A stretch of 64,000 bases of DNA from Candidatus Limnocylindrales bacterium (GCA_038328755.1 JBBQMH010000004.1:2193-66192), one strand, 5' to 3'. Shown: positions 1 to 64,000, numbered from the stretch's first letter. Made by a program: numbers and translations. Notes: generated by a model from the letters alone, not told the origin.

Positions 1-1723
1 CGCGATCGCGGCCTTCCATCACAACCCGCGCGGTATCCGGGCCCGGGTGCCGTTGATCAAGTTGGTGGCCTCGGCAATCACGATCGGATCGGGCGGATCG
101 GGCGGACGCGAGGGGCCGACGGCCCAGATCAGCGCCGGTTTCGGTTCCTTCCTCGGTCGGTTCCTTGACCTCGACGCCCGTGATTCGCGGATCGCGGTGT
201 CGGTCGGGATGGCGGCCGGCATCGGTGCCATCTTCCGCGCCCCGCTCGGGGGCGCCGTCCTCGGGGCGGAGCTGCTCTACCGCGACGACGTCGAATCGGA
301 AGCGCTCGTCCCGTCGTTCATCGCGACCATCGTCGCGTTCTCGATCTTCGGCACCGCGGAGGGATTCAGCCCGATCTTCGGATCCCAGCCGGGGTTCGCC
401 TTTTCAAACCCCATGCAACTCGGCTGGTACGCGCTCATCGGGATCGTCAGCGGCCTGGTGGGCATCCTGTACATCCGGAGCTTCTACGGACTGACCGATC
501 GATTTCGGGCCTGGAAGATCCCGCGCGCACTGAAGCCAGCGATCGCCGGGTTCATCGTCGGCTGCATCGGGTTGGCGATCCCTGGCGTCCTGGGCACCGG
601 GTATGGGTTCCTCCAGGCGGGGCTCAACCGCGACGCGCTCCTGGCGATCCCCCTCTGGATCGTCATCATCCTGCCGTTCGCGAAGATCCTTGCGACCTCA
701 CTGTCCATCGGCTCGGGCGGGTCAGGCGGTATCTTCGGCCCGGGAATGGCCATCGGAGGACTGCTTGGTGCTGGCATCTGGCGGCTGCTCGAACCGATTG
801 CGCCGGCCATCCCGGCTGATCCCGCACCATTCGTGATCGTGGCGATGATGGCGCTTTTCGGCAGCATCGCCCACGCGCCGCTCGCGGTCATGCTGATGGT
901 GGCCGAGATGACGGGGAACTTGTCGATGCTCGCGCCCGCGATGGTGGCCGTGGGTTTTGCCGCCTTCATCGTCGGTTCCCGGAGCATCTACAAGAGCCAG
1001 CTGGCAACCCGCGCCGAGTCGCCGGCGCACCGGTTCCGCTTTGCCCTGCCGCTGCTCGCTGCGGTTCCGACTGGAGACGTCGCTCGCCAGGCACGAGCCG
1101 CAATCCCGGCGCACTCCACCATCCGGGACGCAATCAGCCAGCTCGTCGCCGCCGAGGTTCCCGGAGCGCCGGTCGTGCGCCGCGACGGGACGATCATCGG
1201 AATCGTCGATCTCGAGGCCATCAGGGACCTTCCGCCCGATGAGCCGGTCGAGGCCCACCTGACGGCTCGCGAGCCGATCATCGCCGCGGAGGACGGTCTC
1301 GACGAGGCTCTCGGTGCCCTCGCGGATCATCACCGCGACTGGGCCCCGGTCGCGGACAACGGGCGACTGGTCGGAATCATCTCCGTTCGCGACGCGATCG
1401 CTGGATACCGGACCGCGCTGAGCGGAAACGTTCGCCAGGTGCGCGGCCTCCGGGCCGGCGGGCTGCTCATGGAGATGGAGGTCAAGCCCGAGGCATCGAT
1501 GACCGGGATGCTGGTATCGGCGATCCCGTGGCCTCGTGACGCCGTGCTCGTGGCGATCGAGCGCGGTGACCTCGTCCTGGTGCCGCGCGGCGACATGACG
1601 ATCAAGGCTGGCGATCGCCTGTCGATCTTCGCCGACCACGCGGCCCGGTCCGCCCTGGAGGAACTGATGGCCGCCCGACGACCCGAGGTTCCAGACCCTG
1701 ACGCCGCGGCATCGGGGGCCTGA
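1..1723 (+). CDS. ClC-family chloride channel with C-terminal CBS pair and TrkA-C (RCK_C)-like domain; 5' end outside window
   Basis: The frame is open from nt 2 up to the first listed Met at 47. Two ClC selectivity motifs (GSGGSGGREGP, GSGGSGGIFGP) and many hydrophobic helices. These are followed by CBS-like repeats (GAPVVRRDGTIIGIVD, WAPVADNGRLVGIISVRD) and a TrkA-C-like tail (VLVAIERGDLVLVPRGDMTIKAGDRLSIF). Confidence 0.85.
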   Translation, partial: AIAAFHHNPRGIRARVPLIKLVASAITIGSGGSGGREGPTAQISAGFGSFLGRFLDLDARDSRIAVSVGMAAGIGAIFRAPLGGAVLGAELLYRDDVESEALVPSFIATIVAFSIFGTAEGFSPIFGSQPGFAFSNPMQLGWYALIGIVSGLVGILYIRSFYGLTDRFRAWKIPRALKPAIAGFIVGCIGLAIPGVLGTGYGFLQAGLNRDALLAIPLWIVIILPFAKILATSLSIGSGGSGGIFGPGMAIGGLLGAGIWRLLEPIAPAIPADPAPFVIVAMMALFGSIAHAPLAVMLMVAEMTGNLSMLAPAMVAVGFAAFIVGSRSIYKSQLATRAESPAHRFRFALPLLAAVPTGDVARQARAAIPAHSTIRDAISQLVAAEVPGAPVVRRDGTIIGIVDLEAIRDLPPDEPVEAHLTAREPIIAAEDGLDEALGALADHHRDWAPVADNGRLVGIISVRDAIAGYRTALSGNVRQVRGLRAGGLLMEMEVKPEASMTGMLVSAIPWPRDAVLVAIERGDLVLVPRGDMTIKAGDRLSIFADHAARSALEELMAARRPEVPDPDAAASGA

Positions 1724-1743
1724 GCCGGGTGCGTGCAGACCGC

Positions 1744-4650
1744 CTACTCCGCCATCACGAGCAGTTGCGTCTCCCCCGCCGCCTCGGCATAGGCCTCAAC
1801 CGGGAGGCACGCACAGACGACGTTCCGATCGCCGTAGACGTTGTCCACCCTGCGGACCGGCGGCCAGTACTTGCGAGCCCGAACCCAGGGCAGCGGAAAG
1901 GCGCCCTCCTCGCGGGTGTACGGCCGCGCCCACTCGTCGCGCAGGAGATCCGTCGCCGTATGAGGCGCGTTCCGGAGCGCGGAGGCCTCCACGGGCACTC
2001 GACCGGCTTCGATCTCGGCGATCTCGGCCCGGATCTGGAGCAGCGCGTCGATGAACCGGTCGAGTTCGGCCTTCGACTCCGATTCGGTCGGTTCGATCAT
2101 CAGGGTTCCGACCACGGGGAAGCTCATCGTCGGAGCGTGGAACCCGAAATCCATCAGCCGCTTTGCGATGTCATCGACCGTCACCCCGCTCGCTGACGAA
2201 ACTGGCCGCACATCGAGGATGCATTCATGCCCGACGTGCCCGTTCGCTCCGACATACAGGACCGGAAACGCCTCACCGAGCCGGCTGGCGAGGTAGTTGG
2301 CATTGAGGATGGCGATCTCAGTCGCTCGCCGAACACCCTCGCTGCCGAGCATCGCGACATAGGCCCACGAGATCGGCAGGATGCTGGCGCTGCCGTACGA
2401 AGCGGACGACACGCGACCGGGATCGTCGAGGCCCACCCCCGGCAGAAACGGAGTGAGATGGCCGGCGACCCCGATCGGGCCGACGCCCGGTCCCCCACCA
2501 CCGTGCGGGATCGCGAACGTCTTGTGCAGGTTCAGGTGACACACATCGGCGCCGATGTCGCCAGGTCGCGACAGCCCGACCTGGGCGTTCATGTTGGCTC
2601 CATCCATGTAGACCTGGCCGCCCGCCTCGTGGACGAGCCCGCAGATCTCGACGATCGATTCCTCGAACACGCCGTGGGTGCTCGGGTAGGTGATCATCAG
2701 CGCGCCGAGGTCCGCCGCGTTGGCCTCGATCTTGGCGCGGAGATCATCGAGGTCCACGTTGCCGTGCGGATCCGTCGCCACGACCACCACCCGATATCCG
2801 GCCATCACCGAACTCGCGGGATTCGTGCCGTGGGCGGATGCCGGGATGAGACAGACGTTGCGATGGCCCTCACCGCGCGAGGCATGCCAGCCACGGATGG
2901 CGAGCAGGCCTGCGAACTCCCCCTGTGACCCCGCGTTCGGCTGGAGGCTGACCGCCTCGAAGCCCGTGATCTCGGCGAGCCAGGACTCAAGCTCCGTGAA
3001 CAGCCGCGTGTAGCCCGGCAACCGGGCGGGATCGCTGAACGGGTGGACCCGCGAGAACCCTGGCAGCCCGATGCCCATCATCTGGGTCGTCGCGTTCAGC
3101 TTCATCGTGCAGCTTCCAAGCGGGATCATCGACCGGGTCAGGGTGATGTCCTTCTCGGCGAGCCGGAAGATGTAGCGGAGCATCTCGGTCTCGGAGCGGT
3201 AGAGCGAGAAGACCGGGTGGGTCAGGATCGGATCCGTCCGTCGCAGGCTGGCTGGAAGAGGCGCGGCCGAGACCTCGGCCTTGGTTCCGATTTCCGGGGC
3301 AGTGGCGCCAAGTGCAGCCAGCACGCTCGCGATATCGGACTCGGAGGTCGTCTCGTCGCAGGCAATCCCGACGCCGGTCGCATCGAGGCGGCGGAGCTCG
3401 AAACCAGCATCCGCGGTCGCGGCGACCAGGGCGTCCGCTCGTCCCGAGTCCCCCGTCTCGATCGCGAGCGCATCGAAGAACTGATCGTGCCGAAGCGAGA
3501 GCCCGGGCACCTCGCGCACGCCGGCCGCCAGGTCCGCGGCACGTTCGTGGACTCGCATCGCGATGGCCCGGAGCCCGGTCGGGCCGTGCCACGTGGCATA
3601 CATGCTGGCGATGACCGCCAGAAGCACCTGTGCCGTGCAGATGTTCGAAGTGGCCTTTTCGCGCCGGATGTGCTGCTCCCGGGTCTGAAGCGTGAGGCGG
3701 TAGGCCGGTGCCCCGTCGGCATCGACCGATACCCCAACGAGCCGGCCGGGCAGATTCCGCCTGAAGGTGGATCGCGTGGCCATGAACGCGGCATGCGGTC
3801 CGCCATATCCCATCGGGACGCCGAAACGCTGGCTGCTGCCGACGACGACGTCGGCACCCTGTGCACCGGGACTCTCCAGGAGAACCGCCGCGAGGATGTC
3901 GGTGGCGACGATCACGATGAGATTGGCAGCGTGGGCCGCTTCGATCTCGGCGTGGAGGGGCCGTACCGCCCCGGACGAGCCGGGATTCGAGAGCACGATG
4001 GCGAATGGCCGCTCGCCCTCCGGCGGGTTCGCTGCTCTCTCGAGCAGCTCCGCTGGCGTCCCGACAACGAGCTCGATGTCGAGCGGCTCGGCCCGCGTAC
4101 GCAGGACGGCGATCGTCTGAGGATGGGTATCGGCATCGACCAGGACGAGGTTCCCATCCTTGACCGACGAGACGCCATGAGCGAGCGTGACGGCCTCGGC
4201 GGCCGCGGTCCCCTCGTCGAGGAGCGAGGCGTTCGCGATCTCCATTCCGGTCAGGTCGCAGACCACGGTCTGGAAGTTGATCAGGGCCTCAAGGCGCCCC
4301 TGGGCGATCTCGGGCTGATACGGCGTGTACGCCGTGTACCAGGCCGGGTTCTCCAGGATGTTCCGCTGGATGACGGCTGGCGTGATGGTGTCGTGGTAGC
4401 CCATCCCGATCATCGTGCGCAGCGGCCGATTCTCGGCCGCCATGGCGCGGAGATCCTCGAATGCCTGGACTTCGGACCGTGCGGCTGGCAGGCCGAGGTC
4501 GCGATCGCGCAGGATGGCCGACGGCACCGTGGCCGCGATCAGTTCCTTGAGTGACGAGCTCCCGATGCTCTTCAGCATGGCAGCGATGTCGGCCTCATCG
4601 GGACCGACATGCCGGTCGACGAACTCGTAATCCCTGGGGATCTCAGGCAT
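1744..4650 (-). CDS. gcvP: glycine dehydrogenase (decarboxylating), single-chain glycine cleavage P protein
   Basis: FVDRHVGPDE near the N-terminus, PYQPEIAQGRLEAL, and the PLP-lysine region CHLNLHKTFAIPHGGGGPG. Start set at ATG 4650 with GGAGAGG about 8 nt upstream. The longer ORF start at 4767 would run through the riboswitch. Confidence 0.95.
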   Translation of the reverse strand: MPEIPRDYEFVDRHVGPDEADIAAMLKSIGSSSLKELIAATVPSAILRDRDLGLPAARSEVQAFEDLRAMAAENRPLRTMIGMGYHDTITPAVIQRNILENPAWYTAYTPYQPEIAQGRLEALINFQTVVCDLTGMEIANASLLDEGTAAAEAVTLAHGVSSVKDGNLVLVDADTHPQTIAVLRTRAEPLDIELVVGTPAELLERAANPPEGERPFAIVLSNPGSSGAVRPLHAEIEAAHAANLIVIVATDILAAVLLESPGAQGADVVVGSSQRFGVPMGYGGPHAAFMATRSTFRRNLPGRLVGVSVDADGAPAYRLTLQTREQHIRREKATSNICTAQVLLAVIASMYATWHGPTGLRAIAMRVHERAADLAAGVREVPGLSLRHDQFFDALAIETGDSGRADALVAATADAGFELRRLDATGVGIACDETTSESDIASVLAALGATAPEIGTKAEVSAAPLPASLRRTDPILTHPVFSLYRSETEMLRYIFRLAEKDITLTRSMIPLGSCTMKLNATTQMMGIGLPGFSRVHPFSDPARLPGYTRLFTELESWLAEITGFEAVSLQPNAGSQGEFAGLLAIRGWHASRGEGHRNVCLIPASAHGTNPASSVMAGYRVVVVATDPHGNVDLDDLRAKIEANAADLGALMITYPSTHGVFEESIVEICGLVHEAGGQVYMDGANMNAQVGLSRPGDIGADVCHLNLHKTFAIPHGGGGPGVGPIGVAGHLTPFLPGVGLDDPGRVSSASYGSASILPISWAYVAMLGSEGVRRATEIAILNANYLASRLGEAFPVLYVGANGHVGHECILDVRPVSSASGVTVDDIAKRLMDFGFHAPTMSFPVVGTLMIEPTESESKAELDRFIDALLQIRAEIAEIEAGRVPVEASALRNAPHTATDLLRDEWARPYTREEGAFPLPWVRARKYWPPVRRVDNVYGDRNVVCACLPVEAYAEAAGETQLLVMAE

Positions 4651-4671
4651 CGGTAATACCTCTCCGGTGCC

Positions 4672-4890
4672 CACGCTGTCCGGGTGCCTGAGAGCGTCCC
4701 CACGGTCGCTCCAAGCGGCCGCGAGTTCCTCCGTCGGCGCGTCTCGCCGGGACGATCCCGTGCTCAACGCTCTCCAGCGTCCCCATCCCTGAGCGGTCCC
4801 TGCTGCCTGAGAGGTTCCGGGCTGTTGCCCCGTCGGCGCCGCCGGTGCTGCCAGATGGTCTGGCCGCCCTGCGATCTCTCCCGCCCAGTT
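4672..4890 (-). promoter_or_regulatory. tandem glycine riboswitch (two aptamers) in the gcvP leader
   Basis: Minus-strand leader read by eye. Aptamer 1: GGGAGAG...GCGCCGACGGGGCAAC...CTCTCAGGCAGCAGGGACCG. Aptamer 2: CTGGAGAGCG...GCGCCGACGGAGGAAC...CTCTCAGGCACCCGGACAGCG. Both match the GGAGAG / ACCGA-GGGGCAA / CTCTCAGGCA-GGAC core of the glycine aptamer, and the element sits directly upstream of gcvP. Confidence 0.85.
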
Positions 4891-4936
4891 CGATTGGGGA
4901 AGTTCTTGCCGGGCATCCTACGCTCTTTCGTGTGAC

Positions 4937-5632
4937 TTGCGGTCGTTAGCGTACCCTTCGCCGGTGACTGCATCGCGCGTCGCGGCGTTCTTTGACGCCG
5001 ATCGCACGCTTCTCGACGTGAATTCGGGCCTGCACTGGGCCCGTCACCAGCACAAGGCCGGCCAGATTTCGACGCTCGACCTGATTCGTGCCGCTCTGTG
5101 GACCATTCGCTACCGGCTCGCCACGATCGACCAGGAGTCACTGATCGGACGTGTCGCCCGCCTCTATGCCGGGACATCGGTGGCCCTTGCCGAAACCGAG
5201 GTGGGTCGCTGGTTCGACGCCGAAATGCAGCGGTTCATCCGCCCGGCAGGTCAGCGGCGCGTTCGCGAGCATCTCGAGGCCGGGCATGTCGTTGCGATCC
5301 TCTCGTCCGGGACCCGGTTCACCCTCGAACCACTTGCCGGGATCCTGGGCATCAAGCACATCGTCTGCACGGTCTTCGAGGAGGTCGACGGGCTGCTGAC
5401 CGGGTCGCATGTCCGCCCGGCCTGCGCCGGCATGGGCAAGGTCACGCTCGCGGAACGGTTCGCGGCCGAGCACGACGTCAATCTCAGCGCCAGCTACTTC
5501 TACACGGACAGCCACGCCGACATCGGTCTGCTCGAGCGCGTCGGCCTGCCGCGCGTCGTGACTCCGGATCTTCGGCTTCGCCGGCAGGCACGCCGACGCG
5601 GCTGGAGCATCGAGGACTGGGCGCTCGTCTGA
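4937..5632 (+). CDS. HAD-superfamily subfamily IB hydrolase (SerB-like phosphatase family)
   Basis: HAD motif I FFDADRTLLD, later ILSSGT, and C-terminal YTDSHADIGLL. TTG start at 4937; an in-frame GTG at 4964 is an alternative start. Confidence 0.8.
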   Translation: MRSLAYPSPVTASRVAAFFDADRTLLDVNSGLHWARHQHKAGQISTLDLIRAALWTIRYRLATIDQESLIGRVARLYAGTSVALAETEVGRWFDAEMQRFIRPAGQRRVREHLEAGHVVAILSSGTRFTLEPLAGILGIKHIVCTVFEEVDGLLTGSHVRPACAGMGKVTLAERFAAEHDVNLSASYFYTDSHADIGLLERVGLPRVVTPDLRLRRQARRRGWSIEDWALV

Positions 5633-5701
5633 GTCCCGCTCCCGGTCGGCGCCAGGTCCCCGGACCGCGCCGCGCGGCTCAATCCACGAGGGATCCTCTT
5701 C

Positions 5702-6766
5702 TCAGGCTTCGTGGATCGTCGTTGGCGCCCCGTGGATCGCGGGAATGCTGCCGAGCCGACCGGCCTGGTAATCGGCGACGGCTTGCATGAGCTCATCGCG
5801 CGTATTCATGACGAACGGTCCCATCCAGGCCACTGGTTCCCGGATCGGGCGTCCGCCGAGGATGAGGACGTCGAGATTGGGGCTTCGCGATTCCTGACGA
5901 CCAAGCGGCAGCGCGGAGATCGTCAGGGCGTCACCCGGGCCGAACACCGCCAGCTGACCGGTCCCGATCGGCACGGATTCGGTCCCGAAACCGCGAGTCA
6001 AGCCGCCGGATGCGCCGGCCCGCGAGGCGCCTGGATCCCCGGCTGATCCAAGACCGGACATCGCATAGACCAGCGCGTTGTAGTCCGCCCGCCACGGCAG
6101 CCGCAGGCTGGCGCCGGGGCTCAGCGTGGCGTGGACGAGGGTCATCGGCGAGTAGGTGGAGCCAGGCCCCGCCAGGCCGGCGACCTCACCGGCGATGACA
6201 CGGACCAGGGCACCACCGTCGGGAGAGCTGGCCAGAGCGACCTCGCTGGCGCGGATGTCCTGGTAGCGCGGCGCGGCGAACTTCTGAGCCGCTGGCAGGT
6301 TCACCCAGAGCTGAAACCCATGGAACAGTCCACCGCTGGCCACAAGCCATTCCGGCGGTTTCTCGATGTGAAGGATCCCTGCGCCCGCGGTCATCCACTG
6401 GGTATCGCCATTGGTGATGACCCCACCCCCGCCGTTGGAGTCAGCATGCTCGAACACGCCGTCGATCATGTAGGTGACCGTCTCGAACCCGCGGTGCGGG
6501 TGCCACGGCGTGCCTTTGGGTTCGCCGGGCGCGTATTCGACTTCCCCCATCTGGTCGAGATGGATGAATGGGTCGAGGTCGGCAAGGTCGACGCCGGCGA
6601 AGGCCCGGCGGACCGGAAAGCCCTCGCCTTCATACCCTGACGGCGCCACGGTCACGCTGGCAATCGGGCGGTGGCGAGCCACGAGCGGATCCGGCTCGGG
6701 GATTCGTGGCAGGACGGTGATGTCGTCGACGGTGATGGCAGGCACGCTACATAGTTGCGCAGTCAA
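5702..6766 (-). CDS. pirin family protein (cupin)
   Basis: WHPHRGFETVTYMIDGVFEHADSNGGGG and MTAGAGILHIEKP are typical pirin N-terminal cupin motifs. Confidence 0.85.
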   Translation of the reverse strand: MTAQLCSVPAITVDDITVLPRIPEPDPLVARHRPIASVTVAPSGYEGEGFPVRRAFAGVDLADLDPFIHLDQMGEVEYAPGEPKGTPWHPHRGFETVTYMIDGVFEHADSNGGGGVITNGDTQWMTAGAGILHIEKPPEWLVASGGLFHGFQLWVNLPAAQKFAAPRYQDIRASEVALASSPDGGALVRVIAGEVAGLAGPGSTYSPMTLVHATLSPGASLRLPWRADYNALVYAMSGLGSAGDPGASRAGASGGLTRGFGTESVPIGTGQLAVFGPGDALTISALPLGRQESRSPNLDVLILGGRPIREPVAWMGPFVMNTRDELMQAVADYQAGRLGSIPAIHGAPTTIHEA

Positions 6767-6823
6767 CAGTCTGTGTCAAGCCGCGGCACCGGCGGCCGCT
6801 GGATGAACAGGACGGGAGCCCGG

Positions 6824-7525
6824 TCAGCTGACCGGTCCATCTCCTGGACCGACGGCCACGCCGGGCTTCGCGCCGTCGGGTCGCTGCGCGGTCCGCTCTC
6901 CATCGGTCGCGGGGGTACCGCGGTGGCGTGGCTCCCCGATCTCGTGATGTCGATGGCAGCGCGCCTCGTACGTTTCGGCGGCGGCCTCGTCGTAGCCGCC
7001 GATCACGACGAGTGGATCGTCGATCGCCGCCGGGCGACCGCCGACCAGTCGCTGTGTCCGGGTCGCGGGATCGCCGCACACCACGCAGATGGCCGTCAGC
7101 ATCGTCACCGCGTCGGCGTGAGCCAGCAGGATCGGCATCGGACCGAACGGGCGGGCCGCGAAATCGAGATTGAGCCCGCTCGCAATGACGTGGCGCCCAC
7201 TATCGCGAAGCTTGAGGACGATGTCGACCAGCTGCGTATCGAAGAACTGCCCCTCCTCGATCCCGACCAGGTCAGCGTCACGCTCGCGGGCCAGGGCGAG
7301 GATCGCTGACGGCTCTTCCGGGTTGACCAGGACCGAGGGATAGCGCGCCTTGGAGCGACTTTCCGCGAATTCGCCTGGCGTCCGGTTGTCGATCTGGGGC
7401 CGGACGAGGAGGATCCTTCGCCGCGCAACCTCGGCCCGGCGGAGCAGGCGCAGGAGCTCGTCGGTCTTGCCCGAGGACATGCAGCCGGCGATGACGTGGA
7501 GCCACGGATCCGCTCGGAATGGCAT
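6824..7525 (-). CDS. tdk: thymidine kinase
   Basis: P-loop VIAGCMSSGKTDELL, IEEGQFF, and the zinc ribbon CVVCGDPA...ARCHRHH. Carries a C-terminal extension of about 35 aa. Confidence 0.9.
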   Translation of the reverse strand: MPFRADPWLHVIAGCMSSGKTDELLRLLRRAEVARRRILLVRPQIDNRTPGEFAESRSKARYPSVLVNPEEPSAILALARERDADLVGIEEGQFFDTQLVDIVLKLRDSGRHVIASGLNLDFAARPFGPMPILLAHADAVTMLTAICVVCGDPATRTQRLVGGRPAAIDDPLVVIGGYDEAAAETYEARCHRHHEIGEPRHRGTPATDGERTAQRPDGAKPGVAVGPGDGPVS

Positions 7526-7575
7526 GTCCGGAATCTACCGGGCCGGGCCCGGACGTGCTCGTCGGGTGCGGCCCG

Positions 7576-8808
7576 CTACTCGACGGTGCTGTAGAGCGCC
7601 TCGATCCGAGCGACCGATTCGTCCAGGCGCGCCTCCGTGATCCGGCCCGAGGCGAGGTGATCCATCACGATCGTGATCACGTGGTCGACAATGTCAGGGT
7701 CATAGACCTGCTGATTGGCGAACAGCAGAAGATCCACGCCCGAGGCGATTGCAAGAGCGATCGCCTCGCCGTCCCCATAGCGCTGGGTGACAGCCGGAGC
7801 TTGGAGGTCATCGCTGATGACCACACCCGACCAGCCCAACTGGTTGCGCAGGAGCCCGGTGACCGTGACGCGAGACAGCACGGCCGGATAATCCGTATCC
7901 AGCTGGCCATTGACGATCCCGCCGACCATCACGGCGCTCGGGAGATCGGCGCTGATCAGGGCGCGGAACGGCTCCAGTTCAGTCTCGGTCCAGGTCGCCG
8001 TCACGTCCACGACTCCCTTGTCGGTGTTGCCCGTGGCGCTGCCTTCTCCCGGAAAGTGCTTGATCGCGGTTCGGATCCCTGCGCCGCGCAGCGCCTCGAT
8101 GACGGCAGTCGCATGGGCCACCACGACCACTGGGTCGGCCGAGAAGCTGCGATCGAGAGCCCCGATGGCCGGGTTCGACGGATTGACGTTGAGATCGACC
8201 ACAGGGGCCAGGTTGAAATCGATCCCGGCACCGGCCAGCGTGATGGCGGTCAGTACTGCGGCGTTCGTCGTGCGCTCGAGGTCATCTGCGGCCCCAAGCT
8301 CGGCTGCCGAGGGGGTCGCCGGATACCCATTCGTGGGGTTCAGCCTCGCCACGCGGCCGCCTTCCTGGTCCACCGCGATCAGCAGATGCGGTCCGATGGA
8401 ACCCCGGAGGGCCGTCGATCGCAGCAGTCCGGTCAGTGCGCCGAGTTGATCCGGGGCGACGATGTTGCGCCCGGTCGTCTTCGTCTGGCCGTCCCGGTCG
8501 AACAGGATGACCCCGCCGAGCTCGCCGGCGGCGATCGCCTGCATGAACGGCTCGGTTGGAGCCGGGGCGGTGCCTCGGAACCCGATGACGAGCATCCGGC
8601 CGATCTTGCGGCGGAGGCTAGCGATCGATGTCTGCGTCGAGCTGGCCGAGGGCGTCGGGGCCTCGGTGGGATCCAAGGTCGCATCGGCCGTCCGCAGGGG
8701 CGCGGGGCTCCCGGTGCCCCGGGCCGACTCGGTGACCCCCGGTGTCGCGGTTCCTCCACCCACGCAGGCGGCGACGACCACCCCGATGACCCCGGCGAGC
8801 GCGGCCAC
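7576..8808 (-). CDS. glycoside hydrolase family 3 beta-N-acetylhexosaminidase-like lipoprotein
   Basis: GH3 N-domain motifs GGVILFDRD, NLAPVVDLNVNPSNPAIGALDRSF, IKHFPGEGSATGNTDKG and VVISDDL. Lipobox VVAAC near the N-terminus. GTG start at 8808; a possible upstream CTG start at 8838 is discussed in findings. Confidence 0.8.
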   Translation of the reverse strand: MAALAGVIGVVVAACVGGGTATPGVTESARGTGSPAPLRTADATLDPTEAPTPSASSTQTSIASLRRKIGRMLVIGFRGTAPAPTEPFMQAIAAGELGGVILFDRDGQTKTTGRNIVAPDQLGALTGLLRSTALRGSIGPHLLIAVDQEGGRVARLNPTNGYPATPSAAELGAADDLERTTNAAVLTAITLAGAGIDFNLAPVVDLNVNPSNPAIGALDRSFSADPVVVVAHATAVIEALRGAGIRTAIKHFPGEGSATGNTDKGVVDVTATWTETELEPFRALISADLPSAVMVGGIVNGQLDTDYPAVLSRVTVTGLLRNQLGWSGVVISDDLQAPAVTQRYGDGEAIALAIASGVDLLLFANQQVYDPDIVDHVITIVMDHLASGRITEARLDESVARIEALYSTVE

Positions 8809-8834
8809 GAACCGGCGTCGCGACAGCGGGGCAG

Positions 8835-9779
8835 TCAGGCGGTCCGTGCCAGAATCTCCATCAGCATACCGACGAACTTCGGCTCGTCGGCGTCCATGGC
8901 GAACTGGACGTTGGCCGGCCGACCGCTCCGGAAACTGAAGTCACACACCGTTCGCCCGACGGATAGCTCCCCGGCGACCTCCACATCAACCGGAATGAAC
9001 TTCGTCGTGATGATCGAAGGGTCGATCACCGCGCAGACCGCGAGTGCGTCATGGACCGGGGCGGCATTCATGCGATGCATCGGCTGGGTGGCGTCGTAGC
9101 CCTCGATTCGCTTCTCGACGAAACGCGCCGCGGCTTCTCCCGCGGGTGTCCCGAGGGCACGCAGGGCGCCGCAATCGTCGAGGGAAACGAGCGCCCGGTG
9201 CGTCGCGTCAAGCGGGACCATTCGGATGGGCCGCCCGCAATTCACCACGATCCTCGCGGCTTCCGGGTCGAGCCAGATGTTGAACTCGGCGGACGGGGTC
9301 GAGTTCCCGTGATGGTGGGCTCCACCCATGATCACGATCTGTGGAATCCGCTCCAGGATCCGTGGCTCCTTCACGATGGCCGCGGCGACGTTCGTCAACG
9401 GTCCGACCGGCACGAGCGTGATGTCGCCATCGGACGCGAGGTACATGTCGATCAGCCAGTCCACGGCGTGTCCCGGTTGGAGCTTCGCGTGCGTGGCCGG
9501 CGGAAGATCCAGCAGCGAACCATGTATCCGACTGGCGGGGTTCAGCTGCGTCATCTGCGCCCGGGCCAGGGGCCGCGTCATGCCCATGTGGACCGGAATT
9601 GCCGGCAGCCCGATCCAGTCGAACACCCGCAGCGTGTTCTCGGTGCAGTTGTCGACGGTCGTGTTGCCGTTGACCGTGGTGGCACCGACCAGCTCGATAT
9701 CGGGCGAGAGCGCCGCGACCATCAGGGCGACGGCATCGTCGGTCCCGGTATCAACGTCGAGGATGATCCTGGTGGGCAT
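8835..9779 (-). CDS. nucleoside hydrolase (inosine/uridine-preferring family)
   Basis: N-terminal MPTRIILDVDTGTDDAVAL (DxDxxxDD fingerprint). Start moved to ATG 9779; the 50 upstream residues of the listed ORF are Arg/Ser/Pro junk. Confidence 0.9.
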   Translation of the reverse strand: MPTRIILDVDTGTDDAVALMVAALSPDIELVGATTVNGNTTVDNCTENTLRVFDWIGLPAIPVHMGMTRPLARAQMTQLNPASRIHGSLLDLPPATHAKLQPGHAVDWLIDMYLASDGDITLVPVGPLTNVAAAIVKEPRILERIPQIVIMGGAHHHGNSTPSAEFNIWLDPEAARIVVNCGRPIRMVPLDATHRALVSLDDCGALRALGTPAGEAAARFVEKRIEGYDATQPMHRMNAAPVHDALAVCAVIDPSIITTKFIPVDVEVAGELSVGRTVCDFSFRSGRPANVQFAMDADEPKFVGMLMEILARTA

Positions 9780-9928
9780 TGGTGCAGTGTGCCCGATCGA
9801 CGATCGCTTGGCCGTGGGCAGGGCCCGCTGGCAACGTCCCCGAGATCGCGCCGGCGACGGCGGGGGGCCCGGACGCGTACGATTGCGCGACCGTCCCGAT
9901 CTCCGGGACGATTCAAGGTCGAGGGACA

Positions 9929-10186
9929 ATGACGAAGCACTCCCAGTTCGAGCGCCAGCGGCGCGCCACCGAGACAGAGCGAATCAAGGAAATCGAGCGC
10001 GCCTGGCAGGGCAGCATCCCGGCCGCGGTCGCCGCCGAATTCGCCGCCACGGTCAAGGCTGCCAAGGAGCGTGGGCCGCAGCCCAAGGCACCCGATATGG
10101 CGCCGGGCACCCTCCCGCGACCGCCCCGCCCAGGCCACGAGCCGAAGCCGAAGAAGGAAGAGGCGACCTCGCGTCGCCGGTCGTAG
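9929..10186 (+). CDS. hypothetical small charged protein (85 aa)
   Basis: ATG at 9929 preceded by GAGGGA. Codons look GC3-rich. No recognisable motif; the C-terminus is Pro/Lys/Arg-rich. Confidence 0.45.
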   Translation: MTKHSQFERQRRATETERIKEIERAWQGSIPAAVAAEFAATVKAAKERGPQPKAPDMAPGTLPRPPRPGHEPKPKKEEATSRRRS

Positions 10187-10189
10187 CCC

Positions 10190-10540
10190 GTGCGTCGTCG
10201 CAAGGTTACGTACCCACCAGCCAAGACGGCAACGAAGGGTCCGCCGCCCGTCCTGGGCGCTAACGACCCTCGCAATCCAGCGGGCCGAACCGTCTCCATC
10301 AACCTGTCGGCCATCTCCGGCCGGGGGTCGATTGGGCCCGGTGACCACGTCCGCATCCTGACCGGCCTCTACGCGGGCGAGGCTGCCGTCGTCGAATCCG
10401 AGGCAAACGGGGTCATCCCGGCCGTCATGGTCCGGACCGAGTCGGGTCACACCCGCCGGTCACGAACGGTCGACCTCGAGCCGATTCGTCCCGGAGCCGT
10501 GCCAGCGGCTGGCGCAGAGGAGCCCGCCGCCGAGGCCTGA
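10190..10540 (+). CDS. hypothetical protein with KOW-like motif (116 aa)
   Basis: GTG start 3 nt after the stop of the previous ORF. GDHVRILTGLYAGEAAVVESE...VMVRTESGHTRRSRTVDLEPI resembles a NusG-type KOW/SH3 barrel. Confidence 0.5.
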   Translation: MRRRKVTYPPAKTATKGPPPVLGANDPRNPAGRTVSINLSAISGRGSIGPGDHVRILTGLYAGEAAVVESEANGVIPAVMVRTESGHTRRSRTVDLEPIRPGAVPAAGAEEPAAEA

Positions 10541-10604
10541 GACAGCCGGGCCGGCGCGGACCCCGGCGCTCGGCCGACTGACCGATTCGACACGGAGGAG
10601 CAGG

Positions 10605-11504
10605 GTGCTGCGTCCCGCACAGAAGCTCGTGGTTCCGCTCGACGGCGGTGCCAGCGATCCTCACCTCGTCGGGGGCAAGGCTGCATCGTTGGTCAACCTC
10701 GTCGACCTGGGTTTTCGGGTGCCGCCGGGGTTCTGCCTCACGACCGAGGCCTTCGAAGTGCAGCGCCGCGCGACGCCTGGCATTCAGTCCCGGATCGATC
10801 GCCTGCCGGATGAGGCGGCGCGAACAGGGCTGGCAGCCGCGTTCGAAGGTGGCCCGCTCGAGCCGACCGTTGGAGCGGCGCTCGACCTCGGGATCCGCGA
10901 ACTCGTCTCTACGTTGAGCCGCACCACGAGCGCGGCGCCGCGATTCGCCGTGCGCTCTTCAGGGATCGGTGAGGACAGCTCTGCCGCGTCGTTCGCCGGG
11001 CTTCACGAAACAGAGCTTGACGTCGCCCCGGCTGACGTACCCGACGCCGTCCGCCGCTGTTGGGCATCCCTGTGGAGCGCCCCTGCCGTCGCCTATCGAC
11101 AGCGGCGCGGCCTGGAAGCCGACGGTGGCGGCATGGCGGTCGTCGTCCAGGCCCTGGTTCCTGCCGACGCCGCCGCGGTCGTGTTCACTCGCCACCCGGT
11201 CACAGCGCGGACGGACCAACTTGTCATCACCGCCGTTCGCGGGCTCGGCGATGCGATGGTGTCGGGAACCGTGACACCCGATACGTGGGTCATCGACCGG
11301 GACTCCCGCGCCATTGCGGACTACACGCCGGGGGACCGCGCGCCATCCCAGATCGGACCGGCGCTCGACGCCGTATCGCTGAACGACCTCGCCGAGCTCG
11401 CCGTGGCCGTTGAAATCAGCATCGGATCGGCCGTGGATATCGAAGCGGCGATGGCCGGCGGGACCTGGTACCTCCTCCAGGCACGTCCGATCACGACCCG
11501 ATGA
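10605..11504 (+). CDS. PEP/pyruvate-binding ATP-grasp domain protein (PPDK_N type)
   Basis: GGKAASLVNLVDLGFRVPPGFCLTTEAF, FAVRSSGIGEDSSAASFAGLHET, and ends at WYLLQARPIT, the usual end of the PpsA/RPH ATP-grasp domain. GGAGGAG lies 5 nt upstream of GTG 10605. Confidence 0.8.
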   Translation: MLRPAQKLVVPLDGGASDPHLVGGKAASLVNLVDLGFRVPPGFCLTTEAFEVQRRATPGIQSRIDRLPDEAARTGLAAAFEGGPLEPTVGAALDLGIRELVSTLSRTTSAAPRFAVRSSGIGEDSSAASFAGLHETELDVAPADVPDAVRRCWASLWSAPAVAYRQRRGLEADGGGMAVVVQALVPADAAAVVFTRHPVTARTDQLVITAVRGLGDAMVSGTVTPDTWVIDRDSRAIADYTPGDRAPSQIGPALDAVSLNDLAELAVAVEISIGSAVDIEAAMAGGTWYLLQARPITTR

Positions 11505-13195
11505 CGAACTCGTACCAGCGTCCGGCTGGCCCGAAGCCGGGGCACTCAAGTTCCTCGTCCGACGCGTTTCCAACGCCATGGGAGGACCACGCCGACCCCG
11601 ATCGATCGTGGTCGTGGGATGACATGCACATGCCGTTCGCGCTGGTGCCCCTTGCCGCTGACTACGTACGTACGCTCGGCCAGGGCTTCAACCTCGCCCC
11701 CCAGCAATTCGGTGGTTTCCCACAACGTTGGTACATCCGGATCTGGAACGGCTACGCCTACTTCGCCCAGGACGCCAACACGACCGAGGAGACGAAGGCG
11801 GACGTTGACGCTCGGTGGCTTGCCGTCCTCCGCGAGCGAGCGGAGGTCACCGCAACGTACTGGGCCGATGACGTACTCCCTGAACTCAAGGGGCTGGAGT
11901 CGCAGCTTCGGACGCTGCCAGTCGAAGATCTCGCCCCGACGCAACTCGCCGCCGGTTGGGACGAGGCGTGGGCCGCGGTTCGCCGCATGTGGGAATTGCA
12001 CTTCTGCATCATCCTCGGGCCTTATCAGGTCCTCGAGGACCTGGCCGATCTGTACGAGAAGGCGGTTCCGGGGGCGAGCCCCGGTGAGTCCCTCCGCCTG
12101 GTGCAGGGAACACGGAATGACCTCCTTGACGCCGAACTTGGGATCGAGCGGCTGGCCGAGGAGGCCGCGGCTCGTCCCGCAATCAGGCAGCTCCTCGCGG
12201 CCCAAGCGGGGGGCGACACCAGTGGTGGCCACGGGTCGGCACGCACCCGGCCGATCACGGACGAGATCCGGGAGCTCCCCGGGGGACCGTCCTTTCTGGT
12301 GGAACTCGATGCATTCCTTGCTCGACACGGGCGCCTGGGCCAGCCCTTTGACGATCTTGCGCTGCCGTCGTGGGCGGAGGCACCCGACCTTCTCCTCACC
12401 CAGCTCGGGATGCACCTCGCGAGACCGCCAGAACCGGCCGAGGCGCGGCGCGCGCGGTTGGCCGCCGACGCGGCATCCCTGGCCGACGGGGTTCGAGTGC
12501 GGCTGGCGACACAGCCAGAAACACTCCGGCAGTTCGAGCATCTCCTGTCACTCGCTCGCGCGATCGGCCCGTTGACGGAGGGCCACAACTACTGGATCGA
12601 CCGCCTGGCCCAGGCGCGCATTCGGAGCCTCGTTATGCGCGTCGGGCAGCGCCTGAAAGCGGAACGAAGTCTCGCCGATGCGGACGACATCCTGTTCCTG
12701 TCTCGCGACGAAATTCGCGACCTGATCCTCACGCCCCGTGGTACCAGCGAACTCGTGACCCAGCGACGCGCCGAGCATGCGGCGCAGCGGACCCTGACTC
12801 CCCCGCCGGAAGTCGGACGGGCCAGTACTCCGAGCACCGACCGGTTCGACGGCGAGCGGTTCACCTCGACCGAACCGGGCGTCCTGCGCGGAACTGGAGC
12901 CTCGGCCGGCGTCGTGCGCGGGCCCGCCCGGGTGACGCTCGGCTCAGAAGACTTTGGCCGGATCAGACCTGGGGACATCATCGTCTGCCCGTCCTCGAAC
13001 CCCTCCTGGGTGCCGGTCTTTGTCGTCGCAGCCGGCCTGGTCACGAATACGGGCGGAATCCTGTCCCATGCGGCCGTCGTGGCTCGTGAATTCGGATTGC
13101 CCGCCGTCGTGGGAACCGGGGACGCCACGTCCCGAATTGCCGACGGCCGGATGATCGAGATCGACGGCGCGACCGGGTTCGTGCGTCTCCTGTGA
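11501..13195 (+). CDS. PEP-utilising enzyme, central domain plus C-terminal phosphohistidine swivel domain
   Basis: The C-terminus GDIIVCPSSNPSWVPVFVVAAGLVTNTGGILSHAAVVAREFGLPAVVG is the mobile His domain. The start overlaps the previous stop (ATGA at 11501-11504). Confidence 0.8.
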   Translation: MTNSYQRPAGPKPGHSSSSSDAFPTPWEDHADPDRSWSWDDMHMPFALVPLAADYVRTLGQGFNLAPQQFGGFPQRWYIRIWNGYAYFAQDANTTEETKADVDARWLAVLRERAEVTATYWADDVLPELKGLESQLRTLPVEDLAPTQLAAGWDEAWAAVRRMWELHFCIILGPYQVLEDLADLYEKAVPGASPGESLRLVQGTRNDLLDAELGIERLAEEAAARPAIRQLLAAQAGGDTSGGHGSARTRPITDEIRELPGGPSFLVELDAFLARHGRLGQPFDDLALPSWAEAPDLLLTQLGMHLARPPEPAEARRARLAADAASLADGVRVRLATQPETLRQFEHLLSLARAIGPLTEGHNYWIDRLAQARIRSLVMRVGQRLKAERSLADADDILFLSRDEIRDLILTPRGTSELVTQRRAEHAAQRTLTPPPEVGRASTPSTDRFDGERFTSTEPGVLRGTGASAGVVRGPARVTLGSEDFGRIRPGDIIVCPSSNPSWVPVFVVAAGLVTNTGGILSHAAVVAREFGLPAVVGTGDATSRIADGRMIEIDGATGFVRLL

Positions 13196-14625
13196 ACTCG
13201 TCGCGGCCCGGGTCGCTGCTGACAGCAGCCATGCTCGGCGTCGCCAGCGGATCGGTCCTGGTGCCGCTGAACTCGACGATGCTGGCCGTGGCCCTGCCGG
13301 GAATCATGGACGAGTTTCACCTCGGCGCGGGCGCAGTGGCGTCGCTCGTCACGCTCTACCTCGGTGCCGTCGCGGTCGCCCTTCCGGTGAGTGGTTCGCT
13401 CGGTGATCGGTTCGGCCATCGACGCATGTTCCTGCTCGGCGTCGCCGTCTTTGCCCTGGCCTCAGCAGTCGCGGTCGGCGCAACGTCGTTCGGGCTCCTC
13501 CAGGCTGCCCGCGTGCTGCAGGCGGTGAGTGGTGCCTTCGTCTCCACCAGCTCGGCGGCACTGATCCGAGAATTTGCCCCTCCCGCCCGACGCGGCGAGG
13601 CATTCGGCCTGTTCGATCTCCTCGTCTCGACCTCCGCCGCTGCGGGACCGTTCATCGGCGGTGTGCTGGTCGGCCTGTTCGGATGGCGCAGCCTCTTCGT
13701 CGTGGCCGTGCCGGTGGCGGTGATCGCGCTGGCCAGCGTCGGTCTGCGCCGTTCGCCGGCCCCCGAGCCCGATCCGGCGTCGATCGCCGGACCTGCGGAG
13801 CTTGCCACTGTCAGCCCGCCGGCACGGCCGAGGACCCCACTGGACCTGCTCGGTCTCGCCCTGCTGGCGGCGATCATCGGCTCCTTCCTCATTGCGATTC
13901 GCGGTGGCGAGGGCGCGATTCCGATCGTGGCGGCCGTCGCGATCATCCCCCTGGGCGTTGTCTTCATCCGGTATGAACTGCGGATCGACCATCCAGCCGT
14001 CGACCCGCGGTTGTTCGGCCATCGACCCTTCGCCGCAGCCGTCGCCGGGGTGTTCGGCAGCACCATCGTGCTGCATGCCAGTTTCATCCTGATCCCGCTG
14101 CTGGTCGAGCGGATCCTGAGTGGGTCTGCAACCACGAGCGGCCTCGTCCTCCTCGGGATCTCCGGTGTGGCCGCCTTCGTCGCACCGCTTGGCGGTCGAG
14201 CCTCGGATCGCCGGGGCCGGCGCGCCCTGGTCGTCGCCGGGAGCCTCGTCATGGCGATTGGACTCACGGGCCTGTGGACGCCAGTGGGTGGCTCGTCGTT
14301 CGTGGCGATCGCCCTGCTGCTCGGGGTCGTCGGACTCGGGATGGGCCTGTCCGGGTCAGCCCGCCAGGCGGCAGCGTTCGAGGCCATCCGCCCGGAGCGT
14401 GTCGGGATGGCCGCGGGAACCTACTACACCGGCCGTTACCTGGGTGGCGTGGTCGGGGCCAGTCTCGCCGGTGCCCTCCTCGCCTCATCGGTTACGAGTG
14501 CCTCCGTTTCTCTTGGATTCGGGGTTCTCGTGCTCGTATCCCTGGCCGTAGCGCTGGCGTCGCTTGGCCTGCCGGGACGTCGATCACCGGAACCGACGGC
14601 AGCCGGCCCCGCATCTAGGCCCTAA
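13192..14625 (+). CDS. MFS transporter (drug:H+ antiporter-like)
   Basis: Many TM helices and the MFS loop motif LPVSGSLGDRFGHRRMFLLG. GTGA overlap with the upstream gene at 13192-13195. Confidence 0.85.
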   Translation: MNSSRPGSLLTAAMLGVASGSVLVPLNSTMLAVALPGIMDEFHLGAGAVASLVTLYLGAVAVALPVSGSLGDRFGHRRMFLLGVAVFALASAVAVGATSFGLLQAARVLQAVSGAFVSTSSAALIREFAPPARRGEAFGLFDLLVSTSAAAGPFIGGVLVGLFGWRSLFVVAVPVAVIALASVGLRRSPAPEPDPASIAGPAELATVSPPARPRTPLDLLGLALLAAIIGSFLIAIRGGEGAIPIVAAVAIIPLGVVFIRYELRIDHPAVDPRLFGHRPFAAAVAGVFGSTIVLHASFILIPLLVERILSGSATTSGLVLLGISGVAAFVAPLGGRASDRRGRRALVVAGSLVMAIGLTGLWTPVGGSSFVAIALLLGVVGLGMGLSGSARQAAAFEAIRPERVGMAAGTYYTGRYLGGVVGASLAGALLASSVTSASVSLGFGVLVLVSLAVALASLGLPGRRSPEPTAAGPASRP

Positions 14626-14650
14626 ACGCTCGCAAGTCTGCGTCCATCTC

Positions 14651-14679
14651 TTGTTATTTGCCATCTCTTCGGCCACAAT
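14651..14679 (+). promoter_or_regulatory. candidate sigma-70-type promoter (TTGTTA-N17-CACAAT), implying a leaderless or near-leaderless mod regulator mRNA
   Basis: The only AT-richer stretch in this neighbourhood. TTGTTA (14651-14656), a 17-nt spacer, CACAAT (14674-14679), then the ATG at 14688 only 8 nt downstream. Confidence 0.3.
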
Positions 14680-14687
14680 ACCTCGCT

Positions 14688-15119
14688 ATGACCAGTGAGA
14701 CAACGCGTTCGGCCAGTTCATCGACACAACACCTCCGGATGGGCCAGGCGGCCGAAATGCTCGGCGTGGGCGTCGACACCCTCCGACGCTGGGAATCGGC
14801 CGGACGACTCGGTGTCGAGCGGTCGGCGGGCGGCCAGCGTCTCGTCCCGATCTCGGAGGTCGTTCGGCTGCTCGAGTCCAGGCGACGGACACACCCAGAC
14901 CCCCGGGCCTCAACCCAATCGGCCCGCAACCGCTTTTCCGGCGTGATCACGAGGATCGAGGCGGATCGCGTTGCGGCCGTGGTCGAAGTGCTGGCTGGAG
15001 CGCATCGGATCGTGAGCCTGATGACGGCGGAGGCGGTCATCGAGATGGGCCTGGTGGTCGGAGATCGTGCCGTGTGCGTGGTCAAGGCCACGAACGTGAT
15101 CATCGAGGCTGGCGAGTGA
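14688..15119 (+). CDS. HTH (MerR/excisionase-type) plus TOBE/Mop molybdate-binding domain regulator (ModE-like)
   Basis: LRMGQAAEMLGVGVDTLRRWESAGRL is the HTH. NRFSGVITRIEADRVAAVVEV...VCVVKATNVIIE is the TOBE domain. Start placed at ATG 14688, downstream of the candidate promoter; the listed ORF start is 14658. Confidence 0.8.
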   Translation: MTSETTRSASSSTQHLRMGQAAEMLGVGVDTLRRWESAGRLGVERSAGGQRLVPISEVVRLLESRRRTHPDPRASTQSARNRFSGVITRIEADRVAAVVEVLAGAHRIVSLMTAEAVIEMGLVVGDRAVCVVKATNVIIEAGE

Positions 15120-15943
15120 GACTCGCGCCACATGGCGCCGCAGGACCGGGCCGCCCGCTGATCGCAGGGCTCGCGCTCGTGACCGTCGTGGGACTGCTGG
15201 TTGGCTGCGGGGCGGCCGGCCCGCCTCGACCTGGGACCACGACGCTGACGGTCTTTGGTGCCGCCTCGCTCGGTCCAGCCCTTCAGGCGCTTGGAACTGC
15301 CTATATGACGAGTTCAGCTGTCGAGATCGTGGTCTCGACTGGCTCGTCGACGACCCTGCGCACCCAGATCGAGCAGGGCGCCCAGCCGGACGTGTTCCTG
15401 TCCGCCGATCTCGCCAACCCCGAGGCGCTCATCGCAGCCGGATTGGTCGATGGCCCGCTCGTCCGGTTCGCCGGCAACCAACTGGCGGTCGTGGTCCCTG
15501 CCGACAACCCGGGGCACCTCCAGCAGCCAATCGACCTGGGCCGCCCTGGCGTTCGCGTCGTGGCCGCCGCCGACGGCGTTCCGATCACCGCGCACGCGTC
15601 CAGACTCCTGGCCCAGCTTTCGACGCTTCCAGGCGCACCAGCTGATCTGGCCGCTCGCTACGACGCCAACGTCGTCAGCCGCGAGGAAAGCGTCGCGGCC
15701 GTTCTCGCCAAGATCGAGCTCGCCGAGGGCGACGCAGCCGTGGTCTACGCCTCGGATGCCTCGGGCTCCACAAAGGTGACGAACCTGGCGATTCCGGCGG
15801 GCCGAAACGTCACCGCCAGCTACGGCGGCGTAGTCCCGTTCGGTGCTGCCAACCCGGTTGCGGCGCGGGCGTTCCTGACCTGGCTCGTCGGGCCCGAGGG
15901 ACAGCGCGTGCTTCTCGAATTCGGGTTCAGCCTTCCCCAATGA
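15116..15943 (+). CDS. modA: molybdate ABC transporter substrate-binding lipoprotein
   Basis: LTVFGAASLGPALQALG, DVFLSADLANPEAL, VVYASDA. The GTG at 15116 overlaps the regulator stop (GTGA) and yields a signal peptide with lipobox LLVGC. Confidence 0.85.
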   Translation: MRLAPHGAAGPGRPLIAGLALVTVVGLLVGCGAAGPPRPGTTTLTVFGAASLGPALQALGTAYMTSSAVEIVVSTGSSTTLRTQIEQGAQPDVFLSADLANPEALIAAGLVDGPLVRFAGNQLAVVVPADNPGHLQQPIDLGRPGVRVVAAADGVPITAHASRLLAQLSTLPGAPADLAARYDANVVSREESVAAVLAKIELAEGDAAVVYASDASGSTKVTNLAIPAGRNVTASYGGVVPFGAANPVAARAFLTWLVGPEGQRVLLEFGFSLPQ

Positions 15944-16731
15944 GCCGACGCCTTGTCATTGGGTCCGCTGCCCTGTTCGCCGTCTTCCTCGCACTGCCGG
16001 TGGGTACGCTCCTGGGACGGGCACTTGGCGTTGGTGATCTGCTCGCCGTGGCCCAGTCACCCGCCGTGGTCAACGCCCTGCGGCTGAGCCTTGCGACGAC
16101 GTTGACAAGCCTGGTCATCACGATCGGTTTCGGAACCCCGCTCGCGTACCTCCTGGCGCGACACCGATTCCCGGGTGCCACGCTGGTCGAAATCGTGATC
16201 GACCTCCCGTTGGTCCTCCCGCCGTCCGTTGCCGGCCTGGCCCTCCTCCTGGTCTTCGGCCGCCGCGGACTGCTGGGCGACTCGCTCGAAGCGCTCGGCG
16301 TGGCGATCCCATTCACGACCGTGGCCGTGATCCTGGCCCAGACCTTTGTCTCGGCGCCATTCTTCATCCGCGCCGCGCGGGCAGGTATCGCGTCGGTGCC
16401 ACGAGACCTCGAGGACGCGGCCCGCGTGGATGGCGCCACGGCATTGGGTGTGTTCCGCCACGTCACGGCAGCGCTCGCCGGGCCGGCTCTGGTGGCCGGC
16501 GTGGTCATGAGCTGGGCGCGCTCCCTGGGGGAATTCGGAGCCACCATTCTGTTCGCGGGGAATATCACCGGCCGGACGCAGACCCTGCCGCTGGTCGTCT
16601 ACTCGGAATTCGGGGCAGGCGATCTCGATGCGGCGATCGCAGCGGCCGCGGTGCTCGTACTGGCCGCAATCGGGATCCTGCTGGCTGTCCGGCTGTCCAG
16701 GGTCTCCCGCGACGTCGGCGCGCTGGTCTGA
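15940..16731 (+). CDS. modB: molybdate ABC transporter permease
   Basis: Binding-protein-dependent permease with DLEDAARVDGA...R.V (EAA loop) and multiple TM helices. ATGA overlap with modA. Confidence 0.9.
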   Translation: MSRRLVIGSAALFAVFLALPVGTLLGRALGVGDLLAVAQSPAVVNALRLSLATTLTSLVITIGFGTPLAYLLARHRFPGATLVEIVIDLPLVLPPSVAGLALLLVFGRRGLLGDSLEALGVAIPFTTVAVILAQTFVSAPFFIRAARAGIASVPRDLEDAARVDGATALGVFRHVTAALAGPALVAGVVMSWARSLGEFGATILFAGNITGRTQTLPLVVYSEFGAGDLDAAIAAAAVLVLAAIGILLAVRLSRVSRDVGALV

Positions 16732-16750
16732 CGCGTCTCCGAGGATTCGC

Positions 16751-17065
16751 TCAGCCGGGCGCGTCCCGGACGATCTCGGGGTTGACCACATCGGCCTCCT
16801 CGGGGTGGCGCAGGAGGTAGGCCCGGATGAACGGACAGCGCACTGTCACCCGTCGACCAGCGGACCGCGCCTCGGCCAGCGCATGACGCGCCAGCGCGGC
16901 CCCGACGCCTCGACCCTCGAAGGCGGGCAGGACCTCCATGTGAACGAGGATCTGGCGGTTGCCGGCCAGGCGATAGTCAAGGAACCCTGCCAGCTCCCGG
17001 TCGAGATGCGCCTCAAAGCGGCTTGCATCCACGATGTCCGCCAGGGTCAACTGCGGGCCGCTCAC
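16751..17065 (-). CDS. small GNAT-family N-acetyltransferase (YjdJ-like, about 100 aa)
   Basis: C-terminal part of a spurious 431-aa ORF: RFEAHLDRELAGFLDYRLAGNRQILVHMEVLPAFEGRGVGAALARHALAEARSAGRRVTVRCPFIRAYLLRHPE. Start is GTG 17065 or TTG 17050. Confidence 0.7.
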   Translation of the reverse strand: MSGPQLTLADIVDASRFEAHLDRELAGFLDYRLAGNRQILVHMEVLPAFEGRGVGAALARHALAEARSAGRRVTVRCPFIRAYLLRHPEEADVVNPEIVRDAPG

Positions 17066-17164
17066 GCCATGACGATAGCCGAGCCCCGATTCTCCGGCAG
17101 GGCCGGCCAACCCGACCGCGCGGCGCCCCCGGCGGCCCGGCTCATCGCCGACTATCCTCGATCC

Positions 17165-18907
17165 GTGCGACCTCTTCCCGCCCCGTTCGACCGCCTCTCC
17201 GTGGGCCTGCCCACCGAGATCGCGCTGTCCGGTAGCGAGTTGCTCAACTACCGGCTCCTGACCAAGGACATGGCCTTCCCACTCGACGAGCGGGAAGCGT
17301 TCGGGCTGCACGGTCTCCTCCCCGACCGCGTCTTCTCGATCGAGGAGCAGCTGGACCTCGAGCACGAGCACCTCCGGCGCAAGTCCGATGCCCTTGAGCA
17401 GTACATTGGTCTGGCCGCACTCCAGGATCGAAACGCCACCCTGTTCTATCGCCTCCTGGCCGAGCACATGGAGGAGTACCTGCCGATCGTCTACACACCG
17501 ACGGTCGGACGGGCCTGCCAGGAGTTCAGTCACATCGTTCGCCGGACGCGCGGCATCTGGCTGACGCCCGCGGATCGAGACCGCATCCCCGAGACGCTGC
17601 GGGCGGCGCCGTTCGAGGACGTTCGCCTGATCGTCGTCACCGACAACGAGCGGATCCTCGGGCTCGGCGACCTCGGCGCGGGCGGGATGGCCATTCCGAT
17701 CGGGAAGCTCGCGCTGTACACGGCCGCGTCCGGCATCCATCCGGTCATCACACTGCCGGTTTCGCTCGATGTCGGGACGGACAACCAGGGGCTCCTGCAC
17801 GATCCCCTGTACCTCGGGTTCCGGGCTCCTCGACTCCGTGGAGCAGCCTATGACGCGTTCGTCGAGGCGTTCGTCGAGGGGGTCCAGGAAGTCTGGCCCG
17901 GATGCCTCATCCAGTTCGAGGATTTCAAGCAGCACAACGCGCTCCGGATCCTGGACCGCTACCGGCATCGCGTCCCGTCGTTCAACGACGACATCCAGGG
18001 CACGGCCGCCGTCGTGGTCAGTGGTGTCATCGCCGGCATGCGGCACCTCGGGACGACCTGGGCCGACCAGCGCATCGTCATGGCGGGCGCCGGGGCGGCC
18101 GGGACCGGGATCGGACGCCTGCTACGGCAGGCCATGACCGCCAGCGGCATGGGCGAGGCGGCCGCTCGAGAGGCGATCGTGTTCGTCGACTCTCGGGGTC
18201 TCGTCCACGACGCCCGCACCGTCCTCGAATCAGGTAAGCGCGAACTCGCGATGCCGGCCGCGACCGCCGGCGAGCTGGGCCTTGCGATCCCCGCGGCGGG
18301 ACGCGGCCCGGACCCGGATCTGCTCGCCGTTGTCACGGCGGTCCGGCCGACGGTTCTCATCGGGACGACCGGCCATGCGGGCTCGTTCTCCGAGGCAGTG
18401 ATCCGGGCCATGGCCACCGGAACGGCGAACCCCATCGTCATGCCACTCTCGAATCCGACCGCGAACACCGAGGCGATACCGGCCGACGTCGTGACCTGGT
18501 CCGGCGGCCGTGCTCTTGTGGCTACCGGCTCGCCGTTTCCGGCGGTCGAACACGAGGGCCACCGACAGGAGATCGGCCAAGCGAACAACGTGTTCATCTT
18601 CCCGGGAATTGGCCTCGGGGCGATTGTCGCCGAGGCACGCGAGGTGACCGACGAGATGTTCCTGCTGGCCGCAGAAACCGTGGCCGACCACGTGGCCACC
18701 GAACGGCTCGTGGCGGGCGCGCTGTATCCGAGCGTAACGGCCCTCCGCGAAGTCTCGCGAGCCATCGCCATCCGGGTTGCCGGCGAGGCGATTCGGGCCG
18801 GGCTCTCACCGCTGCCGGCCGACACCGACGTCACGGCGCTGGTCGATGCCGCCACCTGGCAGCCCGCCTACGCCCCGTACCGCCGCGCCGCGCCCGAAGA
18901 GGGATAG
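17165..18907 (+). CDS. NAD(P)-dependent malic enzyme
   Basis: LLTKDMAFPLDEREAFGLHGLLP, VYTPTVGRACQEF, VVTDNERILGLGDLGAGGMAIPIGKLALYTA, FEDFKQHNA, FNDDIQGTAAV. Start is uncertain. GTG 17165 gives an N-terminus of normal length, and ATG 17069 is also in frame. The listed start at 16628 lies inside modB. Confidence 0.9.
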   Translation: MRPLPAPFDRLSVGLPTEIALSGSELLNYRLLTKDMAFPLDEREAFGLHGLLPDRVFSIEEQLDLEHEHLRRKSDALEQYIGLAALQDRNATLFYRLLAEHMEEYLPIVYTPTVGRACQEFSHIVRRTRGIWLTPADRDRIPETLRAAPFEDVRLIVVTDNERILGLGDLGAGGMAIPIGKLALYTAASGIHPVITLPVSLDVGTDNQGLLHDPLYLGFRAPRLRGAAYDAFVEAFVEGVQEVWPGCLIQFEDFKQHNALRILDRYRHRVPSFNDDIQGTAAVVVSGVIAGMRHLGTTWADQRIVMAGAGAAGTGIGRLLRQAMTASGMGEAAAREAIVFVDSRGLVHDARTVLESGKRELAMPAATAGELGLAIPAAGRGPDPDLLAVVTAVRPTVLIGTTGHAGSFSEAVIRAMATGTANPIVMPLSNPTANTEAIPADVVTWSGGRALVATGSPFPAVEHEGHRQEIGQANNVFIFPGIGLGAIVAEAREVTDEMFLLAAETVADHVATERLVAGALYPSVTALREVSRAIAIRVAGEAIRAGLSPLPADTDVTALVDAATWQPAYAPYRRAAPEEG

Positions 18908-18913
18908 CGACCG

Positions 18914-20197
18914 TCAGACGGGAACCAGGGCGGGCTCGTCGGGACCCACGACGTGGGCGCCCAGCTCGGGATAGAGCCGAGCCACGACCAATACTCCGAT
19001 CAGACAGAACAAACCCCCACTGATCACGGACAATTGCGCCCCGATCGCCGACGCGACCAGGGCTGCCTCCATGTCGCCGATCTGCGGTCCGCTCCTGACG
19101 ACGAGCATGTGGATCGAGGACACGCGGCCGCGTAATTCGTCCGGCGTTTCCATGAGCAGCACGCTGGATCGGAAGACCGCCGAGACGACGTCGGCGGCCC
19201 CGGCCAGGGCGAGAAAGATCAGGGCCAGCGAGAAGAATGCGGTCGAAAGCCCGAACAGCAGGATCGCAGTCCCCCAACCCGCCACCGCGAGGATGATGCC
19301 GCGCCCGATCCGGCGCACGCGCGAGATCCCGCCTGACAGGATGATGGCGATGAAGGCACCCACCGCCGGTGCCGACGTGAGAAAGCCCAGGCCAACCGGG
19401 CCTACCTTGAAGATGTCGAGCGCAAGGACGGGATACAGGGTCTGCGGACTCCCGAAGATCATCGCGTTGAGGTCGATCGCGAACGTCGACATGATCAGGC
19501 GACGAGCGCGAACGAAGCCCAGACCCTCGCGGATGGCCGCCAGTCCGGGCCGTGGTGAGTCGCCCATCGGCGCGATCGATCGCATGCCCACGATCATGGC
19601 CAGGGACAGGCCGTACGTCCCCACGTCAACAGCGAACGCACCGGCCACTCCGCTGGTCGCGATCAGTACTCCGGCCAGGGCGGGGCCAAGTACCGACCCG
19701 CCGTTGAAACTCAGCTGGCCGAGCGCGATCGCGGCCCGCAGCCGGTCTCGCGGCACCAGTCGCGGGATGGCCGATGAGCGGGCCGGGGCATCGAAGGCCA
19801 GGAACCCCGCCCCGATGAACGCGACGACGTACAGGAGCGGGATCGAGGGATTGACCTCGAGCGAGAGAACGGCGAGGGTCAGGCTCGTGATCGCCAGGCC
19901 GACCTGCGTGACCAGGAGGACGCGCCGCCGATCCAGTGCGTCGGCGATCGCACCGCCACCCAGTCCGAACAGGAGCATCGGGACCAGCTGGGTCAGTACC
20001 AGCCCAGCCAGCGCGAGCGTTGAACCGGTCAGGACGTAGACCTGGTACGGCAGCGCCACGCGGGTGATCTGGCTGCCGATGACGCTGATCGATTGCCCGA
20101 CCCAGAGGCGCCGGAAATCGACATCCTTGCGCAACGGCTCGATGTCGATGACCAGGCCGCGCGCCCTGGCCACGCGTTGCCTCCCCGGCCCACTCAT
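18914..20197 (-). CDS. MFS transporter (EntS/MFS_3-like)
   Basis: FRRLWVGQSISVIGSQITRVALPYQVY N-terminus and about 12 TM helices. Confidence 0.85.
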   Translation of the reverse strand: MSGPGRQRVARARGLVIDIEPLRKDVDFRRLWVGQSISVIGSQITRVALPYQVYVLTGSTLALAGLVLTQLVPMLLFGLGGGAIADALDRRRVLLVTQVGLAITSLTLAVLSLEVNPSIPLLYVVAFIGAGFLAFDAPARSSAIPRLVPRDRLRAAIALGQLSFNGGSVLGPALAGVLIATSGVAGAFAVDVGTYGLSLAMIVGMRSIAPMGDSPRPGLAAIREGLGFVRARRLIMSTFAIDLNAMIFGSPQTLYPVLALDIFKVGPVGLGFLTSAPAVGAFIAIILSGGISRVRRIGRGIILAVAGWGTAILLFGLSTAFFSLALIFLALAGAADVVSAVFRSSVLLMETPDELRGRVSSIHMLVVRSGPQIGDMEAALVASAIGAQLSVISGGLFCLIGVLVVARLYPELGAHVVGPDEPALVPV

Positions 20198-20218
20198 GCT
20201 CGGCGGGCCTTCGAGGAC

Positions 20219-22984
20219 CTACTTATCGCGTTCGACGGCGGCGAGCGACGCCTGGGCGGCCGCGAGCCGGGCCACCGGGACGCGGAACGGCGAGCACGAG
20301 ACGTAGTCGAGACCGATCTTCTCGCACTTGGCGATCGAGGCCGGATCTCCTCCGTGCTCGCCGCAGATGCCGAGTTCGAGGCCTGGCTTCGTGGCCCGGC
20401 CCTTCTCGACGGCGATCCGCATGAGGCCCGCGACCGCGTCGTCGAGGGTCTGGAACGGATTGAAGGGCAGGATCTTGTCCTCAACGTACTTGAGGAGGAA
20501 GCCGCCCTCGGCATCGTCGCGGCTGTAGCCGAACGTCATCTGGGTAAGGTCATTCGTGCCGAAGCTGAAGAAATCAGCCTGGGTCGCGATCTCGTCGGCC
20601 GTCAGTGCGCCACGCGGAACCTCGATCATGGTTCCGAACTTGTACTCGACGTTGACGCCGGCCTTCGCCTCGACCGCCTTGGCCTCGGCCTCGAGGAGCT
20701 CGCGGGTGCGCGCCAGCTCATTCACGTGCCCGACGAGCGGGATCATGATCTTGGCGATCGGGTGCCCACCGGCCTTCACCCGAGCGATCTGGGCGTTCAG
20801 GATCGCCCTGGTCTGGATCTTCACGAAGTCGGGGATCATCAGCCCGAGGCGGCAGCCGCGGAGTCCGAGCATCGGGTTCTGCTCATGCATCGCCTTGATC
20901 GTCGCGAGGAGCTCACGATCCTCAGCCGAGGCCGCGTCACCCGCCTTGGTCACCTTGACCAACTGCTCCTCGAGGTTGGGCAGGAACTCGTGGAGCGGCG
21001 GGTCGATGAGCCGAACCACCACCGGCAGGCCATCCATCGCCTCGAAGATGCCCTCGAAGTCGCCCTGCTGCAGAACCTCGAGCTTGGCCATCGCCGCGTC
21101 GAACGTCTTGACTGCGTGCTGCTCGTCGGCGTCAAGCGTCGCGCCGGTGGCGAGCTTGTCCTTGGCCCGAGTCGCGCGGTTGGCGACGAGGATCGCGCCG
21201 CGCACGATCTCCAGGCGATCGCCTTCGCGGAACATGTGCTCGGTCCGGCAGAGACCGATGCCCTGGGCCCCGTAGCGGCGGGCCTGCGCGGCCTCCTCGG
21301 GCTTGTCGGCGTTCGTCCAGACCTCCATCCGACGGACCTTGTCCGCCCATCCCAGGATCGCCTGGAGCTGGGGCTGGTCCTCGAATCGCGCCGAGATCGT
21401 CGGCAGCGGACCCGAGAACAGGTCGCCGGTCGTCCCGTCGAGGCTGATCCAGTCTCCCTCGCCGAAGGCGATATTTGATGAAGTCGATGTTGCCCGCTTC
21501 GTCGCGTAGTCGATGACGAGATCCGCGCACCCGGCGACGCACGGCTTGCCGATCTGGCGCGCCACGACAGCCGCGTGGGAGGTCGCACCGCCGCGGGCGG
21601 TGATGATCCCCTCCGCCACGGCCATGCCATGGAAGTCATCCGGCGACGTCTCGATCCTGACGAGGATCACCTTCTCGCCTCGGCCGACCCACTCGACGGC
21701 CACGTCGGCATCGAAGACGGCGCGGCCGACAGCCGCGCCAGGCGAGGCGTTGAGGCCCTTCACGATCTGCGACGCGTCGGCGCGGGTGCCCGGGTCGAAC
21801 TGATCACGCAGGAGCTGGTCCACCATCCCGGGCTCGATCCGGCCGATGGCCTCTTCGTGGCTCAGGATCCCTTCCTCGACCATGTCGACGGCGATCTGGA
21901 CCGCGGCAGCGGCGGTCCGCTTGGCCGACCGGGTCTGGAGCATGTAGAGGCGACCACGCTCGATCGTGAACTCGAGGTCCTGGACGTCGCGGTAGTGGTG
22001 CTCGAGCCGGTCGGCGATGGCCTGGAACTCGTCATAGACGGCGGGCATGACATCGCGCATCTGGGCAATGGGCTGCGGAGTCCGGATCCCGGCCACGACG
22101 TCCTCGCCCTGGGCGTTGGTCAGGTACTCGCCATAGAGGGCCCTGGCGCCCGTGTTCGGGTCGCGGGTGAAGGCCACGCCGGTGCCCGAGTCGTCGCCCA
22201 TGTTGCCGAAGACCATCGTCACGACGTTGACGGCGGTACCGAGATCGTGGGCGATCTTGTTGTACTCGCGGTAGTCACGGGCCCGCTTACCGAACCACGA
22301 CGCAAAGACGGCCTTGGTCGCGAGGTCCAGCTGCTCGTTCGCATCTTCGGGAAATTCGCGCCCGGAGACCTCGCGGACGATCTCCTTGTACTGGCCAGCG
22401 AGTTCGCGCAGGTCGGCGGCCGACAGGTCCGTGTCCTGCTTGGCCTCGCGCGCCTTCTTCATCGACTCGAGGGCGTGGTCGAAGCGCTCGCCGGGCACCT
22501 CCATCACGATCCGTCCGAACATCTGGATGAAGCGGCGATAGGCATCCCAACCGAACCGCTCGTTCCCGGTCAGGGCAACGAGGCCCTTGAGGGTCGCCTC
22601 GCTGAGTCCGAGATTGAGGACGGTATCCATCATCCCCGGCATGGAGAACTTGGCCCCGGACCGAACCGACACGAGCAGCGGATTGCCTGGATCCCCGAAC
22701 CCCTTGCCGGTCTCGGCCTCGACCTGCGCGATGGCCTCGAGGATGTCCTCCCACAGCCCATCCGGCAGCCGGGATCCAGCCGTGAAATAGTCGTTGCAGG
22801 CCTCGGTCGTGATCGTGAAACCGGGTGGAACGGGCAGGCCCGCGCTGGTCATCTCGGCGAGGCCTGCGCCCTTGCCACCGAGCAGATCGCGCATCGTTGC
22901 GTCGCCCTCGGCCTGTCCGGCGCCCCAGGCGTAGATGTAGCGCTTCGCCGCGCGATGAGCGCGATCCGTCCGGGCAGCTGACAT
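20219..22984 (-). CDS. ppdK: pyruvate, phosphate dikinase
   Basis: MRDLLGGKGAGLAEM, phosphohistidine region GGATSHAAVVARQIGKPCV, C-terminal GLCRTEHMF and FFSFGTNDLTQM. Start at ATG 22984 with GAAGGAG about 9 nt upstream; the listed start at 23182 adds non-homologous residues. Confidence 0.95.
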   Translation of the reverse strand: MSAARTDRAHRAAKRYIYAWGAGQAEGDATMRDLLGGKGAGLAEMTSAGLPVPPGFTITTEACNDYFTAGSRLPDGLWEDILEAIAQVEAETGKGFGDPGNPLLVSVRSGAKFSMPGMMDTVLNLGLSEATLKGLVALTGNERFGWDAYRRFIQMFGRIVMEVPGERFDHALESMKKAREAKQDTDLSAADLRELAGQYKEIVREVSGREFPEDANEQLDLATKAVFASWFGKRARDYREYNKIAHDLGTAVNVVTMVFGNMGDDSGTGVAFTRDPNTGARALYGEYLTNAQGEDVVAGIRTPQPIAQMRDVMPAVYDEFQAIADRLEHHYRDVQDLEFTIERGRLYMLQTRSAKRTAAAAVQIAVDMVEEGILSHEEAIGRIEPGMVDQLLRDQFDPGTRADASQIVKGLNASPGAAVGRAVFDADVAVEWVGRGEKVILVRIETSPDDFHGMAVAEGIITARGGATSHAAVVARQIGKPCVAGCADLVIDYATKRATSTSSNIAFGEGDWISLDGTTGDLFSGPLPTISARFEDQPQLQAILGWADKVRRMEVWTNADKPEEAAQARRYGAQGIGLCRTEHMFREGDRLEIVRGAILVANRATRAKDKLATGATLDADEQHAVKTFDAAMAKLEVLQQGDFEGIFEAMDGLPVVVRLIDPPLHEFLPNLEEQLVKVTKAGDAASAEDRELLATIKAMHEQNPMLGLRGCRLGLMIPDFVKIQTRAILNAQIARVKAGGHPIAKIMIPLVGHVNELARTRELLEAEAKAVEAKAGVNVEYKFGTMIEVPRGALTADEIATQADFFSFGTNDLTQMTFGYSRDDAEGGFLLKYVEDKILPFNPFQTLDDAVAGLMRIAVEKGRATKPGLELGICGEHGGDPASIAKCEKIGLDYVSCSPFRVPVARLAAAQASLAAVERDK

Positions 22985-23025
22985 GAGGGCAGGCTCCTTC
23001 ACTGATTGGGCGCGAGCGGCACGCA

Positions 23026-23056
23026 GCCGCAATTGATCGGTGGATTGCGGCAATTG
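23026..23056. promoter_or_regulatory. candidate operator in the ppdK / fpr divergent intergenic region
   Basis: GCCGCAATTG (23026-23035) and GCGGCAATTG (23047-23056) are direct repeats 21 nt apart. CCGCAAT (23027-23033) and ATTGCGG (23044-23050) form a perfect inverted repeat. Confidence 0.25.
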
Positions 23057-23150
23057 TACCGTTGGAGACGGGCCGGGCCGTTGGACCGCGTGGGCCAGCC
23101 CGCATCTACAATCGTGACGAGCAGATCCACACGGAGCCAGCACCACCCTC

Positions 23151-23960
23151 ATGACCGACCACGCCGAAGACACCCGGATCATCGATCCCGATGCGCCCGT
23201 CTACAACGCCACTCTCGTCCGCCGCGAGGATCAGTCCGATGAGCTCGGTTCGTTCTGGGTCCGCCTGGACGGCGATCCGGTCGCGTTCGTACCGGGGCAA
23301 TACCTGACGATCGGCGTCGTGGTCGATGGCAAGCTGCTCCAGCGGCCGTATTCGGTCGCCTCGGCGCCCCAGGACGGCGGGACCGAGGGCTACGAGCTCT
23401 ACGTTCGGCTCGTGCCGGTGATCCGCTTCACGACGGCGCTCTGGCGTATCCCGATCGGGCATCGATTGCGACTGATCGGACCAAAGGGCAAGTTCCTCCT
23501 CGAGCCCGATGACGACCGCACGCATCTGTACGTCTCGACTGGAACGGGAATCGCTCCGTTCATCAGCATGATCCGGGACACGCTGCTTCGTGGGGACCCG
23601 CGCAAGACCGTCGTGCTCCACGGCTGCTCGTACGAGGACGAGCTCGGTTACCGCGACTACCTCGAGACGCTCGAGCGCGACGGTACCTATCCCGTCACTT
23701 ACGTCCCGACCATTTCGCGCCCGGATAGCCCGCGGAACACCGGCTGGACCGGTCGCACCGGTCGCGTCGAGGCGATCGTGAGCACCGTCTGCAAGGATCT
23801 CGGTCTTCGTCCCAATAGGACCGTCGTCTATATCTGCGGCAATCCCGAGATGATCCTGAACGTCGAGCGATCCCTGATGGACCGCGGCTTCCCGGAGTTC
23901 CACGTCAAGAAGGAACTCTATTGGCCGAAGGGTAAGGACGCCGCCCTCATGACCGGCTGA
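23151..23960 (+). CDS. ferredoxin--NADP(+) reductase (Fpr-type flavoprotein)
   Basis: FAD motif RPYSVAS, NAD(P) motif STGTGIAPFISMIRD, and YICGNPEMI. Confidence 0.85.
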   Translation: MTDHAEDTRIIDPDAPVYNATLVRREDQSDELGSFWVRLDGDPVAFVPGQYLTIGVVVDGKLLQRPYSVASAPQDGGTEGYELYVRLVPVIRFTTALWRIPIGHRLRLIGPKGKFLLEPDDDRTHLYVSTGTGIAPFISMIRDTLLRGDPRKTVVLHGCSYEDELGYRDYLETLERDGTYPVTYVPTISRPDSPRNTGWTGRTGRVEAIVSTVCKDLGLRPNRTVVYICGNPEMILNVERSLMDRGFPEFHVKKELYWPKGKDAALMTG

Positions 23961-24095
23961 CCTGTGCGCGCCGCGACCCCGTGAGACCCCGCGGTAGGTG
24001 ACCTTCGGCCCCCGCCAACCGTGCGGTCCGGCGCTGTCGGTCCGGCGTGCGCCCGGGCGACCATCAGGACAGGAATTCCTAGCCTGGTGTCCCGA

Positions 24096-24980
24096 ATGCA
24101 TCGCGTTCTCAAGAATGAGCGTCTCTCCCCCAACGTAACCCGCCTGGTCCTGGAGGCTCCTCGAATCGCGGAGATCCGGCAGCCGGGCCAGTTCGTGATC
24201 GTCCACCTTGGCCCCGGCGCCGAGCGGATCCCATTGACGATTGCCGACGGCGACGCCGTGGCCGGCACAATCTCCCTGGTGATCCAGGCGATCGGCAAGA
24301 GCACCACCGATCTCGTGGAGCTTGAGCCGGGAGACGCCATCGCGGACATCGCCGGTCCTCTCGGACGCCCGACGGAACTGCCCAAGGACGGGCACGCGGT
24401 GTGCGTCGGCGGAGGCGTAGGGACCGCGGTCATCCTTCCAATTGCCCAGGAGCTCCATCGTCGAGGGGTCGCGGTGACCAGCATCATCGGCGGACGCTCA
24501 CGCGAGTGGGTCATCCTGGAACCGGAGCTGGCCGCCTGCGGGACGGTCGTCGCCTGTACCGACGATGGCAGTTACGGCCGGCCAGGCTTCGTGACCCAGG
24601 CGCTTGCCGACGTCCTTGCTGAGCAGGAGGCCGATGAGGTCTTCGCTGTCGGCCCGGTGCCGATGATGCGGGCCGTGGCGGAGATGACGCGGCCGCTGGG
24701 CGTCCAGACGACCGTCTCGCTGAACCCGGTGATGGTCGATGGAACCGGGATGTGCGGCGGCTGCCGGGTCACCATTGACGGCGAGACGCGCTATGCCTGT
24801 GTCGATGGGCCCGAGTTCGACGGCCATCAGGTCGATTTCGGCGAACTGGCCGATCGCCTGACCACCTATCGACCCTTCGAGAAGGCGGCCCTCGAGCGCC
24901 GAGCCTGCGAGGTCGGTCTGCGCACGCGGCCGAAGTCCGGATCAGAATCCGCCGCACCCACAGGGGGAGTCACGGCATGA
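24096..24980 (+). CDS. sulfide/dihydroorotate dehydrogenase-like FAD/NAD-binding protein with 2Fe-2S site (NfnA/SudB/PyrK-like small subunit)
   Basis: MHRVLKNERLSPNVTRLVLEAP, GQFVIVH, VGGGVGTAVILPIA, and C-terminal cluster CGGCRV...YACVDGPEF. ATG at 24096; ATGA overlap with the next gene. Confidence 0.8.
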   Translation: MHRVLKNERLSPNVTRLVLEAPRIAEIRQPGQFVIVHLGPGAERIPLTIADGDAVAGTISLVIQAIGKSTTDLVELEPGDAIADIAGPLGRPTELPKDGHAVCVGGGVGTAVILPIAQELHRRGVAVTSIIGGRSREWVILEPELAACGTVVACTDDGSYGRPGFVTQALADVLAEQEADEVFAVGPVPMMRAVAEMTRPLGVQTTVSLNPVMVDGTGMCGGCRVTIDGETRYACVDGPEFDGHQVDFGELADRLTTYRPFEKAALERRACEVGLRTRPKSGSESAAPTGGVTA

Positions 24981-26503
24981 CCGAGCAGCGTCCCGCATCC
25001 TCCGCGAAGCCCGAGCCTGGTCCGGCGACGCCGGGGGACTCCGAACCGCACAAACTGACCCCGAAGGAGCGCATGGCGATCGACCGGGTTGCCATGCCGG
25101 AGCAGGACGCCACGGCCCGGGCGGCCAATTTCCGCGAGGTCAACCTGGGTCTCACCTACCAGCTCGCGATGCTGGAGGCCGAACGGTGCCTCCAGTGTCC
25201 CAAGCCGTACTGCGTCGATGGATGCCCCGTCCGGGTCAACATCCCCCGATTCATCCGGCTCCTGCGCGAGGGCGATCTGCCTGGCGCGGCGGAGTCCCTC
25301 CTGGATGACAACGCCCTTCCGTGCGTCACCGGCCGGGTCTGCCCGCAGGAGAACCAGTGCGAAGGCGTCTGTCTCCGGGCAAAGAAAGGCAAGTCCGTCG
25401 GGATCGGCAGCCTCGAGCGATTCGTCGCCGACTGGGCCCAGGCCAATCCGGATGCAGTGCCGGCGCCCCACGCGACCCCGAACGGCCGGAGCGTGGCGAT
25501 CGTCGGTTCCGGCCCGGCCGGTCTGGCGGCGGCCAGCGAGCTGGCCAAGCATGGCTACGCGGTCACGATCTTCGAGGCGTTCCACGCGCCCGGCGGCGTG
25601 CTGATCTACGGCATTCCCGAATTCCGGCTCCCGAAGGACATCGTCCAGGCCGAGGTGAACCGCCTCGTCGACCAGGGCGTCCAGATCGAGCCGAACTCGA
25701 TCATCGGCAAGACCTTCACGCTGCCCGAGCTCCGGGAGCGCTTCGATGCAATCTTCGTCGCGGTCGGGGCCGGATTGCCGGTCTTCATGAACGTGCCCGG
25801 CGAGAACTACAAGGGCGTCTACTCGGCCAACGAGTACCTGACCCGGGTCAATCTCATGGGTGCCTGGAACGAGAACACCGAAACGCCGGTCCTCCACGGT
25901 CAGCGGGTCGTCGTGGTCGGTGGCGGGAACGTCGCGATGGACGCGGTTCGCACGTCGAAGCGGCTCGGCGCGACCGAAGCGACGATCGTGTATCGGCGGG
26001 GCCATAATGAATTGCCGGCGAGGGCCGAGGAGGTCCACCACGCCGAGCAGGAGGGAGTCCGGTTCGAGCTCCTGGCTGCGCCCCTCGAGGTCATCGGCGA
26101 CGATGAACGCTGGGTGACGGCCATGCGCTGCCAGCGCATGGAGCTCGGCGAGCCCGACGCTTCCGGGCGCCGACGACCCGAGCCAGTTGCGGACTCGGAG
26201 TTCGAGATCCCGTGCGACATGGTCGTGGTTGCGATCGGGACCCGCTCCAATCCCCTGCTCACGGCGACCGCCCCGGAGCTCAACATCAACGAATGGGGCT
26301 ACATCGTCACCGACGAGTTCGGCATGACATCGATGCCCGGGGTCTTTGCCGGTGGAGACATCGTCCGCGGTGCGGCGACGGTCATCCTGGCCATGGGCGA
26401 CGGAAAACGAGCCGCGACCTCGATCGACTCCTATCTCCGCGGCGAGTGGCCGCCCGTCGCGGAAGAACCGGTAGCGGTGGGGTCCGCCAAGGCGACCCGC
26501 TGA
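24977..26503 (+). CDS. GltD-family NADPH-dependent oxidoreductase (glutamate synthase small-chain-like, NfnB/SudA-like)
   Basis: 4Fe-4S region CLQCPKPYCVDGCPVRVNIP...CPQENQCEGVC. Rossmann motifs VAIVGSGPAGLAAA and VVVVGGGNVAMD. C-terminal GVFAGGD. Confidence 0.85.
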   Translation: MTEQRPASSAKPEPGPATPGDSEPHKLTPKERMAIDRVAMPEQDATARAANFREVNLGLTYQLAMLEAERCLQCPKPYCVDGCPVRVNIPRFIRLLREGDLPGAAESLLDDNALPCVTGRVCPQENQCEGVCLRAKKGKSVGIGSLERFVADWAQANPDAVPAPHATPNGRSVAIVGSGPAGLAAASELAKHGYAVTIFEAFHAPGGVLIYGIPEFRLPKDIVQAEVNRLVDQGVQIEPNSIIGKTFTLPELRERFDAIFVAVGAGLPVFMNVPGENYKGVYSANEYLTRVNLMGAWNENTETPVLHGQRVVVVGGGNVAMDAVRTSKRLGATEATIVYRRGHNELPARAEEVHHAEQEGVRFELLAAPLEVIGDDERWVTAMRCQRMELGEPDASGRRRPEPVADSEFEIPCDMVVVAIGTRSNPLLTATAPELNINEWGYIVTDEFGMTSMPGVFAGGDIVRGAATVILAMGDGKRAATSIDSYLRGEWPPVAEEPVAVGSAKATR

Positions 26504-26527
26504 TCCGGGACGGCACGCCCCGTCGGG

Positions 26528-27958
26528 TCAGGGCCGCGCAGCCTCCATCCGATCGAGAATGGCCCGCTTGACCCCCTCGAGCGGGATCCGCTCCTGGGTC
26601 ATCGTGTCGCGGTCCCGGACGGTAACCGCCAGATCCTCCAGGGAGTCCACATCGACCGTCACGCACCACGGCGTTCCGATCTCGTCCTGGCGTCGATAGA
26701 GCTTGCCGATCGCGGCGGTGTCGTCGTAGACGGCCATCATGTCCCGCTTCAGGTCGCCGAGGATCCGATGGCAGAGCTCGACGATCTCGGGCCGTTTCTT
26801 GAGCAACGGCAGGACCGCGACCTTGTACGGTGCGAGGTCGGGGTGCAGGGCCAGCGACACGCGCCGCTCGCCGCGAACCTCTTCCTCGCGATAGGCATCG
26901 ATGAGGAACGTGAAGGCGGCCCGGTCGGCACCCGCCGCGGTCTCCACGATCCAGGGGATGAAGTGTTCCTCGGTCGCCGGGTCGAAGTACTCGAGGTTCT
27001 CGCCCGAGGCCTCGGCGTGTCGCGAGAGATCGAAGTCTCCGCGGTTGTGGACGCCCTCGAGCTCCTTCCACCCGAATGGGAACCGGTACTCGACGTCGAC
27101 GGCCTTCCTGGCGTAGTGGGCCAGCTCATCGGGGGCGTGCTCGCGCAGGCGGAGTCGCTCCGAAGCAACGCCGTACTGCTCATACCACGCCTTCCGGCGC
27201 GGCAGCCACTCCTCGAACGACGCCGACGCGGCATCGCCCGGTCGGACGAAGTACTGCATCTCCATCTGCTCGAACTCGCGCATCCGGAAGACGAAGTTTC
27301 CGGGGCTGATCTCGTTCCGGAAGCTCTTGCCAATCTGAGCGATCCCGAACGGGACCTTCTTCCGGCTCGACTGCTGGATGTTCTTGAAATTGACGTAGCT
27401 ACCCTGGGCGGTTTCCGGTCGGAAGTAGACGACCGAGGCATCGTCCTGGACCGGCCCCATGAAGGTCTGGAACATGAGGTTGAAGCGGCGAGGGGCGGAA
27501 AGTGGCCCGCCGTCGTTGGGGCAGGTCAGCCCGAAGCGCTCAATGACCGTCGGGTCCGTCAGATCCGTGGCCGTGAGGCTCTCGGAGCCGGGGAGCTCAT
27601 CCAGGCGATAACGGCGATGGCACGTCCCGCACTCGACCAGGGGATCGCTGAACGATCCAACGTGGCCGGAGGTGATCCAGACCTGCGGGTGCATGAGGAT
27701 CCCGGCATCCAGGCCAACGATGTCGTTTCGCTCCTGGACCATCGCCTTCCACCAGGCGCGCTTGACATTGTTCTTGAGCTCGACCCCGAGAGGCCCGTAG
27801 TCCCACACGGCGTTGATGCCGCCGTAGATCTCCGAGCTTGGGAAGACGAAGCCGCGGCGCTTCGAGAGGCTGACGATCGTGTCGAGGTCCGGGACTGCGG
27901 CCGGGACGTCGTTCGGATCGTGGGTCGGGTTGGTCGTCACGAAAACTCCTGATGGCAC
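26528..27958 (-). CDS. glyQS: glycine--tRNA ligase (homodimeric class II type)
   Basis: [63 protein letters not shown], and an anticodon-binding C-terminus. Confidence 0.95.
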
Positions 27959-28020
27959 TCGACCGTGGCAAGGCCGGCGCGGGAGGATTGGGTCCCTGAT
28001 CCTAGCAGACCCATCCGACC

Positions 28021-28446
28021 CTACCTGGGAATTCCCACGAACCGGGCCGGCGTGATCCGGACCGGAAGGCTGTAGGTCTGACTCATGACGACGGGACCAC
28101 CGAGAGTCCGGTCGATCGACGGGCCGTATTTCGCCAGGAAGGCGGGGTTTTCCGGGATCGCCGGATAGTCGGGATCGACCCGAGCCATGCCCTCGATGAC
28201 CAGGTACTCGTCCGCCTCGGGATCCGTCCGGAGATGGAACGAGACGCGCGGATTAGTGGCCAGATTGGCGTTCCGTCGCGCGCGATGATCACCGTAGAAG
28301 ACCAGCTCACCATCGACCCACAGGAACCAGATCGGCATGCTCTGCGGCTGGCCGGTGGGCGTGACGGTGGTCAGCCAGCCGACGCGGTCCCCGGACAGTC
28401 GTTCGAGCGCCCGCTGCCCTCCGGGCGTCGCTGGATCCAGAGTCAA
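28021..28446 (-). CDS. pyridoxamine 5'-phosphate oxidase family protein (F420-dependent PPOX-class-like)
   Basis: [30 protein letters not shown] split-barrel signature. The TTG start overlaps the recO stop (TTGA). Confidence 0.7.
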
Positions 28447-29231
28447 ACCGGTGCCTCCGTTCCTTCACGCTTCGCAGCGCGGACCTCATCGAGAAACGCC
28501 AATGATTTCGGCTGACGTTCGAGCGTGTACTCGAGAAAGGCGCGCATCGCTCGTTCGACCTCGGCCTCGACGGTCGGCCGGACCCGCAGCGCGGCCAGCG
28601 CCTCGGTGTCCATGCGCTGGAACGCCTTGAGGACCTTGAGCGCATCCAGCGACAGTTCCGTCCGGTCGTATGGTGGACCGGGGCATCGCTGGCACAGGAC
28701 GCCGCCGAGCGGCGGAACCCAGCGGTAGCGCTCGTCAGCCTCGAGAAGCCAGCCACACTCGACGCACCGATCGACCTCGGGCCTGATTCCCAGCTCGTCG
28801 GCGAGGTGCATCTCGAACCAGCGGGCCACCCTGGACGGCGCCATGCCGGCGTCGAGGATCTCGTAGCCCCGCTTGAGCAGCACGTAGATCGACTCGGCCG
28901 CGTGGCGCTCCTCCTGGGTCCGATCCGCCAGCTCCGCCATGTACGACGCCGTACCGAACGAGACGAGGTTGTCGCGCAGTTCCAGCCACGGGTGGATGAC
29001 CTCGACCTGGGTCACGACGTCGAAGGTCCGGCCGCGAGCGAGGGCGAGGCGCAACTCGGCGAATGGCTCGAGGCTGCCCCCGATCCGCGAGGACGGCCGG
29101 CGGATCCCCTTCGCGATCGCCTTGATCTTTCCGGATCCCGGCGTCAGGAGGGTCAGGATGCGATCCGCCTCGCCGTAATCGAAGCGCGAGAGGACGATGG
29201 CATCGGTGGTGTAGCGACGCGGGACTGGCAC
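28443..29231 (-). CDS. recO: DNA repair protein RecO
   Basis: TDAIVLSRFDYGEADRILTLLTPGSGKIKAIAKGIRR and zinc motif CVECG...CQRC. Start assigned to GTG 29231; the listed ORF start is 29321. Confidence 0.85.
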   Translation of the reverse strand: MPVPRRYTTDAIVLSRFDYGEADRILTLLTPGSGKIKAIAKGIRRPSSRIGGSLEPFAELRLALARGRTFDVVTQVEVIHPWLELRDNLVSFGTASYMAELADRTQEERHAAESIYVLLKRGYEILDAGMAPSRVARWFEMHLADELGIRPEVDRCVECGWLLEADERYRWVPPLGGVLCQRCPGPPYDRTELSLDALKVLKAFQRMDTEALAALRVRPTVEAEVERAMRAFLEYTLERQPKSLAFLDEVRAAKREGTEAPV

Positions 29232-29353
29232 ATGGTGACGGTAGCACCGGAACCCCCCGTCATCCGACGGGTCGCGACGGACCGATCGTACCGGCCGCAA
29301 CAGGCTACTCGGACCGCGCACGTTTGTCCGGGTGGCGATACACTCGCCGCGAC

Positions 29354-30379
29354 ATGTCGACGGCCGCCCCCGAGCTCGATCTTGCCGCGCTCATCGCGGA
29401 CACGGAGGAGGAGATCCTCCGTCTCTTCCGCGATCGAGATCCGTCGACCGTGGGTGTCTACGAGCAGGCGCGCTACCACCTTGGCCTGGACGGCCAGTCC
29501 GGCGTGTCGGGCAAGCGCATGCGCCCGCTCCTCGGCCTGCTCGCCTATGCCTCGATCACCGGAGACCACCGAGCCGCCCTGCCGGGTGCTGCCGCCGTGG
29601 AACTGGGCCACAACTTCAGCCTGGTTCATGACGATATCGAGGACGGCGACCGGGAACGACGCCATCGCCCCACGCTGTGGAGCCTGCACGGCGTCCCCCA
29701 GGCCATCAACACCGGAGACATGCTGTTCAGCCTCAGCCGGATCGCGCTGCACCGGCTGACCGACCTCGGGTTCAGCGACCACAAGGTGCTCCGACTGATG
29801 CGCCTGTACGACCACACCTGCGTCGCCCTGTGCGAGGGCCAGTACATCGACATCTCGACCAGCGAGACGGACGAGGTCATGTCCGTCGAGCTGTACTTCG
29901 ACATGATCGGCCGCAAGACGGCGGCCCTCATCGCCGCATCGATCGAGGCCGGCGCCCTGCTGGCGACCGATGATGAGCACGTCATCGACCGATACCGGGC
30001 GTTCGGCTGGGATCTCGGCCTGGCGTTCCAGATCAATGACGACCTCCTTGGCATCTGGGGCGACGAGCAGGCGACGGGCAAGGAACCGACCGACGTGGCT
30101 CGTCGCAAGAAGACGCTGCCGGTGATCTATGCGTTCGAGCATGCGGCTCCGGACGATCGCGCCCGCCTGGCCGAGCTCTACGCGGAGAGCGACCCATCGC
30201 CCGCGGGCATCGCCGAGATCGTGTCGATCCTCGAGCGCAGCGGCGCGGAGGTCTACACGCGAACGCAGGCGCGCCTCCATCGCGACCGGGCACTCGAGGC
30301 CCTCGATGCAGCCGGAGTCGTGCTGCCGGAACCACGGGCACGCCTCGAGGAGATCATCATCCGGGTCATCTCCGCCTGA
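29354..30379 (+). CDS. polyprenyl diphosphate synthase (trans-IPPS, GGPP/FPP synthase family)
   Basis: First Asp-rich motif LVHDDIEDGDRERRHRPT and second FQINDDLLGIWG, then GKEPTDVARRKKTLP. It is the only plus-strand gene inside the 28-64 kb minus-strand block. Confidence 0.85.
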   Translation: MSTAAPELDLAALIADTEEEILRLFRDRDPSTVGVYEQARYHLGLDGQSGVSGKRMRPLLGLLAYASITGDHRAALPGAAAVELGHNFSLVHDDIEDGDRERRHRPTLWSLHGVPQAINTGDMLFSLSRIALHRLTDLGFSDHKVLRLMRLYDHTCVALCEGQYIDISTSETDEVMSVELYFDMIGRKTAALIAASIEAGALLATDDEHVIDRYRAFGWDLGLAFQINDDLLGIWGDEQATGKEPTDVARRKKTLPVIYAFEHAAPDDRARLAELYAESDPSPAGIAEIVSILERSGAEVYTRTQARLHRDRALEALDAAGVVLPEPRARLEEIIIRVISA

Positions 30380-30429
30380 CCCCTGGCTCGCGTCGCAGCG
30401 GGCAGCGGGAGGCTGGGGATCGTCCTGGT

Positions 30430-31758
30430 TCAGTCCTCGGCGTCGCCCAGCTGGCCTTCCTGGTAGCGGACGACCAGGACCTTGCCGACCCGGCGACCAT
30501 CCGTGGTTTCCACCGTCAGCGTCAGCCCCCCGACCGTGATCTGGTCGCCCGGCTTGGGGACTCCGCCGATCCGGTGATAGAGCAGGCCGCCAACGGTGTC
30601 GTATTCCTCTTCATCCTCGAACACGAGCGAGATATCGAAGACCTCGCCCAGCTCGTCGACATCGGCCCGGCCGTCGACCCGGGCCTCGTTCTCGGAGAGC
30701 CGAACGACGATCGGCTCCTCGACGTCGTATTCGTCCTGGATCTCCCCGACGATCTCCTCGAGCAGGTCCTCGATGGTCACGATGCCCGCCGTGCCGCCGT
30801 ACTCGTCGAGGACGATCGCGAGATGGACCTTGCGACGCTGCAGCTCGTGGAGCAGGTCGTCGATGGTCATCGACTCGGGGACCAGGACGGGCGCTCGGAG
30901 CAGCGCCCGCAGCGTCGGACGCGGGGCGGCATCGGACTTGAGGTATGGCAGGAGGTCCTTGGCGTAGAGGATGCCGACGATCTCGTCGAGCGACTCCTCG
31001 TAGGCCGGAATGCGCGAATGGCCCTCGGCAATGACGAGGTCGATCGCATCCTCGAACGATGCGGTCGCATGGATCCCGGCAATCGAAACGCGCGGGACCA
31101 TCACCTCGTGGACGCGCCGCCCGCCGAGCTCGATGACGGCGTTGATCATCTGCTCCTCTTCGGCCTCGAGCACTCCCTGCTGGCCGCCGCGCTCGACGAT
31201 CAGCCGCAGCTCCTCGGCCGTGATCGCGGCCTCCGAGGACACCTCCAACCCGAGGATCCGGGTGATCGCCCGCGTCAGACCGGTCAGGACCACCACCACG
31301 GGACCCAGGACGCGCGCCAGGAAGTCGATCGGCCGCGACAGGGCCATTGCATACCGCTCCGGATTCCCAAGGGCCAGCGTCTTGGGCACGAGTTCGGCGA
31401 AGACGATCGTGAACAGGGCCAGGATCACGGTCACGGTGGTGAGGGCGATGATCCCGGCCGTTTCTTCCGGCATCCCGGTCGTCGCGAGCAGGTTCGCCAG
31501 TCCGTCCACGAGATTGAGGGCGGCGTACGCCGAGGCAAAGAACCCGATGATGGTCAGGCCGAGCTGGGACACGGCGAGGAACCGTCCGGGGTCGTCGAGC
31601 AGCCGCCGGACGCGCCGAGCACCCGGATTCCCCTCCTCGACCAGTTGATCCACCCGGCTGCGACGAACCGAGACGAGGGCGATCTCCGCGGCGACGAAGA
31701 ACGCCTCGAGCATCGTGAGCCCGATGAGGACGAGGATCTCCGGTATCGGGCTGCTCAT
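30430..31758 (-). CDS. hemolysin/CorC family protein (DUF21 TM domain + CBS pair + CorC_HlyC)
   Basis: N-terminal TM region with [13 protein letters not shown], a CBS pair, and C-terminal [16 protein letters not shown]. Confidence 0.85.
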
Positions 31759-33170
31759 CCGGAAGCTGGTGGCTCGGGTGGGACGGCGCGTGGCTCACGG
31801 ATCCGGGCGGGCACTCCGAAGGCGAGCTTGCCGGGAGGGACCGACCGCGTGACCACGGCGCCGGCCCCCGTCCTGGCGCCGTCGCCGATCTCGACCGGCG
31901 CCACGAGCATCGTGTCGACACCCAGGAACGCATTCCGGCCGATCGTCGTCCGGTTCTTGGTCCGGCCGTCCCAGTTGGCCGTGATCGTGCCGGCACCGAC
32001 GTTCGTGCCTTCGCCAAGGTCGGCGTCACCGAGATAGCTGACGTGATGCTGCTTGACGCCGGCCCCGAGGGTGGCGTTCTTCAGTTCCGCGAAGTTGCCG
32101 ATCTCCGCCCCCGTTCCGACCCGGGTACCCGGCCGGAGATGGCTGAACGGCCCGATCGATGCGCGGTCTTCGACCGTCGAACGCTCGACGACGCTGGCCC
32201 AGACGACGCAGTCGCTCCCGATGGTCGAATCGAGGATCGTCGTATCCGGACCGATCGTGGTCCCGGGTCCGATCGTGGTCATGCCACGCAGGATGACGTT
32301 CGGCTCGAGGATGACATCCGCGGCCAGCGAGACGCCGAAGTCGACGTACGCCGTGGACGGATCCCGCATCGTGACCCCGGCCTGCATGTGCGCCTCGTTC
32401 AGGCGAACACGAAGCGCCCACTCGGCCTGCGCAAGCTGGGTTCGATCATTGATCCCGTCAAACGTGCCGTCGTCGTCGAAACCGACCGCGCTGACGATTC
32501 GCCCGTCCTCGCGAGCCAAACGGGCAAGTTCCGTCAGGTATAGCTCACCGGTGGCTGCCGATGGCTCGATCGCGTCAATCCGGCGCCGGAGCCAGGCCGC
32601 GTCGAAGGCGTACGCGCCGGCGTTGACCTCGTTCGTTTCGAGCTCCTCGGCCGAGGCGTCCCTGGCCTCGACGATTCGTTCGACCGTCCCGAACTCAGTC
32701 CTGACGACCCGCCCGAGATTACCGGGATCAGCCGCGAAGACACTCGCGAGCGCGATCGCGGCATCGTCGAGGCGACGTTGCTCCAGCACCGCCTTCAGGT
32801 GCGGTCCCGTGACCAGGGGCACGTCGCCGGATAGCACGAGGATCTCCGTCGCATCGTCGGGGACCGCGGCGAGGGCGGCGCGAACCGCGTCCGCAGTACC
32901 GCGTGGCGCGTCCTGCAGCGCGAAGGTCGGCTCGTGCGGCAGGGCTGCATCCCGAACCTCGCTGGTGGGGGGCGAGTAGACGACGACCGGTGCCGGAAGC
33001 GCGGACTCATCGTCGATGTCGGCCCAGGCGTCGAGGACGTAGGCCAGCATCGGGCGACCGCACAGCAGGTGGAGAACCTTTGGCGTGATCGAGCGCATCC
33101 GGGTCCCGAGCCCTGCAGCCAGAACGACGGCGACGGTGCGCCCAGTCGAGGCCGATGGTTGAGGCGTCAT
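31755..33170 (-). CDS. glmU: bifunctional UDP-N-acetylglucosamine diphosphorylase / glucosamine-1-phosphate N-acetyltransferase
   Basis: AVVLAAGLGTRMRSITPKVLHLLCGRPML and C-terminal left-handed beta-helix hexapeptide repeats. Confidence 0.95.
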   Translation of the reverse strand: MTPQPSASTGRTVAVVLAAGLGTRMRSITPKVLHLLCGRPMLAYVLDAWADIDDESALPAPVVVYSPPTSEVRDAALPHEPTFALQDAPRGTADAVRAALAAVPDDATEILVLSGDVPLVTGPHLKAVLEQRRLDDAAIALASVFAADPGNLGRVVRTEFGTVERIVEARDASAEELETNEVNAGAYAFDAAWLRRRIDAIEPSAATGELYLTELARLAREDGRIVSAVGFDDDGTFDGINDRTQLAQAEWALRVRLNEAHMQAGVTMRDPSTAYVDFGVSLAADVILEPNVILRGMTTIGPGTTIGPDTTILDSTIGSDCVVWASVVERSTVEDRASIGPFSHLRPGTRVGTGAEIGNFAELKNATLGAGVKQHHVSYLGDADLGEGTNVGAGTITANWDGRTKNRTTIGRNAFLGVDTMLVAPVEIGDGARTGAGAVVTRSVPPGKLAFGVPARIREPRAVPPEPPASG

Positions 33171-33236
33171 CAGAAGGTGGCGGTAGCGTATGGGCGCGCC
33201 AGCGCGAGTGTCAATCGAGGCTCTCCCGCTCGTTGG

Positions 33237-33620
33237 TCAGGCATTCCGGCGGGCGATCGCCTCGATCTCGATCCGGGCGCCCTTCGGGAGCGCACCCACG
33301 GCGAACGTTGATCGGGCAGGCGCCGGGTCGACCACGTGCGTCGCGTAGATCGCGTTGACCGCGCCAAAGTCATTGATGTCGGCCAGGAAGATGGTCGTCT
33401 TGACGACATCCGCGAACGAACAGCCTGCCGCATCCAGCACCGCGGCCATATTCCGAAGGGCGCGCTCGGCCTGCGCCTCGACGCCATCGGCAAGGTCACC
33501 GGTCGCCGGGTCAAGACCGAGCTGTCCGGAACAGAAGACCAGATCGCCGCTGATGATCGCCTGGCTGTATGGCCCCAGTGCGGAGGGTGCCCACTTCGTC
33601 GAGATGGCCTGTCGGTTCAC
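33237..33620 (-). CDS. ridA: RidA/YjgF family reactive-intermediate deaminase
   Basis: APSALGPYSQAIISGDLVFCSGQLGLDP...ARIEIEAIA. The GTG start overlaps the ispE stop (GTGA). Confidence 0.9.
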   Translation of the reverse strand: MNRQAISTKWAPSALGPYSQAIISGDLVFCSGQLGLDPATGDLADGVEAQAERALRNMAAVLDAAGCSFADVVKTTIFLADINDFGAVNAIYATHVVDPAPARSTFAVGALPKGARIEIEAIARRNA

Positions 33621-34690
33621 GGACTTGTCTCCTCGTGTAGCGGTCGCGTCGGCGACCCTTCGTTCTCGGTCTCGGCTGCTGTGATCTGCATGGCGCCCCG
33701 GCCGATCGTCGTCGCGACGACGGACGAACGCCCGTCGCCCGGCGCAACGATTGAACCGTCACTCAGGGCCACGAGCACGGACGCTGCGGCAGATGCCGCC
33801 TCGGCCTCCGAAGCATAGATGACCCAGAGCGTCGGCCCGGACCCGGACAGGCCAACCGGGCGGCCGAGACGGCGAACGAGTCCACGGCGCAGGCTCCGGA
33901 GGCCCGGGACGACGAGATCCGCCGCTCCGGCCAGATCATTCGCGCTGGCAAGCACCCCAGCCCGCGTGAGAAGGGCATCAGCCCGCAGGCCGGCGCGCCA
34001 TTCGCCGGCCAGGTGCTCCGAGGCTGCTCGCGTGCTACCCGGATCGTTCGGCGCGCCGGCGCCGCCCAGGTCAAGCGTCGCGAAGACCCGGGCCGACGGA
34101 GCCGGAACGCCCGCTGTCACGAGCAGCACGCCAGGCGGCGTTCCTCGCAGTCCCGGCAGCGACTCCACGCCGTCGCCCGAACCCGTCACGACGGCAGCCC
34201 CGCCGGCCAGGAAGAACGGGACGTCCGATCCGATCTGGACCGCCACGCGATGCCGCAGTGTCGCCAGTTCAGCCGGCTCGAGGACCAGGTCGGCGCCCCA
34301 GGCGACCAGCGCGGCGTCGAGAGCGCCCGCCGCATCGCTGCTGCCACCCGCGAGCCCCGCGGCAACCGGGATGTGCTTCTCGAGGCGCGTGGCCAGCGGA
34401 AACGCATCCACCGAGCGGCCGACGGCGCTGCGCGTTGCCGCGATGGCGCGCAGGACGAGATTGTCCGCGACCGAGCCGGCGTCCAACCCGCTGACCTTCA
34501 GGGTATCGTCGGTGCCCTGTGCGCGGGCGACGCTCAATCGATCGGCCAGCTCCAGCGGGATCATGATCGAGTGGAGGTCGTGGAACCCATCCGGACGGCG
34601 GCCAAGGATGGCCAACGACAGGTTCAGCTTCGCCGGCGCGAGGCGGACGACCGGTGACAGGCGGCGATCCGCCGGTATGCCGCTATCCAC
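33617..34690 (-). CDS. ispE: 4-diphosphocytidyl-2-C-methyl-D-erythritol kinase
   Basis: APAKLNLSLAILGRRPDGFHDLHSIM and GHMP motif PVAAGLAGGSSDAAG. GTG 34690 overlaps the rsmA stop. Carries a C-terminal tail of about 60 aa. Confidence 0.85.
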   Translation of the reverse strand: MDSGIPADRRLSPVVRLAPAKLNLSLAILGRRPDGFHDLHSIMIPLELADRLSVARAQGTDDTLKVSGLDAGSVADNLVLRAIAATRSAVGRSVDAFPLATRLEKHIPVAAGLAGGSSDAAGALDAALVAWGADLVLEPAELATLRHRVAVQIGSDVPFFLAGGAAVVTGSGDGVESLPGLRGTPPGVLLVTAGVPAPSARVFATLDLGGAGAPNDPGSTRAASEHLAGEWRAGLRADALLTRAGVLASANDLAGAADLVVPGLRSLRRGLVRRLGRPVGLSGSGPTLWVIYASEAEAASAAASVLVALSDGSIVAPGDGRSSVVATTIGRGAMQITAAETENEGSPTRPLHEETSP

Positions 34691-35618
34691 GGGTATCGCC
34701 CAGCGCGCCGGATAGCGCGATCCACTCTGCCACCGACAGCGTCTGCGGGCGTCGATCGCCGCTGATCCCGACGAGTGCCAGGGCCTGATCCACCCGAGCC
34801 TGGCCCACCCTGAGCTGCCGGCCAAGGACGTTCCGGAGCATCTTCCGCCGCTCGCGAAAGCCAGACTGGACGAGCGCCCATAACGCGTCCTCGTCCGCGG
34901 GCGGAACCGATGGCCGCTCCGGTCCGGAGTTCGGTGGGCCGCCTCCCGACTCGTACGGCTCCAGCACGATCACGGCAGACACGACGCTCGGGGCCGGTTC
35001 GAAGGCGGCGGCCGGCACGCGACAGGCGATCCGGACGGCGGCGTGGTACTGGACGAAGACGGACAGGTAGCTCATCCGCCCGGGTGGGGCGGCGATGCGC
35101 TCGGCGACCTCCCACTGAACCATGAGGACCATTCGGGTGGGTCGCGGCGGCGCGTCGAGAAGGCGATGCAGGACCGGGCTGGTGATGTGATACGGAAGGT
35201 TGGCGACCACGGTGAACGGACCGGGAACGAGTGACGGCAGGTCGTGATCCAGGGCATCGCCCTCGATCAGCGTCAGTGCGCCGGGCGCGGCTGGATCGGC
35301 GGTACCACGCGAAACTGCATCGGAGAGTCGCTTTCGGACCAGACCGGCCAGGCGAAAATCCAGCTCGACGGCGGTCACCGCGGCACCGGCGTCCAACAGG
35401 CCTCCGGTCAGAATGCCGAGCCCAGGCCCGATCTCGAGAACGCGCTCGCCAGGTTCGACGGCCGCTTCCGCGAGGATGGTCTCGAGTACGTCCGGATCTG
35501 CAAGGAAGTTCTGGGACAGTGAGTGCCGGGCGCGGAGCCCTTCATCGCGCAGCAGGCGACGGACCGCCAGCGGGTCGAGGGTCGGTCCACGGCCGCGCGA
35601 CGCCGGCGCTTCGCTCAC
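34683..35618 (-). CDS. rsmA: 16S rRNA (adenine1518/1519-N6)-dimethyltransferase
   Basis: LSQNFLADPDVLETI, SAM motif VLEIGPGLGILT, and NLPYHITSP. GTG 35618 overlaps the tsaD stop (GTGA). Confidence 0.9.
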   Translation of the reverse strand: MSEAPASRGRGPTLDPLAVRRLLRDEGLRARHSLSQNFLADPDVLETILAEAAVEPGERVLEIGPGLGILTGGLLDAGAAVTAVELDFRLAGLVRKRLSDAVSRGTADPAAPGALTLIEGDALDHDLPSLVPGPFTVVANLPYHITSPVLHRLLDAPPRPTRMVLMVQWEVAERIAAPPGRMSYLSVFVQYHAAVRIACRVPAAAFEPAPSVVSAVIVLEPYESGGGPPNSGPERPSVPPADEDALWALVQSGFRERRKMLRNVLGRQLRVGQARVDQALALVGISGDRRPQTLSVAEWIALSGALGDTRG

Positions 35619-36676
35619 CGCGGGGCCAGCGGCAACGACGGCCGCGCATCGAGGTCGAGTCCGGCCCGCTCGCCCGCCGCGTAGCGCCGGGCGCCCGCCG
35701 CGCCGATCATCGCGCCGTTGTCGGTGCACAGGCCCGCTCGCGGGATGATGACCGGAATGGCGAGTTCCTCCGCTTCCCCGATGAGGCGTTTGCGCAGAAC
35801 GCCGTTCGCCGCCACTCCCCCACCGAGGACGATGCAGCGCGCCCCGGCCGCCTTCGCGGCGCGGATCGTCTTCGCCACCAGGACGTCCGTCACGGAGTCC
35901 TGGAAGCCCCAGGCGAACTCGGCGATCGTGGCCGCCGGCAATCGCTCGGTTGGGTCATTGCCGAGGCCTTCATCCTGACGGGCCGCATCGATGATCCGCC
36001 GCGCTGCCGTCTTGAGGCCCGAAAAGCTGAAATCGAGTGAGCTCCCCAACCACGCCCGGGGGAAGACCGCATCGCGGCGAGTGGCACCCTCGGCGGCTCG
36101 CTGGATCGCCGGTCCACCTGGATAATCGAGCCCGAGGAGCCGGCCGACCTTGTCGAACGCCTCGCCCGCGGCATCGTCCACGGTCCCACCGAGGAATCGA
36201 TAGTCGAGGTGGTCGCGCATCTCGACCAGGAACGTGTGACCGCCCGACACGATGAGCGCCACCAGCGGGAAGATCGGCTCGGCCGTGTCGTCGCCTGTGT
36301 CGAGAAGCCAGCTCGCGTACAGGTGACCCTCGAGGTGATTGACCCCCACCAGCGGACGATCGTGGATCCAGGCCAGGGTCTTGCCGACGTTGATCCCGAC
36401 GAGCAGGGATCCAGCCAGGCCAGGGCCGTAGGTCACGGCGACCGCGTCCACGTCGGGCATGCTCACGCCGGCCGCGCCGAGGGCTTCGTCGAGCACGGGG
36501 AGGATCCAGCGAAGATGCGCTCGAGCCGCCACCTCCGGCACGATCCCACCGGTCGCGGCGTGCATCGCCACCTGACTGGCAACCACGTTGGCGTGGATCT
36601 GCCGGCCGCCTTCGACGAGGGCGACTCCGGTCTCGTCACAGGACGATTCGATCGCCAGGATCAGCGGACCGCTCAT
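35615..36676 (-). CDS. tsaD: tRNA N6-adenosine threonylcarbamoyltransferase
   Basis: ILAIESSCDETGVALV, VNHLEGHL, VSGGHT, GGGVAAN. ATG 36676 overlaps the rimI stop (ATGA). Confidence 0.95.
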   Translation of the reverse strand: MSGPLILAIESSCDETGVALVEGGRQIHANVVASQVAMHAATGGIVPEVAARAHLRWILPVLDEALGAAGVSMPDVDAVAVTYGPGLAGSLLVGINVGKTLAWIHDRPLVGVNHLEGHLYASWLLDTGDDTAEPIFPLVALIVSGGHTFLVEMRDHLDYRFLGGTVDDAAGEAFDKVGRLLGLDYPGGPAIQRAAEGATRRDAVFPRAWLGSSLDFSFSGLKTAARRIIDAARQDEGLGNDPTERLPAATIAEFAWGFQDSVTDVLVAKTIRAAKAAGARCIVLGGGVAANGVLRKRLIGEAEELAIPVIIPRAGLCTDNGAMIGAAGARRYAAGERAGLDLDARPSLPLAPR

Positions 36677-37239
36677 CGAGGAGCCCCGTGGGAGGCATCG
36701 AGCGATGCGACCGTGATCGTCGGACCCTCCGGCGCAGGCGATGCAGCCAAAGCCGCGCGCCACCGTGCGATGAGCTCGGTCATCTCCGCATCCTGGAGCG
36801 GCGGCGTCGTCATGATCAGGGCGTCCTCCCCGTTGTCCGAGTAGTACCGCGTCCGCAGGCCAGCCGGCCGGAACCCGTACTTCTCGTACAGCCGACGCGC
36901 TGGCAGGTTGGACAGGCGAACCTCCAGGGTCGCCTCACGGGCGTGGCGAGCGATGGCCACGTCGAGGAGGGCCAGCAGCAGGGTCTCGCCGACCCGCTGG
37001 CGGCGCCACGCGGGATCCACCGCGAACGTCGTCACGTGGGCCTCATCGACCATCAGCCAGATGCCGCCGTAGGCGACCACGGATCCCGAGGCCCTGACCA
37101 CCAGATACGTGGCCAGTCGGTTGGTCGCCAGCTCGCTCCGATATGCCTCATCGGGCCATGGGACGCTGAAGCTGGCGCGCTCGATCCGATGGACCTCGGG
37201 CAGATCTGCGTCGGACATGGGTTCGATCCGGAGGATCAT
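36673..37239 (-). CDS. rimI: ribosomal-protein-alanine N-acetyltransferase
   Basis: IERASFSVPWPDEAY and GNAT core RRQRVGETLL...LEVRLSNLPARRLYEKYGF. ATG 37239 overlaps the tsaB stop (ATGA). Confidence 0.85.
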   Translation of the reverse strand: MILRIEPMSDADLPEVHRIERASFSVPWPDEAYRSELATNRLATYLVVRASGSVVAYGGIWLMVDEAHVTTFAVDPAWRRQRVGETLLLALLDVAIARHAREATLEVRLSNLPARRLYEKYGFRPAGLRTRYYSDNGEDALIMTTPPLQDAEMTELIARWRAALAASPAPEGPTITVASLDASHGAPR

Positions 37240-37940
37240 CGTCGATCCGTCGTCCATTCGATCGAGCCACTCGACGCGGTGATCCCGCGCGGCAGGGTCA
37301 CGTAGTCCGGGACCAGCTGCTCGGCATCGTCGAGCTGGCCGGACCGCAGCCTCGCGGAACCGAGCTGGAGCAGCGCCGCGCACAGTCCGTCCCGAGCCGC
37401 CGCGCCCCGCGCGACCGCGTCGTCGGGCGCCCGGTCCTCCAGGTCAACGGCCACGAGGGTCGTCGCTGGATCGGCCTCGATGGGGGTACCGCTCGGCAGC
37501 CTTCGAGGTTGCGCCCCAGCTCGAACGATGACCTGGTCGCGCGGGCCGGCCGGAAGCAGAAGCGTCAGATCCAGCGGCGCGGCCTCGATCCCCGGGGAGC
37601 CGGCCGCCAGCAGGAGCGCTTCGGCCGTGCTCACACCAACGATCGGGAGGCCCAGGGCATGGGCCAGGGTCTTGGCGGTGGCAAGGCCGACACGCAGTCC
37701 CGTGAAGGCGCCCGGACCAGTCCCCACGACGAGGCCCGCCAGCTCATCGCGTCGCAGGCCCGCTTCGGCCATGAGGGACTGCACCTCGTCGAGGAGCAGC
37801 TCGCCATGACGGAAACCAGCTGGGCGGCTCCGCGCGAGGATGATCCTGCCGTCGAGGCGACCAGCTCCCACGACGATCTGCGACGTCGCGGTATCAAGTG
37901 CGAGGATCCAGGGTTCGCCTGCCCCGCCCGGGGCGGTCAT
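37236..37940 (-). CDS. tsaB: tRNA threonylcarbamoyladenosine biosynthesis protein TsaB
   Basis: ILALDTATSQIVVGAG, VVGTGPGAFTGLRVGLATAKTLA. ATG 37940 overlaps the tsaE stop (ATGA). Confidence 0.85.
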   Translation of the reverse strand: MTAPGGAGEPWILALDTATSQIVVGAGRLDGRIILARSRPAGFRHGELLLDEVQSLMAEAGLRRDELAGLVVGTGPGAFTGLRVGLATAKTLAHALGLPIVGVSTAEALLLAAGSPGIEAAPLDLTLLLPAGPRDQVIVRAGAQPRRLPSGTPIEADPATTLVAVDLEDRAPDDAVARGAAARDGLCAALLQLGSARLRSGQLDDAEQLVPDYVTLPRGITASSGSIEWTTDRR

Positions 37941-38482
37941 TCGCGCTGGGCCCCGGACCCGTGGACGCCTCTGGCCGCGGGTGCGGTTGCGGCCGCGGGT
38001 GCGGTTGCGGCCGCGACGTAGCGGGCGAATCCCGTCGAGCCAGGGCCGACAACGATGCGCCGTTCGTCTTCCCCGGTTCCCTCGATCCTGATATCCAGGC
38101 GCTCGGCCGGCAGTGCCGTCCCCAGTCGATCGGGCCACTCGACCAGGGTGACGCCGGCAGCCTGCCGCTCGTCGATGAGCCCTCCGGCCAGGGCATCCTC
38201 GGCGCCAGCAAGGCGATAGAGGTCCAGGTGGAACAGCGGCAGGCGGCCCTGGTATTCCGCCATCAGGACAAATGACGGCGAGCTGATCGTTTCGACCACG
38301 CCCAGCCCTGCCCCAAAGCCCTTGGCGAAGACGGTCTTTCCCGCGCCGAGATCACCCCACAGGCAGACGAGGTCGCCGGGTTTCGCCACGGATGCCAGGG
38401 CGGCCGCCAATCCGAGCGTGTCGGCTGGAGATGCCGAACGCAGGGTCACGCCGTCGCCTGCCGCCCCGAGAAGATGTGCCAT
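37937..38482 (-). CDS. tsaE: tRNA threonylcarbamoyladenosine biosynthesis ATPase TsaE
   Basis: Walker A LWGDLGAGKTVFAKGF, SPSFVLMAEY, HLDLYRL. ATG 38482. The Ala/Thr/Pro repeat tail is encoded by an 18-bp tandem repeat. Confidence 0.85.
   Translation of the reverse strand: MAHLLGAAGDGVTLRSASPADTLGLAAALASVAKPGDLVCLWGDLGAGKTVFAKGFGAGLGVVETISSPSFVLMAEYQGRLPLFHLDLYRLAGAEDALAGGLIDERQAAGVTLVEWPDRLGTALPAERLDIRIEGTGEDERRIVVGPGSTGFARYVAAATAPAAATAPAARGVHGSGAQRE
37973..38015. repeat. 18-bp tandem repeat x2.4 (GGCCGCGGGTGCGGTTGC), in frame within the tsaE 3' end
   Basis: Unit copies at 37973-37990 and 37991-38008, plus a partial copy to 38015. Encodes AATAPA-AATAPA on the minus strand. Each unit junction forms the 8-bp palindrome GCGGCCGC (the NotI recognition sequence). 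Confidence 0.8.
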
Positions 38483-38574
38483 CGACCGAGCGTACCGGAA
38501 GGGCGTGGCACCTGCGTGCGGCGAGCCCAGCGCGCCCGTGGCGCCGGGCACCGCGCGCCCCGGGCGCCGGCCAC

Positions 38575-38593
38575 AGCGCGCCGTTGGCGCGCT
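38575..38593 (-). terminator. GC-rich stem-loop immediately after the stop of the 336-aa ORF (possible terminator or processing/stability hairpin)
   Basis: AGCGCGCC (38575-38582), loop GTT, GGCGCGCT (38586-38593): a perfect 8-bp stem. No U-tract follows. Confidence 0.25.
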
Positions 38594-39604
38594 TCAGGCG
38601 AAGCGCTCCAAGTCGCCCAGTGGCACGTGCACGGGCTGCCGCCCGCCAAGACGAATGAGGCCGGCCTCAAGCACCACACCCCCGGCAAACCGATGCAGCC
38701 CGGCGAGGCCGGCCCATCGACCCTCGAGGCCGGCAAGCGGACCAGCCGTCACACGAACCAATCCACGTGGCTGGGCCGGCGCCGCAATCCGGTCGTCGTC
38801 GAAGATGAGGCAGGCCGGTTCCGGAATGATGGCCGTCATCTGGCCCTCGAGCGCCGTGAGCACGGCCATGACCGGCGTGGCGATCGGACGCCCAAGCGCA
38901 CCCTCCAGGACCAGGATCGCGAACGGGGGCAGATCGTGAACGCCGGACCGGGCTCGCCGCTCGGATGCGATCACCTCACGACGTTCCTTGACGCCCAGGC
39001 CGGCCACGATCATGCCGCGCACACCAACCGCCCGGGCCCGGGTGATCGCCTCGGCGTCGATCGTCGCTCCGACGACGAGGATGGCTCCCGCGCCGCCGAC
39101 GTCGATCTCCGACGTCCGGACATGTCCGTCCCGAGCGGCCAGGACGTGGACCTTGCCGACGGTCGGCCCACCGAGGGCATCGGCCCCCACGAGCGCCTGT
39201 GCCTCCATCCGAAGGCTCAGTCCCGCTCCGGGCGCGACACTACCGACCATCCCGCTGAATGGGGCCGTCAGCGGATCTCCGAGTTCCCCCGTGGCCACGC
39301 GCCACCGACCACCGCTCCGGAACAGGAGCTCGCCCTGTCCGATCCGCCCGACCGCTCCGCGACGGGCGGGACGGCCGGCCCACCAGGTCCCGGGCTGCGT
39401 CTCCGACCCGCCCGGGCCACTGGCAACCTCGGTCCGAAGGTCCCGCCGGCGCTCGGCCAGTGGTGCCCCACGGACCACGGCTTCGCCTGGCGAAACGAGC
39501 GCCTGCTCACCTGGTTGCATCGAGAACCAGGCTTCAAGGCCGCGCACGGTGACCTGTCGAGGGCGAACGAGCTCGAATCCGAGCGGCAGCGTGTCGGTCG
39601 TCAT
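38594..39604 (-). CDS. hypothetical protein, 336 aa, with C-terminal NusG-like KOW motif
   Basis: GC3-rich ORF with ATGA overlap to the upstream 547-aa ORF. The C-terminus GLVRVTAGPLAGLEGRWAGL...VLEAGLIRLGGRQPVHVPLGDLERF resembles a KOW/SH3 barrel. The middle segment AILVVGATIDAEAITRARAVGVRGMIVAGLG looks like a swivel domain without the His. Confidence 0.6.
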   Translation of the reverse strand: MTTDTLPLGFELVRPRQVTVRGLEAWFSMQPGEQALVSPGEAVVRGAPLAERRRDLRTEVASGPGGSETQPGTWWAGRPARRGAVGRIGQGELLFRSGGRWRVATGELGDPLTAPFSGMVGSVAPGAGLSLRMEAQALVGADALGGPTVGKVHVLAARDGHVRTSEIDVGGAGAILVVGATIDAEAITRARAVGVRGMIVAGLGVKERREVIASERRARSGVHDLPPFAILVLEGALGRPIATPVMAVLTALEGQMTAIIPEPACLIFDDDRIAAPAQPRGLVRVTAGPLAGLEGRWAGLAGLHRFAGGVVLEAGLIRLGGRQPVHVPLGDLERFA

Positions 39605-41244
39605 CGTTCGTCTCGCGGCCAGGCTTGGGTGCTCCAGTCCGCCAGTCTGGTGCGTCGCCGATCTCGTCGCTCCGGGAGGTGCAGGGGAACATCGCGCAGG
39701 TCGACAACGAGGCCGGCCAATCCGCCGGTCGCGGAAACGGTGACCCGACGGGTCCGGCGCCCGAAACGGATCGTCCGGCCAAATTCAAGACGGGCTTCTC
39801 CGGCCGCTCCGGGTGGGAGATCCAGAAACGCCACCTCACCCGCGTTCAGGTCGCGCTCGACGGTCGCGCCGACGCTCTCGAGGGAAAGGTGGGCGTATGG
39901 CGTCTTCGCACGGCCGCCGGTGGCCGGCTTGGCGCCGGCGCCACCGGCGATGACGAGCGTCCCCAGCGGGACGAGCCCGTCACGGGCCAGGTCCGCGAGG
40001 AGCAGACGCCGCTCGGCTGGATCCTCGATCGTCCCGATCGGCCCCAGGAGCCGAGCGTGGTCGCGGACGAGCTGGGTTGTGCCGACCCGCCGAATCGTAT
40101 CCGCCACGGCAAGCGCCACGGCCTGGGGCGGGGCGGTGGCGAAGGCACCGCCGCAGACCACGGTCAGATCGGGAGAAGCGAGCGCGTCGACCTCCGGGGT
40201 CAGGCTGGCGAGACGGGCCAATGCGGCGCTGGCTGCAGCCAACCTGAGGCGCGCTCCTTCTCCAGTCCCGTCGACCCACGGACGCCGCCGTAGCTCGCGG
40301 AGCCGGTCACTCATCCGGTGCCGGTCGAGGCTGCCCGTGGACCACGCCAGGACCGAGTCGACGATCTCGTCGTCCGGCTCGGCCGGGGCGAGGCCCCCAT
40401 CGGTGGAAATGACGCCACTGCTCGTTGGACCCGCGCCGCCGACGCCCGGTTCCGCCAGGAATCGAGCGCCTCCGTGAAACCCGACATCGAGCACCTCGGT
40501 CCGGCGATCGAGCAACTCCGCCAGCGACTCGGCAGTCGCGCGCAGGCCGCGACGGCCGTCATCAGGCGCGTCGATCAGTCGATCCAGCGCGACCCGGAGA
40601 TCGTCGCCCGTCCCGCGCCGGCCGGCGATGACCGGAGCGGCCGTGATCCGGGCCGGATCGCCGGGCGGATCGTTGCCCAGCGCGTCGAGCCACGATCGGC
40701 GTGCCCGCAGTGCACCGGACAACAGGAGCCGCAATTCGGGACGGCGCCGCGCGGCGGCTCCAGCGAGTGCGGCCAGATCGTCGAGCGCGGCCCGTTCGTC
40801 GGCACCGGGCGGGTCGCTCACACCGATCAGGACGGCGCTCACATCGCGCCGCAGGACCAGCTCGGTCATCTCGCGGGGATCGTGCGTTTCGGTGGAGGCG
40901 GTCACGACCCGCCAGCCGGTCCGGTGGGCATGAATCGAGAGCTCGTCGACCGTGCGCCGCGTGGCGCCGATGACCGCCAGGGTTTCCGGCGGCCGGCTTC
41001 GGGCCGCCAGGCGCGGCATCCAGTCGAGCGCAGTGTCGCGCAGTTCGGGGTGTTTCCCGAGCTCGGGATCCGCGTCGCGTAGTCGTCCGACCAGCACGGC
41101 CAGCAGTGCGGATTCGGAGGTCCCGGCCGGGCCGGCAAGACTGCCCATGAGGCGCCAATGCCCGGCAATGCGGACGAGCAGACTGACCGAGGTGGTGGCG
41201 CCACCAGCATCGATCACGGCGAGGGTCTCAGGTGCCCGGGTCAC
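39601..41244 (-). CDS. hypothetical protein, 547 aa, with actin-like (ASKHA) ATPase-type motifs (MutL/EutA-like?)
   Basis: LAVIDAGGATTSV at residues 8-20 (PHOSPHATE-1-like), VLDVGFHGGA at about 251-260 (PHOSPHATE-2-like), and DLTVVCGGAFA at about 359-369 (ADENOSINE-like), in the canonical order. No other family signature recognised. Confidence 0.6.
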   Translation of the reverse strand: MTRAPETLAVIDAGGATTSVSLLVRIAGHWRLMGSLAGPAGTSESALLAVLVGRLRDADPELGKHPELRDTALDWMPRLAARSRPPETLAVIGATRRTVDELSIHAHRTGWRVVTASTETHDPREMTELVLRRDVSAVLIGVSDPPGADERAALDDLAALAGAAARRRPELRLLLSGALRARRSWLDALGNDPPGDPARITAAPVIAGRRGTGDDLRVALDRLIDAPDDGRRGLRATAESLAELLDRRTEVLDVGFHGGARFLAEPGVGGAGPTSSGVISTDGGLAPAEPDDEIVDSVLAWSTGSLDRHRMSDRLRELRRRPWVDGTGEGARLRLAAASAALARLASLTPEVDALASPDLTVVCGGAFATAPPQAVALAVADTIRRVGTTQLVRDHARLLGPIGTIEDPAERRLLLADLARDGLVPLGTLVIAGGAGAKPATGGRAKTPYAHLSLESVGATVERDLNAGEVAFLDLPPGAAGEARLEFGRTIRFGRRTRRVTVSATGGLAGLVVDLRDVPLHLPERRDRRRTRLADWSTQAWPRDER

Positions 41245-41299
41245 CCCGCCATGCTACCGGCGCATGAAGAACCTGGGCGTGCCGGTTGATCCTGCGAGT

Positions 41300-41596
41300 T
41301 CACGCGTCCCAGGTGATCTCTTCGTCGAGGTCCTCGAGCCGCTCGATCAGCTGCTCAATCCCGTCATCGTCCGCCAGGATGGCGCTGGCACCGGCCATCT
41401 CGCCGCCGAAGAGACTCCGCAGAACCGGGTCGAAGAAAAGCATGGCATTGGCACCGAGCGGCCGATACGGACGACTCGCGTGGAGGAAATGCACGGCGGA
41501 GGTGGTCATGCCGCGAAGCTGGATCTCGCGCGCAACCTCCTCGATGAGCTCGTCGCGCTGATCGTCGGGCATCTCGCCCGGCCCGAACGTGGTCAC
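41300..41596 (-). CDS. hypothetical acidic protein, 98 aa
   Basis: The GTG start overlaps the macro-domain gene stop (GTGA at 41593-41596). Both termini are acidic (DDQRDELIEE, LEDLDEEITWDA). No motif recognised. Confidence 0.5.
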   Translation of the reverse strand: MTTFGPGEMPDDQRDELIEEVAREIQLRGMTTSAVHFLHASRPYRPLGANAMLFFDPVLRSLFGGEMAGASAILADDDGIEQLIERLEDLDEEITWDA

Positions 41597-42144
41597 GTTG
41601 ACATCGCGGGAGTGCCGCCCTCGGGCCTGCCGGCCATGAGGGTCGGCCCGGCCAATGCACGCTGGAACGCCTGATAGGCGGCCGATCCTCGCAGCGCCAG
41701 GACGACCTGGACGAGGCTTCCTGGATCGACGAGCTCTTCGCGGAGCGTCCTGACCACGACATCGGCCGCTTCATCGAGTGGAAAACCGCCGACGCCGGTC
41801 CCGAGCGCGGGGAATGCGATGCTCGTCGCGCCAATTTCTCTCGCGCGCGCCACGGCGCTCCTGACCGCTGCGGCAATGGCTTCCGCCGTCGTTCGGCGAT
41901 CGTGGTCCAGTGACACGGCATGAATGACGGCCTTCGCCGCGAGGCGTCCCGCGGGCGTCACGACCGCCGACCCAATGGCCAGTGGGCCCTGGCGGACGGC
42001 CGCAAACTCGATCTCGTCCCCACCGGCCCGCTTGAGTGCTCCGCCGACACCAGTCGACATCCAGAGCGAGGGGCCCGCAGGGTTCACGATCGCGTCGACC
42101 TCGAGGACGCAGATGTCCCCGTTCCACAGTTCCAGGCGAGTCAT
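41593..42144 (-). CDS. macro domain protein (ADP-ribose / O-acetyl-ADP-ribose binding or hydrolase)
   Basis: GDICVLEVDAIVNPAG, GVGGALKRAGG, KAVIHAV, SIAFPALGTGVGGFP. The ATG overlaps the alr stop (ATGA at 42141-42144). Confidence 0.85.
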   Translation of the reverse strand: MTRLELWNGDICVLEVDAIVNPAGPSLWMSTGVGGALKRAGGDEIEFAAVRQGPLAIGSAVVTPAGRLAAKAVIHAVSLDHDRRTTAEAIAAAVRSAVARAREIGATSIAFPALGTGVGGFPLDEAADVVVRTLREELVDPGSLVQVVLALRGSAAYQAFQRALAGPTLMAGRPEGGTPAMST

Positions 42145-43358
42145 CCGTCTCCTCCGGAGACGAGGGTGCGGGTAAGCGTCGATCCGGCCGCGGCATCGTA
42201 CACCCGAGGAAGCCGCCGGGCCATGTTCGTGACGACCTCCCAGGAATTGGTGGTGCGGCGCCGCGCCAGGTCCGCGACCGTGATCTGAGCGGACCCCTGC
42301 CGTCCGATGAGGACGAATTCATCGTCGATGGTCACCGGTGGGCCGGGCACCTTCGTGACGTCGGCCATGATCGCATCCATCGCGACGGTGCCGACGAGCG
42401 GCACGCGCACGCCACGGACGAGGGCTTCGGCGGCATTCGAGAGGGACCGAGACCAGCCGTCTCCGTATCCGAGCGGCAGCGTGGCGATCCGGCTGGGCCT
42501 GGCGGTCCGGAAGGTCGGGCCGTAGCTGATCCCCCAGCCGGCTGGCAGATCCGCAACCCTGACCGGGCGCGCCTTGAGCGAGAGAATGGGCCGAAGGGCC
42601 TGCGCGTGCGGGCTCAGCGGCCGATCGGCGAGCTCGTCGGGCACGAGGCCGTAGATCGACAGTCCAGGTCGTACCGAGTCGTAGGATGCCGCGCCCTCGG
42701 TCAGCAGTGAACCGCTCGCCCGAACGTGGCGGATTGGGATCCGAACACCTGCCTGGCGAAGCGCGGCAGCGGCCGCGTCGAAGGCCGCGAGCTGGCGCGC
42801 CGTGATGTCAGGGTCTTCTGCGGCTTGAAGGTGGGTCCACAGGCCGTCGAGACGCATGGACCGGTTGGCTGCCACGGTTCGCGCCGCCGAGACGAGCGCG
42901 TCGCCCACCATGCCGCCCCGCCCGAGTCCGGTTTCGACCTCCAGCTGAATGCCGAGGCGACGGCCCGTCCATCCCTCGAGCGCGCGGACGGTGCGATCGA
43001 GGAGCTGGGGGTCGCCAGCCGGAATCGCAATCCTTCGCCGCGCCGCCTCCTGGGCCCAGGCGGGCGGGATCGGGTACAGGACCTGGATCGGTCGACGGAT
43101 TCGAGCACGACGAAGCTCGAGGGCTTCGTCAATCGTGGCAACGCAGAACCCATCGGCCCCGGCTGCTTCGAGTGCTCGAGCGATCGGTATCGCCCCGTGG
43201 CCATAGGCATCTGCCTTGACGACCGGATGAACGGGCCTGCCGGATCCCGCCAGGGCGCGAAGGGTCGCCAGGTTGCCCACCAGGGCGTCAAGATCGATGG
43301 TCAGCCAGGCCGACCGCGGCAGCTCGGCGGTCGCGGGGATCCTCGGTGCCGGGGCCAT
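42141..43358 (-). CDS. alr: alanine racemase
   Basis: PLP-lysine motif VHPVVKADAYGHGAIPIA and C-terminal PLGYGDGWSR...VPLVGTVAMD. Confidence 0.95.
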   Translation of the reverse strand: MAPAPRIPATAELPRSAWLTIDLDALVGNLATLRALAGSGRPVHPVVKADAYGHGAIPIARALEAAGADGFCVATIDEALELRRARIRRPIQVLYPIPPAWAQEAARRRIAIPAGDPQLLDRTVRALEGWTGRRLGIQLEVETGLGRGGMVGDALVSAARTVAANRSMRLDGLWTHLQAAEDPDITARQLAAFDAAAAALRQAGVRIPIRHVRASGSLLTEGAASYDSVRPGLSIYGLVPDELADRPLSPHAQALRPILSLKARPVRVADLPAGWGISYGPTFRTARPSRIATLPLGYGDGWSRSLSNAAEALVRGVRVPLVGTVAMDAIMADVTKVPGPPVTIDDEFVLIGRQGSAQITVADLARRRTTNSWEVVTNMARRLPRVYDAAAGSTLTRTLVSGGDG

Positions 43359-44431
43359 CAGGAGGCGGGAGGCGGGGCTGTACGAACCGTGAAGCCGAGT
43401 CGTTTCCCGCCACGCTCCCGCTCGGCGATCGCCGCCAGTCGCTTCCTGGCGATCGGCAGGGCTTCCGTCAGGTCCGATGCCAGCATCCCGGCGTCGCCGA
43501 GTCGTTCCCGGACGATGTCGCCTGCCGTGCCGTGGAGGTAGACGCCCGCTCGGGCGGCCGCGCCCGGCGTCAGGCCCTGGGCCAGCAGCGAACCGATCAC
43601 GCCGGCCAGCACATCGCCCGTCCCGCCCGTTGCCAACCCGGGATTCTCGAATGGCGCGACGGACACCCTCCCGTCGGGATCGGCGATGACCGTCCGGGCA
43701 CCCTTCAGCACGACGACCTGGCCCCAGCGCGACGCCGCGTCACGGCTGGCCGCTGCCCGGTCCTCGTCATTCGCGGCGAGATCGCCGTCGGCCGCCGGAT
43801 CGATCCCGGCGTCGGCCCTGAGTCGAGCGAATTCCCCGGGATGCGGAGTCAGTACGGCCGGTCGTGTCGCGCCGGTCCACCACTCTCCGAGCGTGGCCAT
43901 CGACCGAAGCGCCTCGGCGTCCAGGACGATCGGGGCCGGCGTCGCCTCGCCCGAAGCTCCGAGGAGCTGGCGGACCAGCTCGGTCGTCGCCAGACCCGGC
44001 CGCAGGCCGGGACCGAGAACGATCGCGTCGTGCTCGTGATCGAGGATTCTGGCCAGCGCCGGCTCCGGGTCGAGCTCTTCGACATCGTCCTCGGGAAGCG
44101 CCATGGTCGTTGCCTCGACCACCTTGGCGGCGAACAGCGGCTGCAGGGACTCGGGGATTGCGAGCGTGACGAGACCGGCGCCGGAGCGACCGGCGGCCCG
44201 GCAGACCAGCAGTGCAGCGCCTGCATAGTCGAGCGACCCGGCGATGACGAGCAACTTCCCGAAGGTCCCCTTGTGACCGCGCGGCGAACGTTCCGGCAGG
44301 AGCGCGGCGATCGTCCGGTCGTCGAGGACGGGGCGCTCGTCGCCCGCGGCGGGAGGCGCGGATTCCGCGAGGCTCGCAGCGTCGACCGGGTCGGCCGGCT
44401 GATGGCGGAATCCCAGTTGCCGCTCAGCCAT
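43358..44431 (-). CDS. ADP-dependent NAD(P)H-hydrate dehydratase (YjeF C-terminal domain only)
   Basis: HKGTFGKLLVIAGSLDYAGAALL, VLTPHPGEFARL, GGTGDVLAGVIGSLLAQG. No YjeF_N epimerase domain precedes it. ATG 44431 overlaps the acpS 3' end by 8 nt. Confidence 0.85.
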   Translation of the reverse strand: MAERQLGFRHQPADPVDAASLAESAPPAAGDERPVLDDRTIAALLPERSPRGHKGTFGKLLVIAGSLDYAGAALLVCRAAGRSGAGLVTLAIPESLQPLFAAKVVEATTMALPEDDVEELDPEPALARILDHEHDAIVLGPGLRPGLATTELVRQLLGASGEATPAPIVLDAEALRSMATLGEWWTGATRPAVLTPHPGEFARLRADAGIDPAADGDLAANDEDRAAASRDAASRWGQVVVLKGARTVIADPDGRVSVAPFENPGLATGGTGDVLAGVIGSLLAQGLTPGAAARAGVYLHGTAGDIVRERLGDAGMLASDLTEALPIARKRLAAIAERERGGKRLGFTVRTAPPPAS

Positions 44432-44984
44432 CGCCGCGCCCCTCGGCCGTCGACTCGTGCAGGGCGCGAAGGCGTTCCATACGGGCGAGGATCTGACGCT
44501 CCCGGTCATTCAGTCGCTCGTCGATATCCGGTGGAAAGACGTAGCGCCCGCCGGCCTGGCGGATCCCGAACGCGATCGCCACCGCGTAGTCGGACTCGTG
44601 CGAGATCGACACGGCGACCCGCTCCATACCCAGTTGCTCGGCCCGGCGCTCCGCGCGCCCATGGAGACGGACCGCCGGCTGGCCGGTCGGGAGGCGCTCG
44701 ATCTCGATGTCACGCCAGCCGATGCCGCGAACGCCAAGCCCAAGCACCTTGCTCACGGCCTCCTTGGCTGCCCAGCGGCCGGCGAAGGTTTCGGGCCGGT
44801 CGCGCACGTAGCGCTGCTCCGACGGCGTCAGGACGCGGTTGCTGAAGCGTGGTCCGAACCTGGCCAGCGATCGACGGATGCGGTCGACCTTGATGATGTC
44901 GATGCCGAGTTCGGTGGTGCCGGCCGGTGGCCCGCCCGAAACCACGCCGTCGTCGCCAGGTGTCGCCGGAGTACCCTCGGCCAT
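44424..44984 (-). CDS. acpS: holo-[acyl-carrier-protein] synthase
   Basis: GIDIIKVDRI, FAGRWAAKEAVSKVLG, SISHESDYAVA. Extra N-terminal extension of about 25 aa and C-terminal extension of about 45 aa. Confidence 0.85.
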   Translation of the reverse strand: MAEGTPATPGDDGVVSGGPPAGTTELGIDIIKVDRIRRSLARFGPRFSNRVLTPSEQRYVRDRPETFAGRWAAKEAVSKVLGLGVRGIGWRDIEIERLPTGQPAVRLHGRAERRAEQLGMERVAVSISHESDYAVAIAFGIRQAGGRYVFPPDIDERLNDRERQILARMERLRALHESTAEGRGDG

Positions 44985-44990
44985 CGCGGC

Positions 44991-46823
44991 CTACTCGACC
45001 GTGACGGACTTCGCCAGGTTGCGCGGCTGGTCGACATCCGTGCCGCGAGCGACCGCCATGTGATAGGCGAAGAGCTGGAGCGGAATGATGGCCAGCACGG
45101 AGCCGATCGACTCGTGCGTCGCAGGCACCCAGCAGACGTCATCGGCATATCGCTCGATCTGGGGGTCTCCCTCGGTCGCCACCGCGATCACCTTTGCATC
45201 GCGCGCTCGACCCTCCATCACGTTGCTGATCAGCTTGTCGTAGGTCGGCGACTGGGTCGCGACCGCCACCAGCGGATATTCGGCATCGAGCAGGGAGATC
45301 GGTCCGTGCTTCAGCTCGCCAGCTGGGTAACCCTCGGCGTGGACATAGCTGATCTCCTTCAACTTGAGGGCTCCTTCGAGCGCGGCGGGGTACGTCGCGC
45401 CGCGCCCGACGAACATGAAGCCGTGGGCGTTGACATACCGTCGGGCGAGGTCGTGCGCGGTTGGGGCATTCAACTCGAGTGCCCGTTGCGCGGCCTCCGG
45501 CAGGGCGCGGAGCGCGGCTCCGATCTCCGCTTCCGCTGCGGCCGACATGGTCCCCAGCAGCCGTCCAATTGCAGCCGCGAGGACGACGAGCGTCGTGACC
45601 TGCGTGACGAAGGTCTTGGAGGCCGCGACGGCGATCTCCGGACCGGCTTGCAGGAACAGCACGGCGTCCGCCTCGCGGGTGATGGCGGACCCGACGGTAT
45701 TGGTGACGGCGATGATCGGGCAGCCACGTCCTCGCGCCAGCCGCGTCGGGGCGATCGTGTCGGCGGTCTCGCCTGACTGGGTGACGGCGATGACGAGCGT
45801 CCGCGGGTCCAGCGGCGGCGGGCTGTAGCGGAACTCCGAACCGACGGTCACGCGGGCCGGGAGTCCGGTCCAGGCCTCGAGCGCGGCGGCGCCGACCTGC
45901 GCGGCATACGACGCCGTCCCGCAGGCCACCAGCTCGATCCGCGTGATCTCGCGCAGGCGCGCGGACATGGCCTCGATCTCCGGCACGTGGATGCGGTCGT
46001 CGCGGTCCACCCGCCCAGCCAGCGCCTGCCGCAGGGCGACGGGCTGCTCATGGATCTCCTTGAGCATGAAGTGCTCGAAGCCGCCCTTCTCGGCCACCTC
46101 GGGCGACCAGTCGATCGTCGTTTCCTGGCGGTCGACGACGGTCCCGGCGAGATCCGTGATCACGACTGACCCCGGTCGCACATCGGCCACATCGCCTTCC
46201 TCCAGGAAGATCACGCGCTTCGTGTGGGCCAGGATCGCGGCAACGTCGCTGGCGATGAACGACTCCTCGCCGTGAAGGCCCACGACCAGGGGCACGTTCT
46301 GGCGGGCACCGACCAGGCGACCGCGCTCGCCGCGGTGCATCACGACGATGGCGTAGGCGCCCTCGACACGCCGGAGCGCCGCCCGCACGGCGTCGGCCAG
46401 GTCGCCGGCGTAGGCCTCCTCGATCAGGTGAGCCAGCGCCTCGGTGTCGGTCTCGGAGACGAGAACGTGCCCGCGCGCCTCGAGGCCATCCCGGAGCTCC
46501 CGGAAGTTCTCGATGATCCCGTTGTGGATGACCGTGATCTGGCCGGTGCAGTCACCATGCGGATGGGCGTTGAGATCGTTGGGTCGACCGTGGGTGGCCC
46601 ATCGCGTGTGGGCAAGGCCCATCCCTGCGTGCGGAGTCCGCTCGGCGATCGCCGTCGTCAGGTTGGCGAGCTTGCCGGCCTTCTTCTCGACGAACAAGAC
46701 CCCTTCCTCATCGACGAGGGCGATCCCGGCCGAGTCGTAGCCGCGATATTCAAGCCGGCGCAGGCCCTCGATCAGGATCGGACCGGCCTCGCGAGGTCCT
46801 GTGTAGCCGACGATGCCGCACAT
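44991..46823 (-). CDS. glmS: glutamine--fructose-6-phosphate aminotransferase (isomerising)
   Basis: MCGIVGY N-terminal nucleophile, two SIS domains, and C-terminal PRNLAKSVTVE. Confidence 0.97.
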   Translation of the reverse strand: MCGIVGYTGPREAGPILIEGLRRLEYRGYDSAGIALVDEEGVLFVEKKAGKLANLTTAIAERTPHAGMGLAHTRWATHGRPNDLNAHPHGDCTGQITVIHNGIIENFRELRDGLEARGHVLVSETDTEALAHLIEEAYAGDLADAVRAALRRVEGAYAIVVMHRGERGRLVGARQNVPLVVGLHGEESFIASDVAAILAHTKRVIFLEEGDVADVRPGSVVITDLAGTVVDRQETTIDWSPEVAEKGGFEHFMLKEIHEQPVALRQALAGRVDRDDRIHVPEIEAMSARLREITRIELVACGTASYAAQVGAAALEAWTGLPARVTVGSEFRYSPPPLDPRTLVIAVTQSGETADTIAPTRLARGRGCPIIAVTNTVGSAITREADAVLFLQAGPEIAVAASKTFVTQVTTLVVLAAAIGRLLGTMSAAAEAEIGAALRALPEAAQRALELNAPTAHDLARRYVNAHGFMFVGRGATYPAALEGALKLKEISYVHAEGYPAGELKHGPISLLDAEYPLVAVATQSPTYDKLISNVMEGRARDAKVIAVATEGDPQIERYADDVCWVPATHESIGSVLAIIPLQLFAYHMAVARGTDVDQPRNLAKSVTVE

Positions 46824-46897
46824 CCGTGGTCAGGTCCCCTGTCTGGTTGCGCCGGCTCTGCCGAGCGCTGCCTGGCTCGTTGCGATGGGCACCGAGA

Positions 46898-48232
46898 TCA
46901 GTGTAGTCGCTCGGCCGCGACGGCCGCCAGCGTGTCGGCCAGCTCGCCGACCAAGGCTGCGTCCGGGCCCTCGACCATGACCCGCAGGGCCGGCTCGGTG
47001 CCTGAAGGGCGGACGAGGATTCTCCCAACCCCTCCGAGACGCTCACGCGCCTCCGCGAGGGCCTTCTGGATGACCGGATCGCCTTCCCATTGGTCCTTGT
47101 GGCGAACCCGGACCGCCCGCTGTTCCTGAGGCATCAGCTCGATGACCGAGGCCAGCTCCGCGAGGGATCGCCCGCTGCCGACCATGACACGGAGAACCTC
47201 GAGGGCCGTGACAATTCCATCGCCCGAGGTCGTGTGCTCGGCGATGATCACGTGTCCACTCTTCTCTCCGCCGAGCCCGGCCCCGGCGACCTGCATGCCC
47301 TCGAGGATGTACTTGTCACCGACGGGTGTCCGGACCACGGCCCCGCCGGCCTCCTCCACGGCCCGCTGCAGGCCCCCGTTCGACAGGACCGAGACCACGA
47401 GTGTCCGGCCCGCGAGCGCGTCTCGACCCAGTCGCTCAAGGGCCAGGATGCCAAGGACCTGGTCGCCGTCCACGATGTCGCCGCCGGCGTTCACCGCGAT
47501 CAGGCGGTCCGCATCGCCATCCAGGGCGAAGCCGACATCGGCCCCGAGCTCGAGCACGGCTCGGGCGAGAGCCGCAGGATCCGTGGCCCCGCAGGCGAGG
47601 TTGATGTTCGACCCATCGGGCGTCGCGTTGATGACCTCGACCTGGGCGCCGGTGGCGGTCAGCATGCCTGGAGCAAAGGCGCCGCCCGATCCGTTGGCCG
47701 CGTCCAGGACGATCCGCAGCCCCCGGGCATCGACCGTCGACGCGAGCCGCAGGCGGGCTTCCGTGTAGGCCGCCACGCGATCGCGGGCATCGATGCTTAT
47801 CCCGAGTTCGTCGTTGCCGACACCCCCGAGCTCCTCCGTTCTCCAGATCAGTTGCTCGAGCTCGTCCTCGATGGGATCATCGAGCTTGAGGCCCTGGCCA
47901 TCGAGTACCTTGAGGCCGTTGTCGGCGGCGGGATTGTGCGATGCGGAGACCATGATTCCCGCGGCATACGCGCCGCTTCCGGCCAGAAACGCCAGGGCAG
48001 GCGTCGGGACGACGCCGACCTGGTGGACGTCAGTCCCGAGGCTCGTGGCGCCGGCCGTGATCGCAGCCACGAACAGGTCACCCGACCGTCGCGTGTCCTG
48101 GCCGACCACGATGGCGCCTCGGCCGCCAGCGAGCCGATGAGCCGTCGCGCGACCGAGCGCGTAGGCCGTCGTCGGCTTCAGATCGATGTTGGCGACGCCA
48201 CGGATGCCGTCGGTGCCAAACAGACGAGGCAC
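46898..48232 (-). CDS. glmM: phosphoglucosamine mutase
   Basis: LFGTDGIRGVAN and active-site GIMVSASHNPAADNG. Confidence 0.95.
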   Translation of the reverse strand: MPRLFGTDGIRGVANIDLKPTTAYALGRATAHRLAGGRGAIVVGQDTRRSGDLFVAAITAGATSLGTDVHQVGVVPTPALAFLAGSGAYAAGIMVSASHNPAADNGLKVLDGQGLKLDDPIEDELEQLIWRTEELGGVGNDELGISIDARDRVAAYTEARLRLASTVDARGLRIVLDAANGSGGAFAPGMLTATGAQVEVINATPDGSNINLACGATDPAALARAVLELGADVGFALDGDADRLIAVNAGGDIVDGDQVLGILALERLGRDALAGRTLVVSVLSNGGLQRAVEEAGGAVVRTPVGDKYILEGMQVAGAGLGGEKSGHVIIAEHTTSGDGIVTALEVLRVMVGSGRSLAELASVIELMPQEQRAVRVRHKDQWEGDPVIQKALAEARERLGGVGRILVRPSGTEPALRVMVEGPDAALVGELADTLAAVAAERLH

Positions 48233-48280
48233 GGGCTCGTCAACCTCCTTGCGTTGTCGGGTAGCTGCCCGCCCGACCGA

Positions 48281-49534
48281 TCAAGGGGCCGGACTCGGAC
48301 TTGGACCCGGACTTGGACTTGGACCCGGGGGTGGCAGCGTGATCGTTACGGAGATGGGGTTCGGGCTCGCCCCGACGAGGGTGAGCCCGGTCAGGAGGTT
48401 CACACTGACGCTGACGTCATGCAGCCCGACGGTGAGCCCGGTGACGTCGATGGTCAGAACGAGGCTCGAACCGGACAGCCGGTCGAGGTCCGAGACCGAG
48501 CCGCCGATCGTGACCAGGACCCGGTCAGTGGAGAGGGCATAGACCCGGTCGGCTCGCGCGCCGGCCAGGATCAGGCCCGCCTCGAACGTGCGGGTCGAGG
48601 TGACGGGACGGAGGACGACGGTCACCTTGACGGTCGCCACTCCCGGGGCCTGGACCCCATCGGGGAGCTGGAGCGGTACATCAACCGAGACGGTCGACGA
48701 CGCACCGGTGATCGTCACCACCGAGGTATCGGCGAACTCCAGCGGCGCGATGTTGTCAGCATCCCCTTCGATGCTGATCACGATGGGGTCGACCATGACC
48801 GACGCGACCTCGAAGCCGACCGCCGGCGACCCGATGACCATGGGGCGAATCGGCAGCGATCTCGTCTGCCGGTTGGTGAAGATCGGGAGACGGACTTTGA
48901 CGTTCGGCGGGACGATATCAACCGGGAGCAGCACCTCGCCGGCAGCGTCCACCGCGACGAGATCGATCGTTCGATTAACGTCGATCCCGGACACGTCGAG
49001 GGTCGTCCGCGCCTGGACCTCGCTGATCCGGTCGACGATGGACGCGGCGCCCGTCACCGTGGCCTCCGTCGCCGACAACGTCGGCTGGCCGAGGTCAAGG
49101 CCCGTGGGCACGGGCCCGTATTCGACCCGGATGGGAACGGTTCTGCTCACCACGGCATCCAGTTGAACGGTGATCTGGCGGGGCTCGTAGTCGAGGACCT
49201 GGACGCGCGGGTCAACCGCGACGACCCGAACGGGGACCGAGGTCCGACCGCCCGTCGCCGCGACGCTCGAAAGGTCGACGACGGCGCGGAAGCTCGAGCT
49301 GTCCAGGCGCAGCCCCAGGTCCTCCGGGACGAAGTAGCGGATCTGGCGGACGGCGCCGAGGTCCGACAGGATGGTCACCCCGCGCGACAGGCCCGTCGTC
49401 TCGATCGGCACCGATCCCTCAAAGAACTGGGCGCTGGAAGAAACCACGAGTCCGACGTACAGCAGGAACGCGAAGGCGATTGCGCCAAGCTTGAGCGGCC
49501 AGTTGTGGAGGACCAGCCGCTGCAGGCGCCTCAT
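48281..49534 (-). CDS. cdaR: YbbR-repeat protein (CdaR-like regulator of diadenylate cyclase)
   Basis: N-terminal NWPLKLGAIAFAFLLY anchor, repeated YbbR-like beta modules, and a PSPSPG tail. ATGA overlap with cdaA. Confidence 0.8.
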   Translation of the reverse strand: MRRLQRLVLHNWPLKLGAIAFAFLLYVGLVVSSSAQFFEGSVPIETTGLSRGVTILSDLGAVRQIRYFVPEDLGLRLDSSSFRAVVDLSSVAATGGRTSVPVRVVAVDPRVQVLDYEPRQITVQLDAVVSRTVPIRVEYGPVPTGLDLGQPTLSATEATVTGAASIVDRISEVQARTTLDVSGIDVNRTIDLVAVDAAGEVLLPVDIVPPNVKVRLPIFTNRQTRSLPIRPMVIGSPAVGFEVASVMVDPIVISIEGDADNIAPLEFADTSVVTITGASSTVSVDVPLQLPDGVQAPGVATVKVTVVLRPVTSTRTFEAGLILAGARADRVYALSTDRVLVTIGGSVSDLDRLSGSSLVLTIDVTGLTVGLHDVSVSVNLLTGLTLVGASPNPISVTITLPPPGPSPSPGPSPSPAP

Positions 49535-50619
49535 CGACCAGCGGCCGCCGAATCGGATGCATCCGGCGCGCTGGTGCGCCCTGGCTCCGATGTGCTGGCA
49601 CGCCCAGGCTCCATGACGGCATGCGTCTCGGAGGCGCCGATCCCGGTGGATGCCGTGGCCTCGAGCGGTTGCGCGCGTTGCTTGTCCTCTCGTGATGGTG
49701 CTGCCGTCGAGCTCCGCGAAGCGGCACCGTCGGCGCGGGGCGGCTGGTCATCGCGGGATCCGAGCACCATCCGGCCGATTCGCGCGAGCGACGGCGCACT
49801 GGTCACGCGACCCGTCCCGGGGATACGCCGATGGGACCCATCGGATGCGGGGTCCAGCAGGGTCCGGATGGCCCTCGCCAGTTGGACCTCGTTGAGGTGG
49901 CGGATGATCCGCGCCCGCTCGATCAAACTGATCTGGCCGTTCTCCTCCGAGACGACCACGACCACGGCATCGGTCTGCTCTGTGATCCCGAGCGCCGCGC
50001 GGTGGCGCGTTCCGAACCGCTCGGTGTGGATGGTCGTCTCGACGAGGGGCAGGAGCGCCCCGGCGGCGAGGATCGAGCTGCCGCGCACGATGACTGCTCC
50101 GTCGTGGAGCTTGGTCTTCGGCATGAAGATGGTCCGGAGGAGATCGACCGACAGGTCCCCGTGGATCATGACGCCGCTCTCGGCGATTTCCTCGAGACCA
50201 GTGTCGCGCTCCAGCACGATCAGCGCCCCATGACCGTCACCGGACATGAGGGAAGCAGCTCGCGCCACCTCGGCCGCCACGTGCTCGGCGGCGGTGTTCT
50301 CGCTCGGGAAGAGCCACGCCAGCGAACCGACCCGACCAATCCGATCCAATGCTCGACGCAGCTCAGGCTGGAAGACGACCACCAGGGCAAACAGGCCAAC
50401 GACCGCCCCGGCCTGCAGGATCTGGGTGAGGAGGCGCAGCGTCAGCGCCTGCGCCACGAAGTAGACGCCAAACAGAACGCTGACCCCGATCACAAGGCGC
50501 ACTGCACGAGTTCCCTGGATCAGGCTGAACAGCCAGTAGATCAGGAGCGCAGTGATCCCGATGTCGAGCAACGTCGTTGGCCGAACCTGATCGAGGATCG
50601 ACGCGAGGACCTGCGGCAT
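49531..50619 (-). CDS. cdaA: diadenylate cyclase CdaA (membrane-anchored DAC domain)
   Basis: Three N-terminal TM helices, then DAC motifs HDGAVIV (DGA) and GTRHRAALG (RHR). Carries a Ser/Ala/Pro/Arg-rich C-terminal tail of about 105 aa. Confidence 0.9.
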   Translation of the reverse strand: MPQVLASILDQVRPTTLLDIGITALLIYWLFSLIQGTRAVRLVIGVSVLFGVYFVAQALTLRLLTQILQAGAVVGLFALVVVFQPELRRALDRIGRVGSLAWLFPSENTAAEHVAAEVARAASLMSGDGHGALIVLERDTGLEEIAESGVMIHGDLSVDLLRTIFMPKTKLHDGAVIVRGSSILAAGALLPLVETTIHTERFGTRHRAALGITEQTDAVVVVVSEENGQISLIERARIIRHLNEVQLARAIRTLLDPASDGSHRRIPGTGRVTSAPSLARIGRMVLGSRDDQPPRADGAASRSSTAAPSREDKQRAQPLEATASTGIGASETHAVMEPGRASTSEPGRTSAPDASDSAAAGR

Positions 50620-50670
50620 CGTCGGGCGAGTGTAGCATCGCGGACCCGGTCGCCGGACGCTCGTGAGCGG

Positions 50671-51627
50671 TCAGGCGGACGGCGTCGCTCCGTGATCGAC
50701 GGGGGTAAGCCCGTGGGTCGCCGAGAACTCGCGAATCGCGGCTGCGGCAGTCGCGTCCTCGTCGAGTTCGGCCAGACGCGCGAGCAGTCTCACCTTCTCA
50801 ACTGCGAGGTCTGTCCAGTTGCGCGCCACCTGGTTGGCCGCGATCTCCAGCTGGACGGCGGTGTCAGCCGGATCGAGGGCAACGAGAACGAGCGCCGCAT
50901 CGAGCGCTGCATCGAGTCGACCCGACGATCGCTGAGCGACCGAGACGGCCAGGAGCAAATCATGCGCCGCGACTCGATCACCGGCATCGAGGAGCGCCCA
51001 GGCCGAAACCATGGCCGTCCGCGGGTCGAACGGCACCGCCGGCGGTTTGGCGAGCAACGGTGGCTCCTCCGGCACCGGTGGATCCGGGAGCGCGGCCCCG
51101 ACCTCCGCATGTCCGCGCGACTCGTCCGTCGTAGACCCGATGAAGCGCCCAGCTCGAGCGATGGCGTCGGCTGCTCGCTGCTCGCCTTCGACCGTGCGGA
51201 GCTGGGCGACCACCCGCTCGAGTGTCCTCCGACGGGTCCGCGATTCGGCGAGCTCGAGGGCAGCCAGGGCTTCGTCGCAGGCTTCGATGAGCCGTCCGTC
51301 ACGCTCCAGCACCTCGGCGAGCATCTCGTGGTCCGTCGCGGCCTCCTGGGGGCGTCGAAGCGCGATCCGCACGGTCGCCCGGCCGCGGAGCGCGGGCTCA
51401 TCCGTCGGGGTCCGCCGAAGCGCCGCGCCGAAGGCGAGCTCGGCATCGTCAAGGCGGCCAAGACGGAGCAGGACCTGGCCGAGGCTCACGTGCGGGAGCG
51501 CTCGGTCGGGCGCCAGGACGGCGGCGGCCTCGTAGGCCGTGATGGCGTCGGCCAACCGTCCCTGCTGGGCGGCGAGATGACCGCGCCGCAGCGTCTCCTT
51601 GTATCGCTCGAAGAGGATCTGGCTCAT
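50671..51627 (-). CDS. tetratricopeptide-repeat (TPR)-like protein
   Basis: Ala/Leu-rich helical repeats (GRLADAITAYEAAAVLAPD, GRLDDAELAFGAALRRTP). ATGA overlap with the argF stop. Confidence 0.6.
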   Translation of the reverse strand: MSQILFERYKETLRRGHLAAQQGRLADAITAYEAAAVLAPDRALPHVSLGQVLLRLGRLDDAELAFGAALRRTPTDEPALRGRATVRIALRRPQEAATDHEMLAEVLERDGRLIEACDEALAALELAESRTRRRTLERVVAQLRTVEGEQRAADAIARAGRFIGSTTDESRGHAEVGAALPDPPVPEEPPLLAKPPAVPFDPRTAMVSAWALLDAGDRVAAHDLLLAVSVAQRSSGRLDAALDAALVLVALDPADTAVQLEIAANQVARNWTDLAVEKVRLLARLAELDEDATAAAAIREFSATHGLTPVDHGATPSA

Positions 51628-52649
51628 GGCGTCTCGATTGTCGCAGGCTCGCTCGTCGTCAATTCATTCTCCGCCGTGTCGCCGAGGACTTCCACCAGGA
51701 GCCCCTTCTGGACGTGGAGTCGATTCTCCGACTGCCGGAAGATGACACTCTGCGGGCCATCCATGACCTCGGAGGTGATCTCCTGGCCGCGATGAGCCGG
51801 GAGGCAGTGCATGACGATCGCTTCCGGCCCTGCGATCCTGATCAACTCGGCGTTGACCTGGTAGTCGGCGAAGGCCGCGCGCCGTTCGGCTTCCTCGGCC
51901 TCCTGCCCCATCGAGGTCCAGGCATCTGTATAGATGACATCGGCCCCTTCGACCAGCTCGCGCGGGTCTTGCCCGACCTCGAGCCGACCGCCGTGCGCGG
52001 CGGCGAGCCGCTCAACGATCGCGACGACCCCCTCATCGGGGCCGTAGCCGCGGGGATGAGCGAGGCGAACGGTCGCGCCCTGGCCAGCCGCGGTGAGTGC
52101 GAGCGAATGGAAGACGTTGTTCCCGTCCCCGACGAACGCGATCGTCCGCCCGGCGATCGGCCCGAGGACCTCCTGAATCGTGAAGATATCGGCATATGCC
52201 TGGCATGGATGCTCGCGCAGCGTCAGCGCATTGATGACGGGGATATTCGCCTGCGCCGCGAACTCAACGGCAACCTCGTGGGGTCCCGTCCTGATCACGA
52301 TCCCGTCGACGAAGCCCTGGAGATTCCTGGCGACGTCGGCGATCGTCTCCCGGACGCCCCAGCCGGCGTTACCCGACGTCAGCTGGATCGCCGATCCGCC
52401 GAGCTGGACCATGCCGGCCTCAAAGGTGACCCGGGTCCGTAGCGACGGATGCTCGAAGAGCATCGCGAGCGTCCGACGGACGAGCGGCGGACGAGCGTGT
52501 CGCCGGTCGCTGGCGAATTCCGCCTTGAGCCGTGTTGCGGTCGCGAGGACCCGTCGAATCTCCGACGGGTCCAGGTTGGACGCGCTGATGAGGTCCCGGC
52601 CGCGAAGGCTACCGGGCGCGGCGACGGACGTTGGCCTCGCGGAGGACAC
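51624..52649 (-). CDS. argF: ornithine carbamoyltransferase
   Basis: SLRTR carbamoyl-phosphate motif, HPCQ, ornithine motif DAWTSMG and HCLPAHRGQE. GTG start at 52649. Confidence 0.85.
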   Translation of the reverse strand: MSSARPTSVAAPGSLRGRDLISASNLDPSEIRRVLATATRLKAEFASDRRHARPPLVRRTLAMLFEHPSLRTRVTFEAGMVQLGGSAIQLTSGNAGWGVRETIADVARNLQGFVDGIVIRTGPHEVAVEFAAQANIPVINALTLREHPCQAYADIFTIQEVLGPIAGRTIAFVGDGNNVFHSLALTAAGQGATVRLAHPRGYGPDEGVVAIVERLAAAHGGRLEVGQDPRELVEGADVIYTDAWTSMGQEAEEAERRAAFADYQVNAELIRIAGPEAIVMHCLPAHRGQEITSEVMDGPQSVIFRQSENRLHVQKGLLVEVLGDTAENELTTSEPATIETP

Positions 52650-52667
52650 GCCGTCCTGCTCGGCGGC

Positions 52668-53066
52668 TCAGCGCTTGGTGTACTGCGGCGCCTTGCGGGC
52701 TCGCTTGAGGCCGAACTTCTTGCGCTCCTTCATCCGCGGGTCCCGCGTGAGAAGGCCGGCCTGTCGAAGCGACACCCGAAACCCGGGATCGAGTTCGAGG
52801 AGCGCCCTCGCGATTCCATGGCGGATGGCCCCTGCCTGTCCGGTCACTCCGCCACCCTCGACCTTGACCATCGCGTTGAAGCGACCTTCGGTCCCGGTCA
52901 CGTGGAATGGCATGCGGACGTCGGCCTCGTCGATCGCGTTGCCAAAGTGCTCGATCATCGAGCGGCCATTGACGACGATCTCGCCCTCGCCGGGCATCAG
53001 TCGGACGCGGGCAACGGCCGTCTTGCGACGACCCGTCCCGGAGTTGTAGGCAGTGGTAGCACTCAT
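52668..53066 (-). CDS. rpsI: 30S ribosomal protein S9
   Basis: [12 protein letters not shown]...[16 protein letters not shown]. Confidence 0.97.
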
Positions 53067-53079
53067 GGATGGCTCCTTG

Positions 53080-53511
53080 TCAGGCGAGCGGCTCAGGCTG
53101 CTGGGCCTGATGCGGATGGTCCGATCCCGCGTAGATCTTCAGCTTGCGCAGCTGCTGCGCCCCGAGCTTGTTGTGGGGCATCATGCCCTTGATCGCGCGG
53201 CGGATCACTTCCTCTGGGCGACGCTCGAGGAGGTGGCCGAGTGACTCCTCCTTGAACCCACCGGGATACCCGCTGTGGCGCGCGTAGATCTTGCTGTCGA
53301 TCTTGTCTCGACTGACCGCGACCTTGCCGGCGTTGAGGATGATCACGTGGTCGCCCGTATCGAGGTTGGCCGTATAGGTCGGCTTGTCCTTCCCCGACAG
53401 CACACGCGCAATCCGGGTCGCGAGGCGGCCCAGCGTCTGATCCGTCGCGTCAACGACGAACCAGCGTCGCTCGATCTCGCTCTCCCGAGCCGTGTAGGTC
53501 TTGGCGTTCAT
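53080..53511 (-). CDS. rplM: 50S ribosomal protein L13
   Basis: [27 protein letters not shown]. Confidence 0.97.
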
Positions 53512-54320
53512 GCTTCCTCGTGTTCTCCGCTCGTTCGCGTCGGTGATCGTCGGTAGACGACCCGCCGAAGGTTCAATCCCCAGGCCGGCGCAGCGGCCCC
53601 GGCGAATGCAGGTCGGCGCTCGGCAAGTGCCGCTCCGACCGCTGATTCTTCAATCGTCCCCTTGCCGACGCCGATCAGCGCGGCGACCATGCGCCGGACC
53701 ATTCCGCGAAGGAAGGACTCGGCCCGGACATCGATCGTGACAAGCTGCCCAGCCCGCCGGACCCGAACGTGATGCACGTTCCGGACCGGCCTTGGATCAG
53801 CACCACCGAAGGCGGAGAAGTCGTGCCGGCCGACAAAGGCCTGCCCGGCTCGCGCCATCGCGTCCGTGTCGAGTCGGTTCCGCACCCAGAGCGCCGTTCG
53901 CGCCCGGATGGGGCTTCGCGGGCCGTTCCAGACGGTGTAGCGGTACTTCCGGTACCGCGCCGCATAGCGCGGGTGAAACCCCTTCGGCGCCTTCCCGAGG
54001 TCGCGAATCGCGACATCGAGTGGAAGGAGACCGTTCAGCGCTCCAGCCAGTTCCGTTGCCGTGAGGCGCCCCTCGTAGGTGAATGCGATCACCTGCCCGG
54101 TGGCGTGGACTCCGGCGTCGGTCCGACCAGCACCGTCAACCGCGTGCCGGACACCCCCAGAGAGGGTGGCCAGCGCCGTCTCGAGCGCCCCCTGAACCGT
54201 CCGCGTCCCAGGCTGGGCCTGGAACCCGGCAAATTCCGTGCCATCATATTCAACCCGTGCCCGATAGCGCACGGGGACACCCTCTCGGGTGCCTTGCTCC
54301 ACGCCCATCAGGGCGTTCAT
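53508..54320 (-). CDS. truA: tRNA pseudouridine(38-40) synthase
   Basis: [21 protein letters not shown] and catalytic GRTDAGVHA. Start at ATG 54320; the listed ORF start at 54452 would overlap rplQ. ATGA overlap with rplM. Confidence 0.9.
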
Positions 54321-54327
54321 GTATCGC

Positions 54328-54681
54328 TCAGACCAACTCGATCTGGACGATTTCGGCCGCATCGCCCGATCGCTGACCGATCTTGACGATCCGGGTGAAG
54401 CCGGACGTCCGATCGGAGTATTTCGGTGCGATTTCGTCGAACAGTTTCGCAACGACGAGCGGTTCGTTCGGGAAGTCCGAGACGACCGAACGTCGCGCGG
54501 CGAGGTCGCCGCGCTTGGCCAGCGTGATCATCCGCTCGACCTGACCCTGGACTTCCTTGGCCTTGGCCTCGGTCGTCTTGACGCGCTCGTATCGAAGGAT
54601 CGAGACGGTCAGGTTCCGGAACATCGCCAGGCGGGGCCCGGTCTTGCGGCTGAGCTTTCGTCCGTCAATTCGATGGGCCAT
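54328..54681 (-). CDS. rplQ: 50S ribosomal protein L17
   Basis: MAHRIDGRKLSRKTGPRLAMFRNL...TTEAKAKEV. Start at ATG 54681. Confidence 0.95.
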   Translation of the reverse strand: MAHRIDGRKLSRKTGPRLAMFRNLTVSILRYERVKTTEAKAKEVQGQVERMITLAKRGDLAARRSVVSDFPNEPLVVAKLFDEIAPKYSDRTSGFTRIVKIGQRSGDAAEIVQIELV

Positions 54682-54682
54682 C

Positions 54683-55690
54683 TCAGGCGTCCTCGCCCTC
54701 GAACGGCTCGTCGCCGGCGTCTGCATCATCAGCATCGGCAGCGCTCGAGGTCAGGTCGTCGCTCTCAGGAAGGATGAACCCGCGCATGAGCAGGCGCTCC
54801 TTCATTTCGTCAAGCGACTTCTTGCCGAAGTTGCGCATCCGGAGGAGGTCGTCGTCCTTCAACTGAAGGAGCTGACCAACCTTCACGATGTTGTTGCGCT
54901 TGAGCGAGTTGTACGCCCGCATCGGCAGGTCGAGCTCCTCGATCGGCATGTCGAGCATGTTCGGCGGGAGCTGGGGCGCGCCGGCGACCGCATGCTCGGT
55001 GGCCAGCGGAACCTGCCCGACTGTCACGAACGGACGGAACTGATCCATCAGCATCTGCGCTGACCGGCTGAGGGCTTCCTCAGGCGTCAGGGTCCCGTCG
55101 GTCTCGATCTCGATCGTCAGCTTGTCGTAGTTGGTGATCTGACCAACCCGCATGCTCTCGACCCAGTAGTTGACCTTCCGGACCGGGGCGAAGATCGCGT
55201 CGACGGCAATCACGCCGATCGGCAGCGCCTCGGCTCGTTCCGCGCCGAGGTAGCCAACGCCACGCTCAACGGTGAGGTCCATCTCGATCGTCACGTCATC
55301 GGCATCGAGCGTCATGAGCACGAGCTCGGGGTTGACGATCTCGATGTCGGCGGACTCGATGAGGTCCGCGGCCAGGACCGGCCCGGCGCCGCTCTTGGAA
55401 AGCCGCATCTGGACTGGGTGCGAGGCGAAGCTCTTGAGGCGGAGCTTCTTGACGTTGAGGACGATCTGGGTGACGTCTTCCTTGACGCCGGGGATCGTCG
55501 AGAATTCCTGGTACACGTCCCGGATCTGGATGGACGTCACGGCCGCTCCTTCGAGCGATGAGAGGAGAACGCGCCGAAGCGCGTTGCCAAGGGTGACGCC
55601 GTACCCGGCCTGGAGCGGTCCAGCCTCGTACTTGCCGTAGGTGCCGACTTCCTCGACGGGCTCGATCTGCGGGGTCTCGACTTCGATCAT
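54683..55690 (-). CDS. rpoA: DNA-directed RNA polymerase subunit alpha
   Basis: GYGVTLGNALRRVLLSSLEGAAVTSIQI and C-terminal domain ELDLPMRAYNSLKRNNI. Confidence 0.97.
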   Translation of the reverse strand: MIEVETPQIEPVEEVGTYGKYEAGPLQAGYGVTLGNALRRVLLSSLEGAAVTSIQIRDVYQEFSTIPGVKEDVTQIVLNVKKLRLKSFASHPVQMRLSKSGAGPVLAADLIESADIEIVNPELVLMTLDADDVTIEMDLTVERGVGYLGAERAEALPIGVIAVDAIFAPVRKVNYWVESMRVGQITNYDKLTIEIETDGTLTPEEALSRSAQMLMDQFRPFVTVGQVPLATEHAVAGAPQLPPNMLDMPIEELDLPMRAYNSLKRNNIVKVGQLLQLKDDDLLRMRNFGKKSLDEMKERLLMRGFILPESDDLTSSAADADDADAGDEPFEGEDA

Positions 55691-55699
55691 GGGATGGGG

Positions 55700-56326
55700 C
55701 TACCTCGAGTAGAACTCGACCACGAGCTGCTCGTTGAGATCGAGCGGCATCTGGTCGCGTCGGGGAAGGCTCAGGACGTTGCCCGCCAGGCGAGCCGGCT
55801 CCAGGCTGAGCCACTCGGGGGCCTGGTGCGAGCGAAGGGTCTCCTTGGCGGTCTTGAACGGCTCGAGTTCGCGATGGGATTCGCGGATCTCGATCCGGTC
55901 GCCAGGCTTCAGGTGATAGGACGGAATGTCCGTCGGGATGCCGTTGACCGTGAAGTGGCCGTGGGCCACGAACTGCCGGGCCTGTGCCCGGGAGGCTGCA
56001 AACCCGAGGCGGAAGACCACGTTGTCCATCCGCGTCTCAAGGAAGCGGAGAAGGTTTTCGCCCGTCACGCCATCCTCGTGGGAGGCCTGTGTGAAGTAGT
56101 TCTGGAACTGTCGCTCCAGGACGGAGTAGACGCGGCGAACCTTCTGCTTCTCACGCAGCTGGATGCCGAAGTCGCCCATCTTCCGGCGACGTACGCCATG
56201 CTGTCCGGGCGGGCTCGGGCGACGCTCGAAGGCGCACTTCTTCGAGTAGCAGCGCAAGCCCTTCAGATAGAGCTTGGCGCCCTCGCGGCGGCACAGGCGA
56301 CAGACGGATTCGGTGTATCGGGCCAT
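55700..56326 (-). CDS. rpsD: 30S ribosomal protein S4
   Basis: MARYTESVCRLCRREGAKLYLKG. Confidence 0.97.
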   Translation of the reverse strand: MARYTESVCRLCRREGAKLYLKGLRCYSKKCAFERRPSPPGQHGVRRRKMGDFGIQLREKQKVRRVYSVLERQFQNYFTQASHEDGVTGENLLRFLETRMDNVVFRLGFAASRAQARQFVAHGHFTVNGIPTDIPSYHLKPGDRIEIRESHRELEPFKTAKETLRSHQAPEWLSLEPARLAGNVLSLPRRDQMPLDLNEQLVVEFYSR

Positions 56327-56342
56327 TGGTTCCTGTCTCCGC

Positions 56343-56738
56343 TCAGACTCGACGCCGCTTCGGCGGGCGACAGCCGTTGTGCGGGATGGGGGTGACGTCG
56401 GTGATCGCGGTGACCTCGAGGCCAGCCGTCTGGAGCGACCTGACGGCCTGCTCCCGGCCGGCGCCCGGTCCCTTCACGTAGACCTCGACCTGGCGCATGC
56501 CGTGCTCCATCGCCTTGCGGGCGGCGATCTCGGCGGACATGGCGGCAGCGTAGGGCGTGCTCTTGCGAGAACCCTTGAAGCCGGCCACGCCGGAGGAGCC
56601 CCAGCTGATCACCGCGCCGGTGAGATCAGTGATGGTGATGATCGTGTTGTTGAACGACGCCTGGACGTGAACGTGCCCCTGGGGGACGTTCTTCTTCTCT
56701 CGGCGGCGCTGCTTGACGGCCCGCTTCCGTTCAGCCAT
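56343..56738 (-). CDS. rpsK: 30S ribosomal protein S11
   Basis: [18 protein letters not shown]...[10 protein letters not shown]. Confidence 0.97.
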
Positions 56739-56759
56739 ACGATTCGCGATCCCTCGTCA

Positions 56760-57137
56760 TTACTTGGTGGCCTTGCGGCGGGCGCCGACCGTCTTCTTTG
56801 GTCCGCGTCGCTGTCGGGCGTTGGTCTTCGTTCGCTGCCCACGGACCGGGAGGTTCCGCCGATGGCGGAGTCCGCGGTATGAGCCGATCTCGATGAGTCG
56901 CTTGACGTTGAGGGCTACCTCGCGTCGGAGGTCACCCTCGACCTTGAAGCGCCGATCGATGAGCTCCCGGAGGCGGTTGACCTGCTCCTCGGTCAGATCC
57001 CGGACACGAGTGTCACCGTTGACGTTCGTCTGGGTCAGGATCTTCTGAGCGGTGGGCAGTCCGATTCCGAAGACATAGGTAAGCGCAATTTCAACGCGCT
57101 TCTCGCGTGGAATGTCGATGCCGGCGATGCGTGCCAT
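56760..57137 (-). CDS. rpsM: 30S ribosomal protein S13
   Basis: [26 protein letters not shown]. Confidence 0.97.
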
Positions 57138-57144
57138 CGGACTG

Positions 57145-57258
57145 CTACCCCTGCCGTTGCTTGTGCTTTGGGTTGGTGCAGATGACCATCACGGTTCCGT
57201 GGCGGCGAATCACTTTGCAGTTGTCGCAGCGCGCCTTGATGGAAGCTCTGACTTTCAA
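57145..57258 (-). CDS. rpmJ: 50S ribosomal protein L36 (37 aa, TTG start; absent from the ORF track)
   Basis: Hand translation of the minus strand gives (M)[36 protein letters not shown] then a stop. TTG at 57258 with GAGGA about 5 nt upstream. Canonical position between infA and rpsM. Confidence 0.9.
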
Positions 57259-57305
57259 CGGATCCTCGAAGATTAGGGCTGCCAGGGCAGCCGGGCGGTA
57301 TCTGG

Positions 57306-57524
57306 CTACTTCAGCCGGTAGGTGATGCGACCCCGTGTCAGGTCGTACGGAGAAAGTTCGACCCGAACGCGGTCCCCCGGCAGGATGCGGATGAAGTTCA
57401 TCCGAAGCTTGCCGGAGATATGGGCCAACACGCGGTGGCCGTTCTCGAGCTCGACGGCAAACATGGTATTCGGAAGCGGTTCGAGAACCGTACCTTCAAC
57501 CTCGATTGCATCTCGCTTTGCCAC
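57306..57524 (-). CDS. infA: translation initiation factor IF-1
   Basis: [53 protein letters not shown]; GTG start. Confidence 0.97.
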
Positions 57525-57625
57525 GGGCGGTGCAGGATCCCTTTCTCGCGGCGAGTGCCGGCCCGGCGGGCCGACACACGAACGCGTAGCGTATCAGAAA
57601 CTGGCCACTCGGGGCAAGACGGTAG

Positions 57626-58402
57626 TCATATGGTCGTCAGGATCTCCGGGCCGTGCTCGGTCACGGCGATCGTGTGCTCGAAATGCGCGGCCAGCGAGCC
57701 GTCCGCGGTCACCACGGTCCAGTGGTCGGGCAGGAGCTCGACCTCGCTGCTGCCAATGGTGAACATCGGCTCTATCGCGAGGCACATGCCCGGCTGCAAC
57801 TCGAGCCCGCGGTAGCCGGTTCGGTAGTTCGGGACCTGCGGATCCTCGTGCATGTCGGTCCCGATGCCGTGGCCAACGAACTGCCGGACGATTCCCAGGC
57901 CAGCGTGCTTGCCGACATCCTCGACCGCGGCCGATATGTCGCCGACTCGATGCCCCGGCAGCGCCGCCGCAATCCCGGCCATCATGGCCAGGCGGGTCGC
58001 CTCGACGAGCTCTCTGGTCGCGTCATCCACCTGCCCGACGATGAACGTCCGGGCGGCGTCGCCATGCCAGCCATCGACGATGGCTCCGACGTCGACGGAC
58101 ACGAGCTGGCCCGAGCGAATCACCCGGTCGCCGGGGATGCCGTGCACGACTTCGTGATCAATCGAGATGCAGGTGCTGGCAGGGAAGGCCTGTGACCCCT
58201 TGCCGTATTTCCCGCCCCCGAGATAGCCCATGAAGGAAGGCGTTCCACGTGAAGCGCGGATGTGCTGTTCGGCGAGCCGGTCGAGATAGCCGGTCGAGAT
58301 GCCGGGCTTGAGCTCCGACTCCACGAGCGCGAGGACCTCTGCGACGACCCGTCCCGCGACCCGCATCTTCTCGATCTCGCGCTTCGACTTGCGTGACACC
58401 AT
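57626..58402 (-). CDS. map: type I methionine aminopeptidase
   Basis: KSKREIEKMRVAGRVVAEVL, VSVDVGAIVDGWHGDAA, FVGHGIG, FTIEP. Start at ATG 58402. Confidence 0.92.
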   Translation of the reverse strand: MVSRKSKREIEKMRVAGRVVAEVLALVESELKPGISTGYLDRLAEQHIRASRGTPSFMGYLGGGKYGKGSQAFPASTCISIDHEVVHGIPGDRVIRSGQLVSVDVGAIVDGWHGDAARTFIVGQVDDATRELVEATRLAMMAGIAAALPGHRVGDISAAVEDVGKHAGLGIVRQFVGHGIGTDMHEDPQVPNYRTGYRGLELQPGMCLAIEPMFTIGSSEVELLPDHWTVVTADGSLAAHFEHTIAVTEHGPEILTTI

Positions 58403-58409
58403 GCCCGGA

Positions 58410-59084
58410 TCAGGCCAGTCCGGTGGGCGCGGCGTCGCCGTAGCCAAGCGCCGCAAGGAGCCCGGCCGATACGTCCCGGATCGAGTGTCGCCCGTCGACG
58501 ATCCGGAGCGCCGAGGTGCGCCGGTAATGCGCCTCGACATCGGACAGATCGTCGAGGGTACCGCTCAGCCGAGCCCGGATCGTTTCCGGCGTGTCGTCGG
58601 TGCGCTGGATCAGGGGGGACCCGTCGACGTCGCATCGGCCGGCCACGGCCGGCGGGTGGAGCGTGACGTGGAACAGGTGCCCGTTTGCCTGGCAGACACG
58701 CCGGCCGGACAGTCGCTCCACGAGGTCCTCGGCAGGCACGTCGATCAACAAGGCGGCGTTGACGGCTGCATCATGCGCGGCCAGGAACTCGTCGAGCGAA
58801 GTGGCCTGGATGGCCGTCCGGGGAAAACCGTCGAGGATCGCGCCATCTTCTGCGTCCGGCTGGCGGAGACGCTCCTCGAGCATGCGGATCGTGACCTCGT
58901 CAGGGACGAGCTGCCCTGCATCGATGTAGCTCCTCGCCTCGAGGCCGACCGGCGTCTCCTCGCGGATCGCGCGACGGAACAGATCCCCGGTCGCGATGTG
59001 CGGGATCTCGAGGCGGTCCGCAAGCACCGCCGCCTGCGTGCCCTTCCCGGCGCCTGGGGCGCCGAGCAGCACGACGATGATCAC
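58410..59084 (-). CDS. adk: adenylate kinase
   Basis: VLLGAPGAGKGTQA, ILDGFPRT. The GTG start overlaps the secY stop (GTGA). Confidence 0.95.
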   Translation of the reverse strand: MIIVVLLGAPGAGKGTQAAVLADRLEIPHIATGDLFRRAIREETPVGLEARSYIDAGQLVPDEVTIRMLEERLRQPDAEDGAILDGFPRTAIQATSLDEFLAAHDAAVNAALLIDVPAEDLVERLSGRRVCQANGHLFHVTLHPPAVAGRCDVDGSPLIQRTDDTPETIRARLSGTLDDLSDVEAHYRRTSALRIVDGRHSIRDVSAGLLAALGYGDAAPTGLA

Positions 59085-60364
59085 CGGATGAAGCCCTCGT
59101 AGTTCCTCATCATCAGTTGGGCCTCGATCTGCTTCATCGTCTCGACCACCACCGACACGACGATGAGCAGGCCGGTTCCGCCAAGGGCAAAGCCCTGGAG
59201 GGACGGGTCGAGCACGCCTGCCAGCACGGGGGCGACGGCGACCGTTCCCAGGAAGAGTGCCCCGGCCAGCGTGATCCGGGACACGACCCGGGCGAGATAA
59301 TCCTGCGTCGGTCGACCCGGCCGGATTCCCGGGATGAACCCGCCGTTCTTGCGGAGCTGTTCGGCGGTCTCATCGGGTTTGAAGGTGAACGCGGTGTAGA
59401 AGTAGGTGAATCCAATCGTCAGGAGGAAGTACAGCAAGGCGTACTGGGGCGTCGTCGAGGACAGGAACCCTGCGATGGCAGTCGCCACGTCCCGAACACC
59501 CTGGACCGCGGAGTACGAGAAGTACAGGGCAAGCTGGGCCGGGAACTGGAGGATGGAGACGGCGAAGATGATCGGAATGACTCCTGCCAGGTTCACCCGA
59601 AGGGGCAGGAAGGTCTGGCCACCCTGATACATCCGCCGTCCCCGGACGCGACTGGCGTACTGGATCGGGATCCGGCGCTGGCCTTCCTGGATGTAGATGA
59701 TGACGCCGACAGCCACGATCGCCAGGACCGCGAAGAGCACGATGTCGCGGATCTGGTTACCCCCGCCGAGCAGGCCGCTCACGGCCGCCGGGGCGCGGCT
59801 GACGATGCCGGCAAAGATGATGAAGCTGATACCGTTGCCGATCCCCTTCTCGGTGATGAGCTCGCCGAGCCACATCAGGATCACGGCGCCGGCCGTCATG
59901 GACACCATCTGGACCCACGACATCGCGTTGCCGAGCCCGAAGCCGCCGACGATGATGCCGTCCGCGTTCAGCGCCGACAGGATGCCGAAGGCCTGGAGCA
60001 TGGCCATCGGGATCGTCAGGTAGCGGGTGTACTGGTTGAGCTTCTGGCGTCCGTACTCGCCTTCCTTGCTGAGAGCCTGGAGCGACGGAATGACGCCCTG
60101 CATCAGCTGCATGATGATCGACGCATTGATGTACGGGTTCATCGCGAGGCCCACCACGGACAACTGCGACAGGCCACCGCCTGCGAACAGGTCGATGACC
60201 CCGAACGCGGTATTCCGTTCGAAGAAGGCCGCGAGTTGCGTTCGATCCACGCCCGGGAGCGGGACCTGGGCTAGCAGGCGATAGACGATCAGGATCCCCA
60301 GGACGAACAGCAGCCGGCGCCGGATATCGGGCGCGCGGAAGGCATTGAGCAGGGACTCGAACAC
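59081..60364 (-). CDS. secY: preprotein translocase subunit SecY
   Basis: RRLLFVLGILIVYRL, GGLSQLSVVGLAMNPYINASII, and 10 TM helices. Confidence 0.97.
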   Translation of the reverse strand: MFESLLNAFRAPDIRRRLLFVLGILIVYRLLAQVPLPGVDRTQLAAFFERNTAFGVIDLFAGGGLSQLSVVGLAMNPYINASIIMQLMQGVIPSLQALSKEGEYGRQKLNQYTRYLTIPMAMLQAFGILSALNADGIIVGGFGLGNAMSWVQMVSMTAGAVILMWLGELITEKGIGNGISFIIFAGIVSRAPAAVSGLLGGGNQIRDIVLFAVLAIVAVGVIIYIQEGQRRIPIQYASRVRGRRMYQGGQTFLPLRVNLAGVIPIIFAVSILQFPAQLALYFSYSAVQGVRDVATAIAGFLSSTTPQYALLYFLLTIGFTYFYTAFTFKPDETAEQLRKNGGFIPGIRPGRPTQDYLARVVSRITLAGALFLGTVAVAPVLAGVLDPSLQGFALGGTGLLIVVSVVVETMKQIEAQLMMRNYEGFIR

Positions 60365-60366
60365 GG

Positions 60367-61059
60367 TCAGGCGTCCGTCGCGTCAGCTTCGGATGCGTCA
60401 GCGGAAGATTCGTCCGCGGAGGCGTCGCCCGGCGCGCCAGGATCCGCTTCGGCCATCGATGGTTCCGGTGCGGGATCCGCGGGTGTGTCGTCGGCAGGGG
60501 TGGAATCGGCGGGCGCGTCGTCCGCGAGGCCAAGCGCGGCATACGCCGCGGTCGGGACTTCAAGGATGGAAACAGATCCGCCCGCCGCCTCGATCTTCGC
60601 GCGCGCCGACGCAGTGATCGCATCGGCAACGACGAACAGCGCGGCCCGGATCTCGCCGTGGCCCAGGATCTTCATGGGCTTCTTCAGGCTCCGGACCAGG
60701 CCGGCAGCGCGCAGGACCTCCTGGTTCACGGTCATCGGCGCTGCTGCCTTGGACTTCTTGGCGCCAGGCATGTCTCCCGGCTCGAGGACCCCGCGCTCGA
60801 TCAGCGCGTCAATCGCCCCGATGTTGACGACTTCGTAGTCGATCTTGAAAGGGTTCTTGAAGCCACGAAGCTTCGGAATGCGGACATGGAGTGGAGTCTG
60901 GCCGCCTTCGAACCAGACCGGGATCTTGCCGCCGGCTCGGGCCTTCTGGCCCTTGGTGCCGCGTCCAGCCGTCTTGCCCTGACCGGCTGCGATTCCGCGG
61001 CCGACCCGGCGCTTCTTGGGGTGAGAACCCGGCGCGGGCCGGAGATCGTGCAGCTTCAT
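60367..61059 (-). CDS. rplO: 50S ribosomal protein L15 with an acidic Ala/Asp/Pro-rich C-terminal tail of about 60 aa
   Basis: [41 protein letters not shown] core, then the tail [21 protein letters not shown]...SEADATDA. Confidence 0.93.
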
Positions 61060-61265
61060 TCCTTCTCCTGGGACTCGGCGGCTCCGAGCTCCTCGACGGA
61101 CACGAGAAACCGGACCTGACGGACCATGCCGCGGGTCGCGTCGTTGTCCGCGACGACGACCGTGCTGCCAATCCTGTGCAGGCCCAGGGCCCGGACAGTG
61201 GCGCGGTTGCGGGCGATATGCCCGATCGTGCTCTTGACCTGGGTGACGCGGATCTTACCGGGCAC
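61056..61265 (-). CDS. rpmD: 50S ribosomal protein L30
   Basis: [37 protein letters not shown] 61265 preceded by GGAGA. ATGA overlap with rplO. Confidence 0.9.
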
Positions 61266-61788
61266 GGCTGGTCTCCCCGGCGGGCTGGCCCGCGATCCGG
61301 CTGCGGAGGACGACGCCGCGACGGGCACCAAGCTCCTCGGCCGAATGAAGGCTGCGGAGGGCCTCGAGCGTCGCCCGGGTGACGTTCACGGGGTTGGTCG
61401 ACCCGTGGACCTTCGAAAGGATGTCGCGGATACCTGCCGACTCGACGACCGCGCGAACGGAGCCGCCGGCGACCACGCCGGTGCCCTGCGAGGCAGGCTT
61501 GAGCAGGACGCTGCTGGCGGAGTATTCGACCTTGATCTCGTGCGGGATGGTCGTCCCGACCATGGGGATCCGGATCAGGTTCTTCTTGGCGTCCTCGACG
61601 CCCTTTCGGATCGCCTCGGGAACTTCGCCGGCCTTGCCGAGACCGACCCCGACGTGGCCCGCACCATCACCGACGACGATGACCGCGCTGAAGCTGAAGC
61701 GCCGGCCGCCCTTGACGACCTTGGCCACCCGGTTGATCTGGACGACGCGCTCTTCGAGCGACAGCTTGTTCGGATCGATTCGTGCCAC
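61255..61788 (-). CDS. rpsE: 30S ribosomal protein S5
   Basis: [30 protein letters not shown]. Confidence 0.97.
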
Positions 61789-61797
61789 GTCAGCTCC

Positions 61798-62160
61798 TTA
61801 GAAGTCGAGTCCGGCCTCGCGGGCCGCTTCGGCGAGCGATTTGACGCGCCCGTGATATCGATACCCTGCGCGGTCGAAGACCACACGTTCGACGCCAGCC
61901 GACTTCGCGCGCGAGGCGAGAAGCTGGCCGACCGCCGCCGCCCCCTGCGACTTCGTCCCGGTCGAGGAGCGAAGCTCCTTCTCCAGGGACGATGCGGCAG
62001 CAAGCGTACGGCCCGACGTGTCGTCGATGACCTGGGCGTAGATGTGATTGATGCTCCGGAAGACCGCAAGGCGCGGGCGCTCAGGACCCCCCTCCAGGTG
62101 GAGGCGAATCCGTTCGTGGCGCTTGCGTCGTGCGGCGCCGCGGCTGGCGACCTGCGTCAT
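61798..62160 (-). CDS. rplR: 50S ribosomal protein L18
   Basis: [13 protein letters not shown]...[18 protein letters not shown]...[24 protein letters not shown]. Confidence 0.97.
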
Positions 62161-62179
62161 CCTTATCGTCCTCTGATTC

Positions 62180-62731
62180 CTACTTCTTTCCGCCGACCTT
62201 GCCGGCCTTGCCGGCCTTGCGGCGGATCACCTCGCCGGCGTACCGCACACCCTTGCCCTTGTAGGGCTCCGGCTTGCGGGTGGCTCGCACCTTTGCGGCC
62301 ACCTGTCCGACGAGTTCCTTGTCGATACCCACGACGGCGAGCCGCGTCGGTGTCTCCACCTCGAAGCTGATGCCGACCGGCGGGTCGATCTCGATCGTGT
62401 GGCTGTAGCCCAGGCTGAGCTGGAGCTTCTGGCCGACGAGAACGGCTCGATAGCCGACCCCGGTGATCTCGAGGCCCTTGCGGTACCCCGTCGTCACGCC
62501 AACGACCATGTTGTTCACGAGCGTTCGCGTCAGCCCGTGGAGCTGCTTGTGCATCTTCTGTTCGCTTGGGCGGGCGACGACGATCGTCGCGTCCTCGCGA
62601 GACACCAGCATCTCGGGGTGAAGCGTTCGATTTAGTGTGCCCTTGGGCCCCTTGACCGTGACGTGAGAGCCGTCGATGGTGACATCGACGCCGCTTGGCA
62701 CGGGAACGGGAAGGCGTCCGATACGTGACAT
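62180..62731 (-). CDS. rplF: 50S ribosomal protein L6
   Basis: [31 protein letters not shown]. Confidence 0.97.
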
Positions 62732-62738
62732 CGTCGGC

Positions 62739-63137
62739 CTACCAGACGAAGGCCAGGACTTCGCCGCCGAGCTGAGCCTTGCGAGCCTGCGCGCCGGTCA
62801 TGATCCCCTGGCTCGTGCTGACGATAACGATACCTAGTCCACCCAGGACGCGCGGAATGTCGGTCTTGCCCGCGTACACACGCAGACCGGGCTTGCTGAT
62901 TCGTTTCAGGCCCGAGACGACCGGCACCTTGCCGTCGACATACTTGAGCGTCATCCGGATGACGGTGCCCGGCCCCGCCTGCTCCTCGGTCCACTCGGCA
63001 ATGAAGCCCTCGGTCTTGAGGATTCGGGCGATTTCCCGTTTGGTCCGCGATGCCGGAACGGCCACCTCGAGATGGCGCGCCCGCGAGGCGTTGCGCACCC
63101 GGGTGAGCATGTCGGCGATTGGATCGGAAATGTTCAT
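62739..63137 (-). CDS. rpsH: 30S ribosomal protein S8
   Basis: [18 protein letters not shown]...EVLAFVW. Confidence 0.97.
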
Positions 63138-63144
63138 CGGCTTC

Positions 63145-63330
63145 CTACCAGCTCGACTTTGTGACGCCCGGCAGCTCGCCGACGAGGGCGCGCTCCCGGA
63201 AGCAGATACGGCAAAGTGCGAACCGGCGCATGAATGCCCGCGGCCGTCCGCAGACCGTACAGCGGTGGTAGCCGCGGACGGGGAACTTCGGCGTTCGCTT
63301 CGCCTTTGCGATCATCGATTTCTTGGCCAT
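63145..63330 (-). CDS. rpsN: 30S ribosomal protein S14, zinc-binding type Z (61 aa)
   Basis: [16 protein letters not shown]...[10 protein letters not shown]...LCRICFRE (CxxC...CxxC). Confidence 0.95.
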
Positions 63331-63346
63331 GGTCTCCTCCCCGCGC

Positions 63347-63892
63347 CTACGAGGCGAACGGCATGCCGAGCAGTTCCAGCATTCGCCGGGACTCCTCGTC
63401 GGTCTTTGCCGTTGTCACGATGGTGATCTCCATTCCGCGGAGACGGTCAACCTTGTCGTAATCGACCTCCGGGAATGCAATTTGCTCCCTGAGCCCGATG
63501 GTGTAATTGCCACGCCCGTCGAACGACCGACCTGGCACGCCGCGGAAGTCCCGGATACGGGGCAATGCCAGGAGCGTGAACCGCTCGAGGAAGTCCCACA
63601 TCCGCTGGCCACGCAGGGTGACCTTGACGCCGATCGGGTTACCCGTCCGCACGCGGAACTGGGCGATCGAGCGCTTGGCCTTCGTCACGATCGGCTTCTG
63701 GCCGGCGATCTGGGCAAGGTCCTTGACGGCCGCATCGACGGCCTTGGCGTTGGTCAACGCCTCGCCGAGGCCGATGTTCACGACGATCTTCTCGAGTCGC
63801 GGCACCTGCATCGGATTGACGTAGCTGAACTGCTTCTGGAGGCCCGGCACGACGTCGGCCTGGTAGCGGTCCCGGAGGTTGCTGGCAATCAT
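63347..63892 (-). CDS. rplE: 50S ribosomal protein L5
   Basis: [43 protein letters not shown] 63892 overlaps the rplX stop (ATGA). Confidence 0.95.
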
Positions 63893-64000
63893 GCCGTCAC
63901 CTCCAGCGCCTTGCCGCAATGAGCACAGGTCCGGATGCGGTGACCATCTTCAAGGGTCGCGTGTCCGATCCGGGTCGGCGTGTCACAGCTGGGGCAGACC
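63889..64000 (-). CDS. rplX: 50S ribosomal protein L24, C-terminal fragment (5' end outside window)
   Basis: Hand translation of the minus strand gives ...[36 protein letters not shown] then a stop (TGA 63891-63889). Canonical position upstream of rplE. Not in the ORF track. Confidence 0.75.

Follow-up and report, generated by a model that had tools for sequence, protein, structure and literature searches.

The locus between alr and tsaE in an uncultured Chloroflexota bacterium (Limnocylindria) raises the question of what is done by a group of genes of which only one, encoding a macro domain, was recognisable in the initial annotation. That annotation was made from the window alone, i.e. the whole stretch of 64,000 nucleotides analysed here, and described a four-gene module. 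Its layout is confirmed by ORF calls and by reading of the sequence. Alr (42141-43358) lies upstream of macro, and the minus strand carries genes for a 183-aa macro-domain protein (41593-42144), an acidic 98-aa protein (p98, 41300-41596), a 547-aa protein with a GTG start (p547, 39601-41244) and a 336-aa protein (p336, 38594-39604). The alr/macro, macro/p98 and p547/p336 junctions overlap through ATGA, GTGA and ATGA, respectively, the last of these joining the start of p336 to the stop of p547, and the sole non-overlapping junction is a 55-nt gap between p98 and p547 (41245-41299, minus strand). The flanks are also as described: going outward past alr, a Carb_kinase/NAD(P)HX dehydratase gene, acpS, glmS and glmM are found, while tsaE, tsaB, rimI, tsaD and rsmA follow downstream. 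The tsaE start in public gene calls lies 65 nt past the p336 stop, and the longest ORF would begin earlier.

The coding-like composition reported for these ORFs was recovered, as their GC3 in the called frames (0.77-0.83) equals that of alr and tsaE. In comparisons with three to five relatives, dN/dS is 0.04-0.18 for p98, 0.08-0.21 for p547, 0.11-0.24 for p336 and 0.11-0.20 for macro, within the range of the neighbours glmS, alr and tsaD. Since these values resemble those of neighbouring genes, the four ORFs are real genes, and all are under purifying selection at housekeeping levels.

A census of 81 related Limnocylindria loci (lineage A), in which a locus was counted only where its flank was long enough, shows that p98 is present at this site in 79/79 loci, that p336 accompanies p547 in 73/73, as the proposed co-occurrence of these two proteins predicted, and that tsaE follows p336 in 70/70. 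The whole 12-gene block is syntenic, and the operon of the class reads glmS-acpS-nnrD-alr-[macro]-p98-p547-p336-tsaE-tsaB-rimI-tsaD, with a p98/p547 gap of median 58 nt (range 4-269). The module had been regarded as inserted between alr and tsaE; as the trio occupies this site in every Limnocylindria locus with adequate flank, the arrangement is class-wide and vertically inherited and does not reflect an insertion event. GC is flat across the whole region (0.68-0.74), with no compositional island at the locus in this profile. Flat GC and strict vertical synteny rule out a mobile element or recent insertion at the alr-tsaE site.

The same census redraws the unit itself. Macro is found in 50/79 loci and is missing from 29/79, where the trio is still intact (for example, locus L002), and the alr neighbour is absent from 4/74. 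Of the candidate partners named in the initial annotation, tsaE tracks with the trio throughout and alr nearly so, while macro does not. The core is therefore three genes, p98, p547 and p336, which form a real, lineage-wide housekeeping module between alr and tsaE and are always linked; macro is an optional accessory neighbour outside this core.

The identity of the macro domain itself is not in doubt, as the protein matches Pfam Macro (PF01661) at E 2e-26, scoring 92.7 bits where the gathering score is 22 and covering positions 1-117 of the 118 in the profile. Its matches to the NCBIfam PRK00431 models reach E 9e-33, and with O-acetyl-ADP-ribose deacetylase, the best match in NCBIfam, it scores 113 bits where 200 are required; it reaches no NCBIfam equivalog cutoff. 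It thus resembles MacroD/YmdB-type hydrolases, differing in its sub-equivalog scores and in being translationally chained to alr and p98. PADLOC reports weak similarity to DarG (E 2e-6) and is silent for p98, p547 and p336, and no DarT-like gene is present, so that no DarTG or other defence system was detected. The first role suggested for the four genes, ADP-ribosylation signalling or reversal with macro as the eraser, would agree with the overlaps of macro with alr and p98 in the window and with the same macro-then-p98-homologue order in a sister lineage, where macro also occurs. We nevertheless consider it very improbable, given that the trio persists without macro, that the locus holds no ADP-ribosyltransferase and that the macro protein resembles an ordinary hydrolase of the MacroD/YmdB type.

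The largest member of the trio, p547, had been called ASKHA-like, and its AF2 model (pLDDT 87, pTM 0.88) agrees. Foldseek searches against the PDB match it to PilM, DnaK, RACo and glycerol, acetate and LsrK kinases (probability about 1.0, E about 1e-5), a set of matches generic to the ASKHA superfamily. Because the TM-scores are low (0.17-0.35 among the matches listed), structure identifies no specific ASKHA subfamily. In the model, residues 1-75 (41020-41244, minus strand) form the first lobe, in which a helix comes after three beta strands, and carry the phosphate-1 motif D12-x-G14-x-A16-T17-T18, which is invariant or nearly so in 40 sequences. A Rossmann/flavodoxin-like alpha/beta domain with alternating strands and helices (residues 78-175; 40720-41013, minus strand) is inserted in this lobe; 2/40 members show a weak Pfam B12-binding match here (best E 0.0019). 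The second lobe (residues 249-420; 39985-40500, minus strand) contains the phosphate-2 motif D/E253-x-G255 and the adenosine motif G365-G366 as conserved columns, whose equivalents are kept in the sister lineage (D272/G274 and G376/G378). Together with the model matches, conservation of D12/G14/T17, D/E253-G255 and G365-G366 in both lineages identifies p547 as an ASKHA protein, and because these nucleotide-binding motifs are kept, it is most likely able to bind ATP and to hydrolyse it. The remaining residues, 425-547 (39604-39972, minus strand), form a clade-specific all-beta domain and an Arg-rich terminal helix with the pattern DLRDVPLxLPERRDRRR..L..W and the invariants D515, R517, P520, P524, R526, R527, R529-R531 and W537. 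This tail domain is conserved in the sister lineage too.

The actin-type fold might also suggest a cytoskeletal element, or the locus might be taken for a mobile or defence island. PilM is indeed the top Foldseek match of p547, but with TM-scores of just 0.23-0.35, and GlmL-type ASKHA proteins, to which we relate p547 below, are not known to form filaments. The blank PADLOC result for the trio, the flat GC and the strict vertical synteny speak against an island, and we regard either version as hardly credible.

No family had been named for p547, and direct searches would leave it so: it has no Pfam or NCBIfam match at E up to 10, and none of 40 lineage-A members matches PF13941 (GlmL/MutL) at E up to 10. 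A link is provided by intermediate profiles. The p547 profile (A1) reaches the protein P0501 over its full length at E 7e-29, and P0501 matches PF13941 at E 2e-24; aligned with the sister-lineage alignment (A4), the same profile gives an hhalign probability of 100 (E 1.2e-39, 507 columns). All 13 of 13 sister GlmL-like proteins match PF13941 (best E 1.8e-30), that of locus L094 along the full length of the model, and NCBI annotates the sister-lineage proteins as 'glutamate mutase L'. Transitive profile evidence alone thus places p547 as a probable, very divergent member of the GlmL/MutL family. The assignment stops short of the GlmL equivalog (NCBIfam accessory_GlmL, NF040745), for which the sister protein scores only 40 of the 475 bits required and p547 has no match.

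GlmL/MutL (PF13941, TIGR01319) shares with p547 the ASKHA layout, down to an alpha/beta domain set into the first lobe, a region of p547 that is also covered when the sister protein matches PF13941 over its full length. The sister protein's match stops at residue 428, so that p547 residues 425-547 lie outside the canonical GlmL model; p547 thus differs by about 120 additional C-terminal residues, comprising a beta domain and an Arg-rich helix, as well as by its divergence from the family. A further difference lies in the neighbourhood, as the trio adjoins no glutamate mutase genes (glmS/glmE) or B12 enzyme. In about 100 loci inspected, no mutase gene lies beside p547, the module being flanked throughout by alr or macro and by tsaE, and no B12-dependent or radical enzyme was found near the trio. 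Dedicated partners like p336 and p98 are not known from GlmL loci. The lack of a direct family match for p547 and of a nearby B12 or radical enzyme counts against a GlmL-type role.

In the window, p336 is a basic protein (pI 10.3) with only two lysines and no sequence match in Pfam, NCBIfam or the PDB. Its AF2 model (pLDDT 85.5, pTM 0.83) comprises three parts. The N-terminal domain (residues 10-155; 39140-39577, minus strand) is all-beta, and the half-motifs PGE..V..GAPLA and APFSGMV would be consistent with a barrel-sandwich hybrid; this reading finds no support from Foldseek, and the hairpin has no conserved Lys. The central domain (residues 160-270; 38795-39127, minus strand) is a swiveling beta/beta/alpha-like domain resembling rifampin phosphotransferase (5fbt, Foldseek E 3.6e-3, probability 1.0), UPF0107 (2hi6, 0.99), an RraA-family protein (5x15, 0.92) and the PPDK carrier domain (2fm4, 5lu4). 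It shares only the fold with PEP-utilising mobile domains, as p336 has no Pfam PEP-utilizers (PF00391) match and does not resemble in sequence the PPDK mobile domain encoded in the window (hhalign probability below 1). Placed by eye, the invariant K206-E207-R208 of p336 would fall at the loop-to-helix position at which these enzymes should carry their phosphohistidine; of these residues, K-E is kept in the sister lineage. At this expected carrier position p336 has Lys-Glu and no conserved His, and nowhere in the domain is a His conserved across both lineages.

These features bear on a reading in which p547 would be a small-molecule ASKHA enzyme (a kinase, or hydantoinase/carboxylase-like) and p336 its swivel subunit carrying substrate or phosphoryl groups, in an envelope-precursor or NAD-metabolite damage pathway. 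Among the structural matches of p547 are glycerol, gluconate, acetate, LsrK and levoglucosan (AnmK-like) kinases, NCBIfam/TIGRFAM descriptions tie GlmL to the hydantoinase branch, nnrD, macro and alr are neighbours, and K206-E207-R208 is invariant in a protein with just two lysines. However, p336 offers no histidine as a carrier (H223 has not been retained in the sister lineage), p547 matches no kinase family at any threshold, and neither alr nor macro is constant, all of which makes this reading distinctly unlikely.

The C-terminal part of p336 (residues 280-336; 38597-38767, minus strand) had been described as a KOW tail. A KOW/SH3-like barrel is weakly indicated: the fold resembles ribosomal protein S4e (Foldseek 0.80-0.90), while NusG scores only 0.07-0.16, and Pfam KOW (PF00467) is found in 3/37 members at residues 280-296 below threshold (E 0.05-0.14, with scores of about 12.5 bits where 22.3 are required). 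If such a barrel bound RNA, the module might aid translation-related RNA or protein modification, such as t6A synthesis by TsaBDE or the targets of RimI and RsmA; tsaE as the constant neighbour in lineage A and a neighbour in the sister lineage too, the high pI of p336 and the Arg-rich p547 tail would fit. This is improbable, as KOW support stays under every threshold and TsaBDE is not known to require such partners in characterised bacteria. Adjacency to tsaE is also unspecific, because the whole 12-gene block is syntenic.

The third protein, p98 (pI 4.1; 21 D/E, 7 R, no K), has no family match in Pfam, NCBIfam, PADLOC or the PDB. It has 1849 homologous clusters, with 79-100% identity among the matches listed, and retains 70-98% identity across the 82 fetched loci (tblastn); its core, VAREIQLRGLTTSAVHFLHASRPYRPLGANAMLFFDPVLRSLFGG, is nearly invariant.

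Homologues of p98, p547 and p336 also occur together in the sister lineage, where p98 corresponds to an 81-aa protein (hhalign probability 97.9, E 4e-13) and p336 to a 365-aa protein (99.2, E 1.6e-19), and tsaE adjoins the trio as well. The sister operon reads p81, DUF6754, mem220, p339, mem213, GlmL-like, p365, with abutting or overlapping junctions, and up to 17 loci share it at identities of 48-95%. At locus L094, the DUF6754, mem220, p339 and mem213 genes separate the p98 homologue from the GlmL-like gene, exactly at the position of the window's 55-nt gap. The initial annotation, confined to the window, was blind to these four membrane-protein genes within the sister module. No tblastn match of the four proteins was found in the 64-kb window or in 82 lineage-A loci.

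This arrangement could mean that the trio energises, from the cytoplasm, a membrane machine that serves transport or assembles the envelope. Its membrane subunits would be those of the sister operon (DUF6754, two polytopic proteins and one membrane-anchored alpha/beta protein), which lineage A would encode elsewhere in the genome. The tight, conserved operon with membrane genes at the window's only gap argues for this, as do the envelope-related genes upstream (cdaA, cdaR, glmM, glmS, acpS, alr). Against it stand the negative tblastn searches and the chance that the four genes are an unrelated sister-lineage insertion, and we know of no ASKHA-driven transporter. We consider it rather unlikely. 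The absence of the four genes from lineage A also counts against our preferred explanation, as their link to the trio could be incidental.

That explanation, which we hold tentatively and with less than even confidence, is that the trio forms a complex of the GlmL chaperone or a maturase-like type, driven by ATP and acting on a possibly membrane-linked client. In its favour are the family placement of p547, the ASKHA and swivel-type folds, the strict co-occurrence of the three genes in lineage A and their joint presence in the sister lineage, the p547/p336 overlap and purifying selection at housekeeping levels. GlmL/MutL itself has been described as the chaperone by which glutamate mutase is reactivated (PMC4682846). 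Among the roles first suggested, placement of p547 in this family favours 'chaperone or reactivase' over the ADP-ribosylation and cytoskeletal options. Against the explanation, GlmL's own biochemical role is poorly established, p336 shows neither a conserved His at the expected carrier position nor sequence similarity to PEP-utiliser mobile domains, and the low TM-scores of p547 single out no ASKHA subfamily. A mechanistic parallel is offered by DdrAB/GdrAB and EutA: in the reactivase DdrA, a swiveling domain is joined to an ASKHA ATPase, and the ATP-driven conformational mechanism of DdrAB acts on a client enzyme. Both folds are seen in the p547 and p336 models. Unlike in these reactivases, the swivel domain of the trio is on a separate polypeptide (p336) with beta barrels on either side, the locus encodes no dehydratase or ammonia-lyase client, and DdrA and EutA are absent among the best 50 of 86 p547 Foldseek matches with E up to 0.001.

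In the complex we infer, p547, having kept its nucleotide motifs, would bind and hydrolyse ATP, p336, translationally coupled to it, would supply a mobile domain of the swiveling type, set between two beta domains, and p98 would be a small, acidic, near-invariant subunit or ligand. The three proteins would form a cytoplasmic assembly whose nucleotide-dependent domain movements open, mature or reset a client protein, in the manner of GlmL and the DdrAB/GdrAB and EutA reactivases. This client would be something other than glutamate mutase, and since the sister operon holds four membrane-protein genes, the client or anchor of this housekeeping module may be a membrane complex.

The four genes that the initial annotation had placed between alr and tsaE lie at the same coordinates, all on the minus strand: the macro-domain gene (41593-42144; 183 aa), p98 (41300-41596; 98 aa), p547 (39601-41244; 547 aa, GTG start) and p336 (38594-39604; 336 aa). 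The overlaps claimed for them can be read directly from the sequence (ATGA between alr and macro, GTGA between macro and p98, ATGA between p547 and p336), the 55-nt gap at 41245-41299 is indeed the sole non-overlapping junction, and third-position GC in the called frames (0.77-0.83) is coding-like, resembling that of alr and tsaE. Upstream on the same strand are glmM, glmS, acpS, a Carb_kinase/NAD(P)HX dehydratase gene and alr, and downstream are tsaE, tsaB, rimI, tsaD and rsmA. A promoter/terminator scan of 34.5-48.5 kb recovered no promoter consensus and a single terminator-like hairpin, located inside p336 and below chance expectation. With no convincing signals internal to the operon, the scan is weakly compatible with a single long operon. 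GC content is flat over 33-48 kb (0.68-0.74), indicating that there is no compositional island, and the big plus-strand ORFs overlapping the module are an artefact commonly seen in DNA of 70% GC. Two long ORFs elsewhere in the window (7519-9099, plus strand, 526 aa; 23106-24458, minus strand, 450 aa) had no Pfam matches at E up to 1e-5 and may be uncharacterised genes or, given the 70% GC, non-coding shadow ORFs. At 4673-4893 (minus strand) the window also carries a tandem pair of glycine riboswitch aptamers (Rfam RF00504, 52.9 and 37.2 bits), with the gene for a 1007-aa glycine cleavage P-protein directly downstream (1744-4767, minus strand; GDC-P E 1e-173), which is a classic arrangement.

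Pairwise dN/dS values (NG86 method) were computed with relatives whose proteins are 97%, 93%, 76% or about 66% identical. They are 0.04-0.18 for p98, 0.08-0.21 for p547, 0.11-0.24 for p336 and 0.11-0.20 for macro, compared with 0.03-0.08 for the neighbouring glmS, 0.13-0.22 for alr and 0.08-0.24 for tsaD. Purifying selection, which the initial annotation had left to be checked, is therefore seen over all four genes (0.04-0.24), and macro, p98, p547 and p336 are real genes under constraint.

Homologue clusters of the trio proteins (494 for p547, 458 for p336 and 1849 for p98) are all unnamed or "hypothetical" and contain no Pfam domains; their named source organisms are almost always Chloroflexota or Candidatus Limnocylindrales. 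When each GTDB species was represented by a single genome, at least 137 of the genomes scanned encoded a p547 relative. The best 80 loci from these 137 genomes were kept, and their titles refer to Chloroflexota/Limnocylindria-type MAGs, with a few naming other phyla. We then compared twelve window proteins with 82 loci using tblastn (81 after one duplicate was dropped), restricting presence counts to loci with a sufficiently long flank. Every one of the 81 related loci has the module at this same position, p98 is present in 79 of 79, and p336 accompanies p547 in 73 of 73, which bears out the co-occurrence of the two proteins that the initial annotation had singled out for checking. Protein identity across loci is 70-98% for p98, the most conserved member of the trio, 42-97% for p547 and 44-97% for p336. 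The proposed "insertion" is one solely relative to Mycobacterium; the arrangement has been inherited vertically throughout the lineage. A defence or mobile island was rejected in view of flat GC, strict synteny and zero PADLOC matches, and interpreting the trio as a cytoskeletal or mobile element is scarcely credible.

The flanking genes differ in how strictly they are linked to the trio. tsaE lies downstream in 70 of 70 loci and alr upstream in 70 of 74; in the four exceptions (L023, L039, L040, L041) macro or p98 comes immediately after the NAD(P)HX dehydratase gene, and the trio and tsaE are kept, showing that the linkage to alr is not obligatory. The macro gene is present in 50 of 79 loci, and in a macro-less clade alr directly adjoins p98 (e.g. 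locus L002). These observations indicate that the conserved core consists of three genes, with macro as a frequent but dispensable addition, so that only the trio remains of the four-gene module originally described. The macro domain itself was correctly recognized (Pfam Macro, E 2e-26, nearly the whole model covered), and the top NCBIfam models are an O-acetyl-ADP-ribose deacetylase and an ADP-ribose-binding protein, all under equivalog cutoffs. An ADP-ribosylation device, one of the roles suggested in the initial annotation, would build on this protein, but its dispensability weakens that option and leaves it very improbable.

None of the three trio proteins was matched in NCBIfam, Pfam or PADLOC. 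For p547 there was no direct sequence match in Pfam, NCBIfam or PDB, even at E 10 and with 40 members scanned; what individual members returned, B12-binding in 2/40 (within residues 78-175) and DUF4232 in 5/40 (E up to 10), was scattered, weak and unusable as a family label. The confident AF2 model of p547 (pLDDT 87, pTM 0.88) matched generic ASKHA proteins only in a Foldseek search of PDB (E about 1e-5, probability about 1.0), among them PilM, DnaK, glycerol, gluconate, acetate and LsrK kinases, levoglucosan kinase and the corrinoid activator RACo; with TM-scores of 0.17-0.35 the superfamily is clear and the subfamily is not. Together with conserved nucleotide-binding motifs (D12-x-G14-x-A16-T17-T18, D/E253-x-G255 and G365-G366), these matches uphold the earlier description of the protein as ASKHA-like. 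An alpha/beta domain inserted at residues 78-175 is part of the family core, while residues 425-547, an all-beta domain with an invariant Arg-rich helix, are a clade-specific addition.

p547 could be placed more closely by exhaustively searching 1.84 billion representative proteins with the family profile, which yielded 741 matches. One of them, the distant full-length protein P0501 (E 7e-29), matches the Pfam MutL family PF13941 at E 2e-24. P0501-like proteins are encoded in a sister Limnocylindria lineage, named Candidatus Limnocylindria at NCBI, where the protein is annotated as "glutamate mutase L"; 13 of 13 aligned members match PF13941 (best E 1.8e-30), and the protein of locus L094 covers positions 2-442 of the 450 in that model. 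Profile-profile alignment of the window and sister families gave a probability of 100 and E 1.2e-39 over 507 columns. This chain points to p547 being a very divergent GlmL/MutL-type ASKHA protein. GlmL/MutL is its closest known family, with membership being transitive and at profile level only. The p547 family falls outside the functional GlmL equivalog, since it has no mutase context and scores far under the cutoffs. Some proteins of 650-790 aa (P0463, P0469, P0486) were also recovered, several resembling p547-p336 fusions and one a p547-p336-tsaE fusion; their Arg/Ala-rich, partly garbled sequences suggest frameshifts or gene-calling errors in metagenome data and not genuine fusions.

The initial annotation could name no family for the 547-, 336- and 98-aa proteins, and this still applies to p336 and p98. 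No family match was found for p336 in Pfam, NCBIfam, PDB sequences or per-member Pfam scans, in which DUF7406 (6/37, E up to 10) and KOW (3/37) were too scattered and weak to serve as labels. p98 is acidic (pI 4.1) with a near-invariant core of 45 residues and has no family or PDB match; ODP, found in 18/27 members at E 0.02 or worse, is unusable. Profile searches against PDB sequences with family alignments A1 (p547), A2, A3, A4 (sister GlmL-like), A6, A7, A8 and A9 returned nothing significant.

The confident AF2 model of p336 (pLDDT 85.5) has three parts. The N-terminal domain is beta-rich and, judging from sequence pattern, may be barrel-sandwich-hybrid-like. The central part is predicted from its fold to be a swiveling beta/beta/alpha domain, with Foldseek matches to rifampin phosphotransferase (5fbt, E 3.6e-3, probability 1.0), UPF0107 (2hi6), RraA and PPDK carrier domains. 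Assignment to the PEP-utilisers was rejected, as hhalign against the mobile domain of the window's own PPDK found nothing. This PPDK is full-length (20219-23182, minus strand; PPDK_N, mobile and PEP-binding domains). The window also encodes a 564-aa protein (11501-13195, plus strand) with just one Pfam match, to the PEP-utilizers mobile domain (E 1.7e-24) at its C-terminus, and none in the N-terminal 480 residues. Its gene runs into the start of one for an MFS transporter (13192-14625, plus strand), and the product might be rifampin-phosphotransferase-like or PEP-synthase-like. In p336, K206-E207-R208 is invariant in a protein with two lysines only, and K-E is retained in the sister lineage. 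It is doubtful that p547 is a small-molecule kinase or carboxylase-type enzyme with a carrier subunit; kinases and carrier domains appear among the structural matches, and p336 has no conserved His at the expected carrier position. The C-terminal part forms a barrel, as the earlier "KOW tail" implied, although its KOW signals are weak. This KOW-like barrel and the invariable adjacency of tsaE would fit a translation- or t6A-related factor, which we regard as improbable.

In the sister lineage the outer frame matches that of the window (glmS-acpS-nnrD-alr-macro ... tsaE-tsaB-rimI-tsaD), and the inner order is p81, DUF6754, mem220, p339, mem213, GlmL-like (563 aa) and p365. p81 and p365 are homologues of p98 and p336 (hhalign probabilities 97.9 and 99.2). 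The four remaining genes encode a 280-aa DUF6754 membrane protein (Pfam E 2.5e-18), two polytopic membrane proteins of 220 and 213 aa, and a roughly 339-aa protein that has a hydrophobic N-terminal segment/anchor. They lie at 4589-7947 in L094 and also occur in L085, L086, L089, L092, L093 and L099, with 48-95% identity among sister loci. They abut or overlap their neighbors and occupy the exact position of the window's 55-nt gap. tblastn found none of them in the 64-kb window or in the 82 loci of the window's lineage, and none has PDB relatives. Literature searches found no paper mentioning DUF6754, and nothing on the module under GlmL with ASKHA, MutL reactivation or Limnocylindria.

In the better-studied reactivases DdrAB and GdrAB, an ASKHA ATPase is paired with a swiveling domain; the trio appears to have the same ingredients, here split over separate polypeptides. 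GlmL/MutL has been described as a chaperone reactivating glutamate mutase (PMC4682846). On the basis of these reactivase-like ingredients, we tentatively propose that the trio is an ATP-driven chaperone or maturase-like complex for a housekeeping client. In this complex, p547, with its nucleotide motifs intact, would be the ATPase, p336 the translationally coupled partner carrying the swivel domain, and p98 a small acidic subunit. Glutamate mutase is excluded as the client because there is no B12 enzyme nearby in any locus, and the membrane genes of the sister operon suggest that the client may be membrane-associated. The same genes would suit a trio that makes up the soluble portion of a membrane machine, a reading we consider unlikely. 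It is somewhat less unlikely that the trio and the four sister membrane proteins form an unrecognised machine of a single class, in which a reactivase-type, GlmL-like ASKHA ATPase was recruited to B12-independent membrane or envelope housekeeping. If true, this would add a new functional class to the GlmL-like ATPase family, and two protein families, p336 and p98, without known relatives.

What is new here is a putative GlmL-type ATPase in a B12-independent context of three to seven genes, confined to the class Limnocylindria, with partners p336 and p98 that belong to no known family and the uncharacterised DUF6754. Conserved hypothetical operons are common in uncultured phyla, and since this one occurs in a single class and its function is only proposed, its immediate importance is moderate. 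Limnocylindria (formerly Ellin6529) are abundant uncultured Chloroflexota of soil and freshwater, and the module shares an operon with essential genes for the envelope and for tRNA modification and evolves equally slowly, which makes an important cellular role probable. The module gives the GlmL/MutL branch of ASKHA ATPases, which is poorly understood, a second, B12-free genomic context and defines two unannotated partner families, both linked to DUF6754. Identification of the partners and client would reveal the general job of GlmL-type ATPases.
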